This document shows positions 1-64,000 of a DNA stretch of 64,000 nucleotides, piece after piece (positions within the stretch are counted from its first letter, which is position 1; every line of letters begins with the position of its first letter). The notes beneath the pieces were generated by a model. The model saw only the letters and a list, made by a program, of their open reading frames with translations. It was not told the DNA's origin and made no database searches. Both the position numbers and the translations under genes were made by a program. The DNA is from Candidatus Omnitrophota bacterium (GTDB lineage: Bacteria; Omnitrophota; Gorgyraeia; Aquiviventales; Aquiviventaceae), in contig JACPAY010000007.1 in the NCBI GenBank assembly GCA_016180575.1, forward strand, positions 1,457 through 65,456, given 5' to 3'.

Positions 1-204
1 GTGGCGCCGGACGCGAACAAGGTGGAGATCCGCGAGGCGGTGGAGGGGCTGTTCAAGGTCAAGGTGCTGAAGGTCAACACGATGGTCACCCACGGCAAAT
101 GGCGGCGGCTGCAGGCCCGGTGGGGCCGCCGGACGGACCGCAAGAAGGCCATCGTCACGCTGGCCAAGGGCCAGAAGATCGACGTCAAGACGGAGAAGGC
201 CTGA
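1..204 (+). CDS. rplW: 50S ribosomal protein L23 (5' end outside window)
   Basis: Track ORF 1..204; L23-like C-terminal sequence (…[14 protein letters not shown]); sits immediately before rplB in S10-operon order. Confidence 0.9.
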
Positions 205-1049
205 TGGGGATCAAGACGCACAAGCCCTACACCCCGACGATGCGCTACCAGGTGACCGCGGATTTCGCCGAGGTCACCACCGCAACACCGCACAAGCCGC
301 TCCTCTCGCCCATGAAGAAGACGGGGGGGCGCAACGCCCACGGCCACATCACGAGCCGCTTCATGGGCGGCGGGCACAAGCAGATGTACCGCCACATCGA
401 CTTCTACCGCCGGGACAAGGCGGGCCTCTCCGCCACCGTGCGGTCGGTCGAGTACGACCCCAACCGCAGCGCGCGCATCTCGCTCGTCGAGTACCCGGAC
501 GGGGAGAAGCGCTACATCCTCTGGCCGGAGGGGCTCGCGGTCGGCGACACGGTGGTCGCCGGCGACGAGGCGGAGGTCAAGGTCGGCAACGCGATGCCGC
601 TGCGGCGCGTGCCGCCCGGCCAGATGATCCACAACCTCGAGATCCAGCAGCGCCACGGCGGACAGCTCGTCCGCTCGGCGGGGTCCTGGGCGATCATCCA
701 GGCCAAGGAGGGCGACGTCGCGCATGTGAAGTTCCCGTCCGGTGAGGTCCGGCTCGTGGGCCTCGACTGCTGGGCGACCATCGGGCAGGTGGGATTTTCG
801 GAGCACAAGTCGCTCATCCTCGGCAAGGCGGGCCGATCCCGCTGGCTGGGGCGCAAGCCGCACGTGCGGGGCGTCGCCATGAACCCGGTCAACCACCCGC
901 ACGGCGGAGGCGAGGGGAAGTCCGGCCAGGGCAATCCGCACCCGGTGTCCCCCTGGGGCTGGCACACGAAGGGGCGCAAGACGCGCAACCGGAACAAGTA
1001 TTCCGCCCGCCTCATCGTCAAGCGCAGGCCGTATGGAGTCCGCCACTAG
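204..1049 (+). CDS. rplB: 50S ribosomal protein L2
   Basis: In-frame ATG at 204 inside track ORF 99..1049, overlapping the rplW stop; [15 protein letters not shown]-terminus and HPHGGGEGK motif. Confidence 0.97.
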
Positions 1050-1064
1050 AGAGGACGGGAGCAG

Positions 1065-1415
1065 ATGGGACGTTCGGCCAAGAAGGGCGCATTCGTTGAT
1101 GAACCGCTGCTGCGCAAGGTGCAGACGGCCCAGCAGGCGAGAGACCGCAAGCCGATCAAGACGTGGTCGCGGCGCTCCACCGTGACGCCGGACTTCCTCG
1201 GGCTCAATTTCCTCGTGCACAACGGCAGGGCGTTCATGCCCGTCTTTGTCACCGAGAACATGGTCGGGCACAAGCTGGGGGAGTTCGCGCCCACGCGGGT
1301 GTTCCGCAAGCACGGCGGCGTGAGGAAAGAAACGGCCGGCCCGATGGGCGCGAAGCCAACCGCCGCCCCGGCCCCGGCGGCGCCCGCGGCCGAGCAGGGC
1401 AAGGAGAAGAAATAG
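1065..1415 (+). CDS. rpsS: 30S ribosomal protein S19 with A/P/K-rich C-terminal tail
   Basis: Track ORF; S19 core [46 protein letters not shown]; extra tail [26 protein letters not shown]. Confidence 0.96.
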
Positions 1416-1419
1416 GCCG

Positions 1420-1755
1420 ATGTTGTCGAAGGCGATCGCGCGCCACGTCCGCATGACCCCGAGGAAGGTGGGCTACGTCGCCACCCCGCTGCGCCGGCGC
1501 ACGGTCGCGGAGGCGCTGGCCCTCCTCTCGGCGACCAACCGGCGGGCAGCTCGTCCGGTGGCCAAGCTGATCGCCTCGGCGTTCGCCAACGCCCGCCAGC
1601 GCCACCCGGAACTGCGCGAGGAAGAGGTCGTCATCAGCCGGCTGGTGGCGGATGAGGGGCCGCGGTGGAAGCGGTTCCGCGCGGCGGCCTTCGGGCGCGC
1701 GGCGCGGATCCTGAAGCGCACCACCCACATCACCGTTGAATTGGAGAGGAAATGA
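1420..1755 (+). CDS. rplV: 50S ribosomal protein L22
   Basis: Track ORF; L22-like sequence (ARHVRMTPRKV…HITVELE) and operon position. Confidence 0.95.
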   Translation: MLSKAIARHVRMTPRKVGYVATPLRRRTVAEALALLSATNRRAARPVAKLIASAFANARQRHPELREEEVVISRLVADEGPRWKRFRAAAFGRAARILKRTTHITVELERK

Positions 1756-1773
1756 GCCACGAAAGGTGCGCCC

Positions 1774-2484
1774 ATGGGCCATAAGGTCAACCCGGAGTGC
1801 CTGCGGCTGCCGATCTCGCGCGATTGGCGCTCGCGCTGGTTCGCGCCGAACAAGAAGCTGTTCCTCCAGTACCTCCAGGAGGACCGGAAGGTCCGCGAGC
1901 TGCTGCAGCGGGAGCTGGCCTCGGCGGCGGTCGCGCGCGTGGTCATCGAGCGCTCGACGGACAAGGTGCGGATCGTCATCTCCACGGCGCGGCCCGGCAT
2001 CCTGATCGGCCGGCGGGGCGAGAACATCCAGCGGCTCCAGGACGCGGTCCAGAAGATCCTCGGGCCCCAGCAGCAGCTCAAGATGGACTACCTGGAGATC
2101 ACCAACCCGGCCATCGAGGCGCAGCTCATTGCGGATTCGCTCGCCTTCCAGCTCCAGAAACGGATTGCGTTCCGCCGGGCCATGAAACGGGCCCTCCAGC
2201 AGGCGATGGAGTCCAAAGACTGCAAGGGGATCAAGGTGGTCTGCGATGGTCGGCTCGCCGGTTCCGAGATGACCCGGCGCGAGGTCTATCGGACGGGGAA
2301 GGTGCCGCTGAGCACCCTGCGCTCCAACATCCAGTTCGGCTCGGCCACCGCGCACACGACGGCAGGCTGCATCGGGACGAAGGTCTGGGTCTGCCGCGGG
2401 GACCTCGTGTCGATGGAGCGCGAGAAGAAGCCGCCCCGCCCGCGCCTCGCCCGCCAGGCGCCGGCGGCCGCGGACTCGGCGTGA
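1774..2484 (+). CDS. rpsC: 30S ribosomal protein S3
   Basis: Track ORF; MGHKVNP start, KH-domain region and GRLAGSEMTRRE block typical of S3. Confidence 0.97.
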   Translation: MGHKVNPECLRLPISRDWRSRWFAPNKKLFLQYLQEDRKVRELLQRELASAAVARVVIERSTDKVRIVISTARPGILIGRRGENIQRLQDAVQKILGPQQQLKMDYLEITNPAIEAQLIADSLAFQLQKRIAFRRAMKRALQQAMESKDCKGIKVVCDGRLAGSEMTRREVYRTGKVPLSTLRSNIQFGSATAHTTAGCIGTKVWVCRGDLVSMEREKKPPRPRLARQAPAAADSA

Positions 2485-2496
2485 CGAGGCCAGCCG

Positions 2497-2919
2497 ATGG
2501 CGCTCCTGCTGCCCAAACGCGTGAAATATCGGAAGGCCTTCCGCGGCAAGCGCCGCGGGGCCGCGAAGGGGGGCGTGCGCCTCGCCTTCGGGGAGTTCGG
2601 GTTGAAGGCGCTGGGGAACGGGTGGGTGACCGCGGCCCAAATCGAGGCCTGCCGGGTCACCATCAGCCGGTCCCTGACCCGCGGCGGCAAGGTGTGGCTG
2701 CGCGTGTTCCCGGACAAGCCGGTCACCACCCACGGGCAGGAGAAGCCGATGGGCGCCGGGAAGGGGCTGGTGGACCACTGGGTGGCCGTCGTGAAGCGGG
2801 GGCGCATCCTCTTCGAGGTGAGCGGCATCCCCGAGCTGGTGGCGCGAGAGACGTTCCGCATGACCGCCTGCAAGCTGCCGCTCCCGAGCCGGATGGTCAC
2901 TCGGAAGGATGAGGGCTGA
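2497..2919 (+). CDS. rplP: 50S ribosomal protein L16
   Basis: Track ORF; [19 protein letters not shown]-terminus typical of L16. Confidence 0.97.
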
Positions 2920-2924
2920 GCGAG

Positions 2925-3131
2925 ATGGCAGGGAAGCAATCGACAGCGAAGGCGCTGCGGGAGCTGCCGCGCGCGGATCTCCTCGCGGAGCTCTCGCGGC
3001 TCCGGCAGGAGCTGTGGCAGCACCGGATCAAAATCAGGGAAGGCGCGCAGCAGCAAATGCATCAGATCCCCGTGCTCCGGCGGCAGATCGCCCGGATCCA
3101 CACCGTGCTCAAGGAGAGCCGCACGCCATGA
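2925..3131 (+). CDS. rpmC: 50S ribosomal protein L29
   Basis: Track ORF, 68 aa, helical L29-like sequence between rplP and rpsQ. Confidence 0.9.
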
Positions 3132-3478
3132 CCCGAGCTCGTCGCAAGATCCGCATTGGCCTGGTGACGAGCAACAAGATGACCAAGACCATCGTGGTCC
3201 GGGTCGTCCGCCTGGTCCGGCACCCGCAGTATAACCGCGTCATCAAGCAGGTGAACTCCTTCAAGGCGCACGATGAGACGAACAGCGCCTCGATCGGCGA
3301 CTGGGTCAAAATCATGGAGACCCGTCCCATCTCCAAGGACAAGCGGTGGCGGCTGGTTGAGATCCTCAAGCGCGCCTCGACCGCGCCGCCGGTCCCCGGC
3401 GAGGAACCCGCCGAAGCGGCGCCGCCGGCGCCGAAGCAGGCGAAGCAGACGGCGGAACCGAGCCAGGTCGCGGGATGA
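3128..3478 (+). CDS. rpsQ: 30S ribosomal protein S17 with A/P-rich C-terminal tail
   Basis: In-frame ATG 3128 overlapping the rpmC stop (ATGA); S17 core [16 protein letters not shown]…HPQYNRVIK…KAHDE; tail [26 protein letters not shown]. Confidence 0.95.
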
Positions 3479-3843
3479 TCGGCCTACGGACGCAGCTTGA
3501 GGTCGCCGACAACACCGGGGCGAAGAAGGTGTGGGCCATCGGCGTCATCGGGCGGGCCAACAAGCGCATGGCCGACGTCGGCGACGTGCTCACCGGCCAC
3601 GTCCGCGAGGCGGACCCCGACGCGCTGGCGAAAAAAGGGGAGATCGTCCGCTGCGTGGTCGTGCGCACGAGCGCCCCGATCAGGCGGCAGGACGGCACGA
3701 CGCTGAAGTTCGACTCAAACGCGGTCGTGCTGATCGACACCCAGAACAACCCGAAGGGCACCCGGGTCTTCGGCCCCGTGGCCCGCGAGCTGCGCGAGAA
3801 GCGGTTCATGAAGATCATCTCGCTGGCGCCCGAGGTCGTGTAA
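3475..3843 (+). CDS. rplN: 50S ribosomal protein L14
   Basis: Track ORF; [18 protein letters not shown]… typical L14. Confidence 0.97.
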
Positions 3844-3860
3844 TGGGGCAGGCGCGTCGC

Positions 3861-3917
3861 ATGAGACAGGGGACAAGGGACAGGGGACATGTCTCCCGTC
3901 TCCTGTCTCATGTCTCC
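3861..3917 (+). repeat. R1 palindromic element, intergenic copy (rplN-rplX spacer)
   Basis: ATGAGACAGGGGACAAGGGACAGGGGAC / ATGTCTCCCGTCTCCTGTCTCATGTCTCC; arms built from 7-nt units GGGGACA and TGTCTCC. Confidence 0.85.
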
Positions 3918-3927
3918 AGAGGGGCGG

Positions 3928-4239
3928 ATGGCTCGCATTAAGAAGGGAGATACGGTCACGGTCTTGAGCGGCAAGGACCGCGGCAAATCAGGCAAGGTGC
4001 TGCAGGTGTGGCCGGCGCGCGGCCGGGCCCTGGTGGAGCACGTCAACCTCGTGACCCACTTTGAGCGGCGCAGCCAGCAGCACCAAGCCGGCGGCGTGGT
4101 CCAGCGGGAGGGCGCCGTGGCGCTCTCGAAGCTCTCGCTGACCTGCCCGAAGTGCCGGCGGCCGTCCCGGCCGGGCTGGACGGCCTCGGTTCAGGGAGCG
4201 AAGCAGCGGGTGTGCCGCCGCTGCCAGGAACCGATCTGA
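3928..4239 (+). CDS. rplX: 50S ribosomal protein L24
   Basis: ATG 3928 gives MARIKKGDTVTVLSGKDRGKSGKV (KOW motif). The track ORF starts 39 nt earlier at an ATG inside repeat R1. C-terminal CPKC…CRRC. Confidence 0.93.
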   Translation: MARIKKGDTVTVLSGKDRGKSGKVLQVWPARGRALVEHVNLVTHFERRSQQHQAGGVVQREGAVALSKLSLTCPKCRRPSRPGWTASVQGAKQRVCRRCQEPI

Positions 4240-4835
4240 TGCCCGCGCCCGCGCCGACGACGAAAGCCCGGCCCGCCCCGCGCCTGCTGGAGCGCTACCG
4301 CAAGGAGCTGGCGCCGGCGCTGGCCAAGCAGTTCCATCACCGCAACCCCATGGCGGCGGCGCGCCTGGAGAAGATCGTGCTCAACATGGGCTGCGGCGAG
4401 GCCGCCCACGACGCGAAGATCCTCGAGGCGGCGCAGCGGGACCTGGGCCTGATCGCCGGCCAGCGGCCGGTGGTGACGCGGGCGAAGAAGGCGATCTCCA
4501 ACTTCAAGATCAAGGAACAGGATCCGGTCGGCTGCAAGGTGACGCTGCGCCGGGCGCGGATGTACGAGTTCCTGGATCGCCTCGTCCACATCGCGCTGCC
4601 GCGGATCCGGGACTTCCGGGGGCTGAACCCGAACAGCCTGGATCAAGGCGGCAGCTACAGCTTCGGGATCAAGGAGCACATGATTTTCCCCGAGATCCCG
4701 CCGGACCAGGTGCCGTACACGCTGGGGATGGACATTGTGTTGGTCACACGCGCCGCGACGCGCGAGGAGGCGTTCGCCCTGCTGAAGGGGTTCGGCCTGC
4801 CGTTCGCGGTGAAAGCCTCGAAGGAAGCGGAGTGA
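4239..4835 (+). CDS. rplE: 50S ribosomal protein L5
   Basis: In-frame ATG 4239 overlapping the rplX stop; L5 blocks [14 protein letters not shown] and [22 protein letters not shown]. Confidence 0.96.
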
Positions 4836-4836
4836 G

Positions 4837-5022
4837 ATGGCGAGAACCTCCTGGATTGAACGGGCCAAGCGGAAACCGAAGTTCAAGGTGCGGGCGGTGA
4901 ACCGGTGCCAGCGCTGCGCCCGCCGGCGCGGCTTCTACCGGCGGTTCGGCCTGTGCCGGATGTGCTTCCGCGAGATGGCCTGGCGCGGAGAGATCCCCGG
5001 CCTGACCAAGGCGAGCTGGTGA
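4837..5022 (+). CDS. rpsN: 30S ribosomal protein S14, zinc-binding short type
   Basis: Track ORF, 61 aa, CQRC…CRMC zinc ribbon, ends KASW. Confidence 0.96.
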
Positions 5023-5023
5023 A

Positions 5024-5452
5024 ATGGCGATCAGCGACCCCATCGGAGACGGGCTGACGAAAATCCGGAATGCCTCGCGGGCCCACCACCCCGCCGTGGA
5101 CATCCGCTTCTCGCGCGTCTTCTTCGCGCACGTCCTGGACGTCCTCAAACAAGAGGGCTTCATCCGGACGTACAAGGTCCTGGGCGATCGGCCGAGCCAG
5201 CGCACGCTGCGCGTGTACCTGAAGTACGCCCCGGCCCCGTCGGAGGGCGGGCGGGCGCGGATCACGCCGGCGATCACGTCGCTCATCCGGGCCTCCAAGC
5301 CCGGGGTCCGGATGTATCGGAAGGCGCGCGCGCTGCCCCGGGTGCTGGGCGGCCTCGGCGCGGCCATCGTCACGACCTCGAAGGGCATCATGACGGAGCG
5401 CGACGCCTACCACCAGCGCATCGGCGGCGAGGTCATCTGCTATGTATGGTAG
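5024..5452 (+). CDS. rpsH: 30S ribosomal protein S8
   Basis: Track ORF; MAISDPIGDGLTKIRNA… typical S8. Confidence 0.96.
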   Translation: MAISDPIGDGLTKIRNASRAHHPAVDIRFSRVFFAHVLDVLKQEGFIRTYKVLGDRPSQRTLRVYLKYAPAPSEGGRARITPAITSLIRASKPGVRMYRKARALPRVLGGLGAAIVTTSKGIMTERDAYHQRIGGEVICYVW

Positions 5453-5459
5453 CCAGTCT

Positions 5460-5553
5460 TGTGTAATGCGTAACGCGGAATGCGTAATGGGAAGATGCCA
5501 GACAGAGATTTCGGCGTTTCCATTACGCATTACGCATTCCACATTACGCAAAC
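5460..5553 (+). repeat. R5 imperfect palindrome built from TAATGCG/CGCATTA units (rpsH-rplF spacer)
   Basis: TGTAATGCGTAACGCGGAATGCGTAATGGGAA … TTTCCATTACGCATTACGCATTCCACATTACGCA; loop of about 23 nt. Confidence 0.75.
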
Positions 5554-5572
5554 GATGGGTGGTTGACGCGTG

Positions 5573-6136
5573 ATGTCCCGCATCGGACGCGCCCCCATCC
5601 CGATGCCGACCGGCGTCAAGGTGACGCAGGAGGGTCCGCGGCTGCTCGTCGAGGGGCCGAAGGGGAAGCTGTCGCTCGCCATCCCCGCGGCGATCTCGGT
5701 CAGCGTGGACGGCCAGACGGTCCGGGTGCAGCGCGCCGGCGACGAGGCGCGCCAGCGGGCGCTGCACGGGCTGACCCGCGCCCTGGTCGCCAACATGGTC
5801 CACGGCGTCTCCGCCGGGTTTTCGAAAGAGCTGGAGATCGCGGGCGTCGGCTACCGGGCGCAGCTGCAGGGCAAACAGCTCTCGCTCCAGGTCGGGTTCT
5901 CGCATCCGGTCGTGGTCCCCATCCCCGAGGGGCTGACCGTGGAGGTGCCCAAGCCCACCTCGGTGGTGGTCAAGGGGTCCGACAAGCACCTCGTCGGGCA
6001 GTTCGCGGCCAACATCCGCCGCATCGCCCCGCCGGAGCCGTATAAGGGCAAGGGGATCAAGTACGCGGGAGAGATCATCCGCCGGAAAGCGGGGAAGGCC
6101 GCGACCGGCGCGGGCGCCAAGGCGCAAGCGGGATGA
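5573..6136 (+). CDS. rplF: 50S ribosomal protein L6
   Basis: Track ORF 5570..6136; ATG at 5573 gives [12 protein letters not shown]… typical L6. Confidence 0.95.
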
Positions 6137-6207
6137 TCCTTCGACTCGCTTCGCTCGCTCAGGATCATGGTGAGCAAGGCTCCGGCAGGAGCCGCGTCGA
6201 ACCATGA
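6132..6207 (+). repeat. R2 gene-junction element (rplF stop to rplR start)
   Basis: GATGATCCTTCGACTCGCTTCGCTCGCTCAGGATCATGGTGAGCAAG-GGCTCCGGCAGGAGCC-GCGTCGAACCATGA. Confidence 0.9.
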
Positions 6208-6569
6208 ACCCGGCCATCGATCGGGCGGTGGGGCGGCGGATCCGGCACCGACGACTCCGCAAGAAGGTCGCGGGGCTGCCGGACCGCCCCCGGCTGTGCG
6301 TCTTCCGCAGCCACAAGCACCTGTACGCCCAGCTCATCGATGATCTGGCCGGCAAGACGCTCCTGGGGTGGTCCACGAAGGACGAGCGGCTCAAGCGGCT
6401 GCGGAGCGGCGGCACGGTGGCGGCCGCCAAGGAGCTGGGCGCCCTCGTCGCCACCGACATCGCCCAGAAGGGCCTCAAACGAATCGTGTTCGATCGCGGA
6501 GGGTATCGCTACCACGGGCGGGTCCAGGCGCTCGCCGAGTCGCTCCGAGCGGGGGGCGTGGAGGTCTGA
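6204..6569 (+). CDS. rplR: 50S ribosomal protein L18
   Basis: Track ORF; [12 protein letters not shown]…[20 protein letters not shown]… typical L18; the start ATG lies inside repeat R2. Confidence 0.95.
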
Positions 6570-7108
6570 TGGCGCGAGAGGGACAGCGGTTTCGGCCGCG
6601 GGACCAGGCGGCCAGGGGCGACGGGCCGCAGCTGACCGAAAAGCTCATCGGCATCAACCGGGTCGCCAAGGTGCACAAGGGCGGCAAGCGCCTGGCGTTC
6701 AGCGCGCTCGCGGTGGTCGGCGACGGCAAGGGACGGGTGGGGATGGCCCTCGGCAAGTCGAACGAGGCGGCGGACGCCATCCGCAAAGGGTTCCAGCAGG
6801 CGCAGCGGGACATGGTCGCCATCATCCTGAAGGGCGCGACGATCCCCCATGAGGTGATCGGCAGCTTCGATGCGTGCCGCGTGCTGCTCAAACCGGCCAG
6901 CCCCGGCACCGGGATCATCGCCGGCGGGCCGGTCCGCGCCGTGTGCGAAGCGGCCGGGATCCGGGACATCCTGACCAAGCGCCTCGGCTCCAGCAACGCG
7001 ATCAACCTCGTCAAGGCCACCCTGATCGGGCTGCGGTCGCTCGAGAGCCCCGAGGCCATCCGCGACCGGCGCCGGCTGGTCGTGGATGTGCCCCCGGACG
7101 GGACCTGA
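6569..7108 (+). CDS. rpsE: 30S ribosomal protein S5
   Basis: In-frame ATG 6569 overlapping the rplR stop; [30 protein letters not shown] block typical of S5. Confidence 0.96.
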
Positions 7109-7575
7109 TGGACGTCTCCACGATCCCCGCCATGCCGGGCGCCCGCCACCGGCGCAAACGCGTGGGGCGGGGCATCGGATCGGGCCACGGGAAGACCTCG
7201 ACGCGCGGCCAGAAGGGTCAGCGGGCCCGGACCGGCGAGGGCAAGCGGCCCGGGTTCGAGGGGGGGCGCACCCCGCTCATCCGCCGCCTGCCCAAGCGGG
7301 GGATGCGCTACAAGGCGACGGGGCATACGTCCGCCGTTGAAATCGTCAACGTGAGCCAGCTCAACCGCTGCGAAGGGGGAGAGCGGGTCACCCCGGAGCG
7401 CCTGAAGGCGCTCGGCCTCATCAACGATCCGGCCCGGCGGGTCAAGCTGCTGGGCGACGGGACGCTGACCAAGCCGCTGACGATCGTCGTGCACGAGATC
7501 AGCGCCTCCGCGAAGGACAAGGTGCTCAAGGCGGGCGGCGCGGTCGAGCTCATTGACAAGCCACCCACGCGGTGA
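7108..7575 (+). CDS. rplO: 50S ribosomal protein L15
   Basis: In-frame ATG 7108 overlapping the rpsE stop; RKRVGRGIGSGHGKTSTRGQKGQ block typical of L15. Confidence 0.95.
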   Translation: MDVSTIPAMPGARHRRKRVGRGIGSGHGKTSTRGQKGQRARTGEGKRPGFEGGRTPLIRRLPKRGMRYKATGHTSAVEIVNVSQLNRCEGGERVTPERLKALGLINDPARRVKLLGDGTLTKPLTIVVHEISASAKDKVLKAGGAVELIDKPPTR

Positions 7576-8933
7576 TGTTCCGGCTCCTGAGCGCGCTCGT
7601 CAACGCCTGGAGCATCCCCGAGCTGCGGCGGAAGCTCTCCTTCACGCTGGGGATGCTGGCCATCTACGAGGTCGGCATCTTCATCCCGGTCCCCGGGATC
7701 AACGGGAAGGAGCTGGGGCGCATCTTCGACCAGCTGGCGGCGACGAGCGGCGGCGGGCTGCTCAACCTGCTGGACATGTTCACCGGCGGGGCGCTCTCCC
7801 GGGCGACCGTCTTCGCGCTGGGGATCATGCCGTACATCAGCGCGACGATCATCGTGGAGACGCTGCTGGCCACGGCGATCCCGGCGCTGGAGAAGCTGCG
7901 CAAGGAGGGCATGACCGGGTACCGCAAGCTCCACCAGTACTCGCGCTACGCGACGGTGCTGCTGGCGGTGGTCAACTCGTTCATGTACGCGATCCTGCTC
8001 GAGAAGGCGATCCCGGCGCAGTTTCACACCCAGATCGTGCTCTCGCCGGGCCTGGGCTTTCGCCTCCTGACCGTGCTCACGATGACCGGCGGGATGGCGC
8101 TCATCATGTGGCTCGCCGAGCAGATCACCGAGCGCGGGATCGGCAACGGGATGAGCCTCCTGATGACCGCCTCGATCGTCGGCCGGATCCCGCTGGCGGT
8201 CCGGGATATCGCGGTCCAGCTGGGGCCCGGGGGCATGAACCAGTCGCCGATCGCCCCGCTGGCGTTCGCCTTCATGGGGGCGTTCCTCGTCGTCATCGTC
8301 ATGGCGGTCATCTTCGTCGAGCAGGGCCAGCGGCGCATCCCGGTCCAGTATGCCCGGCGTGTGGTCGGCCGGAAGATCTACGGCGGGCAGAGCACCTACC
8401 TGCCGCTGCGGGTGAACAGCGGGGGGGTGCTGCCGATCATCTTCGCGGTGTCGCTGCTGTACTTCCCGATCCAGGTGGCCGGGTTCGTGCCGCAGCTCTC
8501 CGGGCTGATGGAGTGGTTCTCGCGGACGTCGCTCGCGTTCAACCTGCTGTATGCGGTGCTCATCGTCTTCTTCACGTACTTCAGCACCGCGCTGACGGCG
8601 CACCAGTTCCTGGACGCGGCCGACCAGATGAAGAAGGTGGGGGCGTTCATCCCCGGCATCCGGCCCGGGCAGCCGACCGTCGAGTACCTCGACCAGACGC
8701 TGACCCGGGTGACGTTCGTGGCGGCGATCTACCTCGTGGCGATCGCGATCCTGCCGGACGTCATCATGGCGTGGATGAAGATCCCGGCGCGCGTGGCGGG
8801 GTTCTTCGGCGGCACGAGCCTGTTGATCGTCGTCGGCGTCACCCTGGACACCATGAAGCAGATCGAGTCGCACCTGCTCATGCGCCACTATGAGGGGTTC
8901 TTCAAAACCGGCCGGATGAAGGGCCGGCGGTAG
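7575..8933 (+). CDS. secY: protein translocase subunit SecY
   Basis: Track ORF 7572..8933 (GTG 7572, ATG 7575); multi-pass membrane protein with IPELRRKLSFTLGMLAIYEVG… and spc-operon position. Confidence 0.96.
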   Translation: MFRLLSALVNAWSIPELRRKLSFTLGMLAIYEVGIFIPVPGINGKELGRIFDQLAATSGGGLLNLLDMFTGGALSRATVFALGIMPYISATIIVETLLATAIPALEKLRKEGMTGYRKLHQYSRYATVLLAVVNSFMYAILLEKAIPAQFHTQIVLSPGLGFRLLTVLTMTGGMALIMWLAEQITERGIGNGMSLLMTASIVGRIPLAVRDIAVQLGPGGMNQSPIAPLAFAFMGAFLVVIVMAVIFVEQGQRRIPVQYARRVVGRKIYGGQSTYLPLRVNSGGVLPIIFAVSLLYFPIQVAGFVPQLSGLMEWFSRTSLAFNLLYAVLIVFFTYFSTALTAHQFLDAADQMKKVGAFIPGIRPGQPTVEYLDQTLTRVTFVAAIYLVAIAILPDVIMAWMKIPARVAGFFGGTSLLIVVGVTLDTMKQIESHLLMRHYEGFFKTGRMKGRR

Positions 8934-8935
8934 CC

Positions 8936-9595
8936 GTGCGCATCGTCCTCCTCGGCCCCCCGGGGGCGGGCAAGGGGTCGTTGGCGTCGCTCTATGACAT
9001 CCGTCTGGGGATCGCGCACCTCTCGACCGGGGAGATCTTCCGGCAGGAGATCGCGCGCCGCAGCGCCCTCGGACGCCGGGTGCGGCGCTACGTCCTGAGC
9101 GGCCGCCTGGTGCCTGATGCCCTGGTGGTCGAGGTGATGGCGGCCAGGCTTCGGCGCGCGCGGGCTGCGGGGTTCGTCCTGGACGGCTTCCCCCGGACCG
9201 CGGGACAGGCGCAGGGGCTGGACCGGGTCCTCGCGCGGCAGTGGCGGCGGCTCGACGCGGCCGTCTATCTGATCTCGCCGCAGCCGCTGCTGGTCAAGCG
9301 GCTCTCCGGGCGCCGGGTGTGCAGCCGGTGCGGAGCCAACTACCACCTGCGCACCATGCGGCCCAAGCGGGCGGGCCGCTGCGACCGCTGCGGCGGGCGG
9401 CTGACGGTCCGGAAGGACGACCAGCCCCGCATGATCCGCAAGCGGCTGGCGGTGGACCGGAAGGCGGCCGCGCCGCTTGTGGCCTATTACCGGCGCCGCG
9501 GGCTGCTCCATCGGGTCAACGGGGTCGGCAACGTGGAGACGGTGTATCGCCGGACGCTGGCGCTCTTTCGCCGTCATCGCTGGCTGCCATCATGA
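8936..9595 (+). CDS. adk: adenylate kinase (Cys4 lid)
   Basis: Track ORF; GPPGAGKG P-loop; lid CSRCG…CDRCGG. Confidence 0.94.
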   Translation: MRIVLLGPPGAGKGSLASLYDIRLGIAHLSTGEIFRQEIARRSALGRRVRRYVLSGRLVPDALVVEVMAARLRRARAAGFVLDGFPRTAGQAQGLDRVLARQWRRLDAAVYLISPQPLLVKRLSGRRVCSRCGANYHLRTMRPKRAGRCDRCGGRLTVRKDDQPRMIRKRLAVDRKAAAPLVAYYRRRGLLHRVNGVGNVETVYRRTLALFRRHRWLPS

Positions 9596-9598
9596 GGC

Positions 9599-10372
9599 AT
9601 GATCGAGCTCAAAACCCCGAACGAACTTGACGCCATGCGGCGGATCGGACGGATCGTGGCGGGATTGCTTGCGCACCTGGCCGGCTTGGTGCGCCCGGGC
9701 CTGAAGACGAAGGCGCTGGACGAGGCGGCGGCGGCGTACCTCGCGCGCGCCGGGGCCCGCCCGGCCTTCCTGGGCTACCGCGGATTCCCGGCGACCATCT
9801 GCGTCTCGGTGAATGAAGAAGTGGTCCACGGGATCCCGGGGCCGCGGACGATCCGCGACGGCGACCTGGTGAGCCTCGATGTCGGCGGGATCCTCGACGG
9901 CTGGTACGGGGATGCCGCCACCACGGTGCCGGTGGGCTCGCCGTCGCCGCAGGCGCTGCGTCTGACCCGGACCGCCCGGCGGGCGCTCGAGGCGGGCATC
10001 GCTCGCGCCGTCGTCGGCAACCGGGTGTCGGACATCTCGCATGCCGTGCAGAAGGTCGTGGAGGGGGAGGGGTTCCACGTCGTCCGGGAGTTCGTGGGGC
10101 ACGGGATCGGACACGCCCTGCATGAGGATCCGCCGATCCCCAACTTCGGACCGCCGCACATCGGGCCGCGCCTGGCGGCGGGGATGTGCCTTGCGATCGA
10201 ACCGATGGTGACGGTCGGCCGCTCCGAGGTCGAGATTCTGCGCGACGGCTGGACCGCCGTGACCCGGGACCGCTCGCTCGCCGCCCATTTCGAGCACACG
10301 GTCGCGGTGACCGAGCGGGGCCCGGAGGTGCTCACCGCGACGGGGCACGATGCCGAAGGAAGACCTGATTGA
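9599..10372 (+). CDS. map: type I methionine aminopeptidase
   Basis: Track ORF; MetAP-like sequence (…[23 protein letters not shown]…[12 protein letters not shown]…FVGHGIG…HFEHTVAVT). Confidence 0.95.
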
Positions 10373-10565
10373 AGTCGAAGGCACGGTCGTGGAGGCCTTG
10401 CCGAATACCTTGTTCAAGGTGGAGATCCAGGAGGGCCACCAGGTCTTGGCCCACCTGGGCGGCAAGCTGCGCAAGCACTACATCCGGATCCTCCCCGGGG
10501 ACAAGGTGAAGCTGGAGCTGTCGCCCTACGACCTCACGCGTGGGCGGATCACGTTTCGCTTTTAG
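10350..10565 (+). CDS. infA: translation initiation factor IF-1
   Basis: Track ORF, 71 aa, [23 protein letters not shown]… typical IF-1. Confidence 0.96.
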
Positions 10566-10572
10566 GGGGCAG

Positions 10573-10686
10573 ATGAAAGTCCGAGCGTCGGTCAAGCGGG
10601 TGTGCAGCAAGTGCAAGATCGTGCGGCGGCAGCGGGTCGTGCGCGTCATCTGCTCGAACCCGAAGCATAAACAACGCCAGGGATAA
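10573..10686 (+). CDS. rpmJ: 50S ribosomal protein L36
   Basis: Not in the track (37 aa). Hand translation [37 protein letters not shown] between infA and rpsM. Confidence 0.95.
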
Positions 10687-10688
10687 CG

Positions 10689-11090
10689 ATGCCGAGAATC
10701 GTCGGGGTGGATGTGCCGAAAGAGAAACGGATCGAAGTCGCGCTGACCTACCTCTTCGGGGTGGGGCGGCCCCTGTCCCGCAAGGTCCTGGCGGCCGCCC
10801 AGGTCGACCCGAACAAGCGGGCCAAGGACCTGACCGACGAGGAGGTCGGCAAGCTGACGCAGACGATCCAGGCCACGACCAAGGTGGAGGGGGACCTGCG
10901 CCGGGAAGTGTCCGGCAACATCAAGCGGCTGATCGACATCGGCTCATACCGGGGGCTGCGCCACAAGAAGGGGCTGCCGGTCCGCGGCCAACAGACCCGC
11001 ACCAACGCCCGCACCCGGAAGGGGCCGCGGCCGCGTGTGGGCGTCCGCAAGCGGACCCGGGCCGCCCCCCCGCCGGGCCGTACATCATAA
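10689..11090 (+). CDS. rpsM: 30S ribosomal protein S13
   Basis: Track ORF; [26 protein letters not shown]… typical S13. Confidence 0.96.
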
Positions 11091-11091
11091 C

Positions 11092-11122
11092 GGTATCAGA
11101 TACCAGGCTGGTATCTGATACC
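11092..11122 (+). promoter_or_regulatory. 13-bp perfect hairpin / tandem palindromes between rpsM and rpsK
   Basis: GGTATCAGATACC-AGGCT-GGTATCTGATACC; each arm is itself palindromic; followed by AAGGAGG and the rpsK ATG. Confidence 0.45.
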
Positions 11123-11138
11123 GAAAAGGAGGAGAGGG

Positions 11139-11651
11139 ATGCCGGAAGCACCACGCGAACCGCACGAGCAGAAGGAGCCGCCGAAACCGCCCGCGCAGGC
11201 CGGCGCAGCGGCGCCCAAGGGCGATGCCGCCCCGGCGGCTGGCAGCGGCCAGGCGCCCCCGGCCGCCAAGCCGGCCCCGAAGCCCCGCGCGAGAAAGAAG
11301 CTCCAAACCACGCAGGGCATCGCGCATATCCTGGCGACGTTCAACAACACGATCGTCACGATCACCGACCGGGCAGGGAGCACCATCTGCTGGAGCACCG
11401 CCGGCTCCAGCGGCTACCACGGCTCCCGCAAGTCCACGCCGTACGCCGCGCAGATCGCGGCCATGAACGCCGCCAAGAAGGCGCTGGAGGCCGGACTGAA
11501 GGAAGTCGAGGTGTTCGTCAAGGGGCCCGGCCAGGGGCGGGAATCGGCCATCCGCTCGCTCTCGCAGGCGGGCCTCACGATCACCGCGATCAAGGACGTC
11601 ACCCCGATCCCCCACAACGGGTGCCGGCCGCCGAAACGGAGACGCGTATGA
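11139..11651 (+). CDS. rpsK: 30S ribosomal protein S11 with ~50-aa A/P/K-rich N-terminal extension
   Basis: Track ORF; S11 core [30 protein letters not shown]…CRPPKRRRV preceded by a low-complexity extension. Confidence 0.95.
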
Positions 11652-11664
11652 TGAGGCAACGGTG

Positions 11665-12294
11665 ATGGCGCGGTACACGGGTCCGGCCGCCCGGCTCTGC
11701 CGGCGGGAGGGGACGCACCTCTTTCTCAAGGGCACCAAGTGCGACCGGGGCAAGTGCTCGAGCGACAAGCGCTCCTACCCGCCCGGCCAGCACGGGCAGC
11801 TGCGCGTGAAGCTCTCCGATTACGGCATCCAGCTGCGCGAGAAGCAGAAGGTCAAGCGGATGTACGGCATGCTGGAGCGCCAGTTCCGCCGCTACTTCAG
11901 CATCGCGCAGAAAGCCAAAGGCGTGACCGGCCAGCAGCTGCTCGAAATGCTGGAGCGCCGCCTGGATAACGTCTGCTACCGGCTGGGATTCGCCACCTCG
12001 CGGCGCGAAGGCCGGCAGCTGGTGGCGCACGGGGCGCTGACGGTGAACGGGCGGGCGGTCAACATCCCCTCCTACCAGGTCAAGCCTGGGGACGTCATCC
12101 AGCTCCTCCCGCAGCGGAAGGGCCAGGCCGCGCGGGTCAAGGAGAACCTGGAGCGCACCAAGACCCGGCCGGTCCCCGCCTGGCTGCAGGTGGACACGGA
12201 CGCCTTGAAAGGCGTGGTCGCTCGGACCCCGGCGCGGGATGACATCGGCGCCGCGATCCAGGAACAGCTGATCGTCGAACTCTACTCCAAATAA
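11665..12294 (+). CDS. rpsD: 30S ribosomal protein S4
   Basis: Track ORF 11662..12294; ATG 11665 gives [16 protein letters not shown]… typical S4. Confidence 0.96.
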
Positions 12295-12306
12295 CCGGGA
12301 GGCCTC

Positions 12307-13296
12307 ATGGGAACACTGTGGCGTGATTTTGCGATTCCCAAGCGCTTGACGTGCGATGAGGAGTCGCTCACCGACACCTACGGGAAGTTCGTCGCGGAGC
12401 CGTTTGAGCGCGGCTACGGCATGACGATCGGCAACGGCCTGCGGCGCGTGCTGCTCTCCTCGATCGAGGGCGCCGCGGTGACCTCCCTGCGGATCGACGG
12501 GGTCCTCCACGAGTTCAGCACCATCCCCGGGGTGCTGGAGGACATCACGCAGGTCGTCCTGAACGTGAAGCAGCTCGTCCTGCGCGCCCACTCCCGCCAG
12601 CCCAAGGTCCTGGTCATCGAGAAGGAGAAGAAGGGGCCGGTCACGGCCGGCGACATCAAGGGCGACGACACCATCGAGGTCGTCAACAGCGACCTGCACC
12701 TCTGCACGCTCACCAAGGCGGGGAAGTTCCGCATGGAGCTTGAGGCGAGCCGTGGGCGGGGCTACGTGCCGGCGGAGCGCCACAAGAAGGAGGGCCAGCC
12801 GATCGGCGTGATCCCGGTGGACGCGCTCTTCTCGCCGGTCACGCGCGTGAACTTCGCCGTCGAGGACACCCGCGTCGGGCAGGTGACAGACTACGACCGG
12901 CTGCTCCTGGAGATCTGGACGAACGGGGCGATGGGCCCGAAGGACGCGCTCCTGTACGCCTCCAACATCTTCCAGCGGCACCTCGACCTCTTCGTGAACT
13001 ACGGGACGCTGCCCGAGGAGCCGGAGGACGAGGAACCGCCCGCCGTCAGCGAGGAGCTCCAGGAGAAGCTCAAGACGCCGATCTCGGAGCTGGAGCTGTC
13101 GGTCCGGTCGGCCAACTGCCTGCGGGAAGCCAAGATCCACACGATCGGCGAGCTGGTGGAGAAGACGCCGCAGGAGCTGCTCAAGTACCGCAACTTCGGC
13201 AAGAAGTCGCTGGCGGAGATCGATGAGCTCCTGCATGGGATGGGGCTCCAGCTCGGAGGCCCGACGGGGCAGCCGGCCGAACCGAAAAGCGCCTGA
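12307..13296 (+). CDS. rpoA: DNA-directed RNA polymerase subunit alpha
   Basis: Track ORF; N-terminal domain ([23 protein letters not shown]) and C-terminal domain ([23 protein letters not shown]). Confidence 0.97.
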
Positions 13297-13826
13297 TGCG
13301 CCACGCCACACGGACCCAACGGCTCTCGCTGCCGAGCGAGCACCGCGCTGCGGTGCTGCATGGGCTCGTGCGGGAACTCGTCATCCACGGCCAGATCCGG
13401 ACGACGTACGCGCGGGCCAAGGAAGCGCAGCGGCTCGCCGACCGGCTGGTCACGCTGGGCAAGGCAGGGGATGTCCCCGCGAGGCGCCGGGCCTTCCGCG
13501 TCCTGCAGGACCGCGCGCTCGTGAAGCAGCTCTTCGGCGAGATTGCGCCGCGCTACGTGGACCTCTCCGGCGGCTACACCCGCGTGCTGCGGCTGTCGAT
13601 CCGCCGCGGGGACGGCGCCCAGCGGGCGCTGCTGGCCTTCAGCCGGCTTCCGGCCGGCGTCCCCGCAGCCCCGCCGGGAGCCAAGCCCGCGCAGCCGCCC
13701 CAGGCCCCCGCGGCGCCCACGCGCCAGCCGGCGCAGCCCGCAGGAGAGGCGAAGAAATCCAAAGGCCTGTTTGAGGGGCTGCGGCACATCTGGACCCGGA
13801 AGAAGAAGGGAGCCGCCGCATCGTGA
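13296..13826 (+). CDS. rplQ: 50S ribosomal protein L17 with ~60-aa A/P/Q-rich C-terminal tail
   Basis: Track ORF; [17 protein letters not shown]… L17 core, then PAGVPAAPPGAKPAQPPQAPAAPTRQPAQPAGEAKK…. Confidence 0.94.
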   Translation: MRHATRTQRLSLPSEHRAAVLHGLVRELVIHGQIRTTYARAKEAQRLADRLVTLGKAGDVPARRRAFRVLQDRALVKQLFGEIAPRYVDLSGGYTRVLRLSIRRGDGAQRALLAFSRLPAGVPAAPPGAKPAQPPQAPAAPTRQPAQPAGEAKKSKGLFEGLRHIWTRKKKGAAAS

Positions 13827-13886
13827 CCCATCAGCCTGCGCCGGTCTGCGATCCCGCCGACCGGCCTCCCCAGGTCCGCCACGACC

Positions 13887-15077
13887 ATGCCCCAGACCGC
13901 TGACCGCACCGAGGGCATCACGGGCTCACCGACCCTGGCGCTCGCCGCCAAGGCCAAGGCGCTCGCGAAGGCGGGCAAGCCGGTCCTCGATTTCACCGCC
14001 GGCGAACCGGATTTTCCCACCCCGCAGGCCGTCAAGGCCGCCGCCGTCAAGGCGATTGAGCAGAACTGTACGAAATACACGCCGGTGGCCGGCATCCCCG
14101 AGCTCCGCCAGGCGATCGCCAACGATCTCCACCGGCGATTAGGCGATCCTATCAAGTACGCTGCCGCCGAGGTGATGGTCTCCTGCGGCGCCAAGCACGC
14201 GCTCTACAACGCGCTGCAAGTCCTCTGCGATCCCGGCGATGAGGTCATCGTCCTGGCCCCGTACTGGGTCAGCTACGAACCGCTCGTGCGGCTGGCCGGT
14301 GCCGCGCCGGTGTTCGTCGAGACACGCGAGGCGGACGGGTTTCAGCCTGACCCGGCCGCGGTGAAGCGGACGATCACCTCGAAGACGAGGGCGATCATCC
14401 TCAACAGCCCGTCCAATCCGACCGGGGCGGTCATCGAGGAGTCCAGACTGAAAGCGCTGGCGGCCGCGCTGAAGGGGGCGCGCGCCGACGACAGTCTCTG
14501 CATCATCAGCGATGAGATCTACGACCAGATCGTCTTCCCGCCGGCCCGGGCTCGCTCGATCGTTCAGGTCGACCCAACCCTGATCGACCGGACCATTCTG
14601 GTCAATGGGGTCTCCAAGAGCTACAGCATGACCGGCTGGCGCATCGGCTACGCGGCCGGCCCCAAGAACGTGATTGACGCCATGATCAACCTGCAGAGCC
14701 ATTCGACGTCGAACCCGGCGTCCATCAGCCAGTACGCCGCGCTCGAGGCGATCACCGGCGACCAGCGGGAGGTCCAGCGCATGGCTGGGGAGTTTCAGCG
14801 CCGGCGGGATGCGCTGGTCGGCGGCCTCAATGAGATCCCGGGCCTCTCCTGTTTCAATCCGCAAGGCGCCTTCTATGCGTGGTGCAACATCAGCGGGCTG
14901 AAGCAGCCGGCTGACGCGATCGCCGCGCGATGGCTGGAAGACGCGTTGATCGCGACCGTGCCTGGCGAGGGGTTCGGCTCGCGCGAGCATGTCCGGTTCA
15001 GCTTTGCAACCTCGCTTCCCACCATCGAGGAAGCGCTCCAGCGGCTGGCGAAATGGGCGGGGGAGCGCCGCCGATGA
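13887..15077 (+). CDS. class I pyridoxal-phosphate aminotransferase (aspartate aminotransferase-like)
   Basis: Track ORF; SKSYSMTGWRIGY PLP-lysine motif and overall AspC/AspB-like sequence. Confidence 0.85.
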   Translation: MPQTADRTEGITGSPTLALAAKAKALAKAGKPVLDFTAGEPDFPTPQAVKAAAVKAIEQNCTKYTPVAGIPELRQAIANDLHRRLGDPIKYAAAEVMVSCGAKHALYNALQVLCDPGDEVIVLAPYWVSYEPLVRLAGAAPVFVETREADGFQPDPAAVKRTITSKTRAIILNSPSNPTGAVIEESRLKALAAALKGARADDSLCIISDEIYDQIVFPPARARSIVQVDPTLIDRTILVNGVSKSYSMTGWRIGYAAGPKNVIDAMINLQSHSTSNPASISQYAALEAITGDQREVQRMAGEFQRRRDALVGGLNEIPGLSCFNPQGAFYAWCNISGLKQPADAIAARWLEDALIATVPGEGFGSREHVRFSFATSLPTIEEALQRLAKWAGERRR

Positions 15078-16177
15078 GCCGCCGCGTGACGTTCATTCCG
15101 GGGGACGGGATCGGGCCGGAGGTGGCCTGGGCGGCCCGGCGCTGCCTCGAGGCAACCGGGGTGGCGTTCCAGTGGGACGAGCGGATCGCCGGCGAGGCGG
15201 CCATCGCGCGGTTTCAGACGCCGCTGCCGGAGGAGACGCTCCAGTCCATCCGCGATAACCGCGTGGCGATCAAGGGCCCCATCACGACCCCCATCGGCAA
15301 GGGATTCCGGTCCGTGAACGTCGCGCTGCGCAAGCAGCTGAACCTGTTCGCCTGCGTGCGGCCCTGCCGGACGTACGCGGGCGTGCGCGCGCCGGTCCCC
15401 CAGGTCGATCTCATCATCGTCCGCGAGAACACCGAAGACCTCTACGCGGGCATCGAGTTCGCCGCGGGCGAGCCCCGCACCCGCCAGCTGATCGCCCAGC
15501 TGCGGGACTGGTCCCAGCAGGCCATCCAGGAGGACGCGGCGATCAGCATCAAGCCCATCTCCGCGGCCGCGACGGAGCGCATCGTGCGGTTCGCCTGCGA
15601 GTACGCGCTCGCGCGCGGCCGGAAAAAGGTGACGGCGGTCCACAAAGCGAATATCATGAAATGCACGGACGGCCTCTTCATGGAGACCGCCCGCCGCGTG
15701 GCGGGGGCCTACGCCGGGCGCCTCGCCTTCGAGGACCGGCTGGTGGACGCCACATGCATGCAGCTCCTCCTCCGGCCCGGGGACTTCGACGTGCTCGTGC
15801 TGCCGAACCTCTACGGCGACATCCTCTCGGACCTGTGCGCCGGCCTCATCGGGGGGCTCGGCATCGCGCCGGGGGCCAACATCGGGGAGGAGGCGGCGGT
15901 GTTCGAGGCGGTCCACGGCAGCGCCCCGAAGTACGCCGGGCAGAACAAGGTGAACCCGACCGCGATGATCCTCTCCGGCGTCATGCTGCTGCGCCACATC
16001 GGGGAGCCCGAGGCGGCGGACCGGCTGGACGGGGCGGTCGCGGCGGTGCTGCGGGAGGGCCGCGACGTGACGTACGACCTGAAGCCGGACCGCAACGACC
16101 CGACCGCGGTCGGCACGAAGGAGATGGCCGCCGCGATCATCGAGCGGATGAAAACGGTCAAGGTGAGAGTCCCATGA
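15074..16177 (+). CDS. icd: isocitrate/isopropylmalate dehydrogenase family, NAD-IDH-like
   Basis: In-frame ATG 15074 overlapping the previous stop; VTFIPGDGIGPEV…, VALRKQLNLFACVRPC…, IVRENTEDLYAG blocks. Confidence 0.85.
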   Translation: MSRRVTFIPGDGIGPEVAWAARRCLEATGVAFQWDERIAGEAAIARFQTPLPEETLQSIRDNRVAIKGPITTPIGKGFRSVNVALRKQLNLFACVRPCRTYAGVRAPVPQVDLIIVRENTEDLYAGIEFAAGEPRTRQLIAQLRDWSQQAIQEDAAISIKPISAAATERIVRFACEYALARGRKKVTAVHKANIMKCTDGLFMETARRVAGAYAGRLAFEDRLVDATCMQLLLRPGDFDVLVLPNLYGDILSDLCAGLIGGLGIAPGANIGEEAAVFEAVHGSAPKYAGQNKVNPTAMILSGVMLLRHIGEPEAADRLDGAVAAVLREGRDVTYDLKPDRNDPTAVGTKEMAAAIIERMKTVKVRVP

Positions 16178-16187
16178 TAGAGCGTTT

Positions 16188-16286
16188 GGCCGCGGGTCCT
16201 GCCGCGCCGCCACCCCGCCGGCTGTCCTCGGCCTCGTCGGCCTGCGGGCAGGCGGCGGGGGCCCCGGCTCCGCGTCACCCGCGGCC
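16188..16286 (+). repeat. R3 99-nt GC-rich element (icd-lipA junction)
   Basis: Termini GGCCGCGGGT…ACCCGCGGCC; near-identical to the copies at 25220 and 56515 (reverse complement). Confidence 0.9.
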
Positions 16287-17111
16287 GTCTGCGAGAGCGC
16301 GCGCTGTCCCAACTTGCACGAGTGCTGGTCCAAGCGGCAGCTCACGTTCATGATCCTGGGCGAGCGCTGCACCCGCAGCTGCCGCTTCTGCGCGGTGGCG
16401 CACGGCCGGCCCGAGCCGGTCGAGGCGGATGAGCCCTGGCGCGTGGCGGAGGCGGTGCGGCGGCTCGGCCTCGTGCACGTCGTCATCACGTCGGTGGCGC
16501 GGGACGACCTCCGGGATGAGGGCGCCGGCCACTTCATCGAGGTCATCCGGACGGTTCGCCGCGAGAACCCAGGCGTGACGGTGGAGATTCTTATCCCGGA
16601 CTTCCACGGCCGGGAGGAGCTGGTGCAGGCGGTCGTCGGGGACGGGCGGCCCGACGTCTTCGCCCACAACGTGGAAACGGTCGAGCGGCTCTCCGGCCTC
16701 CTGCGGCCGCAGGCGGCCTACCGACGGTCGCTGCGCGTGCTCGGCCTCGCCGCCTCGCAGGGCGGGGAGTGCCTGATCAAGTCCGGCCTGATGCTGGGCC
16801 TGGGCGAAACCGCTGAGGAGATGGAACGGACCTTCGAAGACCTGCGCGCGGCCGGCGCCACCCACCTGACCATCGGGCAGTACCTCCGGCCGGACGCCGA
16901 CCACCTGCCGGTGCAGGAGTACGTCAGCCCGGAGCGGTTCGCGGAGTACGAGGCGCTCGCCTACCGCGCGGGGTTTGCGTGGGTGCGGTCCGGCCCATTC
17001 GTCCGCAGCTCCTACCACGCCGCCGAAGGCGTACACATGAGGAGTCCGGTTCCCGCTTTCCTATCGGAGAACTCTGGGAAACCGGGAACCGGACCCGGGA
17101 CTATCGCATGA
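16287..17111 (+). CDS. lipA: lipoyl synthase; initiation codon unresolved, C-terminus runs into repeat R4
   Basis: Track ORF starts at TTG 16314, but the in-frame conserved CESARCPNLHEC (CX4CX5C) begins at 16290. Radical-SAM CTRSCRFC motif present. Frame is open back to 16167 with no ATG/GTG/TTG. Confidence 0.8.
   Translation, partial: VCESARCPNLHECWSKRQLTFMILGERCTRSCRFCAVAHGRPEPVEADEPWRVAEAVRRLGLVHVVITSVARDDLRDEGAGHFIEVIRTVRRENPGVTVEILIPDFHGREELVQAVVGDGRPDVFAHNVETVERLSGLLRPQAAYRRSLRVLGLAASQGGECLIKSGLMLGLGETAEEMERTFEDLRAAGATHLTIGQYLRPDADHLPVQEYVSPERFAEYEALAYRAGFAWVRSGPFVRSSYHAAEGVHMRSPVPAFLSENSGKPGTGPGTIA
17037..17106 (+). repeat. R4 70-nt hairpin element (lipA 3' end / aminotransferase start)
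   Basis: ATGAGGAGTCCGGTTCCCGCTTTCCTATCGGAGAACTCTGGGAAACCGGGAACCGGACCCGGGACTATCG; 12-bp perfect stem GTCCGGTTCCCG/CGGGAACCGGAC. Confidence 0.9.
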
Positions 17112-18385
17112 CACGCCGCATGCCGCTCTCCATCCGCCGCATCCAGCGGCAGCTGCGCGAGCGGACCCGGAGGGAACTGGCGCGGAGCAACCGCCGGCTG
17201 TTCCACGAGGCGAACCGGCTCAAGCGGCTGCCTCTCTACCTCTTCACCATCCTGGATGAGCTCAAGGCCCAAGCGGCGGCGCGCGGGACCGATGTGATCG
17301 ACTTGGGGATGGGCAACCCGGACCTGCCGCCGCCGGCGCACGTCGTCGCCGAGCTGGTCAAGCAGGCGAGGAAGCCGGCGAACCACCGCTACTCCCGGAA
17401 GGGCGGGGATGTCGAGCAGAAGCTGCTGGAGACCATCGCGGCCTGGTACCACCGCAAGTTCCGCGTCTCGCTGGACCCGGGCGCCGAGGTGCTGCCGCTC
17501 ATCGGGTCGAAGGAGGGCATCTCGCACCTCTCGCTGGCATTCCTCAACCACGACGATATCGCGCTCGTGCCGAACCCGACCTACCCGGTGCACTTCAACG
17601 GGGTGGTCATGGCGGGCGGCATCCTGTACAACCTGCCGATCCACGCCGAGACGCACTGGCTGCCGGACCTGCGCGCCATCCCCAAGAGCGTCCTGCGCCA
17701 GTCCAAGCTGCTCTTCCTGAGCTACCCCCATAACCCGACGACGGCGGTGGCGGACCTGCGCTTCTTCAGGGAGGCGGTGGCGTGGGCCCGGGCGCACCGG
17801 ATCATGATCATCCATGACTTCGCGTACTCCGACATCACCTTCGATGGGCTCCGGGCGCCGAGCATCCTCGAGGTCCCGGGGGCGAAAGAGGTGTGCGTGG
17901 AGTTCCACACGCTCTCGAAGTCCTACAGCCTGCCGGGGCTGCGCCTCGGCTTCGGGGTGGGGAACCGGGACGTCCTGGCCTCCCTCGCGAAGACGAAGAG
18001 CTACATCGACTTCGGCATCTTCCGGGCCGTGCAGTGGGCCGCCATCGCCGCCCTGGCCGGCCCCCAGCAGTACGTCCACCGCGCGGTCGCCACGTATGCG
18101 CGGCGGCGCGACCTGGTCGTGGACGGGCTCGCGGGGATCGGCTGGCACGTCCCGAAGCCGAAAGGCACCTTCTACATCTGGACGAAGATCCCGCTCAAGT
18201 TCAACGCCCTGACCTCGCTTGAGTTCGCCACGCTCCTCATGCAGGAAGCCGGCGTGGTCGTCTCCCCCGGCAGCGGGTTCGGGGAGTACGGGGAAGGGTT
18301 TGTCCGCTTCGCGCTCGTCGAGCCCGAGCCCAGATTGCGGGAGGCGATCAAGCGCATCGCGAGGGTCCTGCAGATGGAAGATTGA
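17108..18385 (+). CDS. class I/II aminotransferase (DapL/alanine aminotransferase-like)
   Basis: In-frame ATG 17108 in track ORF 16979..18385; DLGMGNPD…, SYPHNPT…, LSKSYSLPGLRLGF motifs. Confidence 0.8.
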   Translation: MTRRMPLSIRRIQRQLRERTRRELARSNRRLFHEANRLKRLPLYLFTILDELKAQAAARGTDVIDLGMGNPDLPPPAHVVAELVKQARKPANHRYSRKGGDVEQKLLETIAAWYHRKFRVSLDPGAEVLPLIGSKEGISHLSLAFLNHDDIALVPNPTYPVHFNGVVMAGGILYNLPIHAETHWLPDLRAIPKSVLRQSKLLFLSYPHNPTTAVADLRFFREAVAWARAHRIMIIHDFAYSDITFDGLRAPSILEVPGAKEVCVEFHTLSKSYSLPGLRLGFGVGNRDVLASLAKTKSYIDFGIFRAVQWAAIAALAGPQQYVHRAVATYARRRDLVVDGLAGIGWHVPKPKGTFYIWTKIPLKFNALTSLEFATLLMQEAGVVVSPGSGFGEYGEGFVRFALVEPEPRLREAIKRIARVLQMED

Positions 18386-18412
18386 GCGCGGCCTGCGAGA
18401 GGCTGCTGAGCC

Positions 18413-19591
18413 ATGAACGGACGACGGATCCTCTTGATGCACATCACCACCAGCTCCGGCCACCATCGCGCCAGCTGCGCCATCGAGCGGACCGTCAGGG
18501 CGCTCGACCCCTCCGCGACGATCGTCAACCTCGACGCCTTCCAGTTCACCAGCCGCTTCGTCCGCTGGGCGATCACCCGCACCTACACCTCGCTGATCCA
18601 CCACCAACCGGACGTCTGGGAGTACCTCTACGACAACCCCTCGGTCCACCGCCGGCTGCAGTATTTCCGGGCGCTGCTCCACCGCTACCACGCCGCCAAG
18701 CTCCAGCAGGTCATGGAGACGGTGCGGCCCGACGCCATCGCCTGCACCCAGGCCTACCCTTGCGGGGTGGTCGCGGATTTCAAAAAGCAGCACCGCCTGC
18801 GCGTGCCGCTCATCGGCGTGCTGACGGACTACGCGCCGCACCTCTATTGGTTCCATGACACCGTCGACGTGTACGTCGTCCCCTCCGAGCAGGTGAAGCG
18901 GCGCTTCGCCACCCGGGGGGTCGACCCGGCCCGGGTGCGGGCGCTCGGCATCCCCATCGACCCCCGCTTCCATGACCCCGTCGACCGGCAGGCGGCCGCC
19001 AGGCGATTCGGCCTGAACCCCGAGCAGCCGGTGCTCCTCATCATGGGCGGCGGCAGCGGGTTCGGCCAGATGCGGGAGATCGTCCTCAGCCTCGATACGC
19101 TGCCGCATCCCTGCCAGCTCGTCGTCCTCGCCGGGACCAACCGTCCGCTCCTCGCCTGGCTGCAGGGCCAGCGGTTCCGGCACCGAGTGCTGGCCGTCGG
19201 CTACACCGAGGAGGTGCCCGAGCTCATGTCCGTCGCCACGCTGCTCGTCAGCAAGCCGGGCGGCCTGACGACCTCCGAAGCGCTGGCCAAGCACCTGCCG
19301 CTCGTCATCGTCAATCCCATCCCGGGCCAGGAAGCATACAATGCCCGCTTCCTGCTGTCCCAGGGGGCGGCGGTCCAGGCCGCGTCGGCCGCGGCGGTCC
19401 GGCAGCCCGTGCGCGATCTCCTCGACGACCCGGAACAGCTCGAGACGCTGAAGCGGCGGAACGCGGAGCTCGCCCACCCCCGCGCGGCGCCCGCCATCGC
19501 GCGCCTGCTGTGCGAGCTCGCCGACCAGTACCGGGACCGCCCGCGGCCCGAAGCGGACCGCCCGCGGCCCACCGCGGAGGTGCTCTCCTGA
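18413..19591 (+). CDS. GT28-family glycosyltransferase (monogalactosyl/glucosyl-diacylglycerol synthase-like)
   Basis: Track ORF; N-terminal ILLMHITTSSGHHRAS… and C-terminal LVSKPGGLTTSEALAKHLPLVIVNPIPGQE resemble MGDG-synthase/UgtP family. Confidence 0.7.
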   Translation: MNGRRILLMHITTSSGHHRASCAIERTVRALDPSATIVNLDAFQFTSRFVRWAITRTYTSLIHHQPDVWEYLYDNPSVHRRLQYFRALLHRYHAAKLQQVMETVRPDAIACTQAYPCGVVADFKKQHRLRVPLIGVLTDYAPHLYWFHDTVDVYVVPSEQVKRRFATRGVDPARVRALGIPIDPRFHDPVDRQAAARRFGLNPEQPVLLIMGGGSGFGQMREIVLSLDTLPHPCQLVVLAGTNRPLLAWLQGQRFRHRVLAVGYTEEVPELMSVATLLVSKPGGLTTSEALAKHLPLVIVNPIPGQEAYNARFLLSQGAAVQAASAAAVRQPVRDLLDDPEQLETLKRRNAELAHPRAAPAIARLLCELADQYRDRPRPEADRPRPTAEVLS

Positions 19592-20427
19592 GCGCGAAGT
19601 ACGCCGCCTATCGAACGGCGCAATGGCTCAGCCAGCGCCTGCCGTCGCCGGCGGCATTCGGCTGCGCCGAGCGCGTGGCCGACCTGTGGATCCGGGGCGC
19701 CCGCCGCGAGCGCGCCGCGATCCGCGCCAACCTCGCCCTGGCGCTGGAGGCTGCCGCGCCGGAGGCCACACTCGTCCGGGAGGTGTTCCGCAACTTCGGC
19801 CGCTACCTGGTGGAGTTCTTCACCATCCATCAGACCCCGAAGCCCGCGGTGTCGGTCGAGGGCTACGACCATCTCCTGAACGCCAGGCGCCGGGGAAGCG
19901 GCGCCGTGCTCCTGACCGGCCACCTCGGCAACTGGGAGGTCGGGGCGGTCCTCCTGCGCCGCATGGGCCTGCCCGTCGCGGTGATCGCCCTGCCGCATGA
20001 CGATGCCGGGACGAACCGGCTCTTCAACCGCCAACGGCACCGCTGCGGCCTCGAGGTGATCCCGGTGGGCGAGGACGCGGCGCAGCGCAGCCTGCAGCGG
20101 CTCCGGGAAGGGTGCCTCCTCGGCGTCCTCGGCGACCGGGAGTTCGGCGGGCACGGCGTGCCGGTCCGCATCTTCCGCCGCGAGCTCCTCCTGCCGAGCG
20201 GCCCGGCCATCCTGAGCCTCCGGGCCCGCGTGCCGGTCATCCCCACGTTCCTCATCCGGGAAGGCCCCTGGCGCTTCCGCCTGTGCCTGGAGCCGGCCAT
20301 CCAGCCCGACGGGCAGGAGGGGGCCGCGTTGGTCCCTCGATTGACCCAGCGCTACGCGCAGGTCCTCGAGCGATACGTGCGGCGGACGCCGACGCAGTGG
20401 CTGCTCTTCGAGCCGGCCATGGGATGA
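19510..20427 (+). CDS. lysophospholipid/lipid A acyltransferase family protein (start uncertain)
   Basis: Track ORF; LLTGHLGNWEV (HX4D/E acyltransferase motif). GTG 19510 overlaps the upstream gene by 82 nt; CTG 19588 is an alternative start. Confidence 0.7.
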   Translation: MRARRPVPGPPAARSGPPAAHRGGALLSAKYAAYRTAQWLSQRLPSPAAFGCAERVADLWIRGARRERAAIRANLALALEAAAPEATLVREVFRNFGRYLVEFFTIHQTPKPAVSVEGYDHLLNARRRGSGAVLLTGHLGNWEVGAVLLRRMGLPVAVIALPHDDAGTNRLFNRQRHRCGLEVIPVGEDAAQRSLQRLREGCLLGVLGDREFGGHGVPVRIFRRELLLPSGPAILSLRARVPVIPTFLIREGPWRFRLCLEPAIQPDGQEGAALVPRLTQRYAQVLERYVRRTPTQWLLFEPAMG

Positions 20428-20948
20428 GGGCGCTCGTCATCAGCCACCTGCGCAACCAGGGGAAGGGCTGCGCCCTGCGGACCGGCTTCATGCATGCGCT
20501 GCGGGAGCACTTCGAGGGCATCGTCACCCTGGACAGCGACGGGCAGCACGACCCGGCCGACATCCCGCAGCTCATCGCCGAAGGCGAGCGGCAGCACGCG
20601 AGCCTGGTGCTCGGCAACCGGATGGCGAACGGCGCGCGGATGCCCACGGCGAGGCGGTGGACCAACGCCGCCATGTCGCGCCTCGTCTCGACGCGCATCC
20701 GGCAGCCCATCCCGGATTCCCAGTGCGGCTTCCGGTTCATCCACAAGGAACTGTTGGACACCCTCCCCCTGCGGGCGAAGCGGTTCGAAGGCGAGACCGA
20801 GCTGGTCATCTGGGCGGCTGTGCGGCGCTGGAAGATCATCTCCGTGCCGGTGCGCAGCACCGACCAGCGCCATCCCAGCCACATCCGCCCCGTGCGGGAC
20901 GCGGTCCGGTTCCTGGGCGTGCTGATCCGGTCGCTGGCCTGGCGATGA
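20424..20948 (+). CDS. glycosyltransferase family 2, N-terminally truncated (possible remnant)
   Basis: ATG 20424 overlapping the previous stop. NQGKGCALRTGF and LDSDGQHDP motifs present, but the usual N-terminal ~80 aa are absent in every frame upstream. Confidence 0.55.
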   Translation: MRALVISHLRNQGKGCALRTGFMHALREHFEGIVTLDSDGQHDPADIPQLIAEGERQHASLVLGNRMANGARMPTARRWTNAAMSRLVSTRIRQPIPDSQCGFRFIHKELLDTLPLRAKRFEGETELVIWAAVRRWKIISVPVRSTDQRHPSHIRPVRDAVRFLGVLIRSLAWR

Positions 20949-20984
20949 TCCAATGGTGAGCGAGTGAAACGAGTCGAACCATGA
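20944..20984 (+). repeat. R2 gene-junction element, short variant (GT2 stop to pcm start)
   Basis: GATGATCC-AATGGTGAGCGAG-TGAAA-CGAGTCGAACCATGA. Confidence 0.7.
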
Positions 20985-21619
20985 GCTTCGAGGAGCAGCG
21001 TGAGCAGATGGTCCTGGAGCAGCTCCTGGCTCGGGGGCTGACGGACGAACGGCTGCTGGCTGCCTTCCGCAAGGTCCCGCGCCACCGCTTCGTCCCGCCG
21101 GAGCTCGAGGCGCAAGCGTATACGGACCATCCGCTGCCGATCGGCGCCGGCCAGACGATCAGCCAGCCCTACATGGTGGCCCTGATGACCAGCCGCCTCG
21201 TCCTGCAGGGCCATGAGCGCGTCCTGGAAATCGGCGCGGGCTCCGGCTACCAGGCGGCCATCCTCGCGGAGCTGGCGCTGGAGGTCTTCTCCGTGGAGCG
21301 GATCCCGGAGCTGTTGCGCGCCGCGGCCGAGCGTCTGGGCGCCCTCGGGTACCTCAACGTCCACTTCACGGCCGGCAACGGATCGCTCGGATGGGCTGCG
21401 CATGCGCCCTACGACGCCATCGTGGTCACCGCAGCCGCCCCGGAGATCCCGGAACCGCTCCTCGCGCAACTGGCGGACGGCGGCACGATGGTCCTGCCCA
21501 TTGGCCCCCCCGAGGGCCAGATGCTCGTGGAGGCGCGCAAGCGGCATGGGACCGTCACGCAGCGCGAGATCGCCAGCTGCGTCTTCGTGCCGCTCCTCGG
21601 CCGATACGGCTGGACATGA
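20981..21619 (+). CDS. pcm: protein-L-isoaspartate O-methyltransferase
   Basis: Track ORF; ISQPYMVALMT…, VLEIGAGSGYQAAILAEL SAM motif; start ATG lies inside the short R2 repeat. Confidence 0.92.
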   Translation: MSFEEQREQMVLEQLLARGLTDERLLAAFRKVPRHRFVPPELEAQAYTDHPLPIGAGQTISQPYMVALMTSRLVLQGHERVLEIGAGSGYQAAILAELALEVFSVERIPELLRAAAERLGALGYLNVHFTAGNGSLGWAAHAPYDAIVVTAAAPEIPEPLLAQLADGGTMVLPIGPPEGQMLVEARKRHGTVTQREIASCVFVPLLGRYGWT

Positions 21620-22275
21620 GCGACCGGATGTTCCTCATCTCGTTCAGCGCCTCGGTGGGGCTCCACCTGCTGCTCGTCATCGGGCAGTTCCTCTCCTGGA
21701 GGTGGTTCGACCTGCCGAGGCAGCGCCTCGCCCTGGAGGTCATCTACGAGACGCTGGACGATCCGGCTGACGAGCTGCAGCTCCTCAAGGAGCAGCTCAC
21801 CCGCGCCACGCGCGAGACATCCGCCTCGCCGGCGCCGAGCGTCTCCGGCGCGCACACGCAGATCCGCATCCCGGACCGGCCCCTGCTGGCCGCCGAGCAG
21901 CCGCTGGCCGCGCTCATGCCGGACCGCGGGCCCATCGTGGACCTGACCAACCTCGTGGACGCCGCGCGCGGCGATCCGGTGCTGCTGAGCTACTTCGGCG
22001 CGATCCGCGAGCAGATCCAGCGGAAGGCCAACGAGCAGGCCTGGCTGGCGGGGGAGACCCACCAGGGGCTCGTGTACGTCTCCTTCCTCCTCACCGCAAG
22101 CGGCCGGCTCCAGGAAGTGGGGGTCGTGACGGAGCGGTCTGCCGGCGCCCGCCCGCTGTGGGAGGCGGCGCTGCGGATCATCAGGAGCTCGGCGCCGTTC
22201 CCGCCGTTCCCCCCCTCCATGGCCGACCCCAGCAAGACCATCATCGTGCCCCTCGAGTTCCTCGTCGATTCGTAG
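21616..22275 (+). CDS. TonB C-terminal-domain protein
   Basis: In-frame ATG 21616 overlapping the pcm stop; N-terminal TM helix; C-terminal GLVYVSFLLTASGRLQEV…APFPPFPP…IIVPLEF resembles the TonB_C fold. Confidence 0.65.
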   Translation: MSDRMFLISFSASVGLHLLLVIGQFLSWRWFDLPRQRLALEVIYETLDDPADELQLLKEQLTRATRETSASPAPSVSGAHTQIRIPDRPLLAAEQPLAALMPDRGPIVDLTNLVDAARGDPVLLSYFGAIREQIQRKANEQAWLAGETHQGLVYVSFLLTASGRLQEVGVVTERSAGARPLWEAALRIIRSSAPFPPFPPSMADPSKTIIVPLEFLVDS

Positions 22276-22279
22276 CGAA

Positions 22280-22308
22280 TTGACACCGTGAGGGCGGTAT
22301 CGTATAAT
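22280..22308 (+). promoter_or_regulatory. sigma70-type promoter upstream of rpsU (TTGACA-17 nt-TATAAT)
   Basis: Exact consensus hexamers at 22280-22285 and 22303-22308 with a 17-nt spacer; GAGGAG Shine-Dalgarno at 22321-22326 and ATG at 22332. Confidence 0.65.
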
Positions 22309-22331
22309 GCGCTCTGACGCGAGGAGATGCG

Positions 22332-22514
22332 ATGCCCCGGGTTGAAGTTCGAGACGATGAATCGCTGGAAAAGGCGCTGAGGCGATTCAAGCGCATGCTT
22401 GAGCGCGAAGGGACCCTCAAAGCGCTCAAGGCCAAGAAGCACTACGAGAAGCCGAGCGAGCGCAAGCGTCGGGAGCTCCGGCAGGCGATCAGCCGGCGCG
22501 CCCGCTCGGCGTAG
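22332..22514 (+). CDS. rpsU: 30S ribosomal protein S21
   Basis: Track ORF, 60 aa, MPRVEVRDDESLEKALRRFKRMLEREG… typical S21. Confidence 0.95.
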   Translation: MPRVEVRDDESLEKALRRFKRMLEREGTLKALKAKKHYEKPSERKRRELRQAISRRARSA

Positions 22515-25204
22515 TGTCCGTTCGCGTGCCCATCCCCCCTGCCGGCCAAACAACTCGGCTTCGCCGCCTCGATGAGAGGCCGTCCCCCCGGCACCGCGCC
22601 GGGGTCGTCGTGGCCGCCACAACCGCGCTCAGCATGCTGATGATGTCTCACAGTGCAAAGGCCGCCGTCCCGTCCCGCGCATCGGTGCATCACCTGGTGC
22701 TGGACAACGGCCTCCAGGCGGTCTGGGAAGAGGACCGCCGCCAGCCGCTGGTGGCCGTCGAGGTCCGCATCCAAGGCGGCCTGCGGGGCGAGGGCCGGTG
22801 GCTCGGCACCGGCATCACCCACTTCATCGAGCACATGCTCTTCAAAGGGACCCCCTCGCGCCCGCCCGGCACGATCGAGCAAGAGGTGCGCCGCTACGGC
22901 GGGACGATCAACGCCTTCACCTCGTTCGACGCCACCGGGGTCTCGCTGTTCGTGGAATCCCCCCACCTGCGCGACGCCCTCGTCATGCTGGCGGATATCC
23001 TGCAGCATGCCGTGTTCGACCAGGTCGAGTTCGAGAAGGAGCGGGCCGTCATCGTCTCCGAGATTCAGATGAACCGGGACGACCCCAACCGGCGCCTCCA
23101 CGAGTTGTTTTGGTCCCGCCATATGCTGGTACACCCCTACCGGCACCCCACCATCGGCTACCAGCCGCTCCTCGAGCGGCTGACGGTCCAGGACTTGACC
23201 GCCTTCTATGCCTCGCAGTACCAACCGCAGCACATCACCATCGCCTGCGTCGGCGACCTCGATGGCGCCGCCTTTCCGGCGCTGGTGCGGGAGCTCTTCG
23301 GGCCCTGGGCCCGGGGGACGACGGATCCCCTGCAGGAACTCGTCCCGGCGGAGCCGCCGAGCGCCAGCACGAAGCGCATCGAGATCGAGCTCCCCGTCCA
23401 GACCGCCTATGCGATGCTCGGGTTCTCCTCGGTGCGCCTCTCCGACCCGGACCTCTACCCGCTCGACGTGCTGGCCACCATCGTCGGGCAGGGGCGCAGC
23501 TCGCGGCTCTATGAAACCGTCGTCCGGACGCGGCGCCTGGCGCATGCCATCACCGCCTGGAACTACACCCCCTATGACCCGGGCGTCTTCGCCGTCCAGT
23601 GGCAGACCGACCCCGAGCAGCTCGACGCTTCGGCGGAGGCCATCCTCGACGTGCTGGACGATATCAAGCAGCGCGGGGCGAGCGAGGCCGAGCTCGAGAA
23701 GGCGAAGAAGGCGGTCACCGCCGCGTACCTCTTCGGCCTCCAGACGGTGGAGGCGAAGGCGGGCGACCTGGCTTCCTCCTTTGCCGAAACCGGGGACCCC
23801 CTGTTTTCGAGGCGCTACGTCGAGGGGATCGACCAGGTGACGGGTCCGCAGGTCAAGGCCGCCGCCCGGCGCTACTGCGACCGGTCCGCGATGACCCTGG
23901 CCGTCATCCGCCCCGCCGCGGCAGCCGCCGCACCGGCGGCTCCCGAGGCGCAGGCGGCGCCGGTCCCGGTCACGAAGACCGTCCTCGGCAACGGCGCCAC
24001 CGCGCTCATCGGCGTCGACCCCGGCCTGCCGATCGCGGCGATCGTCGTGGCGTTCCGCGGCGGGGTCCGCGTCGAGACGGACGACACCCAAGGCCTGTCC
24101 AACCTGGTCGCCCAGCTGCTCATCAAGGGGACGAAGCAGAAGAGCGCCCTCGAGATCGCCCAGGCGGTCGAATCACTGGGCGGGTCCATCGAACCGTTCA
24201 GCGGGCGGGACGGCTTCGGGGTCGTGCTGCAGCTCCTGGCCGCTGATGCGGCAACCGGCGTTGCGCTCCTGCATGAGCTGGTCACGCAGTCCACATTCCC
24301 TGAGGAGGAGCTGGCCATCCAGCGGAGGCTCATCACCAAGCAGCTGGCGGCCGAGGAGGACGAGCTGTTCGACGTCGGCGGGCGGCTGCTCCGGCAGACG
24401 CTCTTCGAGCGCCACCCCTACCGCTTCCATCCGCTCGGGGATGAGGACACCCTCAAGGTCCTGACGCGCGAGCAGTGCCTGGCGTTCGCCAGGCGCTGGC
24501 TCGTGCCGTCGAACGCCGTCGTCGCGGTCTTCGGCGACGTCGATGCGGCCGCCGTGGGCCGCCAGCTTGAGCGGTCATTCGGCGCCATCAAGCCGGGCGC
24601 GTCCGAGTGGCCGGACCGGCTGGCCGCCGAGCCGCTGGAGGACGTGCGCGAGGCCGCCCGCGCCATGGAGAAGGAGCAGGCGCTCATCATGCTCGGGTTC
24701 CGCGGCAGCACCTACGCGGCCGACGATCGCTATGCGCTCGATCTCCTGACGGCGGTGCTCTCCGGGATGTCCGGCCGGCTCTTCCAGGCGGTCCGCGAGC
24801 AGCACGGCCTCTCCTACACGCTGGGCGCCGTGCACGTCCCGGGCTGGGACCCCGGCTACCTGCTGGTGTACGCCGCGACGCGCCCCGAGGAAACGGCGCG
24901 GGTGCAGGCGGCGCTGCGGGACCAGCTCGCACTCGCCGCCGCCAAGGGGGTCGACGCGGAGGAACTCGAGCAGGCCAAGCGCTATCTCATCGGCCAGCAC
25001 CGGATGGAGCTCCAGCACCTGATCGGCCTGGCCAAGCGCTCCGCGCTGGATGAGCTCTACGGCATCGGCTACGATGCGTGGCGGAGCTATGAGGACAAGA
25101 TCAATGCCCTCACCGTGCCCGTGGTGAATGAGGCGGCGGCGCGCTACCTCACGATGCCACAGCATGCGGAAGTGGTGATTGCGCCCAATGGAAAAGCACC
25201 ATAG
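22514..25204 (+). CDS. fused double M16 (pitrilysin/insulinase) zinc peptidase
   Basis: Track ORF, 896 aa; HFIEH inverted zinc motif near the N-terminus; two M16/M16_C-like halves; hydrophobic signal-like segment. Start (GTG 22514) uncertain. Confidence 0.8.
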   Translation: MSVRVPIPPAGQTTRLRRLDERPSPRHRAGVVVAATTALSMLMMSHSAKAAVPSRASVHHLVLDNGLQAVWEEDRRQPLVAVEVRIQGGLRGEGRWLGTGITHFIEHMLFKGTPSRPPGTIEQEVRRYGGTINAFTSFDATGVSLFVESPHLRDALVMLADILQHAVFDQVEFEKERAVIVSEIQMNRDDPNRRLHELFWSRHMLVHPYRHPTIGYQPLLERLTVQDLTAFYASQYQPQHITIACVGDLDGAAFPALVRELFGPWARGTTDPLQELVPAEPPSASTKRIEIELPVQTAYAMLGFSSVRLSDPDLYPLDVLATIVGQGRSSRLYETVVRTRRLAHAITAWNYTPYDPGVFAVQWQTDPEQLDASAEAILDVLDDIKQRGASEAELEKAKKAVTAAYLFGLQTVEAKAGDLASSFAETGDPLFSRRYVEGIDQVTGPQVKAAARRYCDRSAMTLAVIRPAAAAAAPAAPEAQAAPVPVTKTVLGNGATALIGVDPGLPIAAIVVAFRGGVRVETDDTQGLSNLVAQLLIKGTKQKSALEIAQAVESLGGSIEPFSGRDGFGVVLQLLAADAATGVALLHELVTQSTFPEEELAIQRRLITKQLAAEEDELFDVGGRLLRQTLFERHPYRFHPLGDEDTLKVLTREQCLAFARRWLVPSNAVVAVFGDVDAAAVGRQLERSFGAIKPGASEWPDRLAAEPLEDVREAARAMEKEQALIMLGFRGSTYAADDRYALDLLTAVLSGMSGRLFQAVREQHGLSYTLGAVHVPGWDPGYLLVYAATRPEETARVQAALRDQLALAAAKGVDAEELEQAKRYLIGQHRMELQHLIGLAKRSALDELYGIGYDAWRSYEDKINALTVPVVNEAAARYLTMPQHAEVVIAPNGKAP

Positions 25205-25219
25205 TCCCTGGACCTGCGT

Positions 25220-25348
25220 GGCCGCGGGTCCTGCCGCGCCGCCACCCCGCCGGCTGTCCTCGGCCTGGTCGGCCTGCGGGCAGGCGGCGGGGGCCCCGGC
25301 TCCCCCGGCCCGCTCCGGCGTGCCGGGGCGGGCGCGTCACCCGCGGCC
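25220..25348 (+). repeat. R3 element, 129-nt variant with nested 30-nt insert
   Basis: Same termini; extra CCCCGGCCCGCTCCGGCGTGCCGGGGCGGG segment (itself a CCCCGGC/GCCGGGG hairpin). Confidence 0.9.
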
Positions 25349-25415
25349 CAGCGAGGTATTCGACACAGCACCTGGGATCGCTTCTGCGCCTGAGCCGAGG
25401 GTCCACCGACCGGCT

Positions 25416-26204
25416 GTGGCCGGCTATTACTACCCGGCGGAGCCGGACGCGCTGCGGGATGCGGTCGATGCCTGGAGCCGGCGGGAGGCGCCGCCCCTGC
25501 CGGCGCGCGCCGTGATCGTGCCGCATAGCAGTTTCGCCCGCTCCGGCGCCATCGCGGGGGCGATGTGCGCGCGAGTGGCGATCCCGCGCCGGTGCCTCCT
25601 CATCGGCCCCTCGCACACCGGCAGCCGGATGCGCTGGAGCCTGATGGCCGCCGGCGCCTATCAGACGCCGCTCGGCGAGGTGCCGGTCGATGAGGCCAGC
25701 GCGGAGGCGCTGCGCCTCCGATGCCCGTTCCTCGAGGTCGATGGCTCGGCGCAGCGCGGGGAGCATGCGCTCGAGGTCGTGCTCCCGTTCTTCCAGCGCC
25801 TCGGCCCGGCGGACCTGACGGCTCTCCCCATCGTGATGGGGGCGGAAGACGGGGGAGAGATCAGCCGGCTCGCCGACGCGATCGCCCAGACAGTCCGGAT
25901 GTCCGAGGAGCCCTGGCTGCTCATCGCCAGCGCCGACCTCTCGCAGCATGAGCCGCGCGACCGTGCCGTTCGGCTCGACCGCGCGGTCATCGAACGGATC
26001 GCCGCCCTGGACGGGGCGGGCCTGCTGCGCCTGGCGCGGGAGCGTCCCGCCCGGATGTGCGGCGCGGGCGCGGCCGCCTGCGTGCTCCAGGCCGCTGCGG
26101 CGCTGGGGGCGTCCCGCGGGACGCTCGTGCGATACGGCACCAGCGCCGACGCCGAGGGCGACCCGCACGCCGTCACCGGCTACGCCGGCTTCCTCATCGA
26201 GTGA
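25416..26204 (+). CDS. MEMO1/AmmeMemoRadiSam-system protein B family (start uncertain)
   Basis: Track ORF 25179..26204. Conserved domain begins AGYYYPAEPDALRDAV. GTG 25416 is the nearest start; ATG 25179 would read through repeat R3. Confidence 0.7.
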   Translation: MAGYYYPAEPDALRDAVDAWSRREAPPLPARAVIVPHSSFARSGAIAGAMCARVAIPRRCLLIGPSHTGSRMRWSLMAAGAYQTPLGEVPVDEASAEALRLRCPFLEVDGSAQRGEHALEVVLPFFQRLGPADLTALPIVMGAEDGGEISRLADAIAQTVRMSEEPWLLIASADLSQHEPRDRAVRLDRAVIERIAALDGAGLLRLARERPARMCGAGAAACVLQAAAALGASRGTLVRYGTSADAEGDPHAVTGYAGFLIE

Positions 26205-26207
26205 CGC

Positions 26208-26627
26208 ATGGACGAGCCGATCAAGAAGCGGGTGGATGAATCCTGGAAAGAGCAGGCCGAGCGGGAGAAGCATGCCGCGGCCGGAGCCGCCGCCTCGCCC
26301 GCCGGCCAGTCACCCGCTGCCAGACCGGCTGCCGCGGCGGGACCCGCCCCGGAGGAGCGCGGAAGCGCCGAGGAGCTGCCGGAGGCGCGCTTTGACCTCT
26401 TCCTCTCGGGCCTGGCGATGGAAGCGCTCATCGCCCTCGGCGACATGCCCCATCCAGCCACGCGGAAGCAGGCGGTGAACCTGCCCCACGCCAAGTACCT
26501 CGTTGACCTCCTCGGCGTGCTGGAAGAGAAGACGAAAGGCAACCTCACGGCGGACGAAGACAAGCTGTTCAAGGACACGCTCTACCAGCTCCGGATGCGG
26601 TACCTCGCGAAGGCGGGCGGGCCATGA
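26208..26627 (+). CDS. DUF1844-like protein
   Basis: Track ORF; C-terminal FDLFLSGLAMEALIALGDMPHP…AKYLVDLLGVLEEKTKGNL resembles DUF1844. Confidence 0.6.
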   Translation: MDEPIKKRVDESWKEQAEREKHAAAGAAASPAGQSPAARPAAAAGPAPEERGSAEELPEARFDLFLSGLAMEALIALGDMPHPATRKQAVNLPHAKYLVDLLGVLEEKTKGNLTADEDKLFKDTLYQLRMRYLAKAGGP

Positions 26628-27622
26628 CGCTGCTGACCGCGCTGCTCGCCGGGGGTGTCGTGCTCGCGCTGGCGGTGTACATCCTGCGGCAGGCGGCGCA
26701 GATGATCCGGCACCGGCTCGAGGCGCTCGAGCAGGCCGCCCGGAGGCAGGTGGAGGAGCGCGAGGCGCTGATCCGGCAGCGGAGCGAGGAGCTGCTCCAG
26801 CAGCGCCGGGAGACCATCGAGCAGATCGCCGCGATCCACGAACGGTTCGGGCAGGTCCAGACCCAGATCCAGGGGCTGCACGAGCTGCAGGGCAAGGTCG
26901 GAGAGCTCAACGACCTGCTCAAACCGCAGCAGCTGCGGGGCGAGCTGGGGGAGGTCATCGTGCGGAACCTCCTGGCCGACAAGCTGCCCAAGCAGTACGA
27001 AGAGGAGCACACGTTTTCGGATGGCAAGAAGGTCGAGTTCGCGATCCGGCTGAACGACAAGCTGATCCCGGTCGATTCCAAGCTCCAGCTCGAAGACTAC
27101 AAGCGGCTGCGGGACGCCGATGAGCGGCAGCGTCCGGCGCTGCGGACCGAGTTCAAACGGAAGGTGCGGCAGAAGATCGACGAGGTGAAGCAGTACATCC
27201 GCCCGCAGGAGGGGACGACGAACTTCGCCTTGATGGTGATCCCCTCCGAGGCGGTGTTCTACGAGCTGGTGGCGAGCAAGGATTTCACGGAGGACGGCGG
27301 CCTCTACGACTACGCGCAGATGCAGCGCGTGTTCCTGACCTCGCCGCTGACGTTCTGGGCGTACCTCACGACCATCGCCCAGGGGCTGAAGGGCCTCGAG
27401 ATCGAGCACCGGGCCGAAGAGGTGCTCGCCTCGCTGCAGCACCTCGCCGCCCAGGTGCGCAGCTTCGTGCAGGAGGAGTTCCGGAAGCTCGGCGGCCACC
27501 TGCGCAACGCCACCAGCCAGTACGATCAGGCCGAGAAGGCGCTGAAAGACGTGGAGCAGGCCCTGACGGACCTGGAGCGGATCGGCGCCCCCCACCAGCC
27601 GCACGAGGGCGCGATTCCATGA
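26624..27622 (+). CDS. rmuC: DNA recombination protein RmuC
   Basis: Track ORF; N-terminal TM helix, long coiled coil, then LRGELGEVIVRNLLADKLP…FAIRLNDKLIPVDSK RmuC-like nuclease region. Confidence 0.8.
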   Translation: MTLLTALLAGGVVLALAVYILRQAAQMIRHRLEALEQAARRQVEEREALIRQRSEELLQQRRETIEQIAAIHERFGQVQTQIQGLHELQGKVGELNDLLKPQQLRGELGEVIVRNLLADKLPKQYEEEHTFSDGKKVEFAIRLNDKLIPVDSKLQLEDYKRLRDADERQRPALRTEFKRKVRQKIDEVKQYIRPQEGTTNFALMVIPSEAVFYELVASKDFTEDGGLYDYAQMQRVFLTSPLTFWAYLTTIAQGLKGLEIEHRAEEVLASLQHLAAQVRSFVQEEFRKLGGHLRNATSQYDQAEKALKDVEQALTDLERIGAPHQPHEGAIP

Positions 27623-27789
27623 TCGACCCGAAGCTGCTGGAGATCCTGATCTGCCCGGCCTGCAAGGCCGAGGTGAAGCTGGAGCAGGACCGCCTCGTCT
27701 GCACTCGATGCGGGCGGCGCTATCCCATCCGCGACGGGATCCCCGTCATGCTGATCGGCGAGGCCGAGCCGGGCCCGGCGGGCAGATGA
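27619..27789 (+). CDS. Trm112/UPF0434 (YcaR)-family small zinc-ribbon protein
   Basis: Not in the track (56 aa). Hand translation MIDPKLLEILICPACKAEVKLEQDRLVCTRCGRRYPIRDGIPVMLIGEAEPGPAGR; ATGA overlaps at both ends. Confidence 0.85.
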   Translation: MIDPKLLEILICPACKAEVKLEQDRLVCTRCGRRYPIRDGIPVMLIGEAEPGPAGR

Positions 27790-28220
27790 AGATCCTGGTG
27801 ATCCACGGGCCGAACCTCCAGCTCCTGGGCAAGCGCCAACCCTCCATCTACGGGCACGCGGACCTGGCGTCGATCAACCGGGACCTCAAGCGGCGGGCGG
27901 CGGCGCGGCGGGCGGCGCTGACCATCGTGCAGTCCAACCATGAGGGCGAGATCGTGGAGCGGATCGGCGCGGCCAAGGACCGCTATGACGCGATCCTCAT
28001 CAACCCGGCCGCCTACACGCACACCAGCGTCGCCATCCGCGACGCGATCGAGGCCGCCGGCGTGCCCGCGGTGGAGGTCCACCTCTCCAACATCTACGCG
28101 CGCGAGCCGTTCCGGCACCAGTCGCTGATCGCCCCGGTCTGCCGGGGCCAGGTCTGCGGGTTCGGCGCCGCCAGCTACCGCTTGGGGCTCGAAGCGGCCC
28201 TCGCGCTGGGGAAGCATTGA
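27786..28220 (+). CDS. aroQ: type II 3-dehydroquinate dehydratase
   Basis: In-frame ATG 27786 in track ORF 27708..28220; MKILVIHGPNLQLLGKRQPSIYG… and HLSNIYAREPFRH motifs. Confidence 0.95.
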   Translation: MKILVIHGPNLQLLGKRQPSIYGHADLASINRDLKRRAAARRAALTIVQSNHEGEIVERIGAAKDRYDAILINPAAYTHTSVAIRDAIEAAGVPAVEVHLSNIYAREPFRHQSLIAPVCRGQVCGFGAASYRLGLEAALALGKH

Positions 28221-28777
28221 TGATCTCGACGACCGAGTTCCGCAGCGGCGTCGCGGTCGTCCTCGACGGCCAGCTCTGGACCATCGTGGAGTTCCAGCAC
28301 GTCAAGCCCGGCAAGGGGGGCGCCTTCGTCCGCACGAAGCTGCGGCGAATGCGGGATGGGTCCGTCATCGAGCGCACCTTCCGGGCCGGCGAGAAGTTCC
28401 AGGAGGCCTATGTCGAGAAGCGGACGTTCCAATACCTCTATCGGACCGCCGACGCCTTCCACCTGATGGACACCGCGTCGTACGAGCAGCTCCAGGTCCC
28501 GGCGTCCGCGCTGGGGCAGGCGGCGGGCTTCCTCAAGGAGAACATGGAGCTGGAAGGCCAGTTCCACGAGGGGCAGCTCATCGGCATCCAGCCGCCCATG
28601 TTCGTCGACGTCCACGTGCAGTCCACCGAGCCCGGCGTGCGGGGCGACACCTCCAAGGGCGGCATGAAGCCAGCGACCTTGGAAACCGGCGCCACCATCC
28701 AGGTGCCGCTCTTCATTGAACCGGGCGACCTGATCCGGGTCGACACGAGGACCAGCTCCTACGTCTCCCGCGTGTAA
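28220..28777 (+). CDS. efp: elongation factor P
   Basis: Track ORF 28217..28777 (ATG 28220); FQHVKPGKGGAFVRTKLR loop with conserved Lys. Confidence 0.95.
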   Translation: MISTTEFRSGVAVVLDGQLWTIVEFQHVKPGKGGAFVRTKLRRMRDGSVIERTFRAGEKFQEAYVEKRTFQYLYRTADAFHLMDTASYEQLQVPASALGQAAGFLKENMELEGQFHEGQLIGIQPPMFVDVHVQSTEPGVRGDTSKGGMKPATLETGATIQVPLFIEPGDLIRVDTRTSSYVSRV

Positions 28778-28804
28778 GGGCCGCGGCAACCGAGCGAGGG
28801 CAAC

Positions 28805-29284
28805 GTGGAAAAGCGACTGAAGGCGTCCGAACGGGAAGCGTTCCGGCTCATTGAGGAGATGCTCCAGCTCATGGAAAGCCGCGGCCTCGTGGAGCTGGAG
28901 ATGGAGCATCAGGGCCTGCGGATCCGCCTCAAGAAGGCCGCCACGGGCCAGGCCCCGCAGGTGGTCGAGTATGTCACGGGCGTGCCCCATCCGGTCGCCC
29001 CGGGGCCCGGCCAGCCGCCGGCGACCGCTGAAGAGGGGCATCGCATCGTCATCAAGTCGCCGATGGTCGGCACGTTCTACCGCGCCCCGGCGCCCGACGC
29101 GCCCCCGTTTGCGGAGGTCGGACAGGACATCGAGGTCGGCCAGGTCGTCTGCATCCTGGAGGCGATGAAGCTGATGAACGAGATCAAATCCGAGGTCGCC
29201 GGCCGCATCAGCGAGATCCTGGTTGAGAGCGGTTCGCCGGTGGAGTTCGGCCAGCCCCTCTTCGTGGTCGAGCCGCGCGAGTAG
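28805..29284 (+). CDS. accB: acetyl-CoA carboxylase biotin carboxyl carrier protein
   Basis: Track ORF; biotinyl-lysine motif EAMKLMNEI. Confidence 0.95.
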   Translation: MEKRLKASEREAFRLIEEMLQLMESRGLVELEMEHQGLRIRLKKAATGQAPQVVEYVTGVPHPVAPGPGQPPATAEEGHRIVIKSPMVGTFYRAPAPDAPPFAEVGQDIEVGQVVCILEAMKLMNEIKSEVAGRISEILVESGSPVEFGQPLFVVEPRE

Positions 29285-29305
29285 CCCCGCGGGCGCCCCC
29301 GGCCG

Positions 29306-30661
29306 ATGTTTTCGAAGATCCTGATCGCCAACCGGGGAGAGATCGCCGTCCGCGTCATCCGGGCCTGCAAGGAGATGGGCATCCGGACGGTCGCGGTCTA
29401 CTCCGAGGCGGACCGGAGCAGCCTCCACGTCCGCCTGGCCGACGAGGCGATCTGCATCGGGGGCCCGAAGCCTGAGCAGAGCTACCTCAATATCCCGGCG
29501 ATCATCAGCGCCGCCGAGATCACGGATGTCGAGGGGATCCACCCGGGCTACGGCTTCCTCTCCCAGAACGCCCACTTCGCGGAGATCTGCGAATCCTGCA
29601 ACATCACCTTCATCGGGCCGCCCCCGCAGGCGATGCAGCTCATGGGCGACAAGCTCGCGGCGAAGGACCTCATGCGGAAGGCCGGCATCCCGATCATCCC
29701 CGGGAGCATGGCCGCGGTCCGCAACAAGGAGGACGCCCTGAAGACCGCCCGGCGCATCCAGTACCCGGTCATCGTCAAGGCGGCGGCGGGCGGGGGCGGG
29801 CGGGGGATGCGGGTGTGCCACAATGACGTCCGGCTCATCAGCGCCCTCATGACCTGCCAGGCGGAGGCCGAGGCCAGCTTCGGCAACCGGGACGTCTTCG
29901 TCGAGAAGTACCTCCCGGAGCCCCGGCACATCGAGTTCCAGATCCTCGCGGACAGGTTCGGCCACACGATCCACCTGGGGGAGCGGGATTGCACGATCCA
30001 GCGGCGCCACCAGAAGCTCGTGGAGGAATCGCCCTCCCCGGCGGTCGACGCGAAGCTCCGGCGGAAGATGGGCGAGCTGTCGGTCCGGGCGGCCAAGGCG
30101 GCCGGGTACGTCTCCGCGGGGACGGTGGAGTTCCTCCTCAGCCGGGACGGGACGTTCTACTTCATCGAGATGAACACCCGCATCCAGGTCGAGCACCCGG
30201 TCACGGAGATGGTGACGGGGCTCGACCTCGTCAAGGAGCAGATCCGGATCGCGGCGGGCGAATCGCTCGGCTATAAACAGGACGACATCGCCCTGGAGGG
30301 GTGGGCGATCGAATGCCGGGTCAACGCGGAAGACCCCTCGAACGGGTTCTCGCCCTGTCCGGGCCGCATCACGGAGTACCAGCCCCCGGGCGGGCGCGGC
30401 ATCCGCGTGGACACGCATGTCTTCGCCGGCTACGACGTGCCCCCGTTCTACGACTCCCTGCTCGCCAAGGTCATCAGCGTCGGGACCTCGCGCGAGGACG
30501 CCATCCGGATCATGCAGCGCGCGCTGGACGAGTTTCTCATCGAGCCGATCCGGACCACGATCCCCCTCCACCGGCAGATCTTCAGCGACCCGACATTCTG
30601 GCGCGGGCAGCTGGCCACCAACTACCTCGATCGGCAACTGCAACTTGGGGAGGCTGAATGA
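29306..30661 (+). CDS. accC: acetyl-CoA carboxylase biotin carboxylase
   Basis: Track ORF; [21 protein letters not shown]… and ATP-grasp blocks. Confidence 0.97.
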
Positions 30662-30735
30662 TCCTTCGACTCGCTTCGCTCGCTCAGGATCATGGTGAGC
30701 AAGTCCCGCCATTGGCGGGACGCGTCGAACCATGA
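30657..30735 (+). repeat. R2 gene-junction element (accC stop to pfk start)
   Basis: AATGATCCTTCGACTCGCTTCGCTCGCTCAGGATCATGGTGAGCAA-GTCCCGCCATTGGCGGGAC-GCGTCGAACCATGA. Confidence 0.9.
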
Positions 30736-31772
30736 GCGCTTCTGCGCGGCACCTGGGCGTGCTGACCGGCGGCGGCGACTGCCCCGGGCTCAACCCGGTC
30801 ATCCGGGCCGTCACGCGGCGGGCGATCCAGGGGGGGTTCGCGGTCATCGGCATCCGCAACGGCTGGAAGGGCCTCATCGAGGGCGACACGATGGCCCTGG
30901 ACCTCCAATCAGTCTCCGGCATCCTGCCGAAGGGCGGGACGATCCTGGGGACCTCCCGGACAAACCCCTACAAGCGGCCGGAGCAGCTCGCCCAGCTCCA
31001 TGAGACGGTCAAGCGCCTCAAGCTGGACGCCCTCATCGCGATCGGAGGTGAGGACACGCTCGGCGTCGCCACGAAGCTCGTGAAAGACGGTCTCAGGATC
31101 GTGGGGGTGCCCAAGACCATCGACAACGACCTGGCGATGACCGACTACACCTTCGGGTTCGACACGGCGGTCAACATCGCCATGGAGGCGATCGACCGGC
31201 TCCATACGACCGCCGAGAGCCACCACCGCATCATGGTGGCCGAGGTGATGGGGCGCCACGCCGGCTGGATCGCGACGTGCGCCGGCATCGCCGGCGGAGC
31301 GGACATCATCCTCATCCCGGAGGAGCCGATCGATCTGGACGCCGTCTGCGCCCTCATCAAGAAGCGCCACGCCCGCGGCAAGGACTTCAGCATCGTCGTG
31401 GTCGCGGAAGGCGCTCGGTTCAAGCAGGACGCCAACGTCACCGTCGAAGAAAAGCTGGACGAGTTCGGCCATGTCCGCCTGGGCGGAATCGGGCATGTCC
31501 TCGGGAGCCACATCGAGCAGCGAACCGGCTACGAGACGCGGGTGACGGTCCTGGGCCACCTCCAGCGCGGCGGCAGCCCGACCGCCTTCGACCGCATCCT
31601 GGGCACCCGGTTCGGCATCAAGGCGGTGGAGCTCGTCCTGGCGGGGCAGTTCGGCTCCATGGTGAGCCTCCAGGGCAACAAGATCGTCGCCGTCCCCATC
31701 GAGCAGGCCACCGGGTCGCTCAAGACGGTTGACCCGGAGCTCTACGAGATCGCAAAGATCTTCTTCGGATGA
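30732..31772 (+). CDS. 6-phosphofructokinase, residue pattern suggests pyrophosphate dependence
   Basis: Track ORF; GGGDCPGLN, IGGEDT (Asp where E. coli PfkA has Gly104) and PKTIDND (Lys where PfkA has Gly124); start ATG lies inside repeat R2. Confidence 0.85.
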   Translation: MSASARHLGVLTGGGDCPGLNPVIRAVTRRAIQGGFAVIGIRNGWKGLIEGDTMALDLQSVSGILPKGGTILGTSRTNPYKRPEQLAQLHETVKRLKLDALIAIGGEDTLGVATKLVKDGLRIVGVPKTIDNDLAMTDYTFGFDTAVNIAMEAIDRLHTTAESHHRIMVAEVMGRHAGWIATCAGIAGGADIILIPEEPIDLDAVCALIKKRHARGKDFSIVVVAEGARFKQDANVTVEEKLDEFGHVRLGGIGHVLGSHIEQRTGYETRVTVLGHLQRGGSPTAFDRILGTRFGIKAVELVLAGQFGSMVSLQGNKIVAVPIEQATGSLKTVDPELYEIAKIFFG

Positions 31773-32341
31773 GCGCCGAGGACACGATCCGGGCGAGCCT
31801 CCGGGAGACCGCCCGGCTCCTGGCGGAGTTCCCGGATGCCCAGACCGCCCGGGTCGCCAAGGCCGCCTCACTCATGGCGGAAGCGGTCCGCTCCGGCCGG
31901 AAGGTCATCTGGTTCGGCAACGGCGGCTCGGCGACGCAGGGCCAGCACATGGCGGCGGAGTTCGTGGGGCGGTTCCGGAAGGAGCGCCGCGCCCTGCCAT
32001 CGATCTCGCTGACCGAGAACATGGCCAGCGTCACCGCGATCGGCAACGACTACGCCTTCGAGCGGATCTTCGCGCGGCAGCTCGAAGGCCTGGGGCAGGC
32101 CGGGGACGCGGCGGTGGGGCTCTCAACCTCAGGGAACTCGCCCAACGTCCTCGAGGGGCTCCGCCAGGCCAAGGCGCTGGGCCTCTCCGCCATCGGCCTC
32201 ACCGGCGGCGACGGTGGGCGCATGGAAGCGCTGTGCGACGTCTGCATCTGCGTGCCCTCGACGGTCACGGCGCACGTCCAGGAAGCCCACCTCGCCATCG
32301 GGCACATCCTCTGCGGGCTGGTGGAAGATGCCATCAAATGA
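31769..32341 (+). CDS. gmhA: phosphoheptose isomerase (SIS domain)
   Basis: Track ORF; [17 protein letters not shown]…, [11 protein letters not shown]…, [12 protein letters not shown] blocks. Confidence 0.9.
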
Positions 32342-32407
32342 GGAGTCCGGTTCCCGCTTTCCCATCGGAGAACTCTGGGAAACCGGGAACCGGACCCGGG
32401 ACTATCG
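32338..32407 (+). repeat. R4 70-nt hairpin element (gmhA stop / hldC start)
   Basis: One substitution relative to the 17037 copy by eye; the gmhA TGA is nt 2-4 of the element. Confidence 0.9.
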
Positions 32408-32411
32408 GAGA

Positions 32412-32900
32412 CTGAAGGGACTTTCGCGCAAGATCAAATCAGCGGCCGCGCTCGCGCGCCTCGTGCGCGCGGCGCAGGCCCGCGGGCGGACCGTCGTCTT
32501 CACGAACGGCTGCTTCGACCTCCTCCACGCCGGCCATGTCACGCTCCTTGAGCGGGCCAGGCGGTGCGGTGACCTCCTCATCATCGGCCTCAACAGCGAC
32601 CGCTCGGTCCGGGCGCTCAAGGGGCCGCACCGCCCCCTCGTGGGCCAGCGGGACCGCGCGCGGTGCCTCGCGGCGCTGGAGAGCGTGGACTACGTCACCG
32701 TCTTCCACGACCGCACGCCCCGCCGGCTGATCGAGCGGCTGCGCCCGGACGTGCTGATCAAGGGCGCCGATTGGGGGCGCGCCGCGATCGTCGGCCGCGA
32801 CGCGGTCGAATCGCGCGGCGGCCGGGTCATCCGGCTGCCGCTCCTCAAGGGCTACTCCACCTCGCAGCTCATCGCCCGCATCCGACGGCATGGCAGCTAG
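32412..32900 (+). CDS. hldC: D-glycero-beta-D-manno-heptose-1-phosphate adenylyltransferase (RfaE domain II type); start codon unresolved
   Basis: Frame of track ORF 32214..32900; [19 protein letters not shown] cytidylyltransferase motif. No ATG after gmhA; candidate starts are CTG 32412 or GTG 32463. Confidence 0.75.
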
Positions 32901-33318
32901 AACCTCGCTGCTTCGCCTCATCGACGCCAACGCCAACCGCGCGCTCGAGGGGCTGCGCGTCTGCGAGGACATCGCCCGCTTCCATCTGAGATCCCCCAAC
33001 GTCTTCCGGCGCTCCCGCGCCCTGCGGCATGCCGTGGCGCAGGCCATCCGGCGGCTGCCCGCGACCCCCGCGGACTTTGCGCGGGCGCGCGAGAGCCGAC
33101 GCGACGTCGGCCGGCGGGCGCCGGCCGCGCGCATCGCCTCCCTGGAGCAGCTGCTCCTCATCAACTTCCAGCGCGCCAAAGAAGCGCTCCGGGCGCTGGA
33201 AGAGAGCGCGCGCCTCTTAGCGCCGCGCGAGGCGGCGACCTTTCAGCGGCTGCGGTTCCGCGCCTACGAGGTGGAACGTGCGCTCCTGCTCGCGCTGGAC
33301 GCTCTACGTCATCGTTGA
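32890..33318 (+). CDS. ThiE-associated N-terminal domain protein (ThiD2-like)
   Basis: Track ORF; [25 protein letters not shown] resembles the domain fused to the N-terminus of ThiE in some lineages. Overlaps thiE by 41 nt in another frame. Confidence 0.55.
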
Positions 33319-33919
33319 CCGCGCGGCCGCCGGATCCCGGCCGCTCGATGAGCTCGCCGCCGGCGCGATCCGCGGCGGAGCCGACGCCCTCCAGCTGCGG
33401 GATAAGGCCGCCTCCGCCCGCCAGCTCCTGGAAGAGGCGCGGCGTCTCTTGGCGATCACCCGACGCGCCCGCATCCCCCTGATCATCAATGACCGGGCCG
33501 ATGTGGCGGCGGCGGCCGGGGCCGACGGGGTCCACCTCGGCCAGGATGACCTGCCGCTCCCCGAGGCGCGGCGGCTGCTGGGCCCCCGTAGGCTGATCGG
33601 CCAGTCCACGCACAGCCTCGAGCAGGCGGCGGCGGCCGAGGCGGCCGGGGCGGACTACATCGGGTTCGGTCCCATCTTTCCCACGCCGACGAAGCCCGAC
33701 TACGAGCCCATCGGCACCGGCCTCATCGGCCCGGTGGCCTCGCGCGTGCGGCGGCCCGTCGTGTGCATCGGCGGCATCGACCGGGGGAACCTCGAGCAGG
33801 TCATCGACGCGGGGGCCACGCGGGTCGCGGTGGTGCGGGCGGTGTGCGCCGCGGCGGACCCGGAAGCGGCCGCCCGCGACCTCAAGGCGCTCCTGACGCG
33901 GCACGCGGCGCGCCGATGA
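33278..33919 (+). CDS. thiE: thiamine-phosphate synthase
   Basis: Track ORF; LYVIVD…, ALQLRDK…, LIINDRADVAAAAGADGVHLGQDD…, IGGI… blocks. Confidence 0.9.
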   Translation: MRSCSRWTLYVIVDRAAAGSRPLDELAAGAIRGGADALQLRDKAASARQLLEEARRLLAITRRARIPLIINDRADVAAAAGADGVHLGQDDLPLPEARRLLGPRRLIGQSTHSLEQAAAAEAAGADYIGFGPIFPTPTKPDYEPIGTGLIGPVASRVRRPVVCIGGIDRGNLEQVIDAGATRVAVVRAVCAAADPEAAARDLKALLTRHAARR

Positions 33920-34073
33920 AACCAGCAGCCGCCCGATCAGGAAATTTCTTCCCCCACCTTTCACTCACCAACTATAATGCGTGGGGAGGGGGACCAGGGA
34001 GCCCCAAGTGTTCCGCGCAGGAAAGGGGAGACCAGCGACCCCGCGAGTGGATGTGCATGGCGGGGGAGCGATA

Positions 34074-34100
34074 GGAGGGGAAAACCACGTTTTCCCCTCC
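34074..34100 (+). other. perfect 12-bp stem / 3-nt loop hairpin in the untranslated tract upstream of tRNA-Gly
   Basis: GGAGGGGAAAAC-CAC-GTTTTCCCCTCC read directly; no U-tract follows. Confidence 0.5.
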
Positions 34101-34134
34101 TATGGAGGACCCCTCGGATTTCTATGGGTCCGAC

Positions 34135-34205
34135 GCGGGTATAGCACAGTGGTAGTGCGCTAGCTTCCCAAGCTAGTAACGCGGGTTCGATTCCCGCTAC
34201 CCGCT
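34135..34205 (+). tRNA. tRNA-Gly (anticodon CCC)
   Basis: Hand-folded cloverleaf: acceptor GCGGGTA/TACCCGC, D-arm GCAC/GTGC, anticodon arm CTAGC-TTCCCAA-GCTAG, T-arm GCGGG-TTCGATT-CCCGC; CCA not encoded. Confidence 0.9.
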
Positions 34206-34229
34206 TTTCCGTGCACCTCATCATCCATT

Positions 34230-34835
34230 ATGCGAGCAGCCCTACTCAGTGCGGTGTTATTGACCGGTCTTGCCGGCTGCGAGACCATCCCGGAGGCCAG
34301 CAGCGCGCCGCGCTCATCGCGGCCGGCCGCGCCCGCCTTCCAGGGGTCCTACCACTACGTCCAGCGGGGAGAGACGCTCTGGCGCATCGCCCGCTCCTAC
34401 GGCCTCGAGGTCAATGCCCTGGCTCGGGCCAATCGGCTGCGCGATGCGAGTGCGCTCCGTGTCGGCCAGAAGCTCTTTATCCCGGTCCCGGCGGAATCGC
34501 AGGCGTTCTTCTGGCCGGCGAGGGGACGGGTGGGGCGGTCGGGCTCAAGCGGCGTCTCCATCTCGGCCCCGCCCGGCAGCCTGGTGCGCGCCTCCCGCAG
34601 CGGGAGGGTGGCGGTCGCCACCCACCGGCTGTCCGGCTGGGGCAAGGCGGTCGTGCTCGACCACCTGGACGGCTATCTCACCGTGTACGCGGGGCTGGAC
34701 CAGCTCCTCGCGGCGCCGGGCGCCAACCTCCGGCAGGGCGTTCCGCTGGGCAGCCTCGGCAACCGAGCCCTGCATTTTGAAATTCGCTACGGCACCACCT
34801 CGAGAGACACCTTAGCCCTGCTGCCAGGCGAATGA
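34230..34835 (+). CDS. NlpD-like lipoprotein: LysM domain plus degenerate LytM (M23) domain
   Basis: Track ORF; lipobox LLTGLAGC; LysM YHYVQRGETLWRIARSYGLEVNALARAN. In the M23-like part the HxxxD and HxH zinc-ligand positions read SGVSIS, YAGL and ALHFE. Confidence 0.75.
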   Translation: MRAALLSAVLLTGLAGCETIPEASSAPRSSRPAAPAFQGSYHYVQRGETLWRIARSYGLEVNALARANRLRDASALRVGQKLFIPVPAESQAFFWPARGRVGRSGSSGVSISAPPGSLVRASRSGRVAVATHRLSGWGKAVVLDHLDGYLTVYAGLDQLLAAPGANLRQGVPLGSLGNRALHFEIRYGTTSRDTLALLPGE

Positions 34836-36436
34836 CCGTCACCAACCTGCGCCCTGATCTGACGCGCCACCTGAGCCAGCGGCTCGCCGCGTTCGGCGAG
34901 GGGTTCCGTCACAACCTGGCGCTCATCGGCCCGCCGGGGAGCGGCAAGACGTTCCAGCTGCACCAGCTCCTGGCGCGCTCGCCCGGCCTGACCCTCATCT
35001 ACTGCCCCCTCTACCGCGAGTCCTGCCGCAGCTTCCTCCAGCGCTTCCTCTCAGCCATCCTCCAGGCCGGCCTCCCCTCTCTCTTCCAGGCGGCCGACGG
35101 CCAGGCGAGCCACCCTCTGGACGCGCTCCTTGCGCGCGCCGAGCCCATCCTGCCGAAGACCGCGGCGGCGGTCCGCCAGGTGGAGAGCCTCCTGAGCCGC
35201 CGGCTCCACGGGGAAGCCTTCGCCCGCGCGCTGGACACGATCCCGGTGCTCCTGGAGGAGCGGCGGCAGCCGTGCCTGCTCATCCTGGATGAGTTCCTCT
35301 TCCTCGATGAGCTGGGGCTCGGACACGCCTTCCACGAGCTGGGCAAGCGCGTGATGACGTGGCCGACGACCCTCTTCATCCTGTCCAGCTCCTCGGTGCA
35401 CCGGGCGCGCATCATCCTCCGGGAGCGGCTCCAGCTCCTCTTCGGCCAGTTCGAGCTGATGCGGCTCGAGGCGCTCGACCCGAAGCAGGCCGCCGCGTGG
35501 GCGCAGCAGGAGCTGCGCGGGATCCGGGGGGCCAAGGCGATGGCCCCGTTCCTCCTCCAGTGGCTGGACGGGTATCCCTGGTACCTCACCGTGTTCCTCA
35601 AGCGCCTGAAGGAGCTGGCCGCGCTGGGCAAGACCGCGGAGCTCACCGAACCGCTGTTCCTCCAGACCGCCTGGGACCTCCTGGGCAGCGCCGAGGGGAC
35701 GCTCCACCACTGGTGCGCTTCGCGCATGGAGGCGCTGGCCGCCGGCCGATTCGGGGCGCGGGCCGCCGATGCGCTGATTCAAATCGCCGAGGGCGCCCGC
35801 ACGACCACGGAGCTCGGCAAGCGGGTGGGGCGCGGGGGGCTGTCCGAGGCGCTCGAGCTGCTGCTGGAGCATGACGCGGCCCAGCGCAACGGCACCTGCT
35901 GGATCGTCCCGGATCCCATCCTCCGCTGCTGGCTGTCCACGATCCTCTCCCCGCAGCGCGCCGACGCCCGGCCGGACGGGGCGGACATCCGCCAGCGGTT
36001 CGAGCACCACCTGCGCGCGCTCTGGACCCGCTGGATGCAGGCGCACCAGCTCTCGTTCCCGGAGCGGATCGTGGAGCTGTTCGGCAGGTTTGCCGACGAC
36101 ACGGTCTCGCTCGACTCAAAGACGGGCCGGCTGCCGAAGTTCGACGCCATCCAGACCGTGCGCCCCGACGATGCGGGATCGGATGTGTACCTCATCGCGG
36201 ACGGGCAGGGCAAGCGGTGGTGCGCCGCCGTGCGGAGCGAGCCGGCGGACGAGCGCGCCATCGCCAGTTTCGAAACGTTCTGCCACGCGCAGACCCCGAA
36301 GCCGTCCCGCAAGGTCGTCGTCATGAAGGCGGGCATGGACCAGCACATCCGGCTGCTCGCGAAGGCGGCCAACATGTGGGTCTGGGAGCCCGCCGAGCTG
36401 CACCTCCTCATGGAGCTCTATGGCCAGCACGCCTGA
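34832..36436 (+). CDS. AAA-type ATPase of unknown function (Arch_ATPase/DUF234-like)
   Basis: Track ORF, 534 aa; Walker A GPPGSGKT, Walker B LLILDEF, WIVPDPILRCWL motif and a C-terminal nuclease-fold-like region; ATGA overlap with the upstream gene. Confidence 0.5.
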   Translation: MTVTNLRPDLTRHLSQRLAAFGEGFRHNLALIGPPGSGKTFQLHQLLARSPGLTLIYCPLYRESCRSFLQRFLSAILQAGLPSLFQAADGQASHPLDALLARAEPILPKTAAAVRQVESLLSRRLHGEAFARALDTIPVLLEERRQPCLLILDEFLFLDELGLGHAFHELGKRVMTWPTTLFILSSSSVHRARIILRERLQLLFGQFELMRLEALDPKQAAAWAQQELRGIRGAKAMAPFLLQWLDGYPWYLTVFLKRLKELAALGKTAELTEPLFLQTAWDLLGSAEGTLHHWCASRMEALAAGRFGARAADALIQIAEGARTTTELGKRVGRGGLSEALELLLEHDAAQRNGTCWIVPDPILRCWLSTILSPQRADARPDGADIRQRFEHHLRALWTRWMQAHQLSFPERIVELFGRFADDTVSLDSKTGRLPKFDAIQTVRPDDAGSDVYLIADGQGKRWCAAVRSEPADERAIASFETFCHAQTPKPSRKVVVMKAGMDQHIRLLAKAANMWVWEPAELHLLMELYGQHA

Positions 36437-36914
36437 CCTCGAGCGGCTCTGGGCGCCGTGGCGCCATCAGTACCTCGTCCAGCGGGGGCCGCGCCGGTGC
36501 TTCTTCTGCGCCGCCAGGCGCTCGGCGGCCGACCGCCGGCACCGCGTGATCGCCCGCAGCCGCACGGCGTTCGCGCTGCTGAACCTGTACCCCTACAACA
36601 ACGGCCACGTCCTGATCGCGCCCTCCCGGCACGTCGCGCGCCTCGAGGGGCTGACCGTCCAGGAATGGACCGACATCCTGCGCCTGAGCCAGCGGCTCGT
36701 GCGGCGCCTGCGCGATGCCCTCGGCGCCCAGGGCTTCAACCTCGGCGCCAACCTCGGCCGGACCGCGGGCGCCGGCGTCCCCGGCCACTTCCACCTGCAC
36801 CTCGTCCCCCGGTGGCGCGGCGACACGAACTTCATGCCCGTCGTCGGAAAGACCAAGATCGTCTCCCAGTCGCTCGATGAACTCTACCGTCTCCTCACGA
36901 CTCGTCCAGCGTGA
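36420..36914 (+). CDS. HIT-family nucleotide hydrolase/transferase (Ap4A phosphorylase-like)
   Basis: Track ORF; histidine triad HFHLHLVPRW, LLNLYPYNNGHVLI. Confidence 0.8.
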   Translation: MASTPDLERLWAPWRHQYLVQRGPRRCFFCAARRSAADRRHRVIARSRTAFALLNLYPYNNGHVLIAPSRHVARLEGLTVQEWTDILRLSQRLVRRLRDALGAQGFNLGANLGRTAGAGVPGHFHLHLVPRWRGDTNFMPVVGKTKIVSQSLDELYRLLTTRPA

Positions 36915-38058
36915 CGCGCTCGAGGCCAGGGAAGAGCAGTGGCTCGCGCCCTGGGCCATGAAGAGCCGCCGCACCCGGGGGCGGCAGCACCCGGAGCCGG
37001 AGGACCCCTACCGGACGGTGTACCGACGGGACCGGGACCGCATCATCCACACGACGGCGTTCAGGCGCCTGGAGTACAAGACCCAGGTCTTCGTCAACCA
37101 CGAAGGCGACCACTACCGGACCCGGCTCACCCACACGCTGGAGGTGGCGCAGATCGCGGCCTCGATCGCCCGGATCCTCCGGCTCAACGAAGACCTCGTG
37201 GAGGCGGTCGCGCTGGCCCATGACATCGGCCACCCGCCGTTCGGCCACGCCGGCGAGGACGCCCTGCACGAGCTGATGAGCTCTCACGGCGGGTTCGACC
37301 ACAACCTCCAGGGGCTGCGCGTGGTGGACCTGCTCGAGGCGAGGTACGCCGGGTTTCCCGGCCTGAACCTGACGTGGGAGGTGCGGGAGAGCATCAACAA
37401 GCACCGCACCCCCTACGACCAGCCCGGCGTGCAGGCGGCCCTCGATCCGTCCGCATCCCCGCTCCTGGAGAGCCAGATCGCCGACGTGGCCGATGAGATC
37501 GCGTACGACAACCACGACCTTGACGACGGCCTGGCATCGGGTATCCTTAAAGAAGACGACCTGGCCGGCATCGAGCTGTGGCGGCGCGCCTGCGAGGCGG
37601 TGGACTCGCAGGGCGCGCGGCTGGACCCTGAGGTCCGGCGCTACCAGGTCATCCGGCGGCTGATCAACGAGGAGATCACGGACCTGATCCAGGCGACCGC
37701 CGAGCAGTTGAGCCGGCACGGCATCGCGTCCGTGGAGGATGTCCGGGCCTGCCCGGACCGGCTGGTCGTGTTCAGCGAGGCGATGCGGCGGCTGCGCACG
37801 CCGCTCAAGCGGCTGCTCTGGACGCAGCTCTACCACCACTACCGGGTCGCGCGGATGGCGGACAAGGCGAAGCGGTTCATCACCGAGCTCTTCCACCTCT
37901 ACCTCAAGAAGCCGGAGCAGCTCCCGAACACGACCCGTTTGCGCATCGCCCATGGCGAGGAACCGTCCCGGGTGGTCTGCGACTACATCGCGGGGATGAC
38001 CGACCGCTACTGCCTCGAGGAATACAAGAAGCTGTTCGATCCCTTTGAGCGGGTCTAA
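36877..38058 (+). CDS. dgt: dGTP triphosphohydrolase-like HD-domain protein
   Basis: In-frame ATG 36877 in track ORF 36715..38058; RRDRDRIIHTTAFRRLEYKTQVF, HYRTRLTHTLEV, HDIGHPPFGH. Confidence 0.88.
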   Translation: MNSTVSSRLVQRDALEAREEQWLAPWAMKSRRTRGRQHPEPEDPYRTVYRRDRDRIIHTTAFRRLEYKTQVFVNHEGDHYRTRLTHTLEVAQIAASIARILRLNEDLVEAVALAHDIGHPPFGHAGEDALHELMSSHGGFDHNLQGLRVVDLLEARYAGFPGLNLTWEVRESINKHRTPYDQPGVQAALDPSASPLLESQIADVADEIAYDNHDLDDGLASGILKEDDLAGIELWRRACEAVDSQGARLDPEVRRYQVIRRLINEEITDLIQATAEQLSRHGIASVEDVRACPDRLVVFSEAMRRLRTPLKRLLWTQLYHHYRVARMADKAKRFITELFHLYLKKPEQLPNTTRLRIAHGEEPSRVVCDYIAGMTDRYCLEEYKKLFDPFERV

Positions 38059-38079
38059 AAACCACTGGAGAGGCGCAGA

Positions 38080-38850
38080 ATGACCACAGAAGCACAGGGG
38101 ACCGCCAGGTTGATGCCGTGGGCGGCGCTTGCGGCGGCCGGGCTGCTGGCCATGGCGGGCTGCGCGCGCAAAAGCTCGCTCCTGCTGGAGCGCCAGGCGG
38201 TCGGCCCGATCGCCGAGGAGCCGCTGGTGGCCATGCGGGCGGCGTGGCGCCTCGAGCCCGTCATGCAGACCGAGGAGGAGCAGGGCGTCGAGGTCAACGT
38301 CAACCACGCCTCGCAGGAATACCTGACCAACTTCTTCGGCAACCGCAGCCTCTTCGGCAGCTTCGCCGGTCCAAGCCCCTACTACCCGGAGCACCTCGTG
38401 TTCTACGTGCAGATCGCCAACCGGAGCAACAAGAAGATCTATATCAACCCCGGCGAGTTCACCGTCGTCGATGACCGGGGCAACCAGTACGCCACCATCG
38501 GCGTGGACTACGTGACCGCCTTCGCGGAATCCCGCAAACCGGTCTCGAGCGCCACCCGGGGGGTCATCGAGGAGGCCCGGCCCGGCTACTTCGGCTTCAG
38601 CCTCCCGGTCGGCAGGATGTTCGCGCCCAAGTCCCAGGCCGAGTTCGCCCGCCTGAAGCAGGCGTCGCTGCAGAGCGGCTACCTCTACCCGGGTGTCATC
38701 CACGACGGCCTCATCGCGTTCTGGAACCCGGCGGAGCCGGCCACGCGCGTGCGCCTCCTGATCACCAACGTCAAGACAGACTTTGACGCCAAGGACGAGC
38801 CGCGGACAGCGCTGGAGTTCGCGTTCGACTTCACGGCGGCGCGCCAGTAG
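38080..38850 (+). CDS. hypothetical lipoprotein
   Basis: Track ORF; lipobox LLAMAGC; no family recognised (possibly a beta-sandwich domain). Confidence 0.5.
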   Translation: MTTEAQGTARLMPWAALAAAGLLAMAGCARKSSLLLERQAVGPIAEEPLVAMRAAWRLEPVMQTEEEQGVEVNVNHASQEYLTNFFGNRSLFGSFAGPSPYYPEHLVFYVQIANRSNKKIYINPGEFTVVDDRGNQYATIGVDYVTAFAESRKPVSSATRGVIEEARPGYFGFSLPVGRMFAPKSQAEFARLKQASLQSGYLYPGVIHDGLIAFWNPAEPATRVRLLITNVKTDFDAKDEPRTALEFAFDFTAARQ

Positions 38851-38885
38851 GCGCGGGCCCCGCGACACCGGTCTCCATCCTCATC

Positions 38886-41813
38886 ATGCCGCATACCGCC
38901 ACGTCCGAAGCGCTGCTCCTCGACGACCTCACCCAGGCGCAGCGCGATGCGGTCGTCCATGAGGGGGGCCCCCTCCTCATCGTGGCGGGCGCCGGGTCCG
39001 GCAAGACCACCGTCATCGCCAGGCGGATCGCCTGGCTCATCGCGGCCAAGCGGGTTCGCCCCGACGAGCTCCTCGGCCTGACCTTCACCGACAAGGCCGC
39101 CGAGGAGATGGAGGAGCGGGTCGACCTGCTGGTGCCGTACGGCTACGTCGATATCGCCCTCCACACCTTCCACGCCTTCGGCGATCAGCTCCTGCGCGAC
39201 CACGCGCTCAAGCTGGGCCTGAGCCCCCACTTCCGCGTCCTCTCGCGCGCCGAGCAGCTCGTGTTCCTGCGGCAGCACGTCTTCGAGCTGCCCCTGCGCC
39301 TCTTCCGCCCGCTCAACGACCCCGCGCGGTTCCTGGAGGCGCTCGCCGCTGTCTTCGCCAGGGCCAAGGACGAGGCGGCCGGCCCCGAGGAGTTCCTGGC
39401 CTGCGCCGAGGAGCTCACCCGCCTGGCCGGGGACTCGCCCGCGGACGACCCGCGGCGCGCGGAGGCCACCCGCGTTCGCGAGCTGGCCGAGGCCTACGCC
39501 GCCTACCAGCGGCTCCTCCGGCAGGCCGATGCGGTGGATTTCGGCGACCAGGTCTTGCTCGCCGTGCAGCTCCTCGAGCGGCACCCCGACGTCCTGGCCG
39601 CGACGCAGCGGCGCTTCCGGCACCTGCTGGTCGATGAGTTCCAGGACACGAACTACGCGCAGTTCCGCCTGCTGCAGCTGCTCGCGCCGCCGGATGCCCA
39701 TATCACCGTCGTCGCCGACGATGACCAGAGCATCTACAAGTGGCGCGGAGCCGCCATCAGCAACGTCCTGAAGTTCCTGGACCACTACGCCGGCGTGCGG
39801 ACCGTCGTGCTCACCGAGAACTTCCGCTCGAGCCAGCGCATCCTCGACTGCGCCTACCGGCTCATCCGGTTCAACGATCCCGACCGGCTCGAGGTCCGGC
39901 AGGGCATCGACAAGCGGCTCATTGCCCGCGCCGGCCGCGCGGAGGAGGAGCCCCACCTGCACGTCTTCGACACCGTCTCCGGCGAGGCGGACTGGGTGGC
40001 GCAGACGATCCGCCAGGCCATCGAAGCGGGCGCGCGGCGAGCGGCGGACTTCGCCATCCTCGTGCGCTCCAACCGGGAAGCGGACCTCTTTCTCCGCGCG
40101 CTGAACGTCGCCGGCGTGCCGTGGCAGTTCAGCGGCGCGAGCGGGCTCTTCGCGCGGGAAGAGAGCAAGCTGCTCGTCTCCTGCCTGAAGACGCTCGCCG
40201 ACCCTGACGATAGCCTGAGCTGGTACCACGTCGCCAGCTCGCCGCTCTACCGCTGCCCCATGCCCGACCTCGCGCGGGTCCTGGCCCTGGCGAGCCGGAC
40301 CAACCAGAGCTTCCGCGCCGTCCTCCGCCAGGCAGAGCAGGAGGCGGCGCCAGGCGAGGCGCTCTCCGAGGCAGGGAAGCGTCGCCTCGGCGAGCTCGCC
40401 GGCGACGTCGAACGGCTCCTGGAGCGTTCCCGCACGCTCTCCGGCGGCCAGCTGCTCTACCAATGGCTGACGGACCGAGGCTTCCTCGCCGCCTTGAGCC
40501 GCGGCGAGCGCGCCGAAGAGGCCGCCCAGCTCCAGACCGTCGCGAGGTTCTTCGACCGGCTGCGCCGGGTGGAGGAGCTGGCCGGCGGCCGCCTGCCGGA
40601 GCTCATGGCGCACCTGGAGCTCTTCCAGGCGATGGGGAACGAGCCGATCGACGAGGATGACGCGTGGGCCGACCGCGTCAACGTCCTGACGCTCCACAAG
40701 GCGAAGGGGCTGGAGTTTCCCGTCATCTTCCTCGTCGGTCTCGTCCAGGGCCGGTTCCCCACGCCGCAGCGGCACGACCCGATCGAGCTGCCGGAGGCGC
40801 TGATCAAGGACATCCTGCCGTCGGGGAACTACCACCTCCAGGAGGAGCGGCGGCTGTTCTACGTCGGGATGACGCGGGCCAAGGAGCAGCTGTACCTGAC
40901 CTGCTCGTACGATTATGGCGGCAAGACCGCCCGGAAGGTGAGCCAGTTCGTCCTGGAGGCGCTGGACCTGTCGAGCCAGAGCCCGCCCGCCAAGAAGGCG
41001 AGCGCCCGGGAACTCATCGACCGCTCAGAGACCCGCCCGCCCCTGCCGCTGGCCCCGGCGGCGCCGGGGCGTGGGCCCCTGCGCCTTGACCCGCATGGCG
41101 TGGACGATTACCTCACCTGCCCGCTCAAGTACCGCTACAGCCACATCCTGAAGATCCCGGTCCTGCGGCATCACCTGGTCGTCTACGGGGCCGCGCTGCA
41201 CAAGGCGGTGGAGACGTTCTTCAAGCGCCAGCTCCAGGGGTCCCCCATGGACGAGGCCGAGCTGCTGCGCGCGTTCGAGGCCCACTGGCGCTCCGAGGGG
41301 TTCCTGACCCGGGAGCACGAAGAGTTGCGCCTCGCCCAGGGGCGCGAGACGCTGCGGCGGTTTTTCGCCCAGCAGCGGGAAACGCCCGAGCGGCCGACGC
41401 TGATTGAGGAGCGGTTCCGGTTCCAGTTCGAGGACCTGCTGGTCGTCGGCCGCTGGGACCGGGTGGACCGGCGCGGCGATGAGGTCGTCATCATCGATTA
41501 CAAGTCGTCGGAGGTCAACGACCAGGGGGCGGCGGACCGGCGCACGCGCGAGTCGCTGCAGCTTGCCCTCTACGCCCTCGCCTGGCGCGCCCTCCACGGC
41601 CAGCCGCCGACCCGGGTCGAGCTGCGGTTCCTGGAAACCGGCGTCGTCGGACGGGCCCAGTTCTCCGACGCGGACCTGGAGCGGGCCGCCTCGCGCCTCC
41701 GGGACGCGGCCCGGGGCATCCGGGCCCAGGACTTCCATGCCCAGCCCCAGGAGTTCGCCTGCCGCTGGTGCGCCTTCCAACCGATCTGCCCGTTCGCCTT
41801 CCAGTCCCCCTGA
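38886..41813 (+). CDS. UvrD/PcrA-type superfamily 1 helicase fused to a C-terminal PD-(D/E)xK nuclease with Fe-S cysteines
   Basis: Track ORF, 975 aa; Walker A AGAGSGKT, DEFQDTN, C-terminal CPLKY…GRWDRVD…IIDYKS…QLALYA…CRWCAFQPIC. Confidence 0.85.
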   Translation: MPHTATSEALLLDDLTQAQRDAVVHEGGPLLIVAGAGSGKTTVIARRIAWLIAAKRVRPDELLGLTFTDKAAEEMEERVDLLVPYGYVDIALHTFHAFGDQLLRDHALKLGLSPHFRVLSRAEQLVFLRQHVFELPLRLFRPLNDPARFLEALAAVFARAKDEAAGPEEFLACAEELTRLAGDSPADDPRRAEATRVRELAEAYAAYQRLLRQADAVDFGDQVLLAVQLLERHPDVLAATQRRFRHLLVDEFQDTNYAQFRLLQLLAPPDAHITVVADDDQSIYKWRGAAISNVLKFLDHYAGVRTVVLTENFRSSQRILDCAYRLIRFNDPDRLEVRQGIDKRLIARAGRAEEEPHLHVFDTVSGEADWVAQTIRQAIEAGARRAADFAILVRSNREADLFLRALNVAGVPWQFSGASGLFAREESKLLVSCLKTLADPDDSLSWYHVASSPLYRCPMPDLARVLALASRTNQSFRAVLRQAEQEAAPGEALSEAGKRRLGELAGDVERLLERSRTLSGGQLLYQWLTDRGFLAALSRGERAEEAAQLQTVARFFDRLRRVEELAGGRLPELMAHLELFQAMGNEPIDEDDAWADRVNVLTLHKAKGLEFPVIFLVGLVQGRFPTPQRHDPIELPEALIKDILPSGNYHLQEERRLFYVGMTRAKEQLYLTCSYDYGGKTARKVSQFVLEALDLSSQSPPAKKASARELIDRSETRPPLPLAPAAPGRGPLRLDPHGVDDYLTCPLKYRYSHILKIPVLRHHLVVYGAALHKAVETFFKRQLQGSPMDEAELLRAFEAHWRSEGFLTREHEELRLAQGRETLRRFFAQQRETPERPTLIEERFRFQFEDLLVVGRWDRVDRRGDEVVIIDYKSSEVNDQGAADRRTRESLQLALYALAWRALHGQPPTRVELRFLETGVVGRAQFSDADLERAASRLRDAARGIRAQDFHAQPQEFACRWCAFQPICPFAFQSP

Positions 41814-41839
41814 CCGCCTAAAAATCTTTCCACGGGCTC

Positions 41840-41869
41840 TTGACGGACAGAGAAGAGGTCGGGTAATTT
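41840..41869 (+). promoter_or_regulatory. possible promoter in AT-rich island (TTGACG-17/18 nt-GTAATT/TAATTT)
   Basis: TTGACG at 41840-41845 and a weak -10 around 41863-41869, upstream of the two orphan genes. Confidence 0.3.
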
Positions 41870-41986
41870 TAAGTTGTAAGTTAAAGGTTATATGAAGTAA
41901 GTAAGAAGTTAACACGGGTCCCTCAGCCCGGATGGCCAGCCGAGCTGCCAAGGATTTGGTGGTTCGGCTATTTGTTGGAGGAAACG

Positions 41987-42268
41987 GTGGAGAGCGCATC
42001 AATGTTCCAGCGGCCGTTTTCGCATCTGAAGGGATCGCCGACTTCGCTTGAGGTCTCCGAGGCGAGGTTCAAACGGTTCCTGAAGGACCTGGAAACCTAC
42101 GAGCGGCGGTTCGTCTATGAGCGGACCCTGGATGCGTTCCTCGACCTCTACTCCTCTTGGAAAAAGCGCCATGACCCTGAGGTGAAGCTGCGCCTGGTCA
42201 TGCTCGCCTTCGAGCTGCACCGGCTGGACGGGGCCTTCCTGTGCGACCTGTCGTTCGACGACCGCTGA
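41987..42268 (+). CDS. hypothetical protein (start uncertain: TTG 41972, GTG 41987 or ATG 42002)
   Basis: Track ORF 41972..42268; GGAGG at 41977-41981 precedes GTG 41987; predicted helical; no family recognised. Confidence 0.5.
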   Translation: MESASMFQRPFSHLKGSPTSLEVSEARFKRFLKDLETYERRFVYERTLDAFLDLYSSWKKRHDPEVKLRLVMLAFELHRLDGAFLCDLSFDDR

Positions 42269-42275
42269 GCCCCTG

Positions 42276-42647
42276 ATGCGGGAAATCCTCGTGCGCAACC
42301 TCACCTCGGCCGACTGGCTCAAGCGCGATTGCGTCGTGAGCGAGCTCATGCGGCAGGGAGACTACGCCACGCGGGTGATCCGCCGCTGCACCTACCGCGT
42401 CGAGTCCCAGACCGAGCTGCCCTCGACGCACGATTCCATCCCCTGGGCGCGGAACCTGGACCCGCTCCCGCCCCGCCAGGTGTTCGTGACGAAGGACATG
42501 GATCCCGAGACGGGAGGGGAACGGGTCGTCTACAAGGTCCTCGGCCACTTCTACGTGGTCTGGGGGCGCTCGGTCTTCTGCGTCGGCTACCGCCACATCC
42601 TCGCGATGGACATCGACGCCACCGAGGAGTCAGCCTCCCTCGAGTAG
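42276..42647 (+). CDS. hypothetical protein
   Basis: Track ORF, 123 aa; no family recognised. Confidence 0.5.
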   Translation: MREILVRNLTSADWLKRDCVVSELMRQGDYATRVIRRCTYRVESQTELPSTHDSIPWARNLDPLPPRQVFVTKDMDPETGGERVVYKVLGHFYVVWGRSVFCVGYRHILAMDIDATEESASLE

Positions 42648-42664
42648 TGGTCGTGTCTCAATTT

Positions 42665-42746
42665 GGCGGGTCCTGCCGCGCCGCCACCCCGTCGGCTGTC
42701 CTCGGCCTTCGCCTGCGGGCAGGCGACGGGGTCCCCGGCTCTGCGT
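42665..42746 (+). repeat. R3 element, degenerate copy lacking intact termini
   Basis: GGCGGGTCCTGCCGCGCCGCCACCCCGTCGGCTGTCCTCGGCCTTCGCCTGCGGGCAGGCGACGGGGTCCCCGGCTCTGCGT. Confidence 0.8.
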
Positions 42747-42763
42747 TCTGTTAGATTCTCGCC

Positions 42764-43774
42764 ATGGCTCATGACCGCCTATCCGTCGCCGTCCTGGGGG
42801 ACGGCGGGTGGGGCACCACGCTCGCCATTCACCTCCACCGCCTCGGCCACCGCGTGCAGCTCTGGGGCGCGTTTCCGGACTACGTCCGGACGCTCGCGCG
42901 GCGGCGCGAGAATGTGAAGTTTCTCCCCGGCATCCCCATCCCGCGCTCCCTGCCGATCACGGCCGACCTCCCGGACGCCGTCGCGGAGGCCCGGCTCGTC
43001 ATCCTCGCCGTCCCTTCCCAATACCTCCGGCGGGTCGCCAGGCGCCTCCGGCCGTCCCTCCGGCCTGCGGCGGCCCTCCTCAGCGTGGCCAAAGGCCTGG
43101 AGCGGGGCAGCCTGAAGCGGATGTCGCAGGTCATCCATGAGGAGCTCGGCCCTGTTCGGCTCGCCGCCTTGTCCGGGCCGAACATCGCCTCGGAGATCGC
43201 CACCGGACACCCGGCCAGCTCCGTCGTCGCGTCCCACGACCCCGCGCTCGCGGCCGCCGTGCAGCGCATGCTGATGAACGAGCGGTTCCGCATCTACACC
43301 GCCGCCGATGTCGCCGGCGTGGAGCTCGGAGGGGCGCTGAAGAACCCGATTGCGATCGCCGCCGGGATTGGAGACGGACTGGGGTTCGGCGCCAACGCCA
43401 AGGCGGCCCTCATCACGCGAGGGGTGGTGGAGATGGCGCGGCTCGGCCAGGCGCTCGGCGCCAGGGAAGCGACGTTCTGGGGCTTGAGCGGTCTCGGCGA
43501 CCTCGTAACCACGTGCCTGGCCGGCCGGAACCGCTGGCTGGGCGAGCAGCTGGGACGGGGACGCCCGCTGCGTGTGGTCCTGCGTTCCACCCCGATGGTT
43601 ATCGAGGGGGTGGAGACCGCCAGGGCCGCCGCGACCCTGGGCCGCCGCCACGGCATCGAGCTGCCCATCATCGAGCAGGTGAACGCCATCCTCTTCCGCC
43701 GCCGGGCCCCCCGGCAGGCGCTCCAAGCGCTGATGCGCCGCAGCGGCAAGGCCGAGTCCGCCACCCCGCGTTGA
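42764..43774 (+). CDS. gpsA: NAD(P)H-dependent glycerol-3-phosphate dehydrogenase
   Basis: Track ORF; VAVLGDGGWGTTLA Rossmann start, LSGPNIASEIA, GALKNPIAIAAGI blocks. Confidence 0.94.
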   Translation: MAHDRLSVAVLGDGGWGTTLAIHLHRLGHRVQLWGAFPDYVRTLARRRENVKFLPGIPIPRSLPITADLPDAVAEARLVILAVPSQYLRRVARRLRPSLRPAAALLSVAKGLERGSLKRMSQVIHEELGPVRLAALSGPNIASEIATGHPASSVVASHDPALAAAVQRMLMNERFRIYTAADVAGVELGGALKNPIAIAAGIGDGLGFGANAKAALITRGVVEMARLGQALGAREATFWGLSGLGDLVTTCLAGRNRWLGEQLGRGRPLRVVLRSTPMVIEGVETARAAATLGRRHGIELPIIEQVNAILFRRRAPRQALQALMRRSGKAESATPR

Positions 43775-43800
43775 CCCTCCCGGCATCGCCCTGCTACAAT
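43771..43800 (+). promoter_or_regulatory. sigma70-type promoter for tRNA-Pro (TTGACC-18 nt-TACAAT)
   Basis: Hexamers at 43771-43776 and 43795-43800; the tRNA starts about 11 nt downstream. Confidence 0.5.
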
Positions 43801-43810
43801 GATACGCTCT

Positions 43811-43887
43811 CGGGGCGTAGCGTAGCTTGGTAGCGCGCCTGAATGGGGTTCAGGAGGTCGGGAGTTCAAATCTCCCCGCCCCGACCA
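43811..43887 (+). tRNA. tRNA-Pro (anticodon GGG), CCA encoded
   Basis: Hand-folded cloverleaf: acceptor CGGGGCG/CGCCCCG, anticodon arm CCTGA-ATGGGGT-TCAGG, T-arm GGGAG-TTCAAAT-CTCCC, discriminator A plus CCA. Confidence 0.9.
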
Positions 43888-43895
43888 ACAACTCA

Positions 43896-45212
43896 ATGCC
43901 ACAGACCACCACCATCAACGTCGGGCTCATCGGCGTCGGCACGGTCGGCGCCGGCGTGGCGCGCGCGCTCCTCGAGAAGAGACGGATGCTCGAGCAGCGC
44001 ATCGGCGCCCGCCTGGTGCTGCGCCGGGCCTGCGACAAGGAGTTCCGCCGCCGGCGGGGCGTCCGCCTGCCCCCCTCGGTGACCACCACCGACGCGTCCA
44101 AGGTCCTGCGCGACCCGGACATCCACGTCGTCGTGGAGCTCATCGGCGGGATCGAGCCGGCGCGGACGCTCATCCTGGAGGCGCTGCGCCGCGGCAAGCA
44201 CGTGGTGACCGCGAACAAGGCGCTCCTGGCGCACGCGGGCCGGGAGCTGTTCGCGGCCGCGCGGCGGGCGAACGTGGACCTCTACTTCGAAGCGGCGGTG
44301 GGCGGCGGCATCCCCATCATCAAGGCGCTCCGGGAAGGGCTCATCGCCAACGAGCTGGACGCCATCCTGGGCATCGTCAACGGCACGTCGAACTACGTGC
44401 TCACCCAGATGCGCGAGAAGCGGCTGAGCTTCCACGAGGCGCTGCTGGAGGCCAAGCACCACGGCTACGCGGAACGCAACCCGGCGCTCGATATCAGCGG
44501 AGGCGACGCAGCGCACAAGCTCGCGATCCTCACGCTGCTCGGCTTCGGCGTGCAGGTGCGCCTCTCTGACATCCACGTGGAGGGCATCAGCAGCATCTCC
44601 CAGGCGGACATCCAGTACGCGGACGAGCTGGGCTACTGCATCAAGCCGCTCGCCATCGCCAAGCAGGTGGACCACGAGCTGGAGCTCCGGGTCCACCCCA
44701 CGCTGCTGGCCAAGACCCACCTCCTCGCCAATGTCAACGGGGTCTACAATGCCGTCTACGTGCACGGCGATATGGTCGGGGCGGAGCTGTTCTACGGCCG
44801 CGGGGCGGGGCAGGGCCCGGCCGCGAGCTCCGTGGTCTCCGACATCGCCGATATCGCCCGGAACATCGTCACCGGGATAGCCCCGCGCATGCCGCTCCTG
44901 CCCCACCGGCACCGCGGCATCCGCCGGTTGCGGCGGATGGGCGCGGTGGAAACCCGCTACTACATGCGCTTCATGGCGACGGACAAGCCCGGCGTGCTGG
45001 CCCGCATCGCCGGGGTGCTCGGCCGTCACCACATCTCCATCGCGAGCGTCCACCAGAAGGAGCGCCGGGCGGCGCGGATCGTGCCGGTCGTCATGATGAC
45101 CCACGAGGCCCGGGAGGCCGACATGCGCCGCGCGCTCCAGGCCATCGACCGCCTGGGGTTCGTGAAGCACCCCACCGTCGCGATCCGGACCGAAGCCCCG
45201 CGCTACAAATGA
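43896..45212 (+). CDS. hom: homoserine dehydrogenase
   Basis: In-frame ATG 43896 (the track ORF extension 43827 overlaps the tRNA); GLIGVGTVGAGV…, ANKALLA…, C-terminal ACT-like domain. Confidence 0.94.
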   Translation: MPQTTTINVGLIGVGTVGAGVARALLEKRRMLEQRIGARLVLRRACDKEFRRRRGVRLPPSVTTTDASKVLRDPDIHVVVELIGGIEPARTLILEALRRGKHVVTANKALLAHAGRELFAAARRANVDLYFEAAVGGGIPIIKALREGLIANELDAILGIVNGTSNYVLTQMREKRLSFHEALLEAKHHGYAERNPALDISGGDAAHKLAILTLLGFGVQVRLSDIHVEGISSISQADIQYADELGYCIKPLAIAKQVDHELELRVHPTLLAKTHLLANVNGVYNAVYVHGDMVGAELFYGRGAGQGPAASSVVSDIADIARNIVTGIAPRMPLLPHRHRGIRRLRRMGAVETRYYMRFMATDKPGVLARIAGVLGRHHISIASVHQKERRAARIVPVVMMTHEAREADMRRALQAIDRLGFVKHPTVAIRTEAPRYK

Positions 45213-45249
45213 GGAGCAGGAAACAGGGAACCGGACCCGGGACTATTGG
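45209..45249 (+). repeat. R4 element, truncated copy (hom stop / thrC start)
   Basis: ATGAGGAGCAGGAAACAGGGAACCGGACCCGGGACTATTGG; left stem arm missing. Confidence 0.75.
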
Positions 45250-46312
45250 AAACCGGCAATGGCCCGGGGTGATTGAACGCTATCGCGCCTACCTTCCGGT
45301 CTCCCCCGCGACCCCCATCATCACGCTGCTGGAGGGGAACACCCCGCTCATCCACAGCCGCGCGCTGAGCCGCCGGTTGGGGCGGGGGATGTCGGTGTAC
45401 CTCAAGTACGAGGGGATGAACCCCACCGGCTCGTTCAAGGACCGCGGGATGACCGTGGCGATCTCGAAGGCGGTCGAGGCGAAGTCGGTCGCGGTCCTGT
45501 GCGCCTCCACCGGCAACACCTCCGCCTCGGCCAGCGCCTATGCGGCGCGGGCGGGGCTGCGCTCCATCGTCCTCATCCCGAGCGGCGCCGTGGCGCTGGG
45601 CAAGCTCTCGCAGGCGCTCATCCACGGGGCGCGCGTGGTGGTCGTGGACGCGAACTTCGACGCGTGCCTGGCGCTCGTGAAGTCGCTGGCCCAGGGGCAC
45701 CCCGTCACGCTGGTCAACTCCATCAACCCGCACCGCATCGAGGGCCAGAAGACGTGCGCCTTCGAGATCTGCGACGCGCTCGGCCGGGCGCCGGACTACC
45801 ACGTGACGCCCGTGGGCAACGCGGGCAACATCACGGCGCAGTGGAAGGGCTACACGGAGTACCGGCGGCGCGGGCGCATCACGCAGCGGCCCGCCATGCT
45901 GGGCTTTCAGGCCGAGGGCGCCGCCCCCCTGGTGCAGGGCCGCGTCATTAAGCACCCGCGCACGATCGCCACCGCCATCCGGATCGGCAACCCGGCCAGC
46001 TGGCAGGGGGCGCTCGCCGCGGCCGAGGAATCGGGCGGCGCCATCCAGGCGGTGAGCGACCGGCAGATCCTGGAGGCCTACCGCCTCCTCGCGTCAGAGG
46101 ACGGGGTGTTCGTGGAGCCGGCGTCGGCCGCCTCGGTCGCCGGCCTGCTGCGCCTGGCGCAGGCGGGATATTTCAAGAAGCGGGCGACCATCGTCTGCAT
46201 CCTCACCGGACACGGGCTCAAGGACCCCGAGCGCGCCATCAAGAGCATCCGCCTGGCGCGTCCCCTCCCGCCGTCGCTCTCCGCCATCACCAAAGCCGCC
46301 GGCCTGAAGTAA
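45209..46312 (+). CDS. thrC: threonine synthase (start either ATG 45209 inside repeat R4 or GTG 45269)
   Basis: Track ORF; GVIERYRAYLPV…TLLEGNTPL…NPTGSFKDRGM PLP-lysine motif. Confidence 0.92.
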   Translation: MRSRKQGTGPGTIGNRQWPGVIERYRAYLPVSPATPIITLLEGNTPLIHSRALSRRLGRGMSVYLKYEGMNPTGSFKDRGMTVAISKAVEAKSVAVLCASTGNTSASASAYAARAGLRSIVLIPSGAVALGKLSQALIHGARVVVVDANFDACLALVKSLAQGHPVTLVNSINPHRIEGQKTCAFEICDALGRAPDYHVTPVGNAGNITAQWKGYTEYRRRGRITQRPAMLGFQAEGAAPLVQGRVIKHPRTIATAIRIGNPASWQGALAAAEESGGAIQAVSDRQILEAYRLLASEDGVFVEPASAASVAGLLRLAQAGYFKKRATIVCILTGHGLKDPERAIKSIRLARPLPPSLSAITKAAGLK

Positions 46313-46352
46313 CCCGCCGGCGCCCAAAAGGGTATATAATAAAACTTCTTGC

Positions 46353-47504
46353 ATGAAATACGTCATCTTGCGCTGTGAGGATGGCGCCCCCGCGAGCGAG
46401 CGAACCGCCGCGCTGCTGGAGGGCGCGAAAACCCTGCACCTGCACGAGCTCGCGCAGGCGGGCGCCGCCGGGCTCATCCGGCCGCACGACCGCGCCGCCC
46501 GCGGCTCGCCGCTTGACCGGGCGCGGGTCCATCGCGCCCTCCTCGGGCTGGATCCCCTTGACGCGGACGCGGCTCCCGGCTGCTGCTATGCGGACGCCGC
46601 GGGCCTCGCGCTCGAGCCCGACGAGACGGCCTGGTGCTGCGAGCTCATCACGCAGCGGGACGGCCGGGTCATCGACCCCACCGCAGGGCGCATCCCGACG
46701 AAAGAGAGCGCCCCGCTCCTCCAGGCGCTGGACGCCGAGCTGGGCTCTGACGCGCGGCGATGGAAGCCGGGGACCGGCTCGCACCACGTGTTCCTCGCCC
46801 GCGAGCCGGCGCTCGCCGCGGATGCGCGGCGCGCCGTCGGACCGCCTGAGCCGCTGGTGGGGCGGGCGTGGAAGCGGCACCTGCCTGCCGGCGCGACGGG
46901 CGAAGCCCTGCGGGCTCTCCTCGAACGGGCCTCCGCCGTGCTCGAGGCGCACCCGGTCAACCGGGTCCGGGTGGACCTCGGCGAGAACCCGGCGAACATG
47001 GTCTGGCTCTGGGGGGCGGGCGCCGCCGGGCCGTCGCGGCCGTTCGCCGAGCGCACCGGCCTCACCGGGACCATCGTCTCGAACAGCTTCTTGCTGCGAG
47101 GGCTCTCGCACCGTCTCGGCCTCGGGTGGGCGGAGGGCCCTGCCTCGTTCACAGAGGCGGCCCTCCAGCGGCTATGGAAAGCGGCAGCCCCCCTGCTCGA
47201 GCGCCAGGACCTGCTCTACGTGCACCTCCGGGTGGAGAGCGGCGACCCGGTCGAGCGGCTGTGCGCCATGGAGCGCATCGACCAGCTCCTGCTCAAGCCA
47301 TTGACCGACCTGCTGCCGCGCCTCGGCCCGTGGCGGCTGCTGGCGGCGGTCGATGACCGCGCGCTGCGCGCGGCGCCGTTCATCGCGATCGGCACCGGCC
47401 TGCCGCGGCAGCCGGCCGCCTCGCTCGACGCGGAGCGCCTCGCCGAGAGCCCGCTCGCGTTTCCGGAGGGCGCCGGCTCGTTCGCCTGGCTCACGCAGGC
47501 CTGA
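46353..47504 (+). CDS. divergent cofactor-independent phosphoglycerate mutase (ApgM)-like protein; candidate alternative homoserine kinase
   Basis: Track ORF; overall ApgM-like layout (MKYVIL…DG…, HPVNRVRVDLGENPANMVWLWGAG, LYVHL…) located between thrC and lysC. Confidence 0.5.
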   Translation: MKYVILRCEDGAPASERTAALLEGAKTLHLHELAQAGAAGLIRPHDRAARGSPLDRARVHRALLGLDPLDADAAPGCCYADAAGLALEPDETAWCCELITQRDGRVIDPTAGRIPTKESAPLLQALDAELGSDARRWKPGTGSHHVFLAREPALAADARRAVGPPEPLVGRAWKRHLPAGATGEALRALLERASAVLEAHPVNRVRVDLGENPANMVWLWGAGAAGPSRPFAERTGLTGTIVSNSFLLRGLSHRLGLGWAEGPASFTEAALQRLWKAAAPLLERQDLLYVHLRVESGDPVERLCAMERIDQLLLKPLTDLLPRLGPWRLLAAVDDRALRAAPFIAIGTGLPRQPAASLDAERLAESPLAFPEGAGSFAWLTQA

Positions 47505-47508
47505 CGCG

Positions 47509-48774
47509 ATGACGCGCAAGCTCGTCGTCCAGAAATACGGCGGCAGCTCCGTCGCCAACCCGGAGCGGATCACGCGGGTCGCGCAGCGGGTCGTGGACAC
47601 CAAGCGCGCCGGCGCGGACGTGGTCGTGGTGGTCTCCGCGCTGGGCGACACGACCGACGAGCTCGTCCAGCTTGCCGCCCAGGTCAGCCGCAACCCCGCC
47701 GAGCGGGAGCTCGACATGCTCATGGCGACCGGCGAGCAGGTGTCCGTCGCCCTGCTGGCGATGGCCATCCACGAGCTGGGCGAGGATGCGGTCTCGTTCA
47801 CCGGCGCCCAGGTCGGCATCCTGACGGACGGGACGCACACGCGGGCGAAGCTGGTGGACATCAACACCCAGCGCATCGTGCGGGAGCTGGCCAAAAGCCG
47901 CATCGTCATCGTCGCCGGGTTCCAGGGCGTGAACCTCAACCAGGACATCACGACGCTGGGGCGGGGCGGATCGGACCTCACTGCCGTGGCGCTCGCCAAG
48001 GCGCTGCAGGCGGACGTCTGCGAGATCTTCACGGACGTCGAGGGCATCTACACCGCGGACCCGCGCATCGTGCCGCAGGCGCGCAAGCTCCCGGCGATCA
48101 GCTACGACGAGATGCTGGAGATGGCGTCGCTCGGCGCCCAGGTGATGCAGGCGCGGTCCATCTTCGTCGCCAAGCGGTTCGACATCCCCATCCACGTCCG
48201 GTCGAGCTTCTCACTACGGGAGGGCACGATGATCCAGCGGTCGGTCAAGGCCATGGAAGACATCGTCGTCAGCGGCGTGACGCTGCAGAAGGACGAGGCC
48301 AAGGTCACGATCCGGGACGTGCCGGACCGGCCCGGCATGGCGGCGGAGATCTTCCGCGAGCTGGCGGCCAAGGGGATCAACGTGGACATGATTGTGCAGA
48401 ACGTCAGCCGCGAGGGCTCGACGGACCTCTCGTTCACCGTCGTCAAGAGCGACCTGCCGGGGACCCTGCGCGTCACCCGGAGCGTCTCGCACCGCATCGG
48501 GGCGGGCGAGGTCACCACCGACGAGGGGGTGGCCAAGCTCTCCATCGTCGGGATCGGGATGCGCAGCCACTCCGGGGTGGCGGCGAAGATGTTCGAGGCG
48601 ATGGCCCGCGAGCGCATCAACATCGAGATGATCTCCACCTCCGAGATCAAGATCTCCTGCGTCATCCGCAAGGCCCATGCCGAGCGGGCGGTCCGGGCGG
48701 TCCACCGCGCCTTCGGCCTCGGCCATGCCCCCGCCGCGGCCGCCAGGGCGCGCCGGGTCTCCGCCCGGGCCTGA
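47509..48774 (+). CDS. lysC: aspartate kinase
   Basis: In-frame ATG 47509 in track ORF 47353..48774; VVQKYGGSSV, VVVVSALGDTTDEL, two C-terminal ACT domains. Confidence 0.95.
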   Translation: MTRKLVVQKYGGSSVANPERITRVAQRVVDTKRAGADVVVVVSALGDTTDELVQLAAQVSRNPAERELDMLMATGEQVSVALLAMAIHELGEDAVSFTGAQVGILTDGTHTRAKLVDINTQRIVRELAKSRIVIVAGFQGVNLNQDITTLGRGGSDLTAVALAKALQADVCEIFTDVEGIYTADPRIVPQARKLPAISYDEMLEMASLGAQVMQARSIFVAKRFDIPIHVRSSFSLREGTMIQRSVKAMEDIVVSGVTLQKDEAKVTIRDVPDRPGMAAEIFRELAAKGINVDMIVQNVSREGSTDLSFTVVKSDLPGTLRVTRSVSHRIGAGEVTTDEGVAKLSIVGIGMRSHSGVAAKMFEAMARERINIEMISTSEIKISCVIRKAHAERAVRAVHRAFGLGHAPAAAARARRVSARA

Positions 48775-48813
48775 CGCGGGCACTGCACCCACGGCGCATC
48801 ACGGACAATTCCC

Positions 48814-50382
48814 ATGCCCCAGATTGAACTCTACGACACGACGCTCCGCGACGGGGCGCAGACCGAGGGGATCTCCTACTCGGTGCAGGACAAGCTGCGC
48901 ATCACGGAGCAGCTGGACGCCCTCGGCGTGCACACCATCGAGGGCGGCTGGCCGGGCTCCAACCCCAAGGACGCGGAGTTCTTCCGGAAGGCCAGGCGGC
49001 TCTCGCTGCGCTCGGCGAAGCTGGCCGCCTTCGGCTCAACCCGGCGCGCCTCCGCCGGCGCGGCGAAGGACCCCAATTTGCGCGCGCTGCTCGCCGCCGA
49101 GACGCCGGTCGTGACCATCTTCGGCAAGAGCTGGGACCTGCACGTGCGCGACGTGCTCCGGGTCAGCCTGGAGGAGAACCTCCGCCTCATCGAGGACTCG
49201 GTCGCCTGGCTTGCGCGGCACGGCCGCCGCGTCGTGTACGACGCCGAGCACTTCTTCGACGGCTACCGGGACAACCCGGAGTACGCGCTGCGCACCCTCC
49301 AGGCGGCGGTGGCCGGCGGCGCGGAGACGCTCGCCCTGTGCGACACCAACGGGGGCAGCCTCCCCAGCCAGATCACCGAGGGCATCAACGCGGTCCAGCG
49401 GCGGTTCTCGGCGCCGCTCGGCATCCACGCGCACAACGACAGCGACCTCGCAGCGGCCAACTCGGTGGCCGCGGTGCAGGCGGGCTGCCGCCAGGTGCAG
49501 GGGACGGTCAACGGCTATGGCGAGCGGTGCGGCAACGCCAACCTCGTCTCGCTCATCGCCATCCTCAAGCTGAAGCTGGGGATCGACTGCCTGCCGGACG
49601 CCAAGCTGCGCGAGCTGACCGAGGTCGCGCACTTCGTGGCCGAGGTCAGCAACATGGCGCACGACGCCCACCAGCCGTTCGTGGGCGAGACCGCCTTCGC
49701 GCACAAGGGCGGGGTGCACGTCAACGCCGTGATGAAGAACCCCCGCACCTACGAGCACATCGAGCCGGCGACGGTCGGCAACCAGCGCCGGATCCTCGTC
49801 TCGGAGCTCTCCGGGCGCTCCTCGCTCGTCTTCAAGGCGAAAGACCTGGCGCTGGACCTGACCCGCGACACCCCCCAGGCCAAGCGGATGCTCAGGCTGC
49901 TCCAGCAGCTCGAGCACCGGGGCTACCACTTCGAGGCGGCGGAGGGGTCGCTTGAGCTCCTGCTCAAGCGCCAGCTCAAACGGTTCAAGCCGTTCTTCAC
50001 CCTCGGCGGGTTCCGCATCATCATCGAGAAGCGGGACCACAAGCTGATGTCCGAGGCGACCATCAAGGTCCACGTCGGCAAGGTCACCGAGCAGACCGCG
50101 GCGGAGGGGGACGGGCCGGTGAACGCGCTCGACAACGCCATCCGCAAGGCGCTGCTGAAGTTCTACCCGTCGCTTGCGCGGATGCACCTGACCGACTTCA
50201 AGGTCCGCGTGCTCGACGAGAAGGCCGCCACCGCGGCCCGCGTGCGCGTGCTCATCCAATCGCAGGATGAGCACGAGTCCTGGGGCACGGTCGGCGTCTC
50301 CGAGAACATCATCGAGGCGAGCTGGCAGGCGCTCGTGGACTCGATCGAGTACAAGCTGCTCAAAGACCGGGCCCGTCGCTGA
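48814..50382 (+). CDS. cimA: (R)-citramalate synthase / 2-isopropylmalate synthase family
   Basis: Track ORF, 522 aa; [20 protein letters not shown]…, [13 protein letters not shown]…, C-terminal LeuA-dimer-like regulatory domain. Confidence 0.8.
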
Positions 50383-50399
50383 CGGGGCCTTCCACGCCC

Positions 50400-53219
50400 A
50401 TGTCTGCGCTCCCCCCCCAGTACAACCCCAAGGACGTCGAGGAAGCCCGCTACGCGTGGTGGGAATCCCAGGGCTTCTTCCGCGCCGACCCGGACCCCAA
50501 GCGGAAGCCCTACACCATCGTGATCCCGCCGCCCAACGTGACGGGCATCCTCCACATGGGCCACGCGCTCAACAACACCATCCAGGACATCCTCATCCGG
50601 TTTGCGCGCATGCAGGGGTTCAACGCCCTCTGGGTCCCGGGCACCGACCATGCCGGGATCGCCACCCAAAACGTCGTGGAGAAGGCGCTGGCCAAGGAAG
50701 GGAAGCGCCGGCAGGACCTGGGGCGCGAGGCGTTCCTCAAGCGCGTCTGGGAGTGGAAGGAGCAGTACGGCAACACGATCCTGTACCAGCTCAAGCGCCT
50801 CGGCGCCTCCTGCGACTGGCGGCGGACCCGGTTCACGATGGACGAGGGGCTCTCCGAAGCGGTCCTCGAGGTGTTCGTCCGGCTCTATGAGAAGGGGCTG
50901 ATCTACCGCGGGAACTACATCATCAACTGGTGCCCCCGGTGCCAGACCGCGCTCGCCGACGAGGAGGCGCCGCGCACCGAGACCCAGGGCAAGCTCTACC
51001 ACATCAAATACCCCATTTTGAGACAGGGGACAGGGGACAGGGGACAGGGGAAGACCACACCTGTCTCCCGTCCCATGTCTCCTGTCTCAGCTTTCATCGA
51101 GGTGGCCACGACCCGGCCGGAGACGATGCTGGGCGACACCGCCGTCGCCGTCCACCCGAAGGACAAGCGGTACAAAACGCTCATCGGAAAGCACGCCATC
51201 CTCCCGCTCGTGAACCGGAAGCTCGTCATCATCGCGGACGAGGCGGTGGACCGGGAGTTCGGCACCGGGGCGGTCAAGGTGACGCCGGCCCACGACCCGG
51301 TGGACTTCCAGCTCGGGAAGAAGCACAAGCTCGAGTTCATCAACGTGATGACCGACGACGCGAAGATGACCAATGTGCCGAAGCCCTACGAGGGGCTCGA
51401 CCGGCTCGACTGCCGCAGCAAGCTCATCGTGGACCTCGAGCAGCAGGGGTTCCTCGGCCGGATCGACGAGCACGTGCACAACGTCGGCCACTGCTACCGC
51501 TGCCACACGGCGGTGGAGCCGCGCCTCTCCCCGCAGTGGTTCGTGAAGATGAAGCCGCTCGCCGAGCCGGCGATCAAGGCGGTCAAGCAAGGGACGATTA
51601 AGTTCGTCCCGGCGCGGTGGACCAAGGTGTACCTCAACTGGATGGAGAACATCCAGGACTGGTGCATCAGCCGCCAGATCTGGTGGGGCCACCGGCTGCC
51701 CGTCTACTACTGCGAAAGCTGCCGGCGGAGACAGGAGACAGGAGACAGGAGACAAGCAAAGGCCCAACGTGTCTCCCGTCCCATGTCCCATGTCTCAGAA
51801 CCCGGTGTCATTGTTTCAAAGACGCGGCCGGAGCGGTGCCCAACCTGCGGCGGGACCGAGCTGGCGCAGGACGAGGACGTGCTGGACACGTGGTTCTCCT
51901 CCTGGCTGTGGCCGTTCTCGACGCTCGGCTGGCCGAAGAAGACTAAAGACCTCGCCTACTTCTATCCGACCGACACGCTCGTCACCGCGCAGGAGATCAT
52001 CTTCTTCTGGGTCGCCCGGATGGTCATGGCCGGCTACTTCTGCATGAAGCGGCCGCCGTTCACCACGGTCTCCATCCACGGCACGGTGCGCGACATCACC
52101 GGCAAGAAGATGTCGAAATCGCTCGGCAACATCATCGACCCGCTCGAGATGATCGGCCGCTACGGCACCGACGCGCTGCGCTACACGCTGGTGACCGCCA
52201 CCGCCATCGGCCAGGACATCTTCCTCTCGGAGGAGCGGTTCGCCGCCGGCCGCAACTTCGCCAACAAGCTCTGGAACGCCACCCGCTTCGTGCTCGCGCA
52301 GGACGGAATCGAAAAGTACCGGGTACTTCCCAAAGCGGGAAAAGTACCCGGTACTTTTTCAGTAGCGGACCGGTGGATCCTCTCGCGGCTCCAGCAGACC
52401 ACCGCCCGCGTCACGAAGTCGCTCGAGGCGTCCCTGTTCAATGACGCGGCCAGCGCGCTCTACGGCTTCCTCTGGCACGACTTCTGCGACTGGTACGTGG
52501 AGATCGCCAAGCACGTGCCGGCCGAGCAGCAGCCCGCCACCCGCGCGATCCTGCGGCACGTCCTTGAGCAGGCGCTGCGGCTGCTCCACCCGGTCATGCC
52601 CTTCGTGACCGAGGAGCTGTGGCAGCATCTGAGACAGGGAACCACCAAGCCACCTGTCTCTCGTCTCATGTCTCATGTCCCAATTTCGATTATGAAGGCG
52701 GAGTGGCCGAAGGTGGAGAAGCGTCTCATCGACCGCGAGGCGGAGCGGCTCTTCGAGCGGCTCCAGGCGGTCATCACCGCCATCCGGACCACGCGGTCTG
52801 AGCTCAACGTCCCGGTGGAGAGCCGGCCGCCGGTGCATCTGGCATCGCCGCAGGCCGAGGTCCGGATGTTTTTCGAGATCCACCGCCCGCTCCTCCAGCA
52901 GCTGGCCGCGCTGGGCGACATCAGCGTCGAGGCCAAGCGGCAGGCGGTGCGGCACGCGGCGGCCATGGTGGTGGACGGGGTCGAAGTCCTGATGCCGCTG
53001 GAAGGGCTCATCGACCCGGCGAAGGAGCGCGCGCGGCTCCAGCAGCGGCTCGACGACCTCACGCGGCAGAGGGCCCAGGCGGAGGCCAGGCTCAAGGACC
53101 GGCAGTTCACGACCAAAGCGCCCGCCGAGGTCGTGGAGCAGACCAAGACCCGGCGCGCCGAGCTCCAGGACACCGCCAAGAAGGTGTCCGAGCACCTGGC
53201 CGTGCTCCAGGGGATGTGA
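50400..53219 (+). CDS. valS: valine--tRNA ligase carrying four in-frame repeat insertions
   Basis: Track ORF, 939 aa; HIGH-type PPNVTGILHMGH, KMSKS, TTRPETMLGD, C-terminal coiled coil. Confidence 0.96.
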   Translation: MSALPPQYNPKDVEEARYAWWESQGFFRADPDPKRKPYTIVIPPPNVTGILHMGHALNNTIQDILIRFARMQGFNALWVPGTDHAGIATQNVVEKALAKEGKRRQDLGREAFLKRVWEWKEQYGNTILYQLKRLGASCDWRRTRFTMDEGLSEAVLEVFVRLYEKGLIYRGNYIINWCPRCQTALADEEAPRTETQGKLYHIKYPILRQGTGDRGQGKTTPVSRPMSPVSAFIEVATTRPETMLGDTAVAVHPKDKRYKTLIGKHAILPLVNRKLVIIADEAVDREFGTGAVKVTPAHDPVDFQLGKKHKLEFINVMTDDAKMTNVPKPYEGLDRLDCRSKLIVDLEQQGFLGRIDEHVHNVGHCYRCHTAVEPRLSPQWFVKMKPLAEPAIKAVKQGTIKFVPARWTKVYLNWMENIQDWCISRQIWWGHRLPVYYCESCRRRQETGDRRQAKAQRVSRPMSHVSEPGVIVSKTRPERCPTCGGTELAQDEDVLDTWFSSWLWPFSTLGWPKKTKDLAYFYPTDTLVTAQEIIFFWVARMVMAGYFCMKRPPFTTVSIHGTVRDITGKKMSKSLGNIIDPLEMIGRYGTDALRYTLVTATAIGQDIFLSEERFAAGRNFANKLWNATRFVLAQDGIEKYRVLPKAGKVPGTFSVADRWILSRLQQTTARVTKSLEASLFNDAASALYGFLWHDFCDWYVEIAKHVPAEQQPATRAILRHVLEQALRLLHPVMPFVTEELWQHLRQGTTKPPVSRLMSHVPISIMKAEWPKVEKRLIDREAERLFERLQAVITAIRTTRSELNVPVESRPPVHLASPQAEVRMFFEIHRPLLQQLAALGDISVEAKRQAVRHAAAMVVDGVEVLMPLEGLIDPAKERARLQQRLDDLTRQRAQAEARLKDRQFTTKAPAEVVEQTKTRRAELQDTAKKVSEHLAVLQGM
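51019..51089 (+). repeat. R1 palindromic element, in frame in valS (copy a)
   Basis: TGAGACAGGGGACAGGGGACAGGGGACAGGGGA-AGACCACAC-CTGTCTCCCGTCCCATGTCTCCTGTCTCA; translated LRQGTGDRGQGKTTPVSRPMSPVS. Confidence 0.9.
51727..51796 (+). repeat. R1 palindromic element, in frame in valS (copy b)
   Basis: GAGACAGGAGACAGGAGACAGGAGACA-AGCAAAGGCCCAAC-GTGTCTCCCGTCCCATGTCCCATGTCTCA; translated RQETGDRRQAKAQRVSRPMSHVS. Confidence 0.9.
52311..52360 (+). repeat. R6 palindrome in frame in valS
   Basis: GAAAAGTACCGGGTACTT-13 nt-AAGTACCCGGTACTTTTTC, about an 18-bp stem; translated EKYRVLPKAGKVPGTF. Confidence 0.75.
52630..52680 (+). repeat. R1 palindromic element, short copy in frame in valS (copy c)
   Basis: TGAGACAGGGA-ACCACCAAGCCAC-CTGTCTCTCGTCTCATGTCTCATGTCC; translated LRQGTTKPPVSRLMSHVP. 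Confidence 0.8.
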
Positions 53220-54100
53220 TGTCCGGCCTCAGCCGGGAGGCGGTCCTATCCCTCATCCGTCTCGCGCTGCGCGAGGATCAGGCCGGCCGCGACATCACCT
53301 CAACGGCCGTGCTGCCGGCAACCGCCCGCGCCCGGGCGCGGCTTATCGCGCGGGCGCCGGGCATCCTGGCCGGCGGCCAGGCGGCCGGGTGGGTGTTCCG
53401 CGCGGTGGACCGTCGGGTGCGATACCGCGTCAGACTGCATGACGGGACGGCGACGCGGCCAGGACAGGTGGTCGCGAACCTGGACGGGCCGGCTCGCTCC
53501 ATCTTCGCGGCGGAGCGGACCGCGCTGAACCTGCTGGGCCATCTCTCCGGCATCGCGACGCTCACCCACGCTTATGCCCGACGGGTCCGCGGCACCCGGG
53601 CCAAGGTCTACGACACCCGCAAGACGCTGCCGGGGCTGCGGGCCCTTGAAAAGCACGCGGTCCGCGCAGGCGGGGGGCGCAGCCACCGCGGCAGCCTGGC
53701 CGAGGCGGTCCTCATCAAGACGAACCATCTGAAGGCGCTGGGACAGGGGACAGGGGACAGGGGACAGGGGATCCAAAACGCCATTAAGCGGGCGAAACGC
53801 CGGTTCCCTGGCAAGTTCGTTGAAGTCGAAGTGAGAACGGTGCGCCAATTTCAATCGGCACTGACTGCGCAACCTGACGCCATTTTACTCGACAACATGT
53901 CTCTCCATGACGTCCGACGCGCCGTTCACCTGTCCCATGTCTCGCGTCCCTTGTCTCAAAAGCGGCCTCTGTTGGAGGTTTCAGGAGGCATTACCCTCAA
54001 AAATGTCCGGGCCTACGCCCGCGCGGGCGCGGACCGCATCTCCATCGGCCGGCTGACCCACTCGGCGCCTGCGCTGGACGTCTCGCTGGAAATCGTATGA
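53216..54100 (+). CDS. nadC: nicotinate-nucleotide diphosphorylase (carboxylating) carrying both R1 repeat arms in frame
   Basis: Track ORF; AERTALNLLGHLSGIAT, YDTRKTLPGLR, LIKTNH, EVEV, LLDNM, EVSGGI blocks. Confidence 0.92.
   Translation: MMSGLSREAVLSLIRLALREDQAGRDITSTAVLPATARARARLIARAPGILAGGQAAGWVFRAVDRRVRYRVRLHDGTATRPGQVVANLDGPARSIFAAERTALNLLGHLSGIATLTHAYARRVRGTRAKVYDTRKTLPGLRALEKHAVRAGGGRSHRGSLAEAVLIKTNHLKALGQGTGDRGQGIQNAIKRAKRRFPGKFVEVEVRTVRQFQSALTAQPDAILLDNMSLHDVRRAVHLSHVSRPLSQKRPLLEVSGGITLKNVRAYARAGADRISIGRLTHSAPALDVSLEIV
53741..53770 (+). repeat. R1 left arm alone, in frame in nadC
   Basis: GGACAGGGGACAGGGGACAGGGGACAGGGG; translated GQGTGDRGQG. Confidence 0.85.
53927..53958 (+). 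repeat. R1 right arm alone, in frame in nadC
   Basis: CACCTGTCCCATGTCTCGCGTCCCTTGTCTCA; translated HLSHVSRPLSQ. Confidence 0.8.
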
Positions 54101-56112
54101 TGGACCGTTTCGAGCTCGTCACCGACCTCACGCCGAAGGGCGACCAGCCGGAGGCGATCGAGACACTCACCCAGGGGCTCCGGGAAGGGAAGAAGTTCCA
54201 GACGCTCCTCGGCGTGACCGGCTCGGGCAAGACGTACACGGTCGCGCACGCCATCGCCAACCTCAACAAGCCCACGCTCGTCATCTCGCACAACAAGACG
54301 CTCGCCGCCCAGCTCTACAGCGAGTTCAAGAGCCTCTTCCCGCACAACGCCGTGGAGTACTTCGTGAGCTACTACGACTACTACCAGCCGGAGGCGTACG
54401 TGCCGCAGACCGACACGTACATCGAGAAGGACGCCTCCATCAACGACGACCTGGACCGGCTGCGGCTCTCCGCGACCAGCTCGCTCCTCACCCGTCGCGA
54501 CGTCCTCATCGTGGCGACCGTCTCCTGCATCTACAGCCTCGGCGACCCGGAGGAGTACAAGGAGCAGATGGTGTGGCTCGCGGCGGGCAAGCCCGCCCGG
54601 CGCGACGAGGTGCTCTCGTGGCTCGTGGGCATCCACTACAGCCGCAACGACGTGGACTTCCGGCGCGGCACCTTCCGCGCGCGGGGCGACGTCCTCGACA
54701 TCTTCCCGGCCTACCGGCAGACCGCCTACCGGGTCGAGCTGGCGGACGGGCGCATCGGCCGCATCCGGGAGATCGACCCGCTGACCGGCGACGCGCTGGC
54801 GGAACTCGAGCAGATCGCCATCTACCCGGCCAAGCACTTCGTGACCAACAAGGAGCGCATCGAGGCCGCCCACCAGGGCATCCTCCAGGAGATGGTGGAG
54901 TGCGTGCGCAACTTCCAGGCGCAGGGCCGGATCCTGGAGGCGCAGCGCCTGGAGTCGCGCACCAAGTACGACCTCGAGATGCTGAAGGAGCTGGGCTACT
55001 GCCACGGCGTCGAGAACTACGCGCGCCACCTCTCCGGCCGCGCCCCCGGCTCGCGGCCCAACTGCCTCATCGACTACTTCCCCAAGGACTACCTCGTGGT
55101 CATCGACGAGTCGCACGCCACCGTGCCCCAGATCCGCGGGATGTACGAGGGCGATCGCGCCAGGAAGGAGACGCTGGTCGAGTACGGCTTCCGCCTCCCC
55201 TCGGCGCTCGACAACCGCCCGCAGACGTTCGAGGAGTTCGAGACGCTGCTCAACCAGGTGGTCTTCATCTCGGCCACACCCGGCCCCTATGAATGGAAGC
55301 GCTGCGGCGGCCGGGTGGTCGAGCAGGTCATCCGCCCGACCGGCCTCGTGGACCCCGCCATCACCGTCAAGCCGACCGAAGGGCAGATCGATGACCTCAT
55401 CGCGCAGGTCAGGGGCCGCGCCGGGCGCAAGGAGCGGGTCCTCGTGACGACGCTGACGAAGCGGCTCGCGGAGGACCTGAGCCGGTATCTTGGCGAGGCG
55501 GGGCTGCGGGTCAAGTACCTCCACTCGGAGATCGACGCCATCGAGCGGGTCGAGATCCTGCGCGACCTGCGCAAGGGGGCGTTCGACTGCCTCGTCGGGA
55601 TCAACCTGCTGCGGGAGGGGCTCGACCTGCCCGAGGTGTCGCTCGTCGCCGTCCTCGATGCCGACAAGGAGGGGTTCCTGCGCTCGGCCACGTCGCTCAT
55701 CCAGGTCGCTGGGCGGGCCGCCCGCAACGTGAACGGCGAGGTCATCCTGTACGCGGACCACCAGACCGGCGCGATGCGCCAGATGCTCGAGGAGACCACC
55801 CGCCGCCGGGCGAGGCAGCTTGAGTACAACACGCGCCACCGCATCACCCCCACCACCATCGTCAAGGCGATCCGGGAGGGCATCGAGGTCATGCGGCAGG
55901 CGGAGGCGTTCGCCATCCAGCAGTCCGGCCAGTCGCCGGATGAGCACAACATCCGGCAGGTCCTCTCGGACCTTGAGGACGAGATGCTCGTCTGCGCCAA
56001 GGGGCTGCAGTTTGAGCGCGCCGCCGAGCTGCGCGATGAGATCGTGGCGCTCCGGGACAAATACCACTTGAGCGATGAGCCGAGCAAGCGTCCAGCGCGA
56101 TCCCGAGCTTGA
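54097..56112 (+). CDS. uvrB: excinuclease ABC subunit B
   Basis: Track ORF; GVTGSGKTYT, YFVSYYDYYQPEAY, C-terminal UVR motif (FERAAELRDEI). Confidence 0.97.
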   Translation: MMDRFELVTDLTPKGDQPEAIETLTQGLREGKKFQTLLGVTGSGKTYTVAHAIANLNKPTLVISHNKTLAAQLYSEFKSLFPHNAVEYFVSYYDYYQPEAYVPQTDTYIEKDASINDDLDRLRLSATSSLLTRRDVLIVATVSCIYSLGDPEEYKEQMVWLAAGKPARRDEVLSWLVGIHYSRNDVDFRRGTFRARGDVLDIFPAYRQTAYRVELADGRIGRIREIDPLTGDALAELEQIAIYPAKHFVTNKERIEAAHQGILQEMVECVRNFQAQGRILEAQRLESRTKYDLEMLKELGYCHGVENYARHLSGRAPGSRPNCLIDYFPKDYLVVIDESHATVPQIRGMYEGDRARKETLVEYGFRLPSALDNRPQTFEEFETLLNQVVFISATPGPYEWKRCGGRVVEQVIRPTGLVDPAITVKPTEGQIDDLIAQVRGRAGRKERVLVTTLTKRLAEDLSRYLGEAGLRVKYLHSEIDAIERVEILRDLRKGAFDCLVGINLLREGLDLPEVSLVAVLDADKEGFLRSATSLIQVAGRAARNVNGEVILYADHQTGAMRQMLEETTRRRARQLEYNTRHRITPTTIVKAIREGIEVMRQAEAFAIQQSGQSPDEHNIRQVLSDLEDEMLVCAKGLQFERAAELRDEIVALRDKYHLSDEPSKRPARSRA

Positions 56113-56974
56113 GGCTAGGCTCTCCCGGCACATCGGCGGACGGCCGGTTCACGCGTTCCAACAGGTCGGCTCGACGATGGAGGTGGCGCACCAGCTGGCG
56201 GCTGAGGGCGCGGCGGAGGGCACGCTGGTCGTCGCCGCGCGCCAGGAGCAGGGGAGAGGCCGTCAGGGGCGGACGTGGGCGTCCCCGGAGGGCGGGGCCT
56301 ACTGCTCGCTCATCCTCCGGCCCGCGCGGCCTCCGTCCGAAACCCCGCAGCTCTCGCTGGTCGCCGGACTGGCCGCGGCTGAAGCCATCCGGGACATGGC
56401 CTGCCTCTACCCCGCGATCCGCTGGCCCAACGACCTCCTGCTGAGGGAGAAGAAGGTGGCCGGCATCCTCACTGAACAAAAAGTGCCAGGCTGCTCCGTC
56501 GAACATCCCCGTATGGCCGCGGGTGACGCGGAGCCGGGGCCCCCGCCGCCTGCCCGCAGGCCGAGGAGGCCGAGGACAGCCGACGGGGTGGCGGCGCGGC
56601 AGGACCCGCGGCCCGGCGTGGTCATCATCGGCATCGGGATCAACGTGGCCACCAATCCGGCGCAGCTGCCGGAGGGCTCGACCTCGCTGGCGGCCGAGGG
56701 GGCCCCGCACGTGAGCCGCGAGGAGCTGCTCGCCGGCTGGTGCCGCCGCTTCAGCGCCTGGTACGAGGTGTGGACGCGCCAGGGCTTCGGCCCCATCCGC
56801 GAGGCGCTGCGCCCCTGGATCGGCCTCTTCGGCCACCCGGTGCAGCTCACCGCGGGCTCCGAGCAGCTCCAAGGCACCGCCCAGGATCTCGACGAGTCCG
56901 GCCGCCTCCTTGTGCGCCTCGACTCCGGTGTTCAGCGCGCGTTCGAGATGGGGGAGGTCGCGCTGCTCAGATGA
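56075..56974 (+). CDS. birA: biotin--[acetyl-CoA-carboxylase] ligase (no HTH domain) with in-frame R3 insertion
   Basis: Track ORF; QEQGRGRQGRTWASP motif, IRWPNDLLL…KKVAGIL, IGIGINV. Start ATG 56075 overlaps uvrB by 38 nt. Confidence 0.88.
   Translation: MSRASVQRDPELEARLSRHIGGRPVHAFQQVGSTMEVAHQLAAEGAAEGTLVVAARQEQGRGRQGRTWASPEGGAYCSLILRPARPPSETPQLSLVAGLAAAEAIRDMACLYPAIRWPNDLLLREKKVAGILTEQKVPGCSVEHPRMAAGDAEPGPPPPARRPRRPRTADGVAARQDPRPGVVIIGIGINVATNPAQLPEGSTSLAAEGAPHVSREELLAGWCRRFSAWYEVWTRQGFGPIREALRPWIGLFGHPVQLTAGSEQLQGTAQDLDESGRLLVRLDSGVQRAFEMGEVALLR
56515..56613 (-). repeat. R3 99-nt element, inverted orientation, in frame inside birA
   Basis: Reverse complement matches the 16188 copy; exactly 99 nt between GGCCGCGGGT and ACCCGCGGCC. 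Confidence 0.9.
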
Positions 56975-57732
56975 TCCTGGCCATCGACATCGGGAACACC
57001 ACCACGACCTTCGGCGTCTTCGAGGGCGGCAAGTTGAAGCCGCCGTTTGCCATCGCGACCCAGCCGTGGCGGACGGCGGACGAGATCACGCTGCAGCTCA
57101 AGGCGCTGGCCAAGACCCGCAAGCTGCACCTGGCGCGCGCCAAGCAGATCATCCTGTGCAGCGTCGTGCCCCGGATGTCCTTGGTGCTGGTCCAGGCGCT
57201 CAAGTCGCTTGAGGCGGTGCCGCTGCGGATCGTCGGGCAGGACGTCAAGGTCCCCCTCACGAACCGCTACGCCTACCCGGAGCAGGTCGGCCAGGATCGG
57301 CTCGTGGGCGCCTTTGCCGCCTGGCGCGCCTTCAAGCGGGACTGCATCGTGGCTGACTTCGGCACCGCCATCACGATTGACGTCGTCACCGCCAAGGGGG
57401 AGTACCTGGGCGGGGTGATCGCCCCGGGCCTGGACATCTCCCTGGAGGCGCTGGCCTCCCGGACCGCCCTCTTGCCCAAGGTGGAGCTGAAGGAGCCGCC
57501 CGAGCTCCTGGGCCGGGACACCGCCAACAGCATCCGCTCAGGGGTCCTCTACGGCTGCGCCGCCCTGTGCGACGGCCTGGTCGGCCAGCTCAAGCGGCAG
57601 TACGTCCCCAAGGCCACCGTGGTGGCCACAGGGGGGGCCAGCAGCCTCGTCGCCAAGCATGCCCGCTCCATTGACCACCTGAGACCCCACCTGGTCCTGG
57701 AAGGCCTCCATAAGCTTACTGCTGCGTCCTAG
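56971..57732 (+). CDS. coaX: type III pantothenate kinase
   Basis: In-frame ATG 56971 overlapping the birA stop; MILAIDIGNTTTTFGVF…, DFGTAITIDVV…, TGG…. Confidence 0.93.
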   Translation: MILAIDIGNTTTTFGVFEGGKLKPPFAIATQPWRTADEITLQLKALAKTRKLHLARAKQIILCSVVPRMSLVLVQALKSLEAVPLRIVGQDVKVPLTNRYAYPEQVGQDRLVGAFAAWRAFKRDCIVADFGTAITIDVVTAKGEYLGGVIAPGLDISLEALASRTALLPKVELKEPPELLGRDTANSIRSGVLYGCAALCDGLVGQLKRQYVPKATVVATGGASSLVAKHARSIDHLRPHLVLEGLHKLTAAS

Positions 57733-57797
57733 CCTGTTTTAGTTCGATATAACACGAAAAATAGGCTATAGTTCAATAAAATGAGCTATAATAGGGC

Positions 57798-57825
57798 TTG
57801 AAATCGGCTATCCACCAGCTATAAT
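57798..57825 (+). promoter_or_regulatory. sigma70-type promoter of the groES-groEL-groES operon (TTGAAA-16 nt-TATAAT)
   Basis: Hexamers at about 57798-57803 and 57820-57825 in an AT-rich spacer. Confidence 0.55.
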
Positions 57826-57835
57826 TGCCACTCAC

Positions 57836-57862
57836 TTAGCACTCTAAATACAGGATTGCTAA
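57836..57862 (+). promoter_or_regulatory. CIRCE operator (HrcA binding site)
   Basis: TTAGCACTC-N9-GATTGCTAA, one mismatch to the consensus TTAGCACTC-N9-GAGTGCTAA, between the promoter and groES. Confidence 0.8.
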
Positions 57863-57876
57863 CAGGAGGGAACGGG

Positions 57877-59825
<1,949 letters not shown>

Positions 59826-59843
59826 TCGGGGAGGAGACCCACA

Positions 59844-60161
59844 ATGGCCACCGCAACCGCAAGCGCAAGCAGCCTGAAGCTGAAGCCGATCGGCGACCGC
59901 GTGATTGTCCAGCGCCTGGGCTCGGCCGAGAAAACCAAGAGCGGCCTCTACCTGCCGGACTCGGCGCAGGAGAAGCCCCAGGAAGGGAAGGTCATCGCGG
60001 TCGGCTCCGGCAAGACGCTGAAGAACGGGAAGGTCATCCCGCTCTCGGTCAAGCCGGGCGACAAGATCATCTTCGGCAAGTACTCAGGCTCGGAGATCAA
60101 AGTTGACGACAAGGAGTACGTCTTCCTCAACGAGGACGACATCCTCGCCATCGTCACCTAG
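59844..60161 (+). CDS. co-chaperonin GroES (copy 2, downstream of groEL)
   Basis: Track ORF, 105 aa; LKPIGDRVIVQ…EKTKSGLYLPDSAQEKPQEGKVIAVG; about 55-60 % identical to copy 1 by eye; extra MATATASASS N-terminus. Confidence 0.9.
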   Translation: MATATASASSLKLKPIGDRVIVQRLGSAEKTKSGLYLPDSAQEKPQEGKVIAVGSGKTLKNGKVIPLSVKPGDKIIFGKYSGSEIKVDDKEYVFLNEDDILAIVT

Positions 60162-60189
60162 GTTTGCGACCGTTCGGTCGCGCTCGCAG

Positions 60190-60231
60190 ACCCCGCATGG
60201 CCCCTCGGCCGTGCGGGGTTTGTGGTTTTTT
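60190..60231 (+). terminator. rho-independent terminator after the second groES
   Basis: CCCCGCA…TGCGGGG stem followed by TTTGTGGTTTTTT. Confidence 0.7.
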
Positions 60232-60341
60232 AGCAGGGAAAAATCGGGGACAGCCACTAATTAAATAAGAGGGGAACGTAGTCCGCAGGGTGGAAACACC
60301 TGCCGCTTTCAGTTCCGCGCGCGCACCGCCGTAGAGTTGAA

Positions 60342-60370
60342 TTGACACTTGTATATACAAGTGTTACACT
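60342..60370 (+). promoter_or_regulatory. promoter (TTGACA-17 nt-TACACT) with embedded perfect 20-bp palindrome (putative antitoxin operator)
   Basis: TTGACA 60342-60347; palindrome ACACTTGTATATACAAGTGT 60345-60364; TACACT 60365-60370; AGGAGG 60371-60376. Confidence 0.6.
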
Positions 60371-60384
60371 AGGAGGTGCGCGGG

Positions 60385-60648
60385 ATGGAGGGACTCCGGT
60401 GGAATCCCTTAAAGAACGAGTGGCTGCGGATAGCGCGCGGGGCGTCGTTCAGCGATCTGACAGATAATGGCACGTTTCTCGGGACGAGGCATCATCCGAC
60501 GCGTCCGAACCAGCAGATTATGCTGTTTGAATATCAGGGACGGGTCTGGGCCGTGCCGTTTGTCAGAAGCCGGGAGGGGAACTTCCTCAAGACGCTCTAT
60601 CCGAGCAGAAAGTACACCAGGCTGCACAGGCGGGGGGAGCTGATATGA
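60385..60648 (+). CDS. BrnT-like (DUF497) type II toxin
   Basis: Track ORF 60376..60648. ATG 60385 sits 8 nt after AGGAGG. WNPLKNEWLRIARGASFSDL and C-terminal LKTLYPSRKYTRL resemble the BrnT pattern. Confidence 0.6.
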   Translation: MEGLRWNPLKNEWLRIARGASFSDLTDNGTFLGTRHHPTRPNQQIMLFEYQGRVWAVPFVRSREGNFLKTLYPSRKYTRLHRRGELI

Positions 60649-60902
60649 AACTTCGACGGGTGAAGCTGACGAAATATGAGCAAGAGATCGAGCGGTCTCT
60701 CAACAGTATTGAGTGGGTTCCGGGGAGCAAGGCGGAATTTGATGAGATCGCTCGGGCTATCGCCGAGCGCAAGAAAGACGCGGTGCTCAACATCAGGATC
60801 AACCAGGGCGACCTTGAAGAACTGAAAGCCCGGGCGAAGCGCCACGGTGTCAAGTACCAGACGTTCATTGCCGAGGTTCTGCACCGCGTGGCCCACAGTT
60901 GA
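60645..60902 (+). CDS. BrnA-like (CopG/RHH) antitoxin
   Basis: Track ORF; ATGA overlap with the toxin; LNIRINQGDLEELKARAKRHGVKYQTFIAEVLHRVA matches the BrnA-type C-terminal pattern. Confidence 0.65.
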   Translation: MKLRRVKLTKYEQEIERSLNSIEWVPGSKAEFDEIARAIAERKKDAVLNIRINQGDLEELKARAKRHGVKYQTFIAEVLHRVAHS

Positions 60903-60973
60903 CAGGGCGAGGGGCGACCGATAGAATATCGTATGGCTGTTGGACAAGCGCACAGAATAGGGCTTTTCTGCAG

Positions 60974-61005
60974 AGACCACGCGGGGGCGTGGTCTGTGTG
61001 TTTCT
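60974..61005 (+). terminator. possible terminator after the toxin-antitoxin pair
   Basis: AGACCACGC-GGGG-GCGTGGTCT stem-loop followed by GTGTGTTTCT (weak U-tract). Confidence 0.4.
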
Positions 61006-61024
61006 GGGGCTGATGAGGTGACCC

Positions 61025-62205
61025 ATGGCTGAGTGGATCGGTATCGGCAGGCGGGCGAGGCGGTGCTACGGGTTCGATGAGATCGCGCTCGTCCCGGGGA
61101 CGACGACCGTCAATCCGGCCGAGGTGGACGCGAGCTGGGAGATTGACGGCCTGAAGTTCCGCGTCCCCATCATCGCTTCGGCCATGGACGGGGTCGTGGA
61201 CGTGACCTTCGCCATCGCCATGGGCAAGCTGGGGGGACTGGCGGTGCTCAACCTCGACGGGGTGCAGACGTCGAGCAGACGACGGAGATCGTCCAGAAGC
61301 TCTACAAGGTGCCGATCCAGGAGAAGCTCATCGCCAAGCGGGTCGAGCAGATCAAGGCGGCCAAGGTCACGTGTGCGGTGAGCACCATCCCGCAGAACGC
61401 CGAGCGCTTCGGGGCCATCGCCCAGGCGGCCGGCGCAGACCTCTTCGTCGTCCAGTCCACGGTGACGACCGCCAAGCACGTTTCGAAAGCCTACAAGCCG
61501 CTCGATTTCCCCGCCTTCGTCAAGTCCATGAAGATCCCCGTCATCGCGGGCAACGTCGTCACCTATGAGCAGGGCGTCGAGCTGATGGAGACCGGGGTGC
61601 ACGCGCTGCTCGTCGGCGTGGGCCCGGGGGCGGCCTGCACAACCCGCGGGGTCCTGGGCGTGGGGGTGCCGCAGGTGACCGCCACGGTGGACTGCGCCTC
61701 GGCGCGGGACTTCTACTACAAGAAGAGCGGCCGCTACGTCCCCATCATCACGGACGGCGGGATGCGCAACGGCGGCGATGTCTGCAAGGCGTTTGCGTGC
61801 GGCTCGGACGCGGTGATGGTCGGCTCGGCCTTCGCCAAGGCCAAGGAGGCGCCTGGCCGCGGCTACCACTGGGGCATGGCCTACCCGCACTCCTCGCTGC
61901 CGCGCGGCACGCGCATCTTCGTCGGCACCACCGGGACGCTCGAGCAGATCCTCTTCGGCCCGGCCCAGACGGATGACGGCTCGCAGAACCTGATGGGCGC
62001 CATCACGACGTGCATGGGCACGATGGGTGCTGCGGACATCAAGGCGTTCCAGCTTGCCGAGATCATCATCGCCCCCTCCATCCAGACGGAAGGGAAGATC
62101 TTCCAGCAGGTCCAGCGCGTCGGCATGGCGCGCAAGGGCGCCGTGGAGCAGCCGTCGCGCAACCAAGCGGCCAGGCCGAAACCGGCGCGCTCCGCCGCCC
62201 GGTAG
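61025..62205 (+). pseudogene. IMP dehydrogenase-family protein without CBS pair (GuaB3-like), reading frame interrupted near 61262-61300
   Basis: Track ORFs 61025..61381 and 61309..62205 are two halves of one IMPDH-like protein: N-half …IIASAMDGVVDVTFAIAMGKLGGLAVLNLDG, C-half …VGVGPGAACTTR…ITDGGMRNGGD…. The downstream half is shifted by one nt. Confidence 0.7.
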
Positions 62206-62242
62206 CGGGCTCGCTCGTCGCACCTCGCACCTCGGTGACACC

Positions 62243-63793
62243 ATGGACGGCCAGCACGAACTCATCCTCATTGTCGATTATGGGTCGCAGTACACCCAGC
62301 TCATCGCCCGCCGCATCCGCGAAAGCCGCGTCTTCTGCCGCATCGTCCCCCCGCAGGAGCTGACCTCGGCGTTACTCCGCGAAATCCGCCCCAAGGGGCT
62401 CGTGCTGTCCGGCGGCCCGGCCAGCGTCTACCAGCAGGGCGCGCCGCTTCCGCCAGTGGACATCTTCGAGGCGGGCGTGCCGGTGCTTGGCATCTGCTAC
62501 GGGATGCAGGCGATGGCCCACCGGCTCGGCGGCACGGTGAGCCGCGCGGCGAAGCGCGAGTACGGCAAGGCGCCGGTCCGGGTGCGCGAGGCGGACGGCC
62601 TCTTCAAGGACGTCAAGACCGACTCGGTCTCCTGGATGAGCCACGGCGACTCGGTCGTCACGCCCCCGGCGGGGTTCGTCGTGAGCGCAAAGACCACCAA
62701 CACCGTCTCCGCGGCCATCGCCGACCCCAAGCGCCGGCTCTACGGCCTCCAGTTCCACCCCGAGGTCGCCCACACGGAAGAGGGCGGCAAGATCCTCAAG
62801 AACTTCCTCTTCGGCATCTGCGGCTGCGCCGGCGAGTGGACGATGACGTCGTTCATCGACGAAACCATCGAGGCCATCCGCCGGCGGGTCGGCCAGGCGC
62901 ACGTCGTGCTGGGCTTGAGCGGCGGCGTGGACTCCTCGGTCGCCGCGGCCCTGCTGCACCGGGCGATCGCCAAGCAGCTCACCTGCATCTTCGTGGACAA
63001 CGGCCTCCTGCGCCAGGGCGAGCGCTCCCAGGTGGAGGAGACCTTCGGCCGGCACTTCCAGATGGACCTGCGCGTCGTCGATGCGGCCGAGCGGTTCCTG
63101 GCGCGCCTGGCCGGCGTCACCGACCCGGAAGAGAAGCGCAAGCGCATCGGCGAGCAGTTCATCCGGGAGTTCGAGGCCGAAGCCAAGCGGATCCCCCGCG
63201 TGAAGTTCCTGGCCCAGGGCACGCTGTATCCGGACGTCATCGAGAGCGTCTCGGCCTGGGGCGGGCCCTCCGCGACCATCAAGACCCACCACAACGTCGG
63301 CGGCCTGCCCAAGGAGATGCGCCTGTCGCTCGTGGAGCCGCTGCGCGACCTGTTCAAGGACGAGGTCAGGGAAGTCGGCCGGCTCCTCGGCATCCCGGAG
63401 GAGGTGCTCCACCGGCACCCGTTCCCCGGGCCGGGCCTGGCCGTCCGCATCCTGGGCGAGGTCACCGAGGAGCGGCTGCGCATGGTGCGCGAGGCCGACG
63501 CCCGGGTCGAGGAGGAGATCCGCCGCGCCGGGCTCTACCGCAAGCTCTGGCAGGCGTTCGCCGTGCTGCTGCCGGTCAAGACGGTCGGCGTCATGGGGGA
63601 TGAGCGCACCTACGAGCACGTCATCGCGGTGCGGGCGGTGACGAGCCTGGATGCGATGACCGCGGACTGGGCCAAGCTGCCGCCCGAGGCGCTGGAGCGC
63701 ATTGCCAACCGGATCATCAACGAGGTCAAGGGGGTCAACCGGGTGGTCTACGACATCTCGTCGAAGCCGCCCGCGACCATTGAATGGGAGTGA
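62243..63793 (+). CDS. guaA: GMP synthase (glutamine-hydrolysing)
   Basis: In-frame ATG 62243 in track ORF 62027..63793; GATase part ([20 protein letters not shown]…GICYGMQ) and ATP-PPase SGGVDSSV motif. Confidence 0.96.
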
Positions 63794-63796
63794 GCC

Positions 63797-64000
63797 ATGA
63801 CTGATTGGACGGCCGTGCAGGAGCTGCTCGCCAAGGACTACTTCGGCAACACGGTGCAGAGCTACGTGATTGCCGCGGCGACGTTCTGCGCCCTGTTCAT
63901 CGGGCTGCCGATTCTGAAGGCGATTGCCCTGAAGCAGCTCGAAGGGCTCGCCAAGCGCACGCGCGGCGACCTCGATGACCTCGTCGTCGAGCTGACCCGG
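63797..64000 (+). CDS. membrane protein, possibly MscS-family channel (3' end outside window)
   Basis: ATG 63797, open to the window end; N-terminal pattern …DYFGNTVQSYVIAAATFCALFIGLPILK resembles MscS-family N-termini. Confidence 0.35.
   Translation, partial: MTDWTAVQELLAKDYFGNTVQSYVIAAATFCALFIGLPILKAIALKQLEGLAKRTRGDLDDLVVELTR

What the first reader, a model, noticed from the sequence alone, without database searches (positions are those of the whole stretch)
30657..30735. Compensatory variation in the internal hairpin of R2 argues for a conserved RNA or DNA structure
**Seen directly**
- The copies at 6132 and 30657 are identical over the first ~47 nt and the last ~13 nt.
- They carry completely different internal hairpins at the same position: GGCTCC-GGCA-GGAGCC (6178-6193) versus GTCCCGCC-ATT-GGCGGGAC (30703-30721).
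- The short copy at 20944 replaces this segment with a few nucleotides.

**Inference**
- A variable stem-loop in a conserved frame suggests selection on shape rather than sequence.
- Candidate roles include a protein or RNase recognition site, or a modular variable region.
Basis: partly seen in the sequence, partly recalled or inferred. Interest (0 to 1): 0.55.

Follow-up and report, generated by a model that had tools for sequence, protein, structure and literature searches.

The report
Mobile hairpin doublet between coupled genes
R2 is a small mobile pair of DNA hairpins that has inserted exactly into ATGA stop/start overlaps between genes; its inner hairpin keeps its shape while its sequence varies, and most such copies can be read through as a tiny open frame.

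Summary
The two long copies (6133-6207, 30658-30735) share 46 + 15 identical bases and carry different perfect hairpins at the same position.

The inference of conserved shape also holds. In 23 related copies from about 21 contigs, all 8 pairs of this hairpin change on both sides and every cell stays paired.

R2 is a doublet of two inverted hairpin modules. Each module is a variable stem closing a conserved asymmetric cap, GAGC-N-GTCGA. The variable hairpin sits at the apex of the cap.

The module family is common in metagenomes with 31-74% GC. It lacks the GTAG/CGTC tags of described REP superfamilies and matches no Rfam family.

R2 is a recent insertion. Four relatives have a plain ATGA overlap at accC|pfk, and one has it at GT2|pcm. 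The window has ATGA-R2-ATGA at both junctions.

Of 19 ATGA-flanked doublets, all are followed by a long ORF that starts at the 3' ATG. Fourteen have a length divisible by 3 (p = 4e-4) and 13 are open mini-ORFs. This resembles mycobacterial MIRUs, which sit at start codons and are proposed to spare expression of the gene there.

Verdict: a new variant of a known kind (REP/REPIN-like, MIRU-like). The mobilising enzyme is unknown.

The parts
6133..6207 (+). R2 copy 1, whole doublet. It lies between the rplF stop (TGA 6134-6136) and the rplR start (ATG 6204-6206). It is also a 24-codon open mini-ORF running from ATGA to ATGA.
6133..6168 (-). Module A of copy 1: ATGATCC-TTCGAC-TCGCTTCGCTC-GCTCA-GGATCAT. 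On the minus strand it reads stem-GAGC-GA-GCGAAGC-GA-GTCGA-stem.
   Evidence: stem A covaries: UA/CG at 6-53, CG/AU at 7-52, UA/CG at 9-50
6165..6207 (+). Module B of copy 1: TCATGGT-GAGC-AA-[hairpin]-GC-GTCGA-ACCATGA. The downstream start codon lies in the 3' arm of the stem.
6178..6193 (+). Variable apical hairpin of copy 1: GGCTCC-GGCA-GGAGCC.
30658..30735 (+). R2 copy 2 (the finding), whole doublet. It lies between the stop of the biotin carboxylase gene (TGA 30659-30661) and the phosphofructokinase start (ATG 30732-30734). It is a 25-codon open mini-ORF.
30658..30693 (-). Module A of copy 2, identical to that of copy 1.
30690..30735 (+). Module B of copy 2: TCATGGT-GAGC-AA-[hairpin]-GC-GTCGA-ACCATGA.
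30703..30721 (+). Variable apical hairpin of copy 2: GTCCCGCC-ATT-GGCGGGAC. The same stem with a GAA loop occurs in the related MAG locus L008.
   Evidence: z = -5.7 against shuffles
20945..20984 (+). Short R2 copy: ATGATCC-A, then module B with the mini-hairpin GA-GTGAAAC-GA (20962-20972). It lies between the stop of a GT2 glycosyltransferase gene and the pcm start. It is out of frame; the mini-ORF stops after 4 codons.
   Evidence: empty site in L145

Best explanation
**What it is**
- R2 is a non-autonomous mobile element of about 75 nt.
- It consists of two hairpin modules in inverted orientation that share a central TCAT. This is the layout of a REPIN or BIME.
- Each module is a stem of variable sequence closing a conserved asymmetric cap, GAGC-N-GTCGA.
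- The N position at the apex holds 2-3 nt in most family members. In R2 it holds a hairpin that is free in sequence and length but must pair. This is why the two window copies have identical frames and unrelated hairpins.

**Shown**
- The element inserts at ATGA stop/start overlaps and ends up flanked by ATGA on both sides.
- The upstream gene therefore keeps a TGA and the downstream gene keeps an ATG.

**Inferred**
- The frame is held constant because the mobilising machinery reads it, probably on single-stranded or extruded DNA, since both orientations carry the same cap.
- Element lineages whose length keeps an open mini-ORF from the 5' ATG to the 3' TGA persist in operons.
- In those lineages a ribosome that terminates on the upstream gene can restart, translate through and unwind the hairpins, and restart again on the downstream gene. 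The start codon of that gene is otherwise buried in stem B.
For: **Structure**
- The two-hairpin structure, with its nested hairpins, is 92.1% paired and has 16 pairs changed on both sides; 0 of 500 shuffles reach this.
- Stem A covaries: GATCC/GGATC, GACCC/GGGTC, GATAC/GTATC, TTGCCC/GGGCAA.
- The alternative pairing of module A with module B shows no covariation. It breaks where A varies.

**Family**
- There are 255 modules in 0.98 Mb. The commonest apical inserts are GGA, GAA, CT and TT.
- Modules often lie as close inverted pairs, 20-70 nt apart.

**Mobility and target**
- accC|pfk is a bare ATGA overlap in L144 (PFK 93% identical), L145, L149 and L150. GT2|pcm is bare in L145. The window has ATGA-R2-ATGA at both.
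- ruvC|ruvA is filled in L106 and L003 and empty (ATGA) in L020.
- Logan contigs break inside R2.

**Coupling**
- All 19 ATGA-flanked doublets are followed by an ORF of at least 77 codons that starts at the 3' ATG. Random ATGs in the same loci give 26% at a threshold of 80 codons.
- In 15 of 19 the TGA of the 5' ATGA closes an upstream frame open for at least 78 codons.
- 14 of 19 have a length divisible by 3 (p = 3.8e-4). Counting distinct architectures gives 12 of 16 (p = 8e-4). 13 are fully open.
- The two window inserts are 20 and 23 nt, so they differ by exactly one codon.
Against: - No transposase or other mobilising gene was found. Clustering the neighbouring ORFs of 140 loci gave only housekeeping families.
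- DNA-level versus RNA-level constraint is not resolved. G:T against A:C mismatches in stems are 16 against 12, which is not decisive.
- Whether ATGA is a 4-bp target duplication or an intrinsic end joined at an ATGA core cannot be told from the sequence.
- 5 of 19 doublets are out of frame, and so is the window's short copy. The mini-ORF is therefore not obligatory.
- Translation of the mini-ORF is untested.
- Relatives with low GC (L019, L071, L099) carry near-identical modules that have no ATGA ends and no adjacent gene start.
- The doublets come from a pattern-based search that fixed much of module B. That part of the alignment cannot vary.
Confidence: 0.68

Rival explanations
1. R2 is a dedicated cis-regulatory RNA. 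It could be a translational operator, a thermometer, or an RNase or protein site that controls the downstream gene by sequestering its start codon. The variable hairpin would be a peripheral stem.
For: - R2 is transcribed within operons, and the AUG lies in the stem of module B.
- Predicted folding energy is -29 to -33 kcal/mol, with z = -1.7 and -3.1.
- The hairpin shows strong covariation.
- No intrinsic terminator is predicted, so transcription should read through.
Against: - The same element sits in front of unrelated genes: L18, PFK, PCMT, RuvA, YebC, MoaA-like and others.
- It is absent from the orthologous junction in four close relatives.
- Module A carries the same cap in antisense orientation. 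An RNA motif would not be equivalent to its own complement.
- There is no G:U excess on one strand.
- No Rfam family matches, even at permissive thresholds.
Confidence: 0.12
2. R2 encodes a functional small protein of 24-25 residues ([15 protein letters not shown]...RVEP).
For: - 13 of 19 doublets are open ATG-to-TGA frames, with -4 overlaps on both sides.
Against: - The peptide is not conserved. The middle of the element is read in two different registers in different copies (...AQDHGE... against ...LRIMVSG...).
- The hairpin segment gives unrelated residues.
- Conservation is at the nucleotide and pairing level.
- Five copies, plus the window's short copy, are out of frame.
Confidence: 0.03
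3. The conserved cap GAGC-N-GTCGA is the recognition and cleavage-joining site of an unidentified single-strand DNA enzyme, for example one of HUH type. What sits at N (hairpins, or whole nested modules) would then be DNA joined in at that site, not a stem kept by selection for shape.
For: - All length variation is confined to one point of the cap.
- Complete modules are found nested at exactly that point: L031, L033/L049, L081, L108, L126, L132.
- Stems vary freely while the cap is constant across 31-74% GC. Rolling-circle origins are built the same way (my own knowledge).
Against: - No enzyme was found.
- Plain hairpins with stable GNA, GNRA or UUCG loops and covarying closing pairs fit selection or stability equally well.
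- No junction or footprint evidence is available.
Confidence: 0.15

Closest known systems
REP / BIME / REPIN elements (repetitive extragenic palindromes, mobilised by RAYT tyrosine transposases)
   Same: - They are short GC-rich palindromic units, dispersed, intergenic and within operons.
- They often occur as close inverted pairs.
- Stems covary.
- Some REP families have loops of variable length whose inner part is self-complementary. Examples are GTAG-3 and GTAG-14, where loops reach 27 bp (Di Nocera et al. 2013, PMC3733652).
- The ends of some REPs supply stop codons to flanking ORFs.
   Different: - There is no GTAG or CGTC tag at the foot of the stem: 0 of 166 modules.
- The conserved sequence is the apical cap, not the foot.
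- The same 20-nt core occurs across very different GC contents and in MAGs assigned to different phyla, whereas most REP families are lineage-specific.
- No RAYT association has been shown.
MIRUs (mycobacterial interspersed repetitive units; Supply et al. 1997, as summarised in PMC12548453)
   Same: - They are intergenic repeats inside operons and appear mobile.
- They sit at start codons so that an internal ORF is coupled to the gene with -4 spacing. This is thought to minimise the effect on expression.
   Different: - The sequences are unrelated.
- From my own knowledge, MIRUs are direct tandem units rather than inverted hairpin doublets.
- R2 carries structured hairpins and a variable apical stem.
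- The host lineage is different.
MITEs such as Correia/NEMIS or ERIC
   Same: - They are small, non-autonomous, have inverted ends, are co-transcribed with flanking genes, and fold in RNA.
   Different: - R2 is much shorter (40-90 nt).
- No parent IS with matching ends is known.
- The target is ATGA rather than TA.
- R2 is built from two independent hairpins rather than one long one. The pairing of A with B is not supported.
Integron attC sites
   Same: - Both have a conserved outer frame with a variable, self-complementary centre.
- Both act between ORFs.
   Different: - R2 has no R''/R' core sites (RYYYAAC/GTTRRRY) at its ends.
- There is no cassette array or integrase context.
- The flanking genes are housekeeping genes that are syntenic in relatives.

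Membership tests
REP (generic definition) | Short imperfect palindrome (about 20-40 nt), multi-copy, extragenic | tested here: met
   - Modules are 28-45 nt.
- 255 modules occur in 0.98 Mb of fetched loci.
- There are 3 loci in the window, all between genes.
GTAG- or CGTC-tagged REP superfamilies (Di Nocera 2013) | Unpaired GTAG or CGTC tetranucleotide at one end of the stem | tested here: not met
   - GTAG, CTAC, CGTC or GACG directly abuts the stem in at most 1 of 166 distinct modules. There is no enriched flanking 4-mer.
REPIN | Two REPs in inverted orientation separated by a short spacer, acting as one unit | tested here: met
   - R2 is A(-) plus B(+) sharing TCAT.
- Inverted pairs 20-70 nt apart recur in many loci.
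REPIN | Cognate single-copy RAYT (Y1 HUH transposase) in the genome, usually flanked by the REPs | not testable with these tools
   - Only 64 kb of the source genome and 8-21 kb pieces of others are held.
- Clustering of neighbouring ORFs found no shared transposase-like family.
MIRU-like coupling element | Internal ORF whose start and stop overlap the stop and start of the flanking genes | tested here: met
   - Both long window copies meet this.
- 13 of 19 ATGA doublets are open from ATGA to ATGA. In 15 of 19 the TGA of the 5' ATGA closes an upstream frame open for at least 78 codons. All 19 are followed by a long ORF that starts at the 3' ATG.
MIRU | Sequence homology to mycobacterial MIRU units and tandem direct-repeat organisation | not tested
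   - No MIRU sequence was compared.
- The organisation differs: an inverted doublet. Tandem copies were seen only in L020.
MITE | Terminal inverted repeats plus a target-site duplication | tested here: inconclusive
   - Empty against filled sites show ATGA on both sides of the insert.
- ATGA also pairs with the central TCAT, so it may belong to the element.
- The inner ends TTCGAC...GTCGAA are inverted, but their pairing is not supported by covariation.
Described structured RNA families (Rfam 15) | Covariance-model match | tested here: not met
   - Only tRNAs pass the gathering threshold in the window.
- Nothing relevant appears at E<=10 on the element or at E<=0.5 on ten related loci.
Intrinsic terminator | GC-rich hairpin followed by a T run | tested here: not met
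   - No terminator-like sites at 5900-6500 or 30400-31000.
Integron attC | R''/L''...L'/R' core sites and a cassette or integrase context | tested here: not met
   - The ends read TTCGAC/GTCGAA, not RYYYAAC/GTTRRRY (read from the sequence).
- The flanking genes are housekeeping genes, syntenic in relatives.

The most novel reading that the evidence does not exclude
The GAGC-N-GTCGA hairpin modules would be a separate, very widespread superfamily of REP-like elements with its own, still unidentified, single-strand DNA enzyme. That enzyme would recognise and cut the conserved apical cap. The variable hairpins and nested modules at N would record joining events at the cut site. The ATGA-ended doublets such as R2 would be a sub-lineage that uses its central TCAT to pair with ATGA stop/start overlaps as target. 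It would also have evolved an in-frame relay ORF so that it can colonise translationally coupled operons.
Probability: 0.18. Interest if true: 0.75.

Novelty: new variant of a known kind. Interest (0 to 1): 0.48.

Why it matters
**For annotation**
- R2 explains an odd 70-nt spacer inside a ribosomal-protein operon and two other operons of an Omnitrophota-labelled MAG.
- It explains why assemblies break at these points.
- The 24-25-codon ORFs should not be annotated as genes.

**More generally**
- This is a clean natural example, with empty-site controls, of selfish DNA adapted to a compact, translationally coupled genome.
- The element supplies a stop and a start codon.
- Most copies keep an open relay frame, even though they contain hairpins of up to -33 kcal/mol.
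- The same ATGA junction (accC|pfk) carries three unrelated inserts in three lineages. All three are open ATGA-to-ATGA frames.
- This suggests that termination-reinitiation is a strong constraint on what can live between genes in this clade.

**Open lead**
- The module family has a conserved apical cap, lacks the GTAG/CGTC tags, and occurs across many environments. It may point to an undescribed mobilising enzyme.

Tried and rejected
- **Rfam:** searched at gathering and at permissive thresholds on the window, the element and ten related loci. Nothing but tRNAs and generic long-hairpin noise.
- **Hammerhead, k-turn, group II domain V, T-loop and attC resemblances:** considered by eye. Each fails on a core position, or on the existence of minimal modules with only 2-3 nt at the apex. 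None was kept.
- **Viral contigs:** the doublet junction gave 0 hits. PLSDB plasmids gave no meaningful hit.
- **Literature string searches:** core sequences and their spurious translations (FDKLR, LSLSKG, VSLSNH...) gave nothing relevant. No paper links Omnitrophota to such repeats.
- **Search for an associated transposase:** ORFs from 140 loci were clustered. Only ABC ATPase, histidine kinase, response regulator, protease and the yebC-ruvCAB operon recur.
- **Strand asymmetry of wobble mismatches:** 16 against 12, uninformative.
- **Start-codon association of single minimal hairpins:** 32% against 26% for the control. The association is specific to the ATGA doublets.
- **Extending the source contig:** two look-ups failed or returned only short Logan contigs.
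- **rplF|rplR junction of L138:** too distant to serve as an empty site; it has an ordinary 16-nt spacer.
- **Survey of relay mini-ORFs:** it includes real small genes and at least one mis-called start, so it is only suggestive.

Full report
**1. Observation**

Reading the three places named in the finding confirms the description.
- Copy 1 spans 6133-6207 and copy 2 spans 30658-30735.
- They are identical over 46 nt (6133-6178 = 30658-30703) and again over the last 15 nt.
- Between these stretches lie two unrelated perfect hairpins: GGCTCC-GGCA-GGAGCC (6178-6193) and GTCCCGCC-ATT-GGCGGGAC (30703-30721).
- A 36-nt piece of the shared frame is expected 0 times by chance and occurs twice.
- The third copy (20945-20984) is a truncated form. 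It keeps ATGATCC, has lost the rest of the first module, and carries GA-GTGAAAC-GA at the hairpin position.
- No other copy is in the window. Two short matches, at 2998 and 16349, lie in coding sequence and are chance matches.

**2. Anatomy**

R2 is two hairpin modules in inverted orientation sharing a central TCAT.
- Module A is ATGATCC-TTCGAC-[insert]-GCTCA-GGATCAT.
- Module B is TCATGGT-GAGC-[insert]-GTCGA-ACCATGA.
- Read on the opposite strand, module A has the same build as module B: a stem, then GAGC, an insert, GTCGA, and the other arm of the stem.
- The variable hairpin of the finding is the insert of module B. It is flanked by AA...GC.
- The insert of module A is TCGCTTCGCTC. On the minus strand this reads GA-GCGAAGC-GA, a 2-bp stem with a GAA triloop.

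**3. Relatives elsewhere**

- A scan of one genome per species used GGATCATGGTGAGC-N(6-36)-GTCGAACC. It found 12 true relatives in MAGs deposited as Omnitrophota or Planctomycetia, with GC 43-70%. Each had a different insert.
- In the 0.98 Mb fetched there are 255 modules with a closing stem of at least 5 pairs.
- The apical insert is most often GGA, GAA, CT or TT. 80 modules have inserts of 7 nt or more.
- The stem next to the cap is either ...GGT/ACC... or ...CCT/AGG... in nearly equal numbers, although only the first type was searched for.
- Modules often lie as close inverted pairs.
- Whole modules are sometimes nested inside the cap of another module: L031, L033/L049, L081, L108, L126, L132.
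- Nothing in Rfam matches.

**4. Is the structure conserved?**

On the MAFFT alignment A1 of 23 doublets I specified stem A, the hairpin inside A, the inner part of stem B, and the hairpin inside B.
- 92.1% of cells pair, against 19-47% when partners are slid by 1-3 columns.
- 16 pairs have changes on both sides, and no shuffle out of 500 reaches any of the five measures.
- The helix that corresponds to the finding has 8 pairs. All 8 change on both sides, and 100% of cells are paired.
- Stem A shows UA/CG, CG/AU and AU/GC exchanges.
- The rival fold, in which module A pairs with module B, shows no covariation. It breaks where A varies, while the pair 9-50 of the two-hairpin fold switches from UA to CG.
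- A separate count was not tied to MAFFT and used 30 distinct inserts in the frames GA..GA, AA..GC or GA..GC. It gives 91% paired from the frame inwards, against 27-38% slid and about 40% shuffled (0 of 1000).
- In that count the closing pair is G-C 20 times, C-G 5, A-T 3, T-A 1 and G-T 1.
- Long inserts fold far better than their shuffles, with z between -3 and -7.
- Loops are often GAA, GAAA, GCAA or UUCG. The short inserts GCGAAGC and GCGCAGC are of the d(GCGNAGC) type, known to me as unusually stable DNA mini-hairpins.

Its refutation criterion is not met.

**5. It is a recent insertion at ATGA**

- Pfam confirms the neighbours: L6|R2|L18, GT2|short R2|PCMT, and biotin carboxylase|R2|PFK.
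- The PFK is 100% identical to one from a MAG named Candidatus Omnitrophica bacterium. Many relatives exist.
- In four syntenic relatives, accC and pfk overlap by the four bases ATGA with nothing between. These are L144 (PFK 93% identical), L145 (90%), L149 and L150.
- In L145 the GT2 and pcm genes overlap in the same way.
- The window has ...GGCTGA-ATGA-[74 nt]-ATGA-GCGC... at the first junction, and the equivalent arrangement at the second.
- The ruvC|ruvA junction is filled by a doublet in L106 and by a remnant in L003. It is a bare ATGA in L020.
- 107 kb from relatives L144-L150 contain no R2 module, while the window has three loci in 64 kb.
- Logan contigs that carry L18 start inside R2, about 30 nt before the first unique base. 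This is what a repeat does to a de Bruijn assembly.
- R2 is therefore mobile, or at least copied. The identity of its frames fits recent spread.
- The frame is also nearly the same in distant hosts: L071, at 41% GC, is 83-85% identical over about 75 nt. The frame is therefore also constrained.
- Different hairpins on identical frames are best read as different source lineages in which only pairing is constrained.

**6. The ATGA ends and the mini-ORF**

The ATGA at each end is complementary to the central TCAT, so both belong to the stems. I examined the 19 doublets that have ATGA at both ends, from 18 contigs. All figures below are unless another call is given.
- All 19 are followed by an ORF of at least 77 codons that starts at the 3' ATG. 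Random ATGs in the same loci reach 80 codons in 26% of cases.
- In 15 of 19 the TGA of the 5' ATGA closes an upstream frame that is open for at least 78 codons.
- 14 of 19 have a length divisible by three (binomial p = 3.8e-4). Counting distinct architectures gives 12 of 16 (p = 8e-4).
- 13 are open from ATG to TGA.
- Lengths of the in-frame copies are 51, 63, 66, 75, 78, 81 and 90. The two inserts therefore co-vary in length.
- The two window hairpin segments are 20 and 23 nt.
- The peptide is not conserved. The middle of the element is read in two registers in different copies. This is therefore a translatable spacer, not a gene.
- Single minimal hairpins show no association with start codons.
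- The arrangement parallels MIRUs. A recent review describes MIRUs as mobile units that insert at start codons so that an internal ORF is coupled at -4 spacing, which probably spares expression.
- Two relatives carry unrelated inserts of 93 and 132 nt at the same accC|pfk junction. Another repeat family of the window lies at 17037-17111. All three are also open ATGA-to-ATGA frames.
- In about 170 kb of this clade, 31 of 52 genes that end in ATGA overlap the next long ORF directly.

The inference is that termination-reinitiation is important here, and that inserts which keep a relay frame are tolerated. This step is inferred, not shown.

**7. DNA or RNA?**

- The same cap in both orientations within one transcript argues for a constraint on DNA, or for two insertions of one module.
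- G:T against A:C mismatches in stems are 16 against 12, which gives no strand signal.
- There is no terminator or promoter signal.
- I conclude that the frame and the pairing are most likely read during mobilisation, and that the ATGA ends and the frame length are shaped by translation. The point is open.

**8. Comparison with what is known**

- R2 meets the generic definition of a REP and the doublet layout of a REPIN.
- Variable self-complementary loop interiors are already described for some REP families (PMC3733652).
- R2 fails the defining tag of the two described superfamilies: 0 of 166 modules have GTAG at the stem foot, and at most 1 has CGTC.
- Its conserved part is apical rather than basal.
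- No RAYT or other enzyme could be linked to it.
- It works like a MIRU with respect to coupling, but it is built differently.
- I therefore file it as a new variant of a known kind.

**9. Verdict**

The finding is real and its interpretation is supported. The structure belongs to a small mobile hairpin doublet that targets ATGA overlaps. The variable hairpin is the free apical position of a conserved cap. Interest is moderate. The open lead is the unidentified machinery that recognises the GAGC-N-GTCGA cap.

Noticed in passing
window 17034-17111, 32335-32412, 45219-45253; also L008 5657-5729: A second repeat family of about 73 nt: ATGAGGAGTCCGGTTCCCG...GGGACTATCG. It starts on an ATGA. The copy at 17037-17111 is a 75-nt open frame ending in ATGA at the next gene's start, and it is in frame with the upstream lipA-like ORF. 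It is shared at 84% identity with the related MAG locus L008.
   Followed up: partly
window 16187-16271, 25219-25303, 42661-42745: A third repeat family of 85 nt, very GC-rich and internally palindromic (GGGTCCTGCCGCGCCGCC...GGCGGCGGGGGCCCC). Two copies are 99% identical.
   Followed up: no
window 3862-3916, 51019-51090, 51727-51798, 53739-53957: Arrays of the heptamer GGGACAG / GAGACAG, followed by their inverted complement (CTGTCTC...). They form long imperfect palindromes.
   Followed up: no
L146 8043-8127 and L148 9877-10000: The accC|pfk ATGA junction is filled in two other lineages by unrelated sequences of 93 and 132 nt (counted ATGA to ATGA). Both are open in-frame mini-ORFs. This junction looks like a hotspot.
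   Followed up: partly
L003 4351-4383 (minus strand): At ruvC|ruvA only module B remains. The ruvC reading frame runs through it (...LDHGERVKGVEP) to the element's TGA, which overlaps a GTG start of ruvA. The element has been absorbed into a coding sequence.
   Followed up: partly
L020 1564-1690 and 2990-3020: Two complete doublets lie in tandem upstream of yebC. Separately, the heptamer GTGCGGA is repeated four times at the 3' end of ruvC, just before the ATGA overlap with ruvA.
   Followed up: no
L031, L033/L049, L081, L108, L126, L132 (positions): Complete hairpin modules are nested inside the GAGC...GTCGA cap of another module. They sit at the same point where R2 carries its variable hairpin.
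   Followed up: partly
L138 2765-2830 and 6546-6630: In a distant relative the same module family sits inside the ribosomal-protein gene cluster, between rpmJ and rpsM. The two hairpins there are separate, not a doublet, and the downstream gene has its own Shine-Dalgarno sequence and a TTG start.
   Followed up: partly
L141-L143 (Logan contigs of SRR12113384, SRR12113419, SRR12113401): Three independent assemblies of the same organism all begin at window position 6151, inside R2. The repeat breaks short-read assemblies.
   Followed up: yes

Follow-up and report, generated by a model that had tools for sequence, protein, structure and literature searches.

Where does the O-phosphohomoserine for threonine synthesis come from in an operon that lacks a recognizable homoserine kinase? 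This question is raised by a 64-kb stretch of Omnitrophota DNA, referred to here as the window. The initial annotation had stated that its aspartate-family cluster of hom, thrC, lysC and cimA holds no homoserine kinase, and it had proposed the product of a gene between thrC and lysC (here gene X) as an alternative ThrB or a diverged derivative of one. We confirmed the neighbouring genes, and ThrB-like sequence was absent from the 64-kb window. Homoserine kinase is among the steps most often missing in genome-predicted amino acid biosynthesis, being absent in 8% of prototrophs (GapMind 2026). HomK has been confirmed as a substitute only in one study (10.1101/2024.10.14.618325), which also bears out the mention in the initial annotation of a non-orthologous homoserine kinase in Bacteroides: BT2402 of Bacteroides thetaiotaomicron was required for threonine synthesis and complemented an E. 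coli thrB mutant, and DET_RS08350 of Dehalococcoides mccartyi also complemented E. coli thrB. The features of a working HomK defined there are a nucleophilic Ser (S56 of BT2402), metal ligands, and a specificity Glu (E299 of BT2402). Our literature search on degenerate or pseudoenzyme forms of HomK or iPGM, and on threonine synthesis in Omnitrophota, returned nothing relevant.

Gene X in the homoserine kinase slot

The gene order in the window is gpsA-tRNAPro-hom-thrC-X-lysC-cimA-valS-nadC, and its features relevant to the question are as follows.

43811..43887, + strand: tRNA-Pro(GGG), between gpsA and hom
43896..45212, + strand: hom, homoserine dehydrogenase with an ACT domain (NF004976, 524 bits)
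45209..46312, + strand: thrC, threonine synthase (TIGR00260, 319 bits against a cutoff of 167)
46335..46340, + strand: TATAAT hexamer, 12 nt before the start codon of X (from the sequence)
46353..47504, + strand: gene X, encoding 383 aa in the ApgM/HomK fold; by position the HomK orthologue
47509..48774, + strand: lysC, monofunctional aspartate kinase with two ACT domains (NF005155, 593 bits)
48814..50382, + strand: cimA, citramalate synthase (TIGR00977, 771 bits)

The start of hom was placed at ATG 43896 because tRNA-Pro fills positions 43811-43887. The hom stop and thrC start codons overlap in the sequence ATGA, and the lysC ATG at 47509 lies 4 nt downstream of the stop codon of X; the two reading frames share 1-4 nt in related loci. 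The order hom-thrC-X-lysC, all on the same strand, is found in the window and in all loci of the clade to which X belongs. The sole sigma-70-like promoter match of the region, at 43771-43800, is upstream of tRNA-Pro(GGG). The TATAAT hexamer preceding X sits in an AT-rich spacer of a genome with 70% GC, and (G)TATAAT is kept upstream of X in five of eight X-clade loci. This hexamer, a possible internal −10 element, was not among the calls of the two-hexamer promoter scan.

That the 383-residue product of X has the layout of ApgM, as first read from the sequence, was corroborated by the Pfam assignment and structure prediction. The protein is identical to the NCBI entry 'hypothetical protein HYT90_03515' from a Candidatus Omnitrophica MAG, and members of its family are named phosphoglycerate mutase at JGI. 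Pfam matched the cap domain (PhosphMutase, PF10143) at 67.7 bits and did not detect the Metalloenzyme domain PF01676. The scores for the full-length families all fell below their cutoffs (TIGR00306, 166 bits against 320; TIGR02535, 143.2 against 446.3; NF003242, 151 against 426). An AlphaFold2 model (pLDDT 92.1, pTM 0.92), the Foldseek matches and PF10143 together place X in the ApgM two-domain fold, with an alkaline-phosphatase-like core and an inserted cap domain; the best Foldseek matches were 3KD8, 3IDD and 2ZKT, with E values from 6e-24 (3KD8) to 5e-23 and TM scores of 0.55-0.62. Inspection of X by eye revealed no P-loop or CX5R phosphatase motif, and searches for families, motifs and structural neighbours yielded none besides ApgM and HomK.

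Comparison with other Omnitrophota showed what ordinarily occupies this position. The arrangement gpsA-hom-thrC-[X or HomK]-lysC-cimA-valS-nadC is kept in about 80 Omnitrophota loci. All 72 of the non-X loci have the functional positions D, S, E, D, H, D, H, H, that is, the catalytic Ser, six metal ligands and the HomK-specific Glu are all retained, and the slot protein of three sampled non-X loci (L016, L037, L060) scored 537-556 bits for TIGR02535, above the cutoff of 446.3. The X clade, which includes this window, is GC-rich. Aligned with hhalign, the X family matched canonical HomK with a probability of 100% and an E value of 1.6e-62 over 383 columns; together with the occupation of the slot by HomK in 72 other loci, this upholds the earlier suggestion that X is a diverged derivative of an alternative ThrB. 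In canonical lineages, inserted genes separate HomK from thrC or from lysC (flavoprotein-like, nucleotidyltransferase, TPM and LemA-like, and a CstA-like membrane protein). We considered these as a lost partner and rejected them as unrelated.

Searches for another homoserine kinase were negative throughout the sequence covered. With E. coli ThrB as query, tblastn (E ≤ 1e-5) gave no match to X or elsewhere in the 64-kb window, the best E value of phmmer --max in the window was 1.5, and no GHMP, APH or HAD candidate emerged when the remaining genes of the window were scanned with Pfam. Neither the 64-kb window nor about 150 kb of X-clade flanks (up to 10 kb per relative) contained another homoserine kinase. 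The classical enzymes (GHMP ThrB; APH-fold ThrB, TIGR00938; and the phosphoserine:homoserine phosphotransferase ThrH) share with X the expected pathway position between hom and thrC, but they have no sequence or fold relationship to it. Since thrC is unchanged, O-phosphohomoserine must have some source.

Active-site positions of X

We read the functional positions of X from HMMER alignments against PDB sequences and from MAFFT and hhalign alignments, and we compared columns between 129 X-clade and 54 canonical HomK sequences. The two-metal site of HomK consists of an Asp on the N-terminal strand, an Asp-x3-His loop, an Asp-His pair and a final His. Functional residues were mapped by motif onto the canonical reference P0145 (D301, H305, D344, H345, H354) because the preprint numbers for BT2402 (D274, H278, H325) do not fit the linear motif order of P0145. 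In this reference the nucleophilic Ser is S58. The specificity position is a Glu in HomK and a Lys in mutases. The corresponding codons of X are listed below.

46371..46382, + strand: R7-C8-E9-D10, within 'CEDGAP' in place of 'xDGMxD'
46512..46520, + strand: L54-D55-R56, the site of the phospho-accepting Ser (from the alignments)
46632..46640, + strand: W94-C95-C96, replacing the cap-domain F-R-C of canonical HomK
46959..47015, + strand: N203-G221 (NRVRVDLGENPANMVWLWG), the only long motif unchanged relative to canonical HomK
47223..47246, + strand: H291-D298 (HLRVESGD; from the alignments)
47352..47360, + strand: D334-D335-R336 (from the alignments)

The initial annotation had noted by eye two substituted regions, the first metal motif and the sequence RGSPLD around the catalytic Ser. 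The former stood: 'CEDGAP' takes the place of 'xDGMxD', with Glu9 at the position of the first metal-binding Asp and the next three residues, 'GMx', deleted. Arg7 stands for a Val of HomK. All 129 X-clade sequences have E9 and D10, and R7 is conserved in 98% of them. The detail of RGSPLD did not hold, as Ser52 belongs to a variable, indel-prone stretch of the family and not to the catalytic Ser column. The Ser of GSDTxH in 3KD8 and 2ZKT was paired with R56 of X by HMMER, and the same pairing was obtained with MAFFT; hhalign aligned the nucleophile column with Leu54. Neither Ser nor Thr is present at L54-D55-R56. Arg56 is 88% conserved in the X clade and is replaced by E, S, G, L or P in its deepest branches.

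The losses in X go well beyond those first noted: neither His-bearing loop remains, and the specificity Glu is absent. The column of the latter corresponds to R293, a position that is variable across the X clade and an Arg in 40% of its members. The five-residue metal loop DEAGH is missing between E295 and S296. Further along, Asp334 is retained, Asp335 stands for the His of the 'PDH' motif, and the 'xTPxxxxTH' loop with the last metal-binding His is deleted after D334-D335-R336. Scoring the catalytic residues by alignment to ApgM and HomK, the check proposed with the initial annotation, thus left Asp334 kept and the Ser, the His loops and the specificity Glu lost. The substrate side has changed as well. 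With the replacement of F-R-C by W94-C95-C96, the invariant substrate-side Arg of that motif is lost (129 versus 54 sequences), and about ten invariant polar, cleft-facing residues of the cap domain, including R77, E81, R97, N99, H115, R146, H169, D170 and D249 (P0145 numbering), are replaced by Trp, Cys, Tyr, Phe, Pro or Leu and are thus mostly hydrophobic in X. The Cys and Trp residues newly fixed in the X clade are C78, C95, C96, C304, W94, W137, W173, W259 and W379; C8 and C96 already occur in canonical HomK. In sequence terms, the charged residues R7, E9, D10, H60, R302, R308, R328 and D334 group near the old active site.

The N203-G221 motif, which was also the pattern used to retrieve the Omnitrophota loci, is invariant in the X clade and in canonical HomK alike, and NxVRxDLxENPANxxWxWG is common to X and the HomK branch only. 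X therefore resembles HomK (ThrB2, TIGR02535) in this motif, in the ApgM-type two-domain fold and in the slot beside hom and thrC, whereas it lacks the catalytic Ser, the specificity Glu and, in their original form, five of the six metal ligands. With all HomK features but one Asp missing or changed, the sequence gives no support to the proposal that X itself would act as a non-orthologous homoserine kinase. Of the interpretation offered with the initial annotation, the diverged derivative is supported by the sequence and the acting alternative ThrB is not.

Selection on X and the readings of its role

The loss of invariant columns is specific to gene X among the genes of the operon. Only 39% of the HomK columns that are invariant across the phylum survive in X, compared with 95% for hom, 93% for thrC, 96% for lysC and 97% for cimA in X-clade genomes. 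X is under purifying selection (dN/dS 0.087, YN00) that is looser than the selection on neighbouring genes, and its dN exceeds that of hom and lysC 4- to 5-fold. X proteins share 52% identity where lysC is about 88% identical, whereas canonical HomKs share 76% where lysC is about 86% identical; X thus evolves at roughly twice the rate of HomK. At deep divergence lysC is 74% and X 39% identical. Full-length, intact X ORFs are found in more than 120 clusters, and about 60 positions are invariant among 26 members. In a neighbour-joining tree (100 bootstraps) monophyly of the X clade was supported at 100% and its sister group at no more than 13%. Given the latter value the tree offers no choice between divergence in situ and a foreign degenerate copy; synteny favours divergence in situ.

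X is not the only HomK relative with missing catalytic positions. At most four of seven such positions are kept in 65 of 109 non-X representatives, and proteins such as P0146, P0148, P0137 and P0166 likewise are encoded in hom/thrC/lysC operons and lack several of them. Unlike X, these proteins still match PF01676 and score 250-440 bits for TIGR02535, and their metal loops are mutated rather than deleted; they form no supported grouping with the X clade (bootstrap ≤13). On these sequence comparisons, X is the most extreme degeneration among the HomK-like proteins examined.

Several accounts of X can be weighed against these data. Virtually no credence is due to X being an ordinary cofactor-independent phosphoglycerate mutase, the name that JGI gives to its relatives. 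Archaeal iPGMs are indeed its best PDB matches, and X shares with ApgM (2ZKT, 3KD8, 3IDD; TIGR00306) the overall fold and the PF10143 cap domain. However, X reached only about half of the TIGR00306 cutoff (166 of 320 bits) and even less of that of NF003242 (151 of 426 bits), PF01676 is undetected, and the sequence alignment to ApgM ends ahead of the C-terminal metal motifs. X also lacks the Ser nucleophile, the His ligands and the substrate-charge Lys (HFKPTD in ApgM), it is encoded in a thr operon rather than in a glycolytic context, and the full-length proteins closest to it are thr-operon members of the HomK type. It is very improbable, too, that X is a functionless relic decaying after HomK became dispensable. 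Accelerated evolution and loss of the active site would be expected of a relic, but the more than 120 intact full-length ORFs in a clade diverged to 39% X identity, the dN/dS of 0.087, the roughly 60 invariant positions and the confident fold prediction would not. We consider it rather improbable that X has taken on a new function, in ligand binding or catalysis, that has nothing to do with homoserine phosphorylation and stays in the operon by inertia; one option would be a thiol-based or metal-cluster site built from its newly fixed Cys and Trp residues. A coherent set of invariant X residues absent from HomK is consistent with such a function, as are purifying selection and the conserved TATAAT, from which transcription of X-lysC-cimA may start separately. 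Yet family, motif and structure searches found only ApgM and HomK relatives, and two of the Cys residues, C8 and C96, already occur in canonical HomK. The slot has moreover been strictly kept over deep divergence with tight or overlapping spacing to lysC, which argues for a role tied to the pathway and against a new function.

The two remaining accounts both tie X to the pathway. In one, which we regard as unlikely but take seriously, X would still be a homoserine phosphotransferase or kinase with a rebuilt active site, in which an all-carboxylate Mg site (E9, D10, D334, D335) together with R7, R56, H60, R302, R308 and R328 would pass the donor phosphate straight to homoserine with no phospho-Ser intermediate. 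X fills the HomK slot beside hom and thrC in every X-clade locus, thrC is intact, and no second kinase was found in the 64-kb window or the X-clade flanks. Purifying selection, the invariant charged residues at or next to former catalytic positions and the full retention of the HomK-branch motif NxVRxDLxENPANxxWxWG also fit a rebuilt site. Against it stand the missing nucleophile, the deleted metal loops, an Arg at the nucleophile position that is not conserved in deep X-clade branches, the replacement of the specificity Glu and some ten invariant polar cap-domain residues by mostly hydrophobic ones, and an evolutionary rate about twice that of HomK. We also know of no metal-free or nucleophile-free transferase in the alkaline-phosphatase superfamily; to our knowledge all characterised members, including iPGM and HomK, use a metal centre and a Ser, Thr or formylglycine nucleophile.

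We give an even chance to the other account, our preferred one, in which the sequence changes would make X a HomK-derived pseudoenzyme with a non-catalytic role, the homoserine kinase being encoded elsewhere in the genome. X would have descended from an Omnitrophota HomK, of the TIGR02535/ThrB2 branch of ApgM-type phosphoglycerate mutases, and in one GC-rich Omnitrophota clade the slot and the two-domain fold have been kept while the phosphotransfer machinery was dismantled. We infer that X cannot pass phosphate via a phospho-Ser and two-metal site, and hence the designation pseudoenzyme. Arg7 and Arg56 probably form a salt-bridge cluster with Glu9, Asp10, Asp334 and Asp335 at the former metal site, and the cleft that once took the substrate is probably filled by the aromatic replacements. 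The non-catalytic job would be tied to the aspartate-family operon, most likely as a binding or regulatory partner of aspartate kinase, which is translated next to X, or of homoserine dehydrogenase. The unchanged threonine synthase would then receive its O-phosphohomoserine from a kinase whose gene lies elsewhere in the genome. HisZ, an inactive HisRS paralogue that regulates the ATP-PRT HisG, offers a parallel in concept, and for X an analogy only: its catalytic residues are lost and it is retained under selection beside pathway genes. Counting against the pseudoenzyme account, degenerate HomK-like proteins persist in the thr operons of several other lineages, and a replacement kinase would be needed in each lineage if all of them were dead. 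Operon logic points to X as the source of O-phosphohomoserine, and the charged cluster R7/E9/D10/H60/R302/R308/R328/D334 could equally be a new catalytic site.

Consequences for the homoserine kinase step

The X clade amounts to a natural experiment: within one phylum and a frozen operon, one clade has a catalytically stripped yet selected HomK and an unchanged threonine synthase. It has two outcomes, in that either the X-clade genomes hold an unrecognised kinase or the HomK scaffold reacts in an undescribed way. Annotation by homology, whether as 'phosphoglycerate mutase' at JGI or as HomK from operon context, would be wrong or unsafe for the X clade, and it would also be unsafe for many other degenerate HomK relatives, 65 of 109 representatives of which keep no more than four of seven positions. 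There is some prospect, though a doubtful one, that X and perhaps other degenerate HomK-like proteins of thr operons supply O-phosphohomoserine without a Ser nucleophile or a two-metal centre or, which would be equally new, that aspartate kinase or another partner becomes the missing homoserine kinase through X as an obligatory dead-enzyme subunit. If X did either, it would represent a further, mechanistically new solution to the homoserine kinase step.

Gene order and positional orthology

The ORF listing of the window contains a 383-aa reading frame at exactly 46353..47504 on the + strand, and family scans named its neighbours, in agreement with the initial annotation of an ApgM-like gene (ApgM, archaeal-type cofactor-independent phosphoglycerate mutase, iPGM) in the order hom-thrC-X-lysC-cimA. 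We refer to the protein as X.

Features around X in the window
42764-43774, NAD(P)H glycerol-3-phosphate dehydrogenase (family scan)
43811-43887, tRNA-Pro(GGG), between gpsA and hom (ARAGORN)
Start ATG 43896, hom, homoserine dehydrogenase with ACT domain (family scan)
45209-46312, threonine synthase, thrC (family scan)
46353..47504, + strand, X (ORF and family scan)
After X, lysC, monofunctional aspartate kinase (family scan)
48814-50382, citramalate synthase, cimA (family scan)
After cimA, valS and nadC (family scan)

The mechanical hom ORF, starting at 43827, runs through the tRNA; because the tRNA occupies 43811-43887, hom actually begins at ATG 43896. The stop codon of hom overlaps the start of thrC, and lysC begins 4 nt past the X stop.

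One scan of species-representative genomes returned 80 loci, nearly all from Omnitrophota MAGs and a few with other labels. In tblastn searches with the window's own proteins, gpsA-hom-thrC-[X or homologue]-lysC-cimA-valS-nadC recurs as the gene order across the phylum. Eight loci (L008-L015, GC-rich MAGs) encode X-type proteins of 40-61% identity. In the other 72 the slot protein is ~30% identical to X and has all residues of canonical HomK, the TIGR02535/ThrB2 homoserine phosphotransferase, including the HomK Glu; three of these were scored directly and reached 537-556 bits, above the TIGR02535 cutoff. Since canonical HomK holds the same slot in 72 loci, X is, within a single clade, its positional orthologue. 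This X clade was monophyletic in 100/100 bootstraps; its sister group received support of at most 13%. In many HomK-bearing Omnitrophota, inserted genes unrelated to the operon's own separate HomK from thrC on one side and from lysC on the other (in L016 at 7168-9957 and 11217-12809, with similar gaps in many of L016-L087), the gap before lysC holding a membrane protein of ~530 aa. X-clade loci have no insertions on either side of X.

Several other elements were observed. The only two-hexamer sigma-70-like match within 42.6-50.5 kb (TTGACC, 18 nt, TACAAT; 43771-43800) precedes the tRNA. In 5/8 X-clade loci, from genomes of 61-70% GC, the X start codon is preceded at a distance of 9-14 nt by a (G)TATAAT hexamer; this hexamer is at 46335-46340 in the window, at the same offset in L089, L001, L013 and L009, and in L089 inside the 3' end of thrC. 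The promoter scan showed no -35 element for this hexamer, which may be an internal -10 element giving a near-leaderless X-lysC-cimA transcript. Palindromic elements of ~70 nt are found in frame within valS (51020-51090, 51728-51798, 52651-52682) and nadC (53740-53770, 53927-53958). They consist of a GGGACAG/GAGACAG heptamer run followed by a complementary CTGTCTC/CTGTCCC run, insert peptide stretches such as 'GTGDRGQGKTTPVSRPMSPVS', and resemble the RPE-type in-frame palindromic mobile repeats of Rickettsia. A single Cpn60 gene lies between two Cpn10 genes (groES-groEL-groES; 57856-58164, 58179-59825, 59844-60161).

Family, fold and active site of X

The sole Pfam match of X is PF10143 (PhosphMutase, 67.7 bits); the Pfam scan gave no match to the Metalloenzyme domain PF01676. 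All NCBIfam scores fell below cutoff: 166 bits on TIGR00306 (cutoff 320), 151 on NF003242 (426) and 143 on TIGR02535, 'proposed homoserine kinase' (446.3). A protein search returned an identical entry ('hypothetical protein HYT90_03515, Candidatus Omnitrophica bacterium', on a 126-kb contig) and >120 full-length relatives of 52-81% identity, all with PF10143 only. The family edge is sharp: an exhaustive HMMER search over 1.84 billion representatives gave ~15 full-length 50%-clusters at 250-502 bits and all others at <=174 bits. Twenty-six members share ~60 invariant positions, and AlphaFold2 run on their alignment gave a model of X (pLDDT 92.1, pTM 0.92) whose best Foldseek matches were the archaeal iPGMs 3KD8, 3IDD and 2ZKT (E 6e-24 to 5e-23, TM 0.55-0.62). 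The predicted fold is thus that of ApgM/HomK. Because hhalign of the X family against canonical HomK still gives 100% probability (E 1.6e-62, 383 columns, 31% identity), descent from the HomK family is not in doubt.

Two members of TIGR02535/ThrB2, BT2402 and DET_RS08350, complement an E. coli thrB mutant, and the family was named HomK (bioRxiv preprint 10.1101/2024.10.14.618325); the earlier GapMind paper offered genetic evidence only (PMC7311316). A working HomK has the catalytic Ser, the two-metal-site residues and a Glu (E299) that is Lys in phosphoglycerate mutases (10.1101/2024.10.14.618325). Appendix 3 of that paper sets BT2402 metal ligands D274, H278 and H325 against D346 and H347, numbers that deviate from the canonical linear order DxxxH, then DH, then H, and our comparison was made through the canonical HomK P0145 (513.7 bits on TIGR02535). 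E299 fits the position three residues ahead of the DxxxH Asp; its P0145 counterpart, E298, is likewise three residues ahead of the DEAGH Asp, where 2ZKT has Lys ('HFKPTD'). In the thr-operon canonical HomKs from L016, L037 and L060 and in P0145, NF003242 ('cofactor-independent phosphoglycerate mutase', 551-570 bits) outscores TIGR02535 (537-556 bits) despite the HomK-specific Glu, and automatic annotation probably labels HomK proteins as phosphoglycerate mutases.

P0145 functional residues and their counterparts in X
D11, first metal Asp: Glu9, then a 3-residue deletion
S58, nucleophile Ser: Arg56 (HMMER against PDB chains, MAFFT)
S58, nucleophile Ser: Leu54 (hhalign)
E298, specificity Glu: Arg293, variable across the X family
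D301 and H305, DEAGH loop: deleted
D344, Asp of 'PDH': kept, Asp334
H345, His of 'PDH': Asp335
H354, last His of the 'TPxxxxTH' loop: loop deleted

Neither candidate nucleophile position, Arg56 or Leu54, is Ser or Thr, and in deep X-clade branches the position is not fixed (R, E, S, G, L or P). From what is known of the alkaline-phosphatase superfamily, we infer that X cannot work by the HomK mechanism, which relies on a phospho-Ser at a two-metal site.

Remodelling, selection and degenerate relatives

Columns were compared between 129 X-clade and 54 canonical sequences. Beyond the catalytic core, canonical invariants lost in X (P0145 numbering) include R77 (Pro), E81 (Tyr), R97 (Cys95), N99, H115, R146 (His), H169 (Glu), D170 (Leu), D249 (Phe246) and K312 (Arg302). 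Most invariants found only in X are either Cys or aromatic residues (W94, C95, W137, W173, F246, W259, C304, W379), with R7 and R204 in addition. Both groups share the motif N203-G221 (NxVRxDLxENPANxxWxWG) and D108, G112, E118, H291, E307, D310, R328 and D334. X-clade genomes keep 39% of phylum-invariant HomK columns, as against 95% for hom, 93% for thrC, 96% for lysC and 97% for cimA, and the change is therefore specific to the X gene.

Canonical Omnitrophota pairs show 76% HomK identity at 86% lysC identity, and X-clade pairs 52% X identity at lysC 88% and 39% at lysC 74%. Between X and canonical HomK identity is 29% at lysC 63%, where ~60% would be expected for HomK. Against L089, the closest relative with available DNA (81% aa identity), the YN00 dN/dS of X was 0.087, compared with 0.015 for hom and lysC, 0.037 for thrC and 0.022 for cimA. 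X is under purifying selection, yet its constraint is lastingly about two-fold looser than that on HomK.

Of 109 non-X representatives, 33 have the full set of seven catalytic positions and 65 have no more than four, the latter count being inflated by similarity ranking to a degenerate query and by clustering at 50% identity. Four of the degenerate proteins checked are encoded in thr operons.

Gene order around degenerate HomK-like proteins
P0146 (L005): hom-P0146-lysC
P0137 (L007): thrC-P0137-lysC
P0148 (L090): gpsA-hom-thrC-P0148-lysC
P0166 (L092): thrC-P0166

In each, substitutions affect the Ser and several metal ligands, and the gene is kept in a hom/thrC/lysC operon; P0146 has Asp for Ser, yet scores 443 bits on NF003242, above its cutoff. 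As these four are in thr operons, catalytic loss with gene retention is not unique to the X clade. Of the forms seen, X goes furthest: it has lost the loops altogether, and PF01676 can no longer be detected. We found no description in the literature of HomK catalytic-residue loss with the gene retained.

Possible roles of X

X derives from HomK, whose fold and operon slot it keeps, and is under selection. It has neither the nucleophile nor the specificity residue, and the metal loops and most of the polar residues that face the cleft are gone. The initial annotation had proposed either an alternative ThrB or a further diverged derivative of one; the sequence lends the former no support, and the slot and the hhalign match bear out the latter. 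The best reading, in which we place about as much belief as doubt, is that X is a pseudoenzyme. It would be kept in the aspartate-family operon for a role that involves no catalysis, and the kinase would be encoded at another place in the genome. Such a protein fits three features of X: polar residues of the cleft have given way to aromatics, three loops of the active site are deleted, and constraint has stayed relaxed.

The main rival, which we regard as rather unlikely, is that the active site was rebuilt and X still makes O-phosphohomoserine. The operon logic speaks for it, as do the invariant charged residues clustered around the old site and the intact thrC; the threonine synthase of X-clade genomes looks unchanged in sequence. 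It also draws on the lack of another visible kinase: E. coli ThrB found no match by tblastn, and nothing by phmmer --max, in the window or ~150 kb of flanking X-clade sequence, which together cover only a small fraction of the genome, and Pfam scans of the other genes in the window gave no GHMP, APH-fold or HAD candidates. A different, new function for X seems improbable, a relic very improbable, and an ordinary iPGM scarcely credible. X raises the testable question of how the X clade makes O-phosphohomoserine.

Follow-up and report, generated by a model that had tools for sequence, protein, structure and literature searches.

Comparison of a 64-kb window (the whole stretch of DNA analysed) with related Omnitrophota genomes suggests that R1, a dispersed repeat lying in frame in loops of ValRS, has probably been inherited vertically, filtered and homogenised, and that carrying such arrays is a habit of the whole clade.

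R1 in valS and elsewhere in the window

The host gene, valS (positions 50400–53219, plus strand), encodes a valyl-tRNA synthetase (ValRS) of 939 aa in which the HIGH-type (HMGH) and KMSKS motifs are both intact. Its AlphaFold model, built with 118 sequences (mean pLDDT 86.5), matches Thermus thermophilus ValRS (1GAX) with TM scores of 0.79/0.85; a model built with 25 sequences reached a mean pLDDT of 62 and was not used. The host genome is Omnitrophota-like, with 69% GC. Inspection of the sequence confirmed that the open reading frame stays open across R1 copies 1–3, and translation gave the same three added peptides that the original prediction had quoted.

In R1, which is 56–72 nt long, a short variable loop separates two arrays in inverted orientation, each made of about four 7-nt units; TRF returned a period of 7 and 3.6–4.6 copies per arm. 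Copy 1 (51019–51089, plus strand) comprises the left arm TGAGACA(GGGGACA)3GGGGA (51019–51051), an 8-nt loop (51052–51059) and the right arm CC TGTCTCC CGTCCCA TGTCTCC TGTCTCA (51060–51089). Its peptide, (L)RQGTGDRGQGKTTPVSRPMSPVS, lies in a beta-hairpin turn, with strands 196–206 and 232–237 on either side. Copy 2 (51727–51797, plus strand) is made up of (GGAGACA)4 (51727–51754), a 15-nt loop (51755–51769) and the right arm TGTCTCC CGTCCCA TGTCCCA TGTCTCA (51770–51797), and is preceded in ValRS by the CxxC pair C438/C441 and followed by C480/C483. Copy 3 (52630–52682, plus strand), which follows PFVTEELWQHL, is in frame and truncated: its right arm (52653–52682) is complete, and its left arm is cut down to TGAGACAGGGAAC, about 1.3 units. 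The boundaries first given for copy 1 therefore stand, whereas copy 2 is one base longer (ending at 51797) and copy 3 two bases longer (ending at 52682) than had been described; likewise, the arrangement of left arm, loop and right arm ascribed to every copy holds for copies 1 and 2 and fails for copy 3. The loops of copies 1 and 3 resemble each other (AAG(A)CCAC(A)CC).

All R1 copies have in common a terminal TGAGACA, a last partial unit GGGGA and a CGT in one right-arm unit, and this fixed order recurs across five loci separated by up to 47 kb. De novo local slippage was rejected as the origin of R1, since distant copies have one fixed, non-periodic unit order. The right-arm 18-mer, allowing up to three mismatches, has 13 matches in the 64-kb window vs. 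0.11 expected.

The five R1 loci in the window are the three in valS, one in nadC and one in the rplN–rplX spacer; four of them lie in frame in genes, and four are clustered within 2.9 kb (p = 0.002), which tolerance alone does not obviously account for. The intergenic copy (3862–3917, plus strand; fold z –4.9) is loop-less, its two arms abutting directly. The nadC arrays stand alone and in frame: the left array TGGGACA(GGGGACA)3GGGGA (53739–53771, plus strand; peptide GQGTGDRGQG) is followed about 160 nt downstream by the right array CC TGTCCCA TGTCTCG CGTCCCT TGTCTCA (53929–53958, plus strand; peptide LSHVSRPLSQ), with native coding sequence between them. This arrangement does not fit the insertion of one compact element. 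valS also contains R2 (52311–52360, plus strand), an in-frame palindrome unrelated to R1 with the structure GAAAAGTACCGGGTACTTCCC / AAAGC / GGGAAAAGTACCCGGTACTTTTTC, which occurs once in the window, sits at variable site 3 of ValRS and folds at –33 kcal/mol (z –6.6). R2, the spacer copy and the nadC arrays had been missed in the original prediction.

Folding is strong for copy 1 (–54.8 kcal/mol, z –7.8) and copy 2 (–33.5 kcal/mol, z –4.8) and not significant for copy 3 (z –1.6). An RNA-strand asymmetry arising from G·U pairs was considered and rejected: opposite strands give –54.8 vs. –50.3 kcal/mol for copy 1 and –33.5 vs. –41.9 kcal/mol for copy 2, both strands folding about equally well because of the 7-nt register. 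The right-arm core is read in the same phase, as predicted, with CGT encoding Arg in 4/4 coding copies (three in valS, one in nadC). The accompanying statement that no forward phase contains a stop is incorrect: in copies 1 and 3 and the intergenic copy, one phase is closed by a TGA in the terminal unit TGAGACA. With two open phases only, the chance of finding 4/4 copies in a single phase is ~0.06–0.125, for n = 4 coding copies that represent at most four independent events, and the argument that stop avoidance does not force the phase is weakened accordingly.

The inserts lie in variable linkers beside conserved blocks, where they had been placed from the outset: the sites vary in length among 118 Omnitrophota ValRS sequences, and the neighboring blocks (TTRPETMLGD, QDEDVLDTWFSS and PFVTEELW) show little or no variation in either the 25-orthologue or the 118-orthologue set. 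Length at site 1 is bimodal across the 118 orthologues (5–9 or 25–29 residues), T. thermophilus ValRS has gaps at the R1 insert sites, and all three sites are empty in P0014/L046, at 79% identity. Four of the five stretches of the model with pLDDT below 50 fall inside the three inserts (low-scoring residues 211–228 in copy 1, 452–463 in copy 2 and 755–757 in copy 3), the fifth comprising residues 574–576. Orthologue length variation, empty sites, the 1GAX gaps and low pLDDT thus all support the proposal that the insertions are tolerated in surface loops. The inserts are 17–24 residues long, poor in Cys, Trp, Tyr, Phe and Ile, and rich in Ser, Gly, Pro and Gln, with PMSPVSAFIEVATTR as an example of a junction peptide. 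They are most likely Gly/Arg/Gln/Pro/Ser-rich, Cys-free, disordered loop extensions, and preservation of the frame suggests that they are translated.

A protein query of four of the six R1 frames concatenated (the two starting with the terminal TGA stop being omitted) gave 33 word-sharing candidates among 5.8 billion proteins, none at E ≤ 10. The exact right-arm 18-mer had five metagenome matches, with an R1-like palindrome at L051 only, and a degenerate 20-mer matched 44 loci across many phyla, zero of them in Omnitrophota. Rfam returned no family match for the inserts, only generic hairpin matches below threshold. As genes for a transposase, a RAYT or a reverse transcriptase are all absent from the 64-kb window, and no target-site duplication is visible when filled and empty valS sites are compared, it is only the dispersal of R1 that points to mobility.

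Conservation and turnover of the arrays

The insertions had been proposed to be recent. In L045 (GCA_023247285.1), whose valS is 82% identical, all three R1 copies have orthologues that match them in site and phase, with copy 3 there at full length and 30 nt longer than in the window. Orthologous arms differ at 4/56 positions and paralogous arms at 6–9/56, and the two genomes share site-specific R1 variants. The arms are identical at 144/158 positions (91%; p = 3e-18 vs. four-fold sites), with 90/92/91% identity at codon positions 1/2/3 (p = 3e-5 for position 3), while identity is 46% in the loops and 60% at valS four-fold sites. Measured on this one close genome pair, the arms are constrained as nucleic acid, not as peptide, and neutral decay is excluded for them. 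Since the loops have drifted to 46%, vs. 60% at four-fold sites, and the copies are orthologous, R1 predates the split between the two genomes, and the description of the insertions as recent is not supported. From these comparisons we infer that the copies were present in the common ancestor of the window and L045 and were then passed on vertically.

At these five positions in valS, other relatives carry ~30-nt heptamer arrays built from different units; such arrays are also found in nadC, birA and coaX and at the cimA end. In L052–L055 the arrays at these sites have 4.0–5.1 units whose sequences are unlike R1, and paired arrays in convergent orientation are seen in relatives as they are for R1. 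Among the 118 ValRS sequences, lag-7 residue identity is 0.17–0.23 at sites 1, 2 and 5; other lags give 0.06–0.10, and the remainder of the protein gives 0.07. When the same sites are compared between L053 and L055, 2–3/7 positions differ in every unit and internal periodicity is 90–100%; in L052, an A-T to G-C double change runs throughout all units of both arms. Because each array is internally uniform, this pattern points to concerted evolution. In the more distant pair, L053 and L055, paralogous arrays are as close as orthologous ones, so vertical descent and inter-locus homogenisation are mixed. L053 carries an IS1595 gene; no link was made between it and the arrays.

A unit that produces a stop in tandem occurs in 0/39 coding arrays vs. 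3/17 intergenic arrays (14% expected by chance), in a biased sample consisting of the window plus relatives' loci picked around valS. According to the reading we favor, coding copies would be filtered for a length divisible by three, so that unit number moves in steps of three (21 nt), for a unit without a stop when in tandem, for a phase clear of the terminal TGA and of Cys codons, and for a permissive surface loop as the site. Spread and homogenisation would be due to a putative trans-acting function of the REPIN/RAYT or gene-conversion type. We also propose, tentatively and as a reading we think unlikely, that the ~30-nt arrays of the clade are position-stable and sequence-fluid, with fixed sites in housekeeping genes (valS, nadC, birA and coaX, kept for long periods), units replaced both array-wide and genome-wide, and arms held at the nucleotide level. 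If this were true, the arrays would have to be written or homogenised by a trans-acting factor, specific to the family and not described so far.

At nadC site A, the array takes the place of about 11 codons with zero net length change relative to L045. The nadC segment between the arrays has a GC3 of 0.46–0.60 vs. 0.75–0.86 outside in three genomes, and the dip is absent in two genomes without arrays; on the same tentative reading, paired arrays may also alter the evolution of the intervening DNA. Transfer of a nadC cassette was rejected, as array-bearing genomes are no more alike between the arrays than others. A general fall in GC3 beside arrays, seen in a pooled profile, was likewise rejected: once conserved anchors and controls from empty sites were applied, the difference was just 0.81 vs. 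0.85 (p = 0.04), with genome GC as a confounder, and the nadC case alone is robust.

With five sites in one essential enzyme that are occupied, empty or differently occupied in more than 100 orthologues, ValRS offers a tractable case for studying the upkeep, homogenisation and filtering of short repeats in genes. In practice, proteins that carry such inserts look more diverged than they are, and in Omnitrophota metagenome-assembled genomes the inserts can lead alignments, phylogenies and gene calls astray.

Alternative explanations

The dispersed, palindromic, multi-copy nature of the R1 family, the permissive sites and the empty sites in a relative at 79% identity would all be expected of recent neutral MITE-like insertions, tolerated for now in loops, as the original prediction had it. 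We now regard this as very improbable: L045 has the same copies, sites and phase plus common site-specific variants, loop identity has already fallen to the neutral level or below it with arms at 91%, and no target-site duplication was found. Better placed, if still unlikely, is the idea that R1 copies are selected nucleic-acid elements, acting in mRNA structure (translation pace or stability) or as G-quadruplex (G4) or heptamer-protein binding arrays, with the peptides a by-product. Arms equally conserved over codon positions beside free loops, the joint change of both L052 arms, the retention of about four units per arm across unrelated unit sequences, and intergenic copies within a ribosomal-protein operon all agree with such a function, and (GGGGACA)3GGGG matches the four-tract G4 pattern described for heptamer repeats that favor four units (Rehm et al., PMC4692102). 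G4 formation is not the general reason, however, because AGCACAC, CAGCGTA and GTAATGC units, which are not G-rich, share the architecture. Further against selected nucleic-acid elements, many orthologues have no insert at each site, copy 3 has lost most of its left arm and with it the fold, both strands fold about equally, and Rfam yielded generic sub-threshold hairpins with no family match.

A templated process that writes and rewrites arrays in place, rather than moving them as compact elements (for example, short-template synthesis at nicks or breaks with joining, or new arrays homing into existing ones), would explain why orthologous sites hold different units in each genome at a steady array length of ~30 nt, and why arrays are perfect internally yet unlike their orthologues in every unit. 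It would also accommodate single arrays, the abutting arms of the intergenic copy, nadC arms around ~160 nt of native sequence (the L053 nadC pair being also complementary), and the substitution of ~11 codons at nadC site A at the length seen in L045. We give in-place writing little credence, since no candidate enzyme or template was found, the fixed non-periodic R1 unit order better suits whole-element copying, the loops of copies 1 and 3 are partly alike within one genome, and slippage with gene conversion could yield the same pattern. Finally, strong hairpins within a coding region recall yeast mitochondria, in which palindromic inserts are bypassed in translation. Removal of the inserts before the mature enzyme is formed, as an intron, an intein or by translational bypass, is nevertheless extremely improbable here: every copy keeps the frame, contains no stop and has a length divisible by three, none of which removal would need, the window and L045 differ in length by 30 nt at site 5, Rfam shows no intron match, and 17–24 residues are far too few for an intein.

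Comparison with known repeat systems

The R1 arrays can be set beside several known classes of element. The R1 arms are inverted repeats like those of MITEs, yet filled and empty sites reveal no target-site duplication, and no parent insertion sequence with R1 ends is present in the 64-kb window. For introns and inteins, the inserts of 17–24 residues gave no ribozyme fold match in Rfam. PARCELs are likewise coding repeats with dyad-symmetric DNA that spread within and between genomes, but they encode an amphipathic domain of 25 residues, arranged in long runs of tandem copies in surface proteins or proteins of unknown function, whereas R1 forms single short inserts in housekeeping enzymes. TAACTGA heptamers of Beggiatoaceae, Cyanobacteria and Bacteroidetes form short arrays of 2–6 copies that are spread over the genome, including in ribosomal-protein operons, by a mechanism that is unknown (PMC4679880); unlike R1, they are direct and almost never inverted, lie mostly just upstream of start codons, and keep one unit across phyla. 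REP/REPIN elements, whose cognate RAYT is usually REP-flanked, are extragenic by definition (PMC3116915; bioRxiv 10.1101/2021.07.10.451892). They resemble R1 as short imperfect palindromes, often in inverted doublets, that form a vertical, long-lived, genome-specific conserved family, but they have no heptamer periodicity, and R1 is mostly coding, with no RAYT in the 64-kb window.

A close architecture is that of the GGGNATC (STRR type) G-rich heptamers of Xanthomonas and Nostoc, with 70–75 convergent, stem-loop-capable array pairs per Xanthomonas genome (Rehm et al. 2015, PMC4692102), which are G4-compatible, mostly transcribed, mainly intergenic with coding sequence under-represented, and favor four units (PMC4692102). 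R1 has the same tandem 7-nt units, with a mode of about four, and the same convergent pairs; it differs in that 4/5 of its loci are coding and in that units that are not G-rich share its architecture. The mode of insertion resembles that of the Rickettsia palindromic element (RPE), described in summary as a palindrome of ~100–150 bp found in frame in unrelated housekeeping genes (Ogata et al. 2000, summarised in PMC10969869). As far as that summary describes RPEs, both are dispersed palindromes in frame in housekeeping genes, each giving its own peptide at fold-compatible sites and common to related species; R1 is present as a multi-copy dispersed palindrome at five loci in 64 kb, in frame at fold-compatible sites. 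By the same description, RPEs are set apart by their ~100–150 bp without 7-nt periodicity, vs. the 56–72-nt heptamer arrays of R1. R1-type units, moreover, turn over between genomes at fixed sites, and the host is Omnitrophota-like. So far described mainly in Rickettsia, in-frame "selfish DNA in proteins" would, with R1, also occur in a candidate phylum of free-living or episymbiotic bacteria and in another class of repeat. It also joins two separate literatures, on heptamer arrays, whose four-unit preference is unexplained, and on translated palindromic elements: by analogy, R1 appears to work like an RPE built from inverted heptamer arrays such as those of Xanthomonas and Nostoc.

R1 copies in valS and their place in the protein

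The window has a G+C content of 69%, and its plausible genes all lie on the + strand, running from a ribosomal-protein operon through housekeeping genes to a cimA-like gene, valS, nadC, uvrB, birA and groESL. valS (50400-53219, + strand) stays open over 939 codons and retains the HMGH and KMSKS motifs intact, and its product best matches Candidatus Omnitrophota/Omnitrophica proteins, the closest being 81-82% identical. The gene contains three copies of R1, a dispersed palindromic repeat (copy 1, 51019-51089; copy 2, 51727-51797; copy 3, 52630-52682), and the inserted peptides of the original prediction are the same as those read from the valS frame. In copies 1 and 2, a terminal left-arm unit, TGAGACA or GGAGACA, is followed by three more GGGGACA or GGAGACA units (copy 1 has an additional partial unit, GGGGA), a loop of 8-15 nt, and a right arm of CC or CG, then TGTCTCC CGTCCCA TGTCYCN TGTCTCA. 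The hairpins are strong (–54.8 kcal/mol, z = –7.8 for copy 1; –33.5 kcal/mol, z = –4.8 for copy 2), and the right-arm motif has 13 matches in the window vs. 0.11 expected. Copy 3 keeps ~1.3 left-arm units and its fold is not significant (z = –1.6); its orthologue in the syntenic relative L045 is full length, 30 nt longer. Copy 3 is a deletion derivative.

The claim that all three forward phases are stop-free proved incorrect, as the TGA of TGAGACA shuts one phase in copy 1, copy 3 and the intergenic copy. The other open phase encodes ETGDRGQGTGEDHTCLPSHVSCLS, with two Cys. As only two phases are open and no more than four coding copies can be independent, the coincidence of phase has p ~0.06-0.125. 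Every coding copy has a single right-arm unit whose first three bases are read as a codon (unit 2 in each valS copy, unit 3 in nadC), and this unit begins with CGT (Arg) instead of TGT (Cys), a possible sign of adaptation to the phase that is read. Unit 2 of the intergenic copy likewise begins with CGT, so this unit is partly a family trait.

Alignment of 25 and of 118 Omnitrophota orthologues shows invariant blocks flanking the insert sites, which are themselves length-variable; lengths at site 1 have two modes, 5-9 and 25-29 residues (118 orthologues). All the sites fall in alignment gaps of Thermus thermophilus ValRS (1GAX). An AlphaFold model built with the 118 sequences (mean pLDDT 86.5, pTM 0.84) superposes on 1GAX with TM 0.79/0.85. 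Four of its five stretches with pLDDT < 50 lie within the three R1 inserts (residues 211-216, 218-228, 452-463, and 755-757), and the fifth (residues 574-576) adjoins the KMSKS motif. Insert 1 lengthens the turn between strands 196-206 and 232-237, and insert 2 is placed between two CxxC pairs. The length variation, the gaps in 1GAX and the low pLDDT at the inserts support the proposal that they occupy permissive surface loops.

A fourth in-frame valS palindrome, R2 (52311-52360; –33 kcal/mol, z = –6.6), belongs to another family, is AT-richer than the genome, has no second copy in the window, and encodes a region of mean pLDDT ~61. At its site, the ValRS homologue P0002 has different arms with the same ‘KAGKV’ loop.

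Age of the copies and constraint on the arms

Two syntenic relatives were compared, L045 (GCA_023247285.1; valS 81.6% nucleotide identity) and L046 (GCA_023247155.1; 79.6%). L045 has R1 at all three valS sites in the identical phase, and L046 has short native linkers there. Arms differ at 4/56 positions between orthologous copies and at 6-9/56 between paralogous ones, and the window and L045 share the site-specific variants GGGGACA (site 1) and GGAGACA (site 2). Codons flanking the inserts show ordinary divergence between these two genomes, and identity is 46% in the loops, 60% at valS four-fold sites, and 81.5% over all valS sites. The shared sites, phase and variants, together with the diverged loops, therefore place the copies before the split of the two lineages. 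The arms are 91% identical (144/158; p = 3e-18 vs. four-fold sites), with 90/92/91% at codon positions 1/2/3, compared with 66% at position 3 outside the arms (p = 3e-5). The arms are therefore constrained as nucleic acid, not peptide, and the loops are free.

The three in-frame elements in valS are thus real, frame-preserving, and orthologous in one related genome. The interpretation as insertions at permissive surface loops stands; the orthologous copies in L045 contradict the view that they are recent, which fails by the refuting condition set in the original prediction itself. We infer that the copies are translated.

Heptamer arrays in the window and across the clade

Outside valS, R1 occurs with abutting arms in the rplN-rplX spacer (3862-3917) and as complete left (53739-53771) and right (53929-53958) arrays in nadC, separated by ~160 nt of native nadC. 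Four of five R1 loci are clustered inside 2.9 kb (p = 0.002). The window holds further palindromes. A GC-rich family of ~100 nt has intergenic copies at 16187-16286, 25219-25303, and 42661-42745 and an in-frame copy in inverted orientation (56515-56613) in birA (56075-56974), encoding AAGDAEPGPPPPARRPRRPRTADGVAARQDPRP in the interval from the GILTE to the GIGINV motif. The rpsH-rplF spacer holds a second heptamer palindrome (5459-5551), (GTAATGC)x4 / 31-nt loop / (CATTACG)x4; this one could not persist in a gene because its unit read in tandem has a TAA stop. Three loci at gene ends or just beyond (17034-17106, 32335-32407, and 45219-45253) carry a 73-nt repeat that contains a hairpin (GTCCGGTTCCCGCTTTCC / GGAAACCGGGAACCGGAC), two copies being 97% identical. 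The window also encodes an RmuC-family protein (26624-27622), a family that has been linked to keeping inversions at short inverted repeats in check.

Loci around valS in four more relatives (L052-L055) contain period-7 arrays of 4.0-5.1 units, commonly as inverted pairs, in frame at the same five ValRS sites, the cimA end, two nadC sites, birA, and coaX, with units including GGGGGCA, AGCACAC, GGAGTTC, CAGCGTA, GTTCAGG, and GCTCAAG. Across the window and the relatives' loci, no coding array of 39 has a stop in the tandem unit, vs. 14% expected. Three heptamers make seven codons, and across the 118 ValRS sequences lag-7 residue identity is 0.17-0.23 at sites 1, 2, and 5, compared with 0.06-0.10 at other lags and 0.07 in the remaining protein; Ser, Gly, Pro, Gln, and Ala are frequent in the inserts, and Cys, Trp, Tyr, Phe, and Ile are scarce. 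Between L053 and L055, arrays at orthologous sites differ at 2-3/7 positions in every unit while keeping 90-100% internal periodicity, and in L052 every unit of both arms departs from R1 by a matched A-T to G-C change. Concerted evolution thus acts within arrays, from arm to arm, and in part from locus to locus. R1 forms a defined, dispersed family; in relatives, whole arrays turn over.

The cimA stop codon lies within a heptamer palindrome in L052 (9905-9992), L053 (9899-9983), and L054 (9901-9994), in the same position with unrelated units (AGCACAC, TCAGCGT, and CAGAAGT); no such palindrome is present there in the window or in L046, where cimA is shorter by 12-18 codons. In the ValRS homologues P0016 (site 1), P0011 (site 5), P0056 (site 2), and P0077 (site 1), the heptamer-coded insert is interrupted by a further short one, such as PGPPLATAGAD, PGPPFANAGAG, or PGPPGGSRAGAG, resembling a nested insertion, within an arm, of a different small GC-rich palindrome. 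R1 itself is rare outside its own lineage; palindromes of GAGAC/GTCTC heptamers are present in many phyla. Inverted arrays of GAGACNN/NNGTCTC or GGGACNN units were seen in Acidobacteria, Bacteroidota, Planctomycetota, Kiritimatiellia, Gemmatimonadota, and candidate-phyla-radiation (CPR) genomes (for example, contig matches L039, L015, L025, L013, L021, and L038 of L001-L044).

Origin of the arrays and comparison with known systems

A putative function would both spread and homogenize the R1 copies. No transposase was found in the 64-kb window, no target-site duplication in filled vs. empty R1 valS sites, and no Rfam match for R1. At nadC site A the array replaces native sequence at equal length, and this, like the separated nadC arms, does not fit insertion of a compact element; both observations leave room for a model in which heptamer arrays would be written in place. 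The segment between the nadC arrays (window 53772-53928; L052 13431-13594; L053 13416-13587) has lowered GC3 in the window (0.60 vs. 0.86, Fisher p = 7e-5), L052 (0.54 vs. 0.76, p = 2e-3), and L053 (0.46 vs. 0.75, p = 5e-5), the added third-position bases being mainly A and T; L045 and L054, which have no arrays in nadC, show no such dip. The segment is not a shared cassette, because it is no more similar among array-bearing genomes, and the non-complementary L052 nadC arrays argue against a simple hairpin-loop cause of the dip.

The papers we searched contain no description of such in-frame heptamer palindromes in Omnitrophota. The clade-wide pattern, in which positions stay fixed and sequences change, merits further study. 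R1 behaves like the Rickettsia palindromic elements (RPE; PMC10969869), but is shorter, has 7-nt periodicity, occurs in another clade, and is not an RPE. Its DNA architecture is that of the Xanthomonas and Nostoc heptamer repeats (PMC4692102), including the four-unit preference and convergent pairs; those repeats, however, avoid coding sequence, and their G4 rationale cannot cover the non-G-rich units of Omnitrophota arrays. In its persistence and genome-specific sequence R1 recalls REPINs (PMC3116915; bioRxiv 10.1101/2021.07.10.451892), which are extragenic, unlike coding R1, and depend on a RAYT.

Follow-up and report, generated by a model that had tools for sequence, protein, structure and literature searches.

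Introduction

Rickettsia palindromic elements (RPE; mentioned in PMC1779305 and PMC10969869) are palindromic repeats that lie in frame in protein-coding genes. The RAYT-associated REP/BIME sequences are extragenic, 20-40 bp long and have a GTAG/CGTC head (PMC3733652). Bacterial tandem heptamers comprise the cyanobacterial STRR, GGGNATC of Xanthomonas and Nostoc, and TAACTGA of Beggiatoaceae (PMC4692102, PMC4679880). The arms of inverted repeats in coding DNA can be homogenised by template switching (PMC8604942, PMC7202029). A literature search for repeats of Omnitrophota yielded nothing relevant, nor did it bring up a described palindrome that has one half on each side of the catalytic core of an essential enzyme and keeps to the same two loops throughout a broad clade.

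The gene discussed here is nadC, which encodes quinolinate phosphoribosyltransferase. It lies in a stretch of 64,000 nucleotides with 69% G+C, which was analysed as a whole and is called the window; the top matches of its NadC carry the name Candidatus Omnitrophica. All coordinates are those of the window, and all features described are on its + strand.

A palindrome split by the core of an enzyme

The nadC gene extends from 53219 to 54100. Its product is identical to the protein P0001, which has the N- and C-terminal QRPTase domains (PF02749 and PF01729), and the conserved KTNH, EVE, LDN and SGG motifs are present. Its ATG overlaps the stop codon of valS (50400-53219) and its own stop overlaps the start of uvrB (54097-56112); the gene is translationally coupled to both.

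R1 is a hairpin of tandem heptamers, consisting of (GGGGACA)n, a short loop and (TGTCYCN)n. The heptamer pattern GGGACAGGGGACAGG is matched 14 times in the window, 0.35 matches being expected, and all of these matches fall into four compact hairpins and two arms in nadC. One compact hairpin occupies the rplN-rplX spacer (3862-3917). Two lie in frame in valS, at 51019-51090 (QGTGDRGQGKTTPVSRPMSPVS) and at 51727-51798. In a further valS copy, at 52630-52690, the left arm is cut to about one heptamer, which shows that R1 arms can be lost separately. A search for target-site duplications at the four compact copies revealed no direct repeat shared by the flanks. Four of the five R1 sites of the window are inside ORFs, and four of the five are in valS-nadC; the same richness of this gene pair is seen in the related contigs L083, L085 and L175. 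An IS1595-type gene is also present in L175.

In nadC, the left arm (53739-53771) is (GGGGACA)x4.5, and its unit is identical to that of the compact valS copy at 51027-51048. The right arm (53926-53958) consists of TGTCCCA, TGTCTCG, CGTCCCT and TGTCTCA. According to the repeat finder, the arms are 33 nt long, 79% complementary, 154 nt apart and both in frame. The slightly shorter arms given in an earlier note on this DNA, 53741-53770 and 53927-53958, fall inside these limits, and in the nadC frame they do encode the peptides assigned to them there, GQGTGDRGQG and HLSHVSRPLSQ. An inverted repeat of 33 nt and 79% complementarity is not rare in DNA of 69% G+C, and comparable pairs are listed elsewhere in the window. 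The pair in nadC is significant because its arms are identical in kind to R1 halves, not because they form an inverted repeat. The left arm is a (GGGGACA)n array with a TGRGACAGG terminus and is 93-96% identical to compact copies. The right arm is a TGTCYCN array that ends in TGTCTCA; it shares 23-25 of 33 positions with the compact R1 copies of the window and 28 of 33 with the right arm in the nadC of L001.

The dispersed R1 copies have terminal inverted repeats, TGAGACAGG...CCTGTCTCA, and the outer ends of the nadC unit, TGGGACAGG...CTTGTCTCA, have their counterparts in the outer ends of the compact copies. What nadC carries is accordingly an R1 in which native coding sequence has taken the place of the loop. 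Compact R1 copies have a loop of about 4-16 nt; the nadC pair departs from this with 154 nt of native nadC between its arms, so that the claim that R1 half-sites can exist apart proved right. The enclosed, AT-shifted segment (53772-53925) comprises 52 genuine NadC codons (IQNAIKRAK...FVEVEV...LLDNM...RRAV), among them the FVEVEV and LLDNM blocks that had been recognised there before. In short, nadC carries a split R1 in frame, and the central 52 codons of the enzyme serve as the "loop" of the palindrome.

The left arm encodes LGQGTGDRGQG and adds about 8 residues to the loop that follows the KTNH strand in a typical NadC; the right arm encodes HLSHVSRPLSQ and adds about 6-7 residues to the loop that precedes the EVSGG strand. 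The span from KTNH to EVSGG is 86 residues here, as compared to 70-77 in typical NadC of other phyla among the matches listed. The AlphaFold model of NadC is a confident barrel (pLDDT 87.9), in which the arm-encoded residues are coil between the regular elements of the barrel; residues 174-180, which belong to the left-arm peptide, are coil with a block pLDDT of 61. From this model we infer that the enzyme tolerates the arms, the peptides of which would be surface loops.

The split layout in related nadC genes

A set of 120 homologous NadC proteins was aligned. Most of them have extra, repeat-like peptides at the same two loops, for instance FGIRNSEFG / SAFRIPHSAL, SPQSIVDSP / YGLWTMDYGL, GEGSRVKGEG / SPFTTHPSP or GQGAGGRGK / TPHAPRPTP. 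These peptides read like translated complementary heptamer arrays. Pairing was checked at the DNA level in 11 armed genes (the window, L001, L174, L083, L084, L085, L177, L175, L176, L089 and L096), and in all 11 the arm pairs with its own partner. Six heptamer families are involved: GGGGACA, GACACAC / GTCATGG, TTCGGAA, GGGGCGT, GCGTRCA and AGGTGAT.

Arms were scored by aligning the left arm to the reverse complement of the right arm and by a cross-pairing matrix of ten nadC genes, which covers 8 of the 11 armed genes and five families; the sixth family was paired separately. Scores were 10-24 (typically 17-24) within a family and 3-15 (typically 3-10) between families. Duplex energy was abandoned as an arm detector, being confounded by GC content, and z-scores against shuffled sequences are weak for G-rich versus C-rich arms. 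In L085, the left arm of nadC shares irregular, non-periodic sequence with two compact valS copies of the same genome.

The layout is not universal. Arrays on one side only are found in L086, L088 and L106, and an arm-less clade comprises P0002, P0004, P0044, P0048, P0077, P0080, P0090 and P0098. L128 has two arrays at the two sites that are not complementary, which is more readily explained by independent hot spots of repeats than by a single split palindrome. A search of metagenome contigs with the cassette peptide gave, among the matches listed, mostly distant genes (at most 50% identity) and the low-GC armed relatives L089, L096, L091 and L128. Searching IMG/VR contigs for (GGGGACA)n arrays resulted in heterogeneous, uninformative matches. 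On the whole, the alignments show that the split layout is common to a large clade of Omnitrophota-like nadC genes, in which each lineage has a heptamer family of its own.

A mosaic gene

Among the 120 homologues, the closest relatives of the window NadC overall are P0002 (L002 at the DNA level) and P0004, both of which are arm-less. Over its first 174 residues, the protein of the window shares 83% identity with P0002 and 78% with P0004, versus 60-66% with P0003 (L001 at the DNA level), P0005 and P0006. With the 52 residues between the arms the order is reversed: 75-77% identity to P0003, P0005 and P0006 versus 48-56% to P0002 and P0004. Expressed for one protein of each kind, the backbone is 83% identical to P0002 and 68% to P0003, the core 56% to P0002 and 77% to P0003. 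P0003, P0005 and P0006 bear R1-type arm peptides at the same two places as the NadC of the window. The segment and its flanks thus have different nearest relatives, as the earlier note had suspected.

The DNA tells the same story. As far as about 53740, L002 is matched with an identity of 0.75-0.95, which falls to 0.38-0.62 until about 53990 and then returns to 0.83-0.93; in a sliding comparison, third-position identity to L001 peaks at about 53680-53935. The maximum chi-square method delimits a recombinant tract at 53714-53970, which resembles R1-armed nadC and is embedded in a backbone like that of arm-less genes. At 247 informative sites, the ratio was 79:15 inside the tract and 33:120 outside (chi2 91.7), a value reached in 0 of 300 permutations. 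Each end of the tract is no more than about 25 nt away from the outer end of an arm; the two junctions lie in conserved sequence just beyond the arms, KTNHL on one side and LLEVSGG on the other.

A reciprocal mosaic is L173 (P0090), the backbone of which resembles the armed L174 (P0006) with an identity of 0.88-0.92; its module is arm-less and like that of L002 over 53636-53968. The identity matrices reveal two types of module that are shuffled over the backbones. As far as sequence comparison can show, the arm-core-arm unit from 53714 to 53970, which perhaps extends to about 54010, came in through homologous recombination. Its donor would be a related R1-armed nadC; the nearest relatives of the recipient backbone have an arm-less, GC-rich middle module. 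The suggestion that a segment of nadC was replaced by recombination was correct in that the gene is a mosaic; the idea that the R1 arms acted as crossover points does not agree with junctions outside the arms. The arms are inside the tract, and L173 has a similar right junction without having arms; therefore the arms were probably passengers of the exchange, not crossover sites.

All sequences compared here are metagenome assemblies, and chimeras of strains could mimic mosaics. An assembly artefact would mean that the contig switches between two co-occurring strains at the conserved flanks of the module. The metagenomic nature of all data, the position of the junctions in conserved stretches and the co-occurrence of armed and arm-less alleles in similar samples are in line with such an event. 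However, the Logan contig L172 (SRR12113431) corresponds to 52469-54318 of the window with 3 mismatches in 1850 nt, all of them at 54028-54031; it spans both junctions and has no mismatch there, and this second assembly may derive from the same reads. Moreover, the left arm has the exact heptamer unit of a valS copy of the same genome, and the arms and the AT shift recur in long NCBI, JGI and ENA contigs, which a chimera in the window would not affect. We consider an artefact highly improbable.

Base composition of the enclosed core

The interval 53771-53926 has 54.5% G+C, as compared to 73.3% in the upstream part of nadC, and belongs to the lowest 1% of all 156-nt windows by G+C. Codons ending in G or C make up 59% of the interval versus 88-90% of the rest of nadC and 95-96% of valS and uvrB (Fisher p=2.9e-13). 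The background of valS was computed with its repeats removed. Rare codons (less than 4 per 1000) account for 27 of the 69 codons of the patch versus 4.3% of the background; AAA, TTA, TTT and CAA, which had been singled out before, are among them. The previously claimed lower-GC patch is thus real, but it is not neatly bracketed. Beyond the right arm an AT-shifted tail (KRPLLEVSGGITLKNVR; 53959-54010) follows with 59% G/C-ending codons (p=1.9e-5). At third positions, this tail is like neither L001 nor L002. Low G+C thus persists for about 50 nt past the right arm, as far as about 54010, and the arms do not mark the limits of the patch exactly. Low-GC flanks were looked for at the compact valS copies of R1 and not seen; as a general property of R1 they can be dismissed.

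The same anomaly was sought in other nadC genes, the measure being the GC3 of the enclosed core minus the GC3 of the rest of the gene. The difference is -0.31 in the window, -0.23 in L001, -0.27 in L083, -0.12 in L084, -0.38 in L085, -0.28 in L175, -0.32 in L177, and -0.16 in both L089 and L096. It is +0.01 in L176, which has the weakest arms, and +0.02 in the arm-less L002. L174 has a mild dip, as read from its profile only, and the arm-less L173 has none. In sum, the core is AT-shifted in 10 of 11 armed genes and in 0 of 2 arm-less relatives (L002, L173). For the 9 armed genes classed by script, the median was -0.23 versus 0.00 in 88 other NadC genes (Mann-Whitney p=9e-5). As composition controls only, use was made of distant NadC genes from other phyla, taken from the matches listed in a genome-contig search.

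L089 and L096 dip, although their genomes have 39-42% GC. A donor of lower GC content can therefore not be the general cause, and low GC due to such a donor alone was rejected. A dip is also seen in the one-armed L086 and in a few NadC genes from other groups that have no arms (L144, L154, L157, L097). The AT shift appears to follow the arms and not foreignness alone, and this link is not exclusive.

These data also bear on another explanation, coincidence: R1 or other heptamer arrays would have been inserted separately into two permissive loops, their partners would have been lost or never been there, and the low GC content would be due to the foreign tract only. The valS copy at 52630-52690, which lacks most of its left arm, the one-sided arrays of L086, L088 and L106 and the non-complementary ones of L128 would be understandable on this basis, and so would the permissive loops of ValRS, which are hit repeatedly in different genomes; the tract, moreover, is indeed foreign. 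Chance, however, would not always place left-type arms at site 1 and right-type arms at site 2, nor make arms pair only with their own partner (8 genes of five families, and the sixth family separately). The AT shift is also present in low-GC genomes and in genes without any sign of recent transfer. Coincidence is, in our opinion, improbable.

RNA stem or invertible segment?

A long-range stem of the arms in the mRNA had also been envisaged. In the predicted fold of 53725-53975, the minimum-energy structure pairs the arms; its energy is -105 kcal/mol versus a mean of -85 for shuffled sequences (z=-3.7). Together with the complementarity that is kept in other lineages, this speaks for the proposed stem, which stands as a prediction only.

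The stem could be a selected, cis-acting structure of the nadC mRNA that affects translation, decay or RNase III processing of the valS-nadC-uvrB transcript, and selection could favour an AU-rich interior that allows the long-range stem to form or open. The fold with its z-score of -3.7, the complementarity over six heptamer families at the same two positions and the association of the interior AT shift with the arms would fit this function. Yet the mismatches in the arms of 8 genes comprise 9 sense G·U, 8 A·C and 27 transversions. A sense-strand preference for G·U was not seen in these genes, and complementarity shifts family by family, not pair by pair, for which reasons covariation of the RNA type was rejected. 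The arms are merely 75-88% complementary, and they match the dispersed repeats of the genome, which is not predicted for a gene-specific regulator. Arm-less and one-armed homologues exist. A search of 53200-54150 against the Rfam families at E<=1 gave no match, and a known RNA family was discarded as an explanation of the stem. A hidden RNA gene in the core was rejected too, as synonymous sites vary freely between the cores of L083, L084 and L085. All in all, we deem a selected mRNA stem rather unlikely.

Within a gene, each arm tends toward its own unit, as exemplified by L083 with GACACAC on one side and the complement of GTCATGG on the other. As the arms are homogenised separately, slippage of the arrays erodes complementarity and does not preserve it. 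The reading frame also leaves its mark: the left arm of L089 breaks its perfect array exactly where TGA or TAG would arise. Of 14 heptamer units examined, 13 have no stop in any frame; for random pairs of heptamers the proportion is about 50%.

Inverted repeats of 25-33 bp around an AT-rich segment of 154-183 bp within an ORF are also what an intragenic inverton would look like, in which a recombinase would flip the stretch from arm to arm and thereby turn nadC off and on; intragenic invertons have already been described (10.1101/2023.03.11.532203). Inversion from arm to arm, however, creates stop codons in 7 of 8 armed genes, which would leave an off-only switch; an inverton that recodes the protein was rejected for this reason. 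The same arms form compact hairpins with loops of 4-16 nt, where there is nothing to invert, and being imperfect heptamer arrays they have no conserved recombinase core. An inverton is quite improbable.

As a whole, the results tell against a classical RNA stem maintained by selection and against an inverton that recodes the protein. They are consistent with a DNA palindrome the complementarity of which is renewed by copying.

A tentative explanation

The best reading, which we hold to be moderately probable, is that of a split palindrome that is inherited and moves together with a gene module subject to recombination. The arms would pair within one strand, be it single-stranded DNA in replication or transcription, or mRNA. 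Their complementarity would be renewed by gene conversion or by template switching, as described for inverted repeats in coding DNA (PMC8604942, PMC7202029), which would act from arm to arm and also with dispersed members of the family; compensatory selection of the RNA type would not be what keeps it. It would be eroded by independent slippage in each array and by selection for an open frame. The looped-out core, being exposed as a single strand, may drift to A+T. The renewed arms would be trimmed by selection at the protein level.

Gene conversion alone cannot install a whole new heptamer family at both sites. A bolder version, which is speculative and in our view rather unlikely to be true, sees in the split palindrome no passive relic but the long-loop substrate of an active process of Omnitrophota, directed by structure or template, that would write and rewrite heptamer hairpins at fixed places in housekeeping genes and be concentrated in valS-nadC. 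If true, it would explain the unrelated families in the same loops of nadC, the kept complementarity and the match to the dispersed copies. It would also mean a new kind of intragenic element; the enzyme could be a transposase that targets hairpins, a polymerase or reverse transcriptase that synthesises repeats, or an invertase.

Palindromic repeats in frame and mosaic genes are each known; a placement of the halves astride the core of an essential enzyme is unusual. The locus allows two causes of locally low GC content to be set apart: foreign origin, which applies here, and an intrinsic AT drift between inverted repeats, signs of which are present here and in low-GC relatives. Provided that arms and drift are causally linked, these genes are a natural test system for the influence of secondary structure on mutation and base composition inside genes. 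They also hold a warning: repeat-encoded peptides affect composition-based calls of gene transfer and alignments of housekeeping proteins of Omnitrophota.

Comparison with known systems

None of the systems compared here joins heptamer arms, their split around native coding DNA, a conserved position with turnover of families and an AT-shifted interior. With RPE, the nadC arms share that they are short in-frame palindromes in housekeeping genes, which encode extra surface peptides that the protein tolerates. They are, however, not related to RPE in sequence; R1 is built of tandem heptamers, and the same protein loops bear different families in different genomes. To our knowledge, RPE halves that are split by native coding sequence, as by the 154 nt in nadC, have not been described.

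Dispersed copies with terminal inverted repeats are also typical of MITE and REP sequences, and the nadC unit can be read as "inverted repeat, cargo, inverted repeat". R1 copies, in contrast, are mostly intragenic, and the "cargo" is the resident gene's own core. The target-site duplications that would be expected of a MITE are not seen at the four compact copies. R1 also lacks the GTAG/CGTC head of REP (PMC3733652) and has TGAGACAGG at its termini instead.

The 7-nt periodicity and the typical number of about four units are reminiscent of the bacterial tandem heptamers. The G-rich left arm of R1 could form a quadruplex, as tandem heptamers could (PMC4692102, PMC4679880), whereas most families seen here cannot. 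Tandem heptamers are direct repeats, mostly intergenic and under-represented in coding DNA; here they occur as inverted pairs in ORFs.

Intragenic invertons resemble the nadC unit in having inverted repeats around a short segment within an ORF (10.1101/2023.03.11.532203). Unlike them, the inverted form of the unit has no open frame, and its arms are copies of a dispersed hairpin repeat.

Finally, mosaic genes that arise from diverged alleles offer a defined tract with other nearest relatives and another composition, and also a reciprocal example, as is the case here. The compositional anomaly recurs across lineages, and the GC content of a donor alone is therefore no explanation. What distinguishes nadC from an ordinary mosaic is that the exchanged module bears a split palindrome.

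Heptamer insertions in valS

The insertion sites at the surface loops of ValRS are conserved; it is the inserted sequences that turn over. Heptamer hairpins or arrays occupy the same four loops across the genomes compared (window 50400-53219; relatives' loci L083, 1-2817, L084, 7310-9988, and L085, 7232-9997), and the heptamer family differs from genome to genome. In the window, valS holds a fourth in-frame palindrome at 52300-52375, AAAAGTACCGGGTACTT ... AAAAGTACCCGGTACTTTT, which belongs to a family other than R1 and encodes the peptide IEKYRVLPKAGKVPGTF. Local GC3, the G/C content at third codon positions, falls there to 0.57.

The 20.6-kb locus of another relative, L175 (7131-9995 and the DNA around it), contains 14 heptamer arrays of several families. 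Half of these (7/14) lie within valS, six of them paired into three hairpins and the seventh on its own; another directly follows nadC. The locus also carries an IS1595-type transposase gene (17833-18720).

The arms of nadC

The R1 left arm in the window's nadC (53739-53771) has five tracts of three to four G with ACA spacers, which on the coding strand make up a canonical G-quadruplex motif. The heptamer families that other genomes have at this left-arm site make a G-quadruplex impossible. In the low-GC genome of L089, the left arm (3021-3055) breaks from perfect (AGGTGAT)n exactly where in-frame TGA and TAG would arise; the array of the right arm, (ATCACCT)x5, has no such breaks and is perfect. 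The two nadC sites of L128, 1117-1144 and 1317-1344, are occupied by heptamer arrays of the unrelated, non-complementary families GCTTCAG and GCAATAT.

A group of NadC genes that lack arms (L144, L154, L157) has in common an AT-rich stretch over LKEILHSKADIILLDNM in the core, which is conserved at the nucleotide level and has a local GC3 of 0.15-0.30.

Other repeats

A second repeat family of the window, 85-99 nt long with internal 29-nt inverted arms, is present at 16187-16286, 25219-25303, 42661-42746 and 56515-56613, its copies being 96-99% identical; the last is inverted and lies inside a birA-like ORF (56075-56974). Smaller dispersed repeats of 73 nt (17034-17106, 32335-32407, 45219-45253) and 51 nt (6128-6178, 30653-30703) show 96-97% identity. 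A GCGTAAT-type heptamer hairpin at 5459-5551 has 35-nt arms that are 83% complementary. The region groES-groEL-groES (57856-60161) is lower in G+C than the surrounding DNA, and its two groES copies have diverged, forming a 132-nt repeat of 70% identity.

Outside the bacterial genomes, exact (GGGGACA)3 arrays were seen in six IMG/VR viral contigs (L166-L171; 34-68% GC). The one in L170 (68% GC) resembles an R1-type hairpin whose loop is about 20 nt long.
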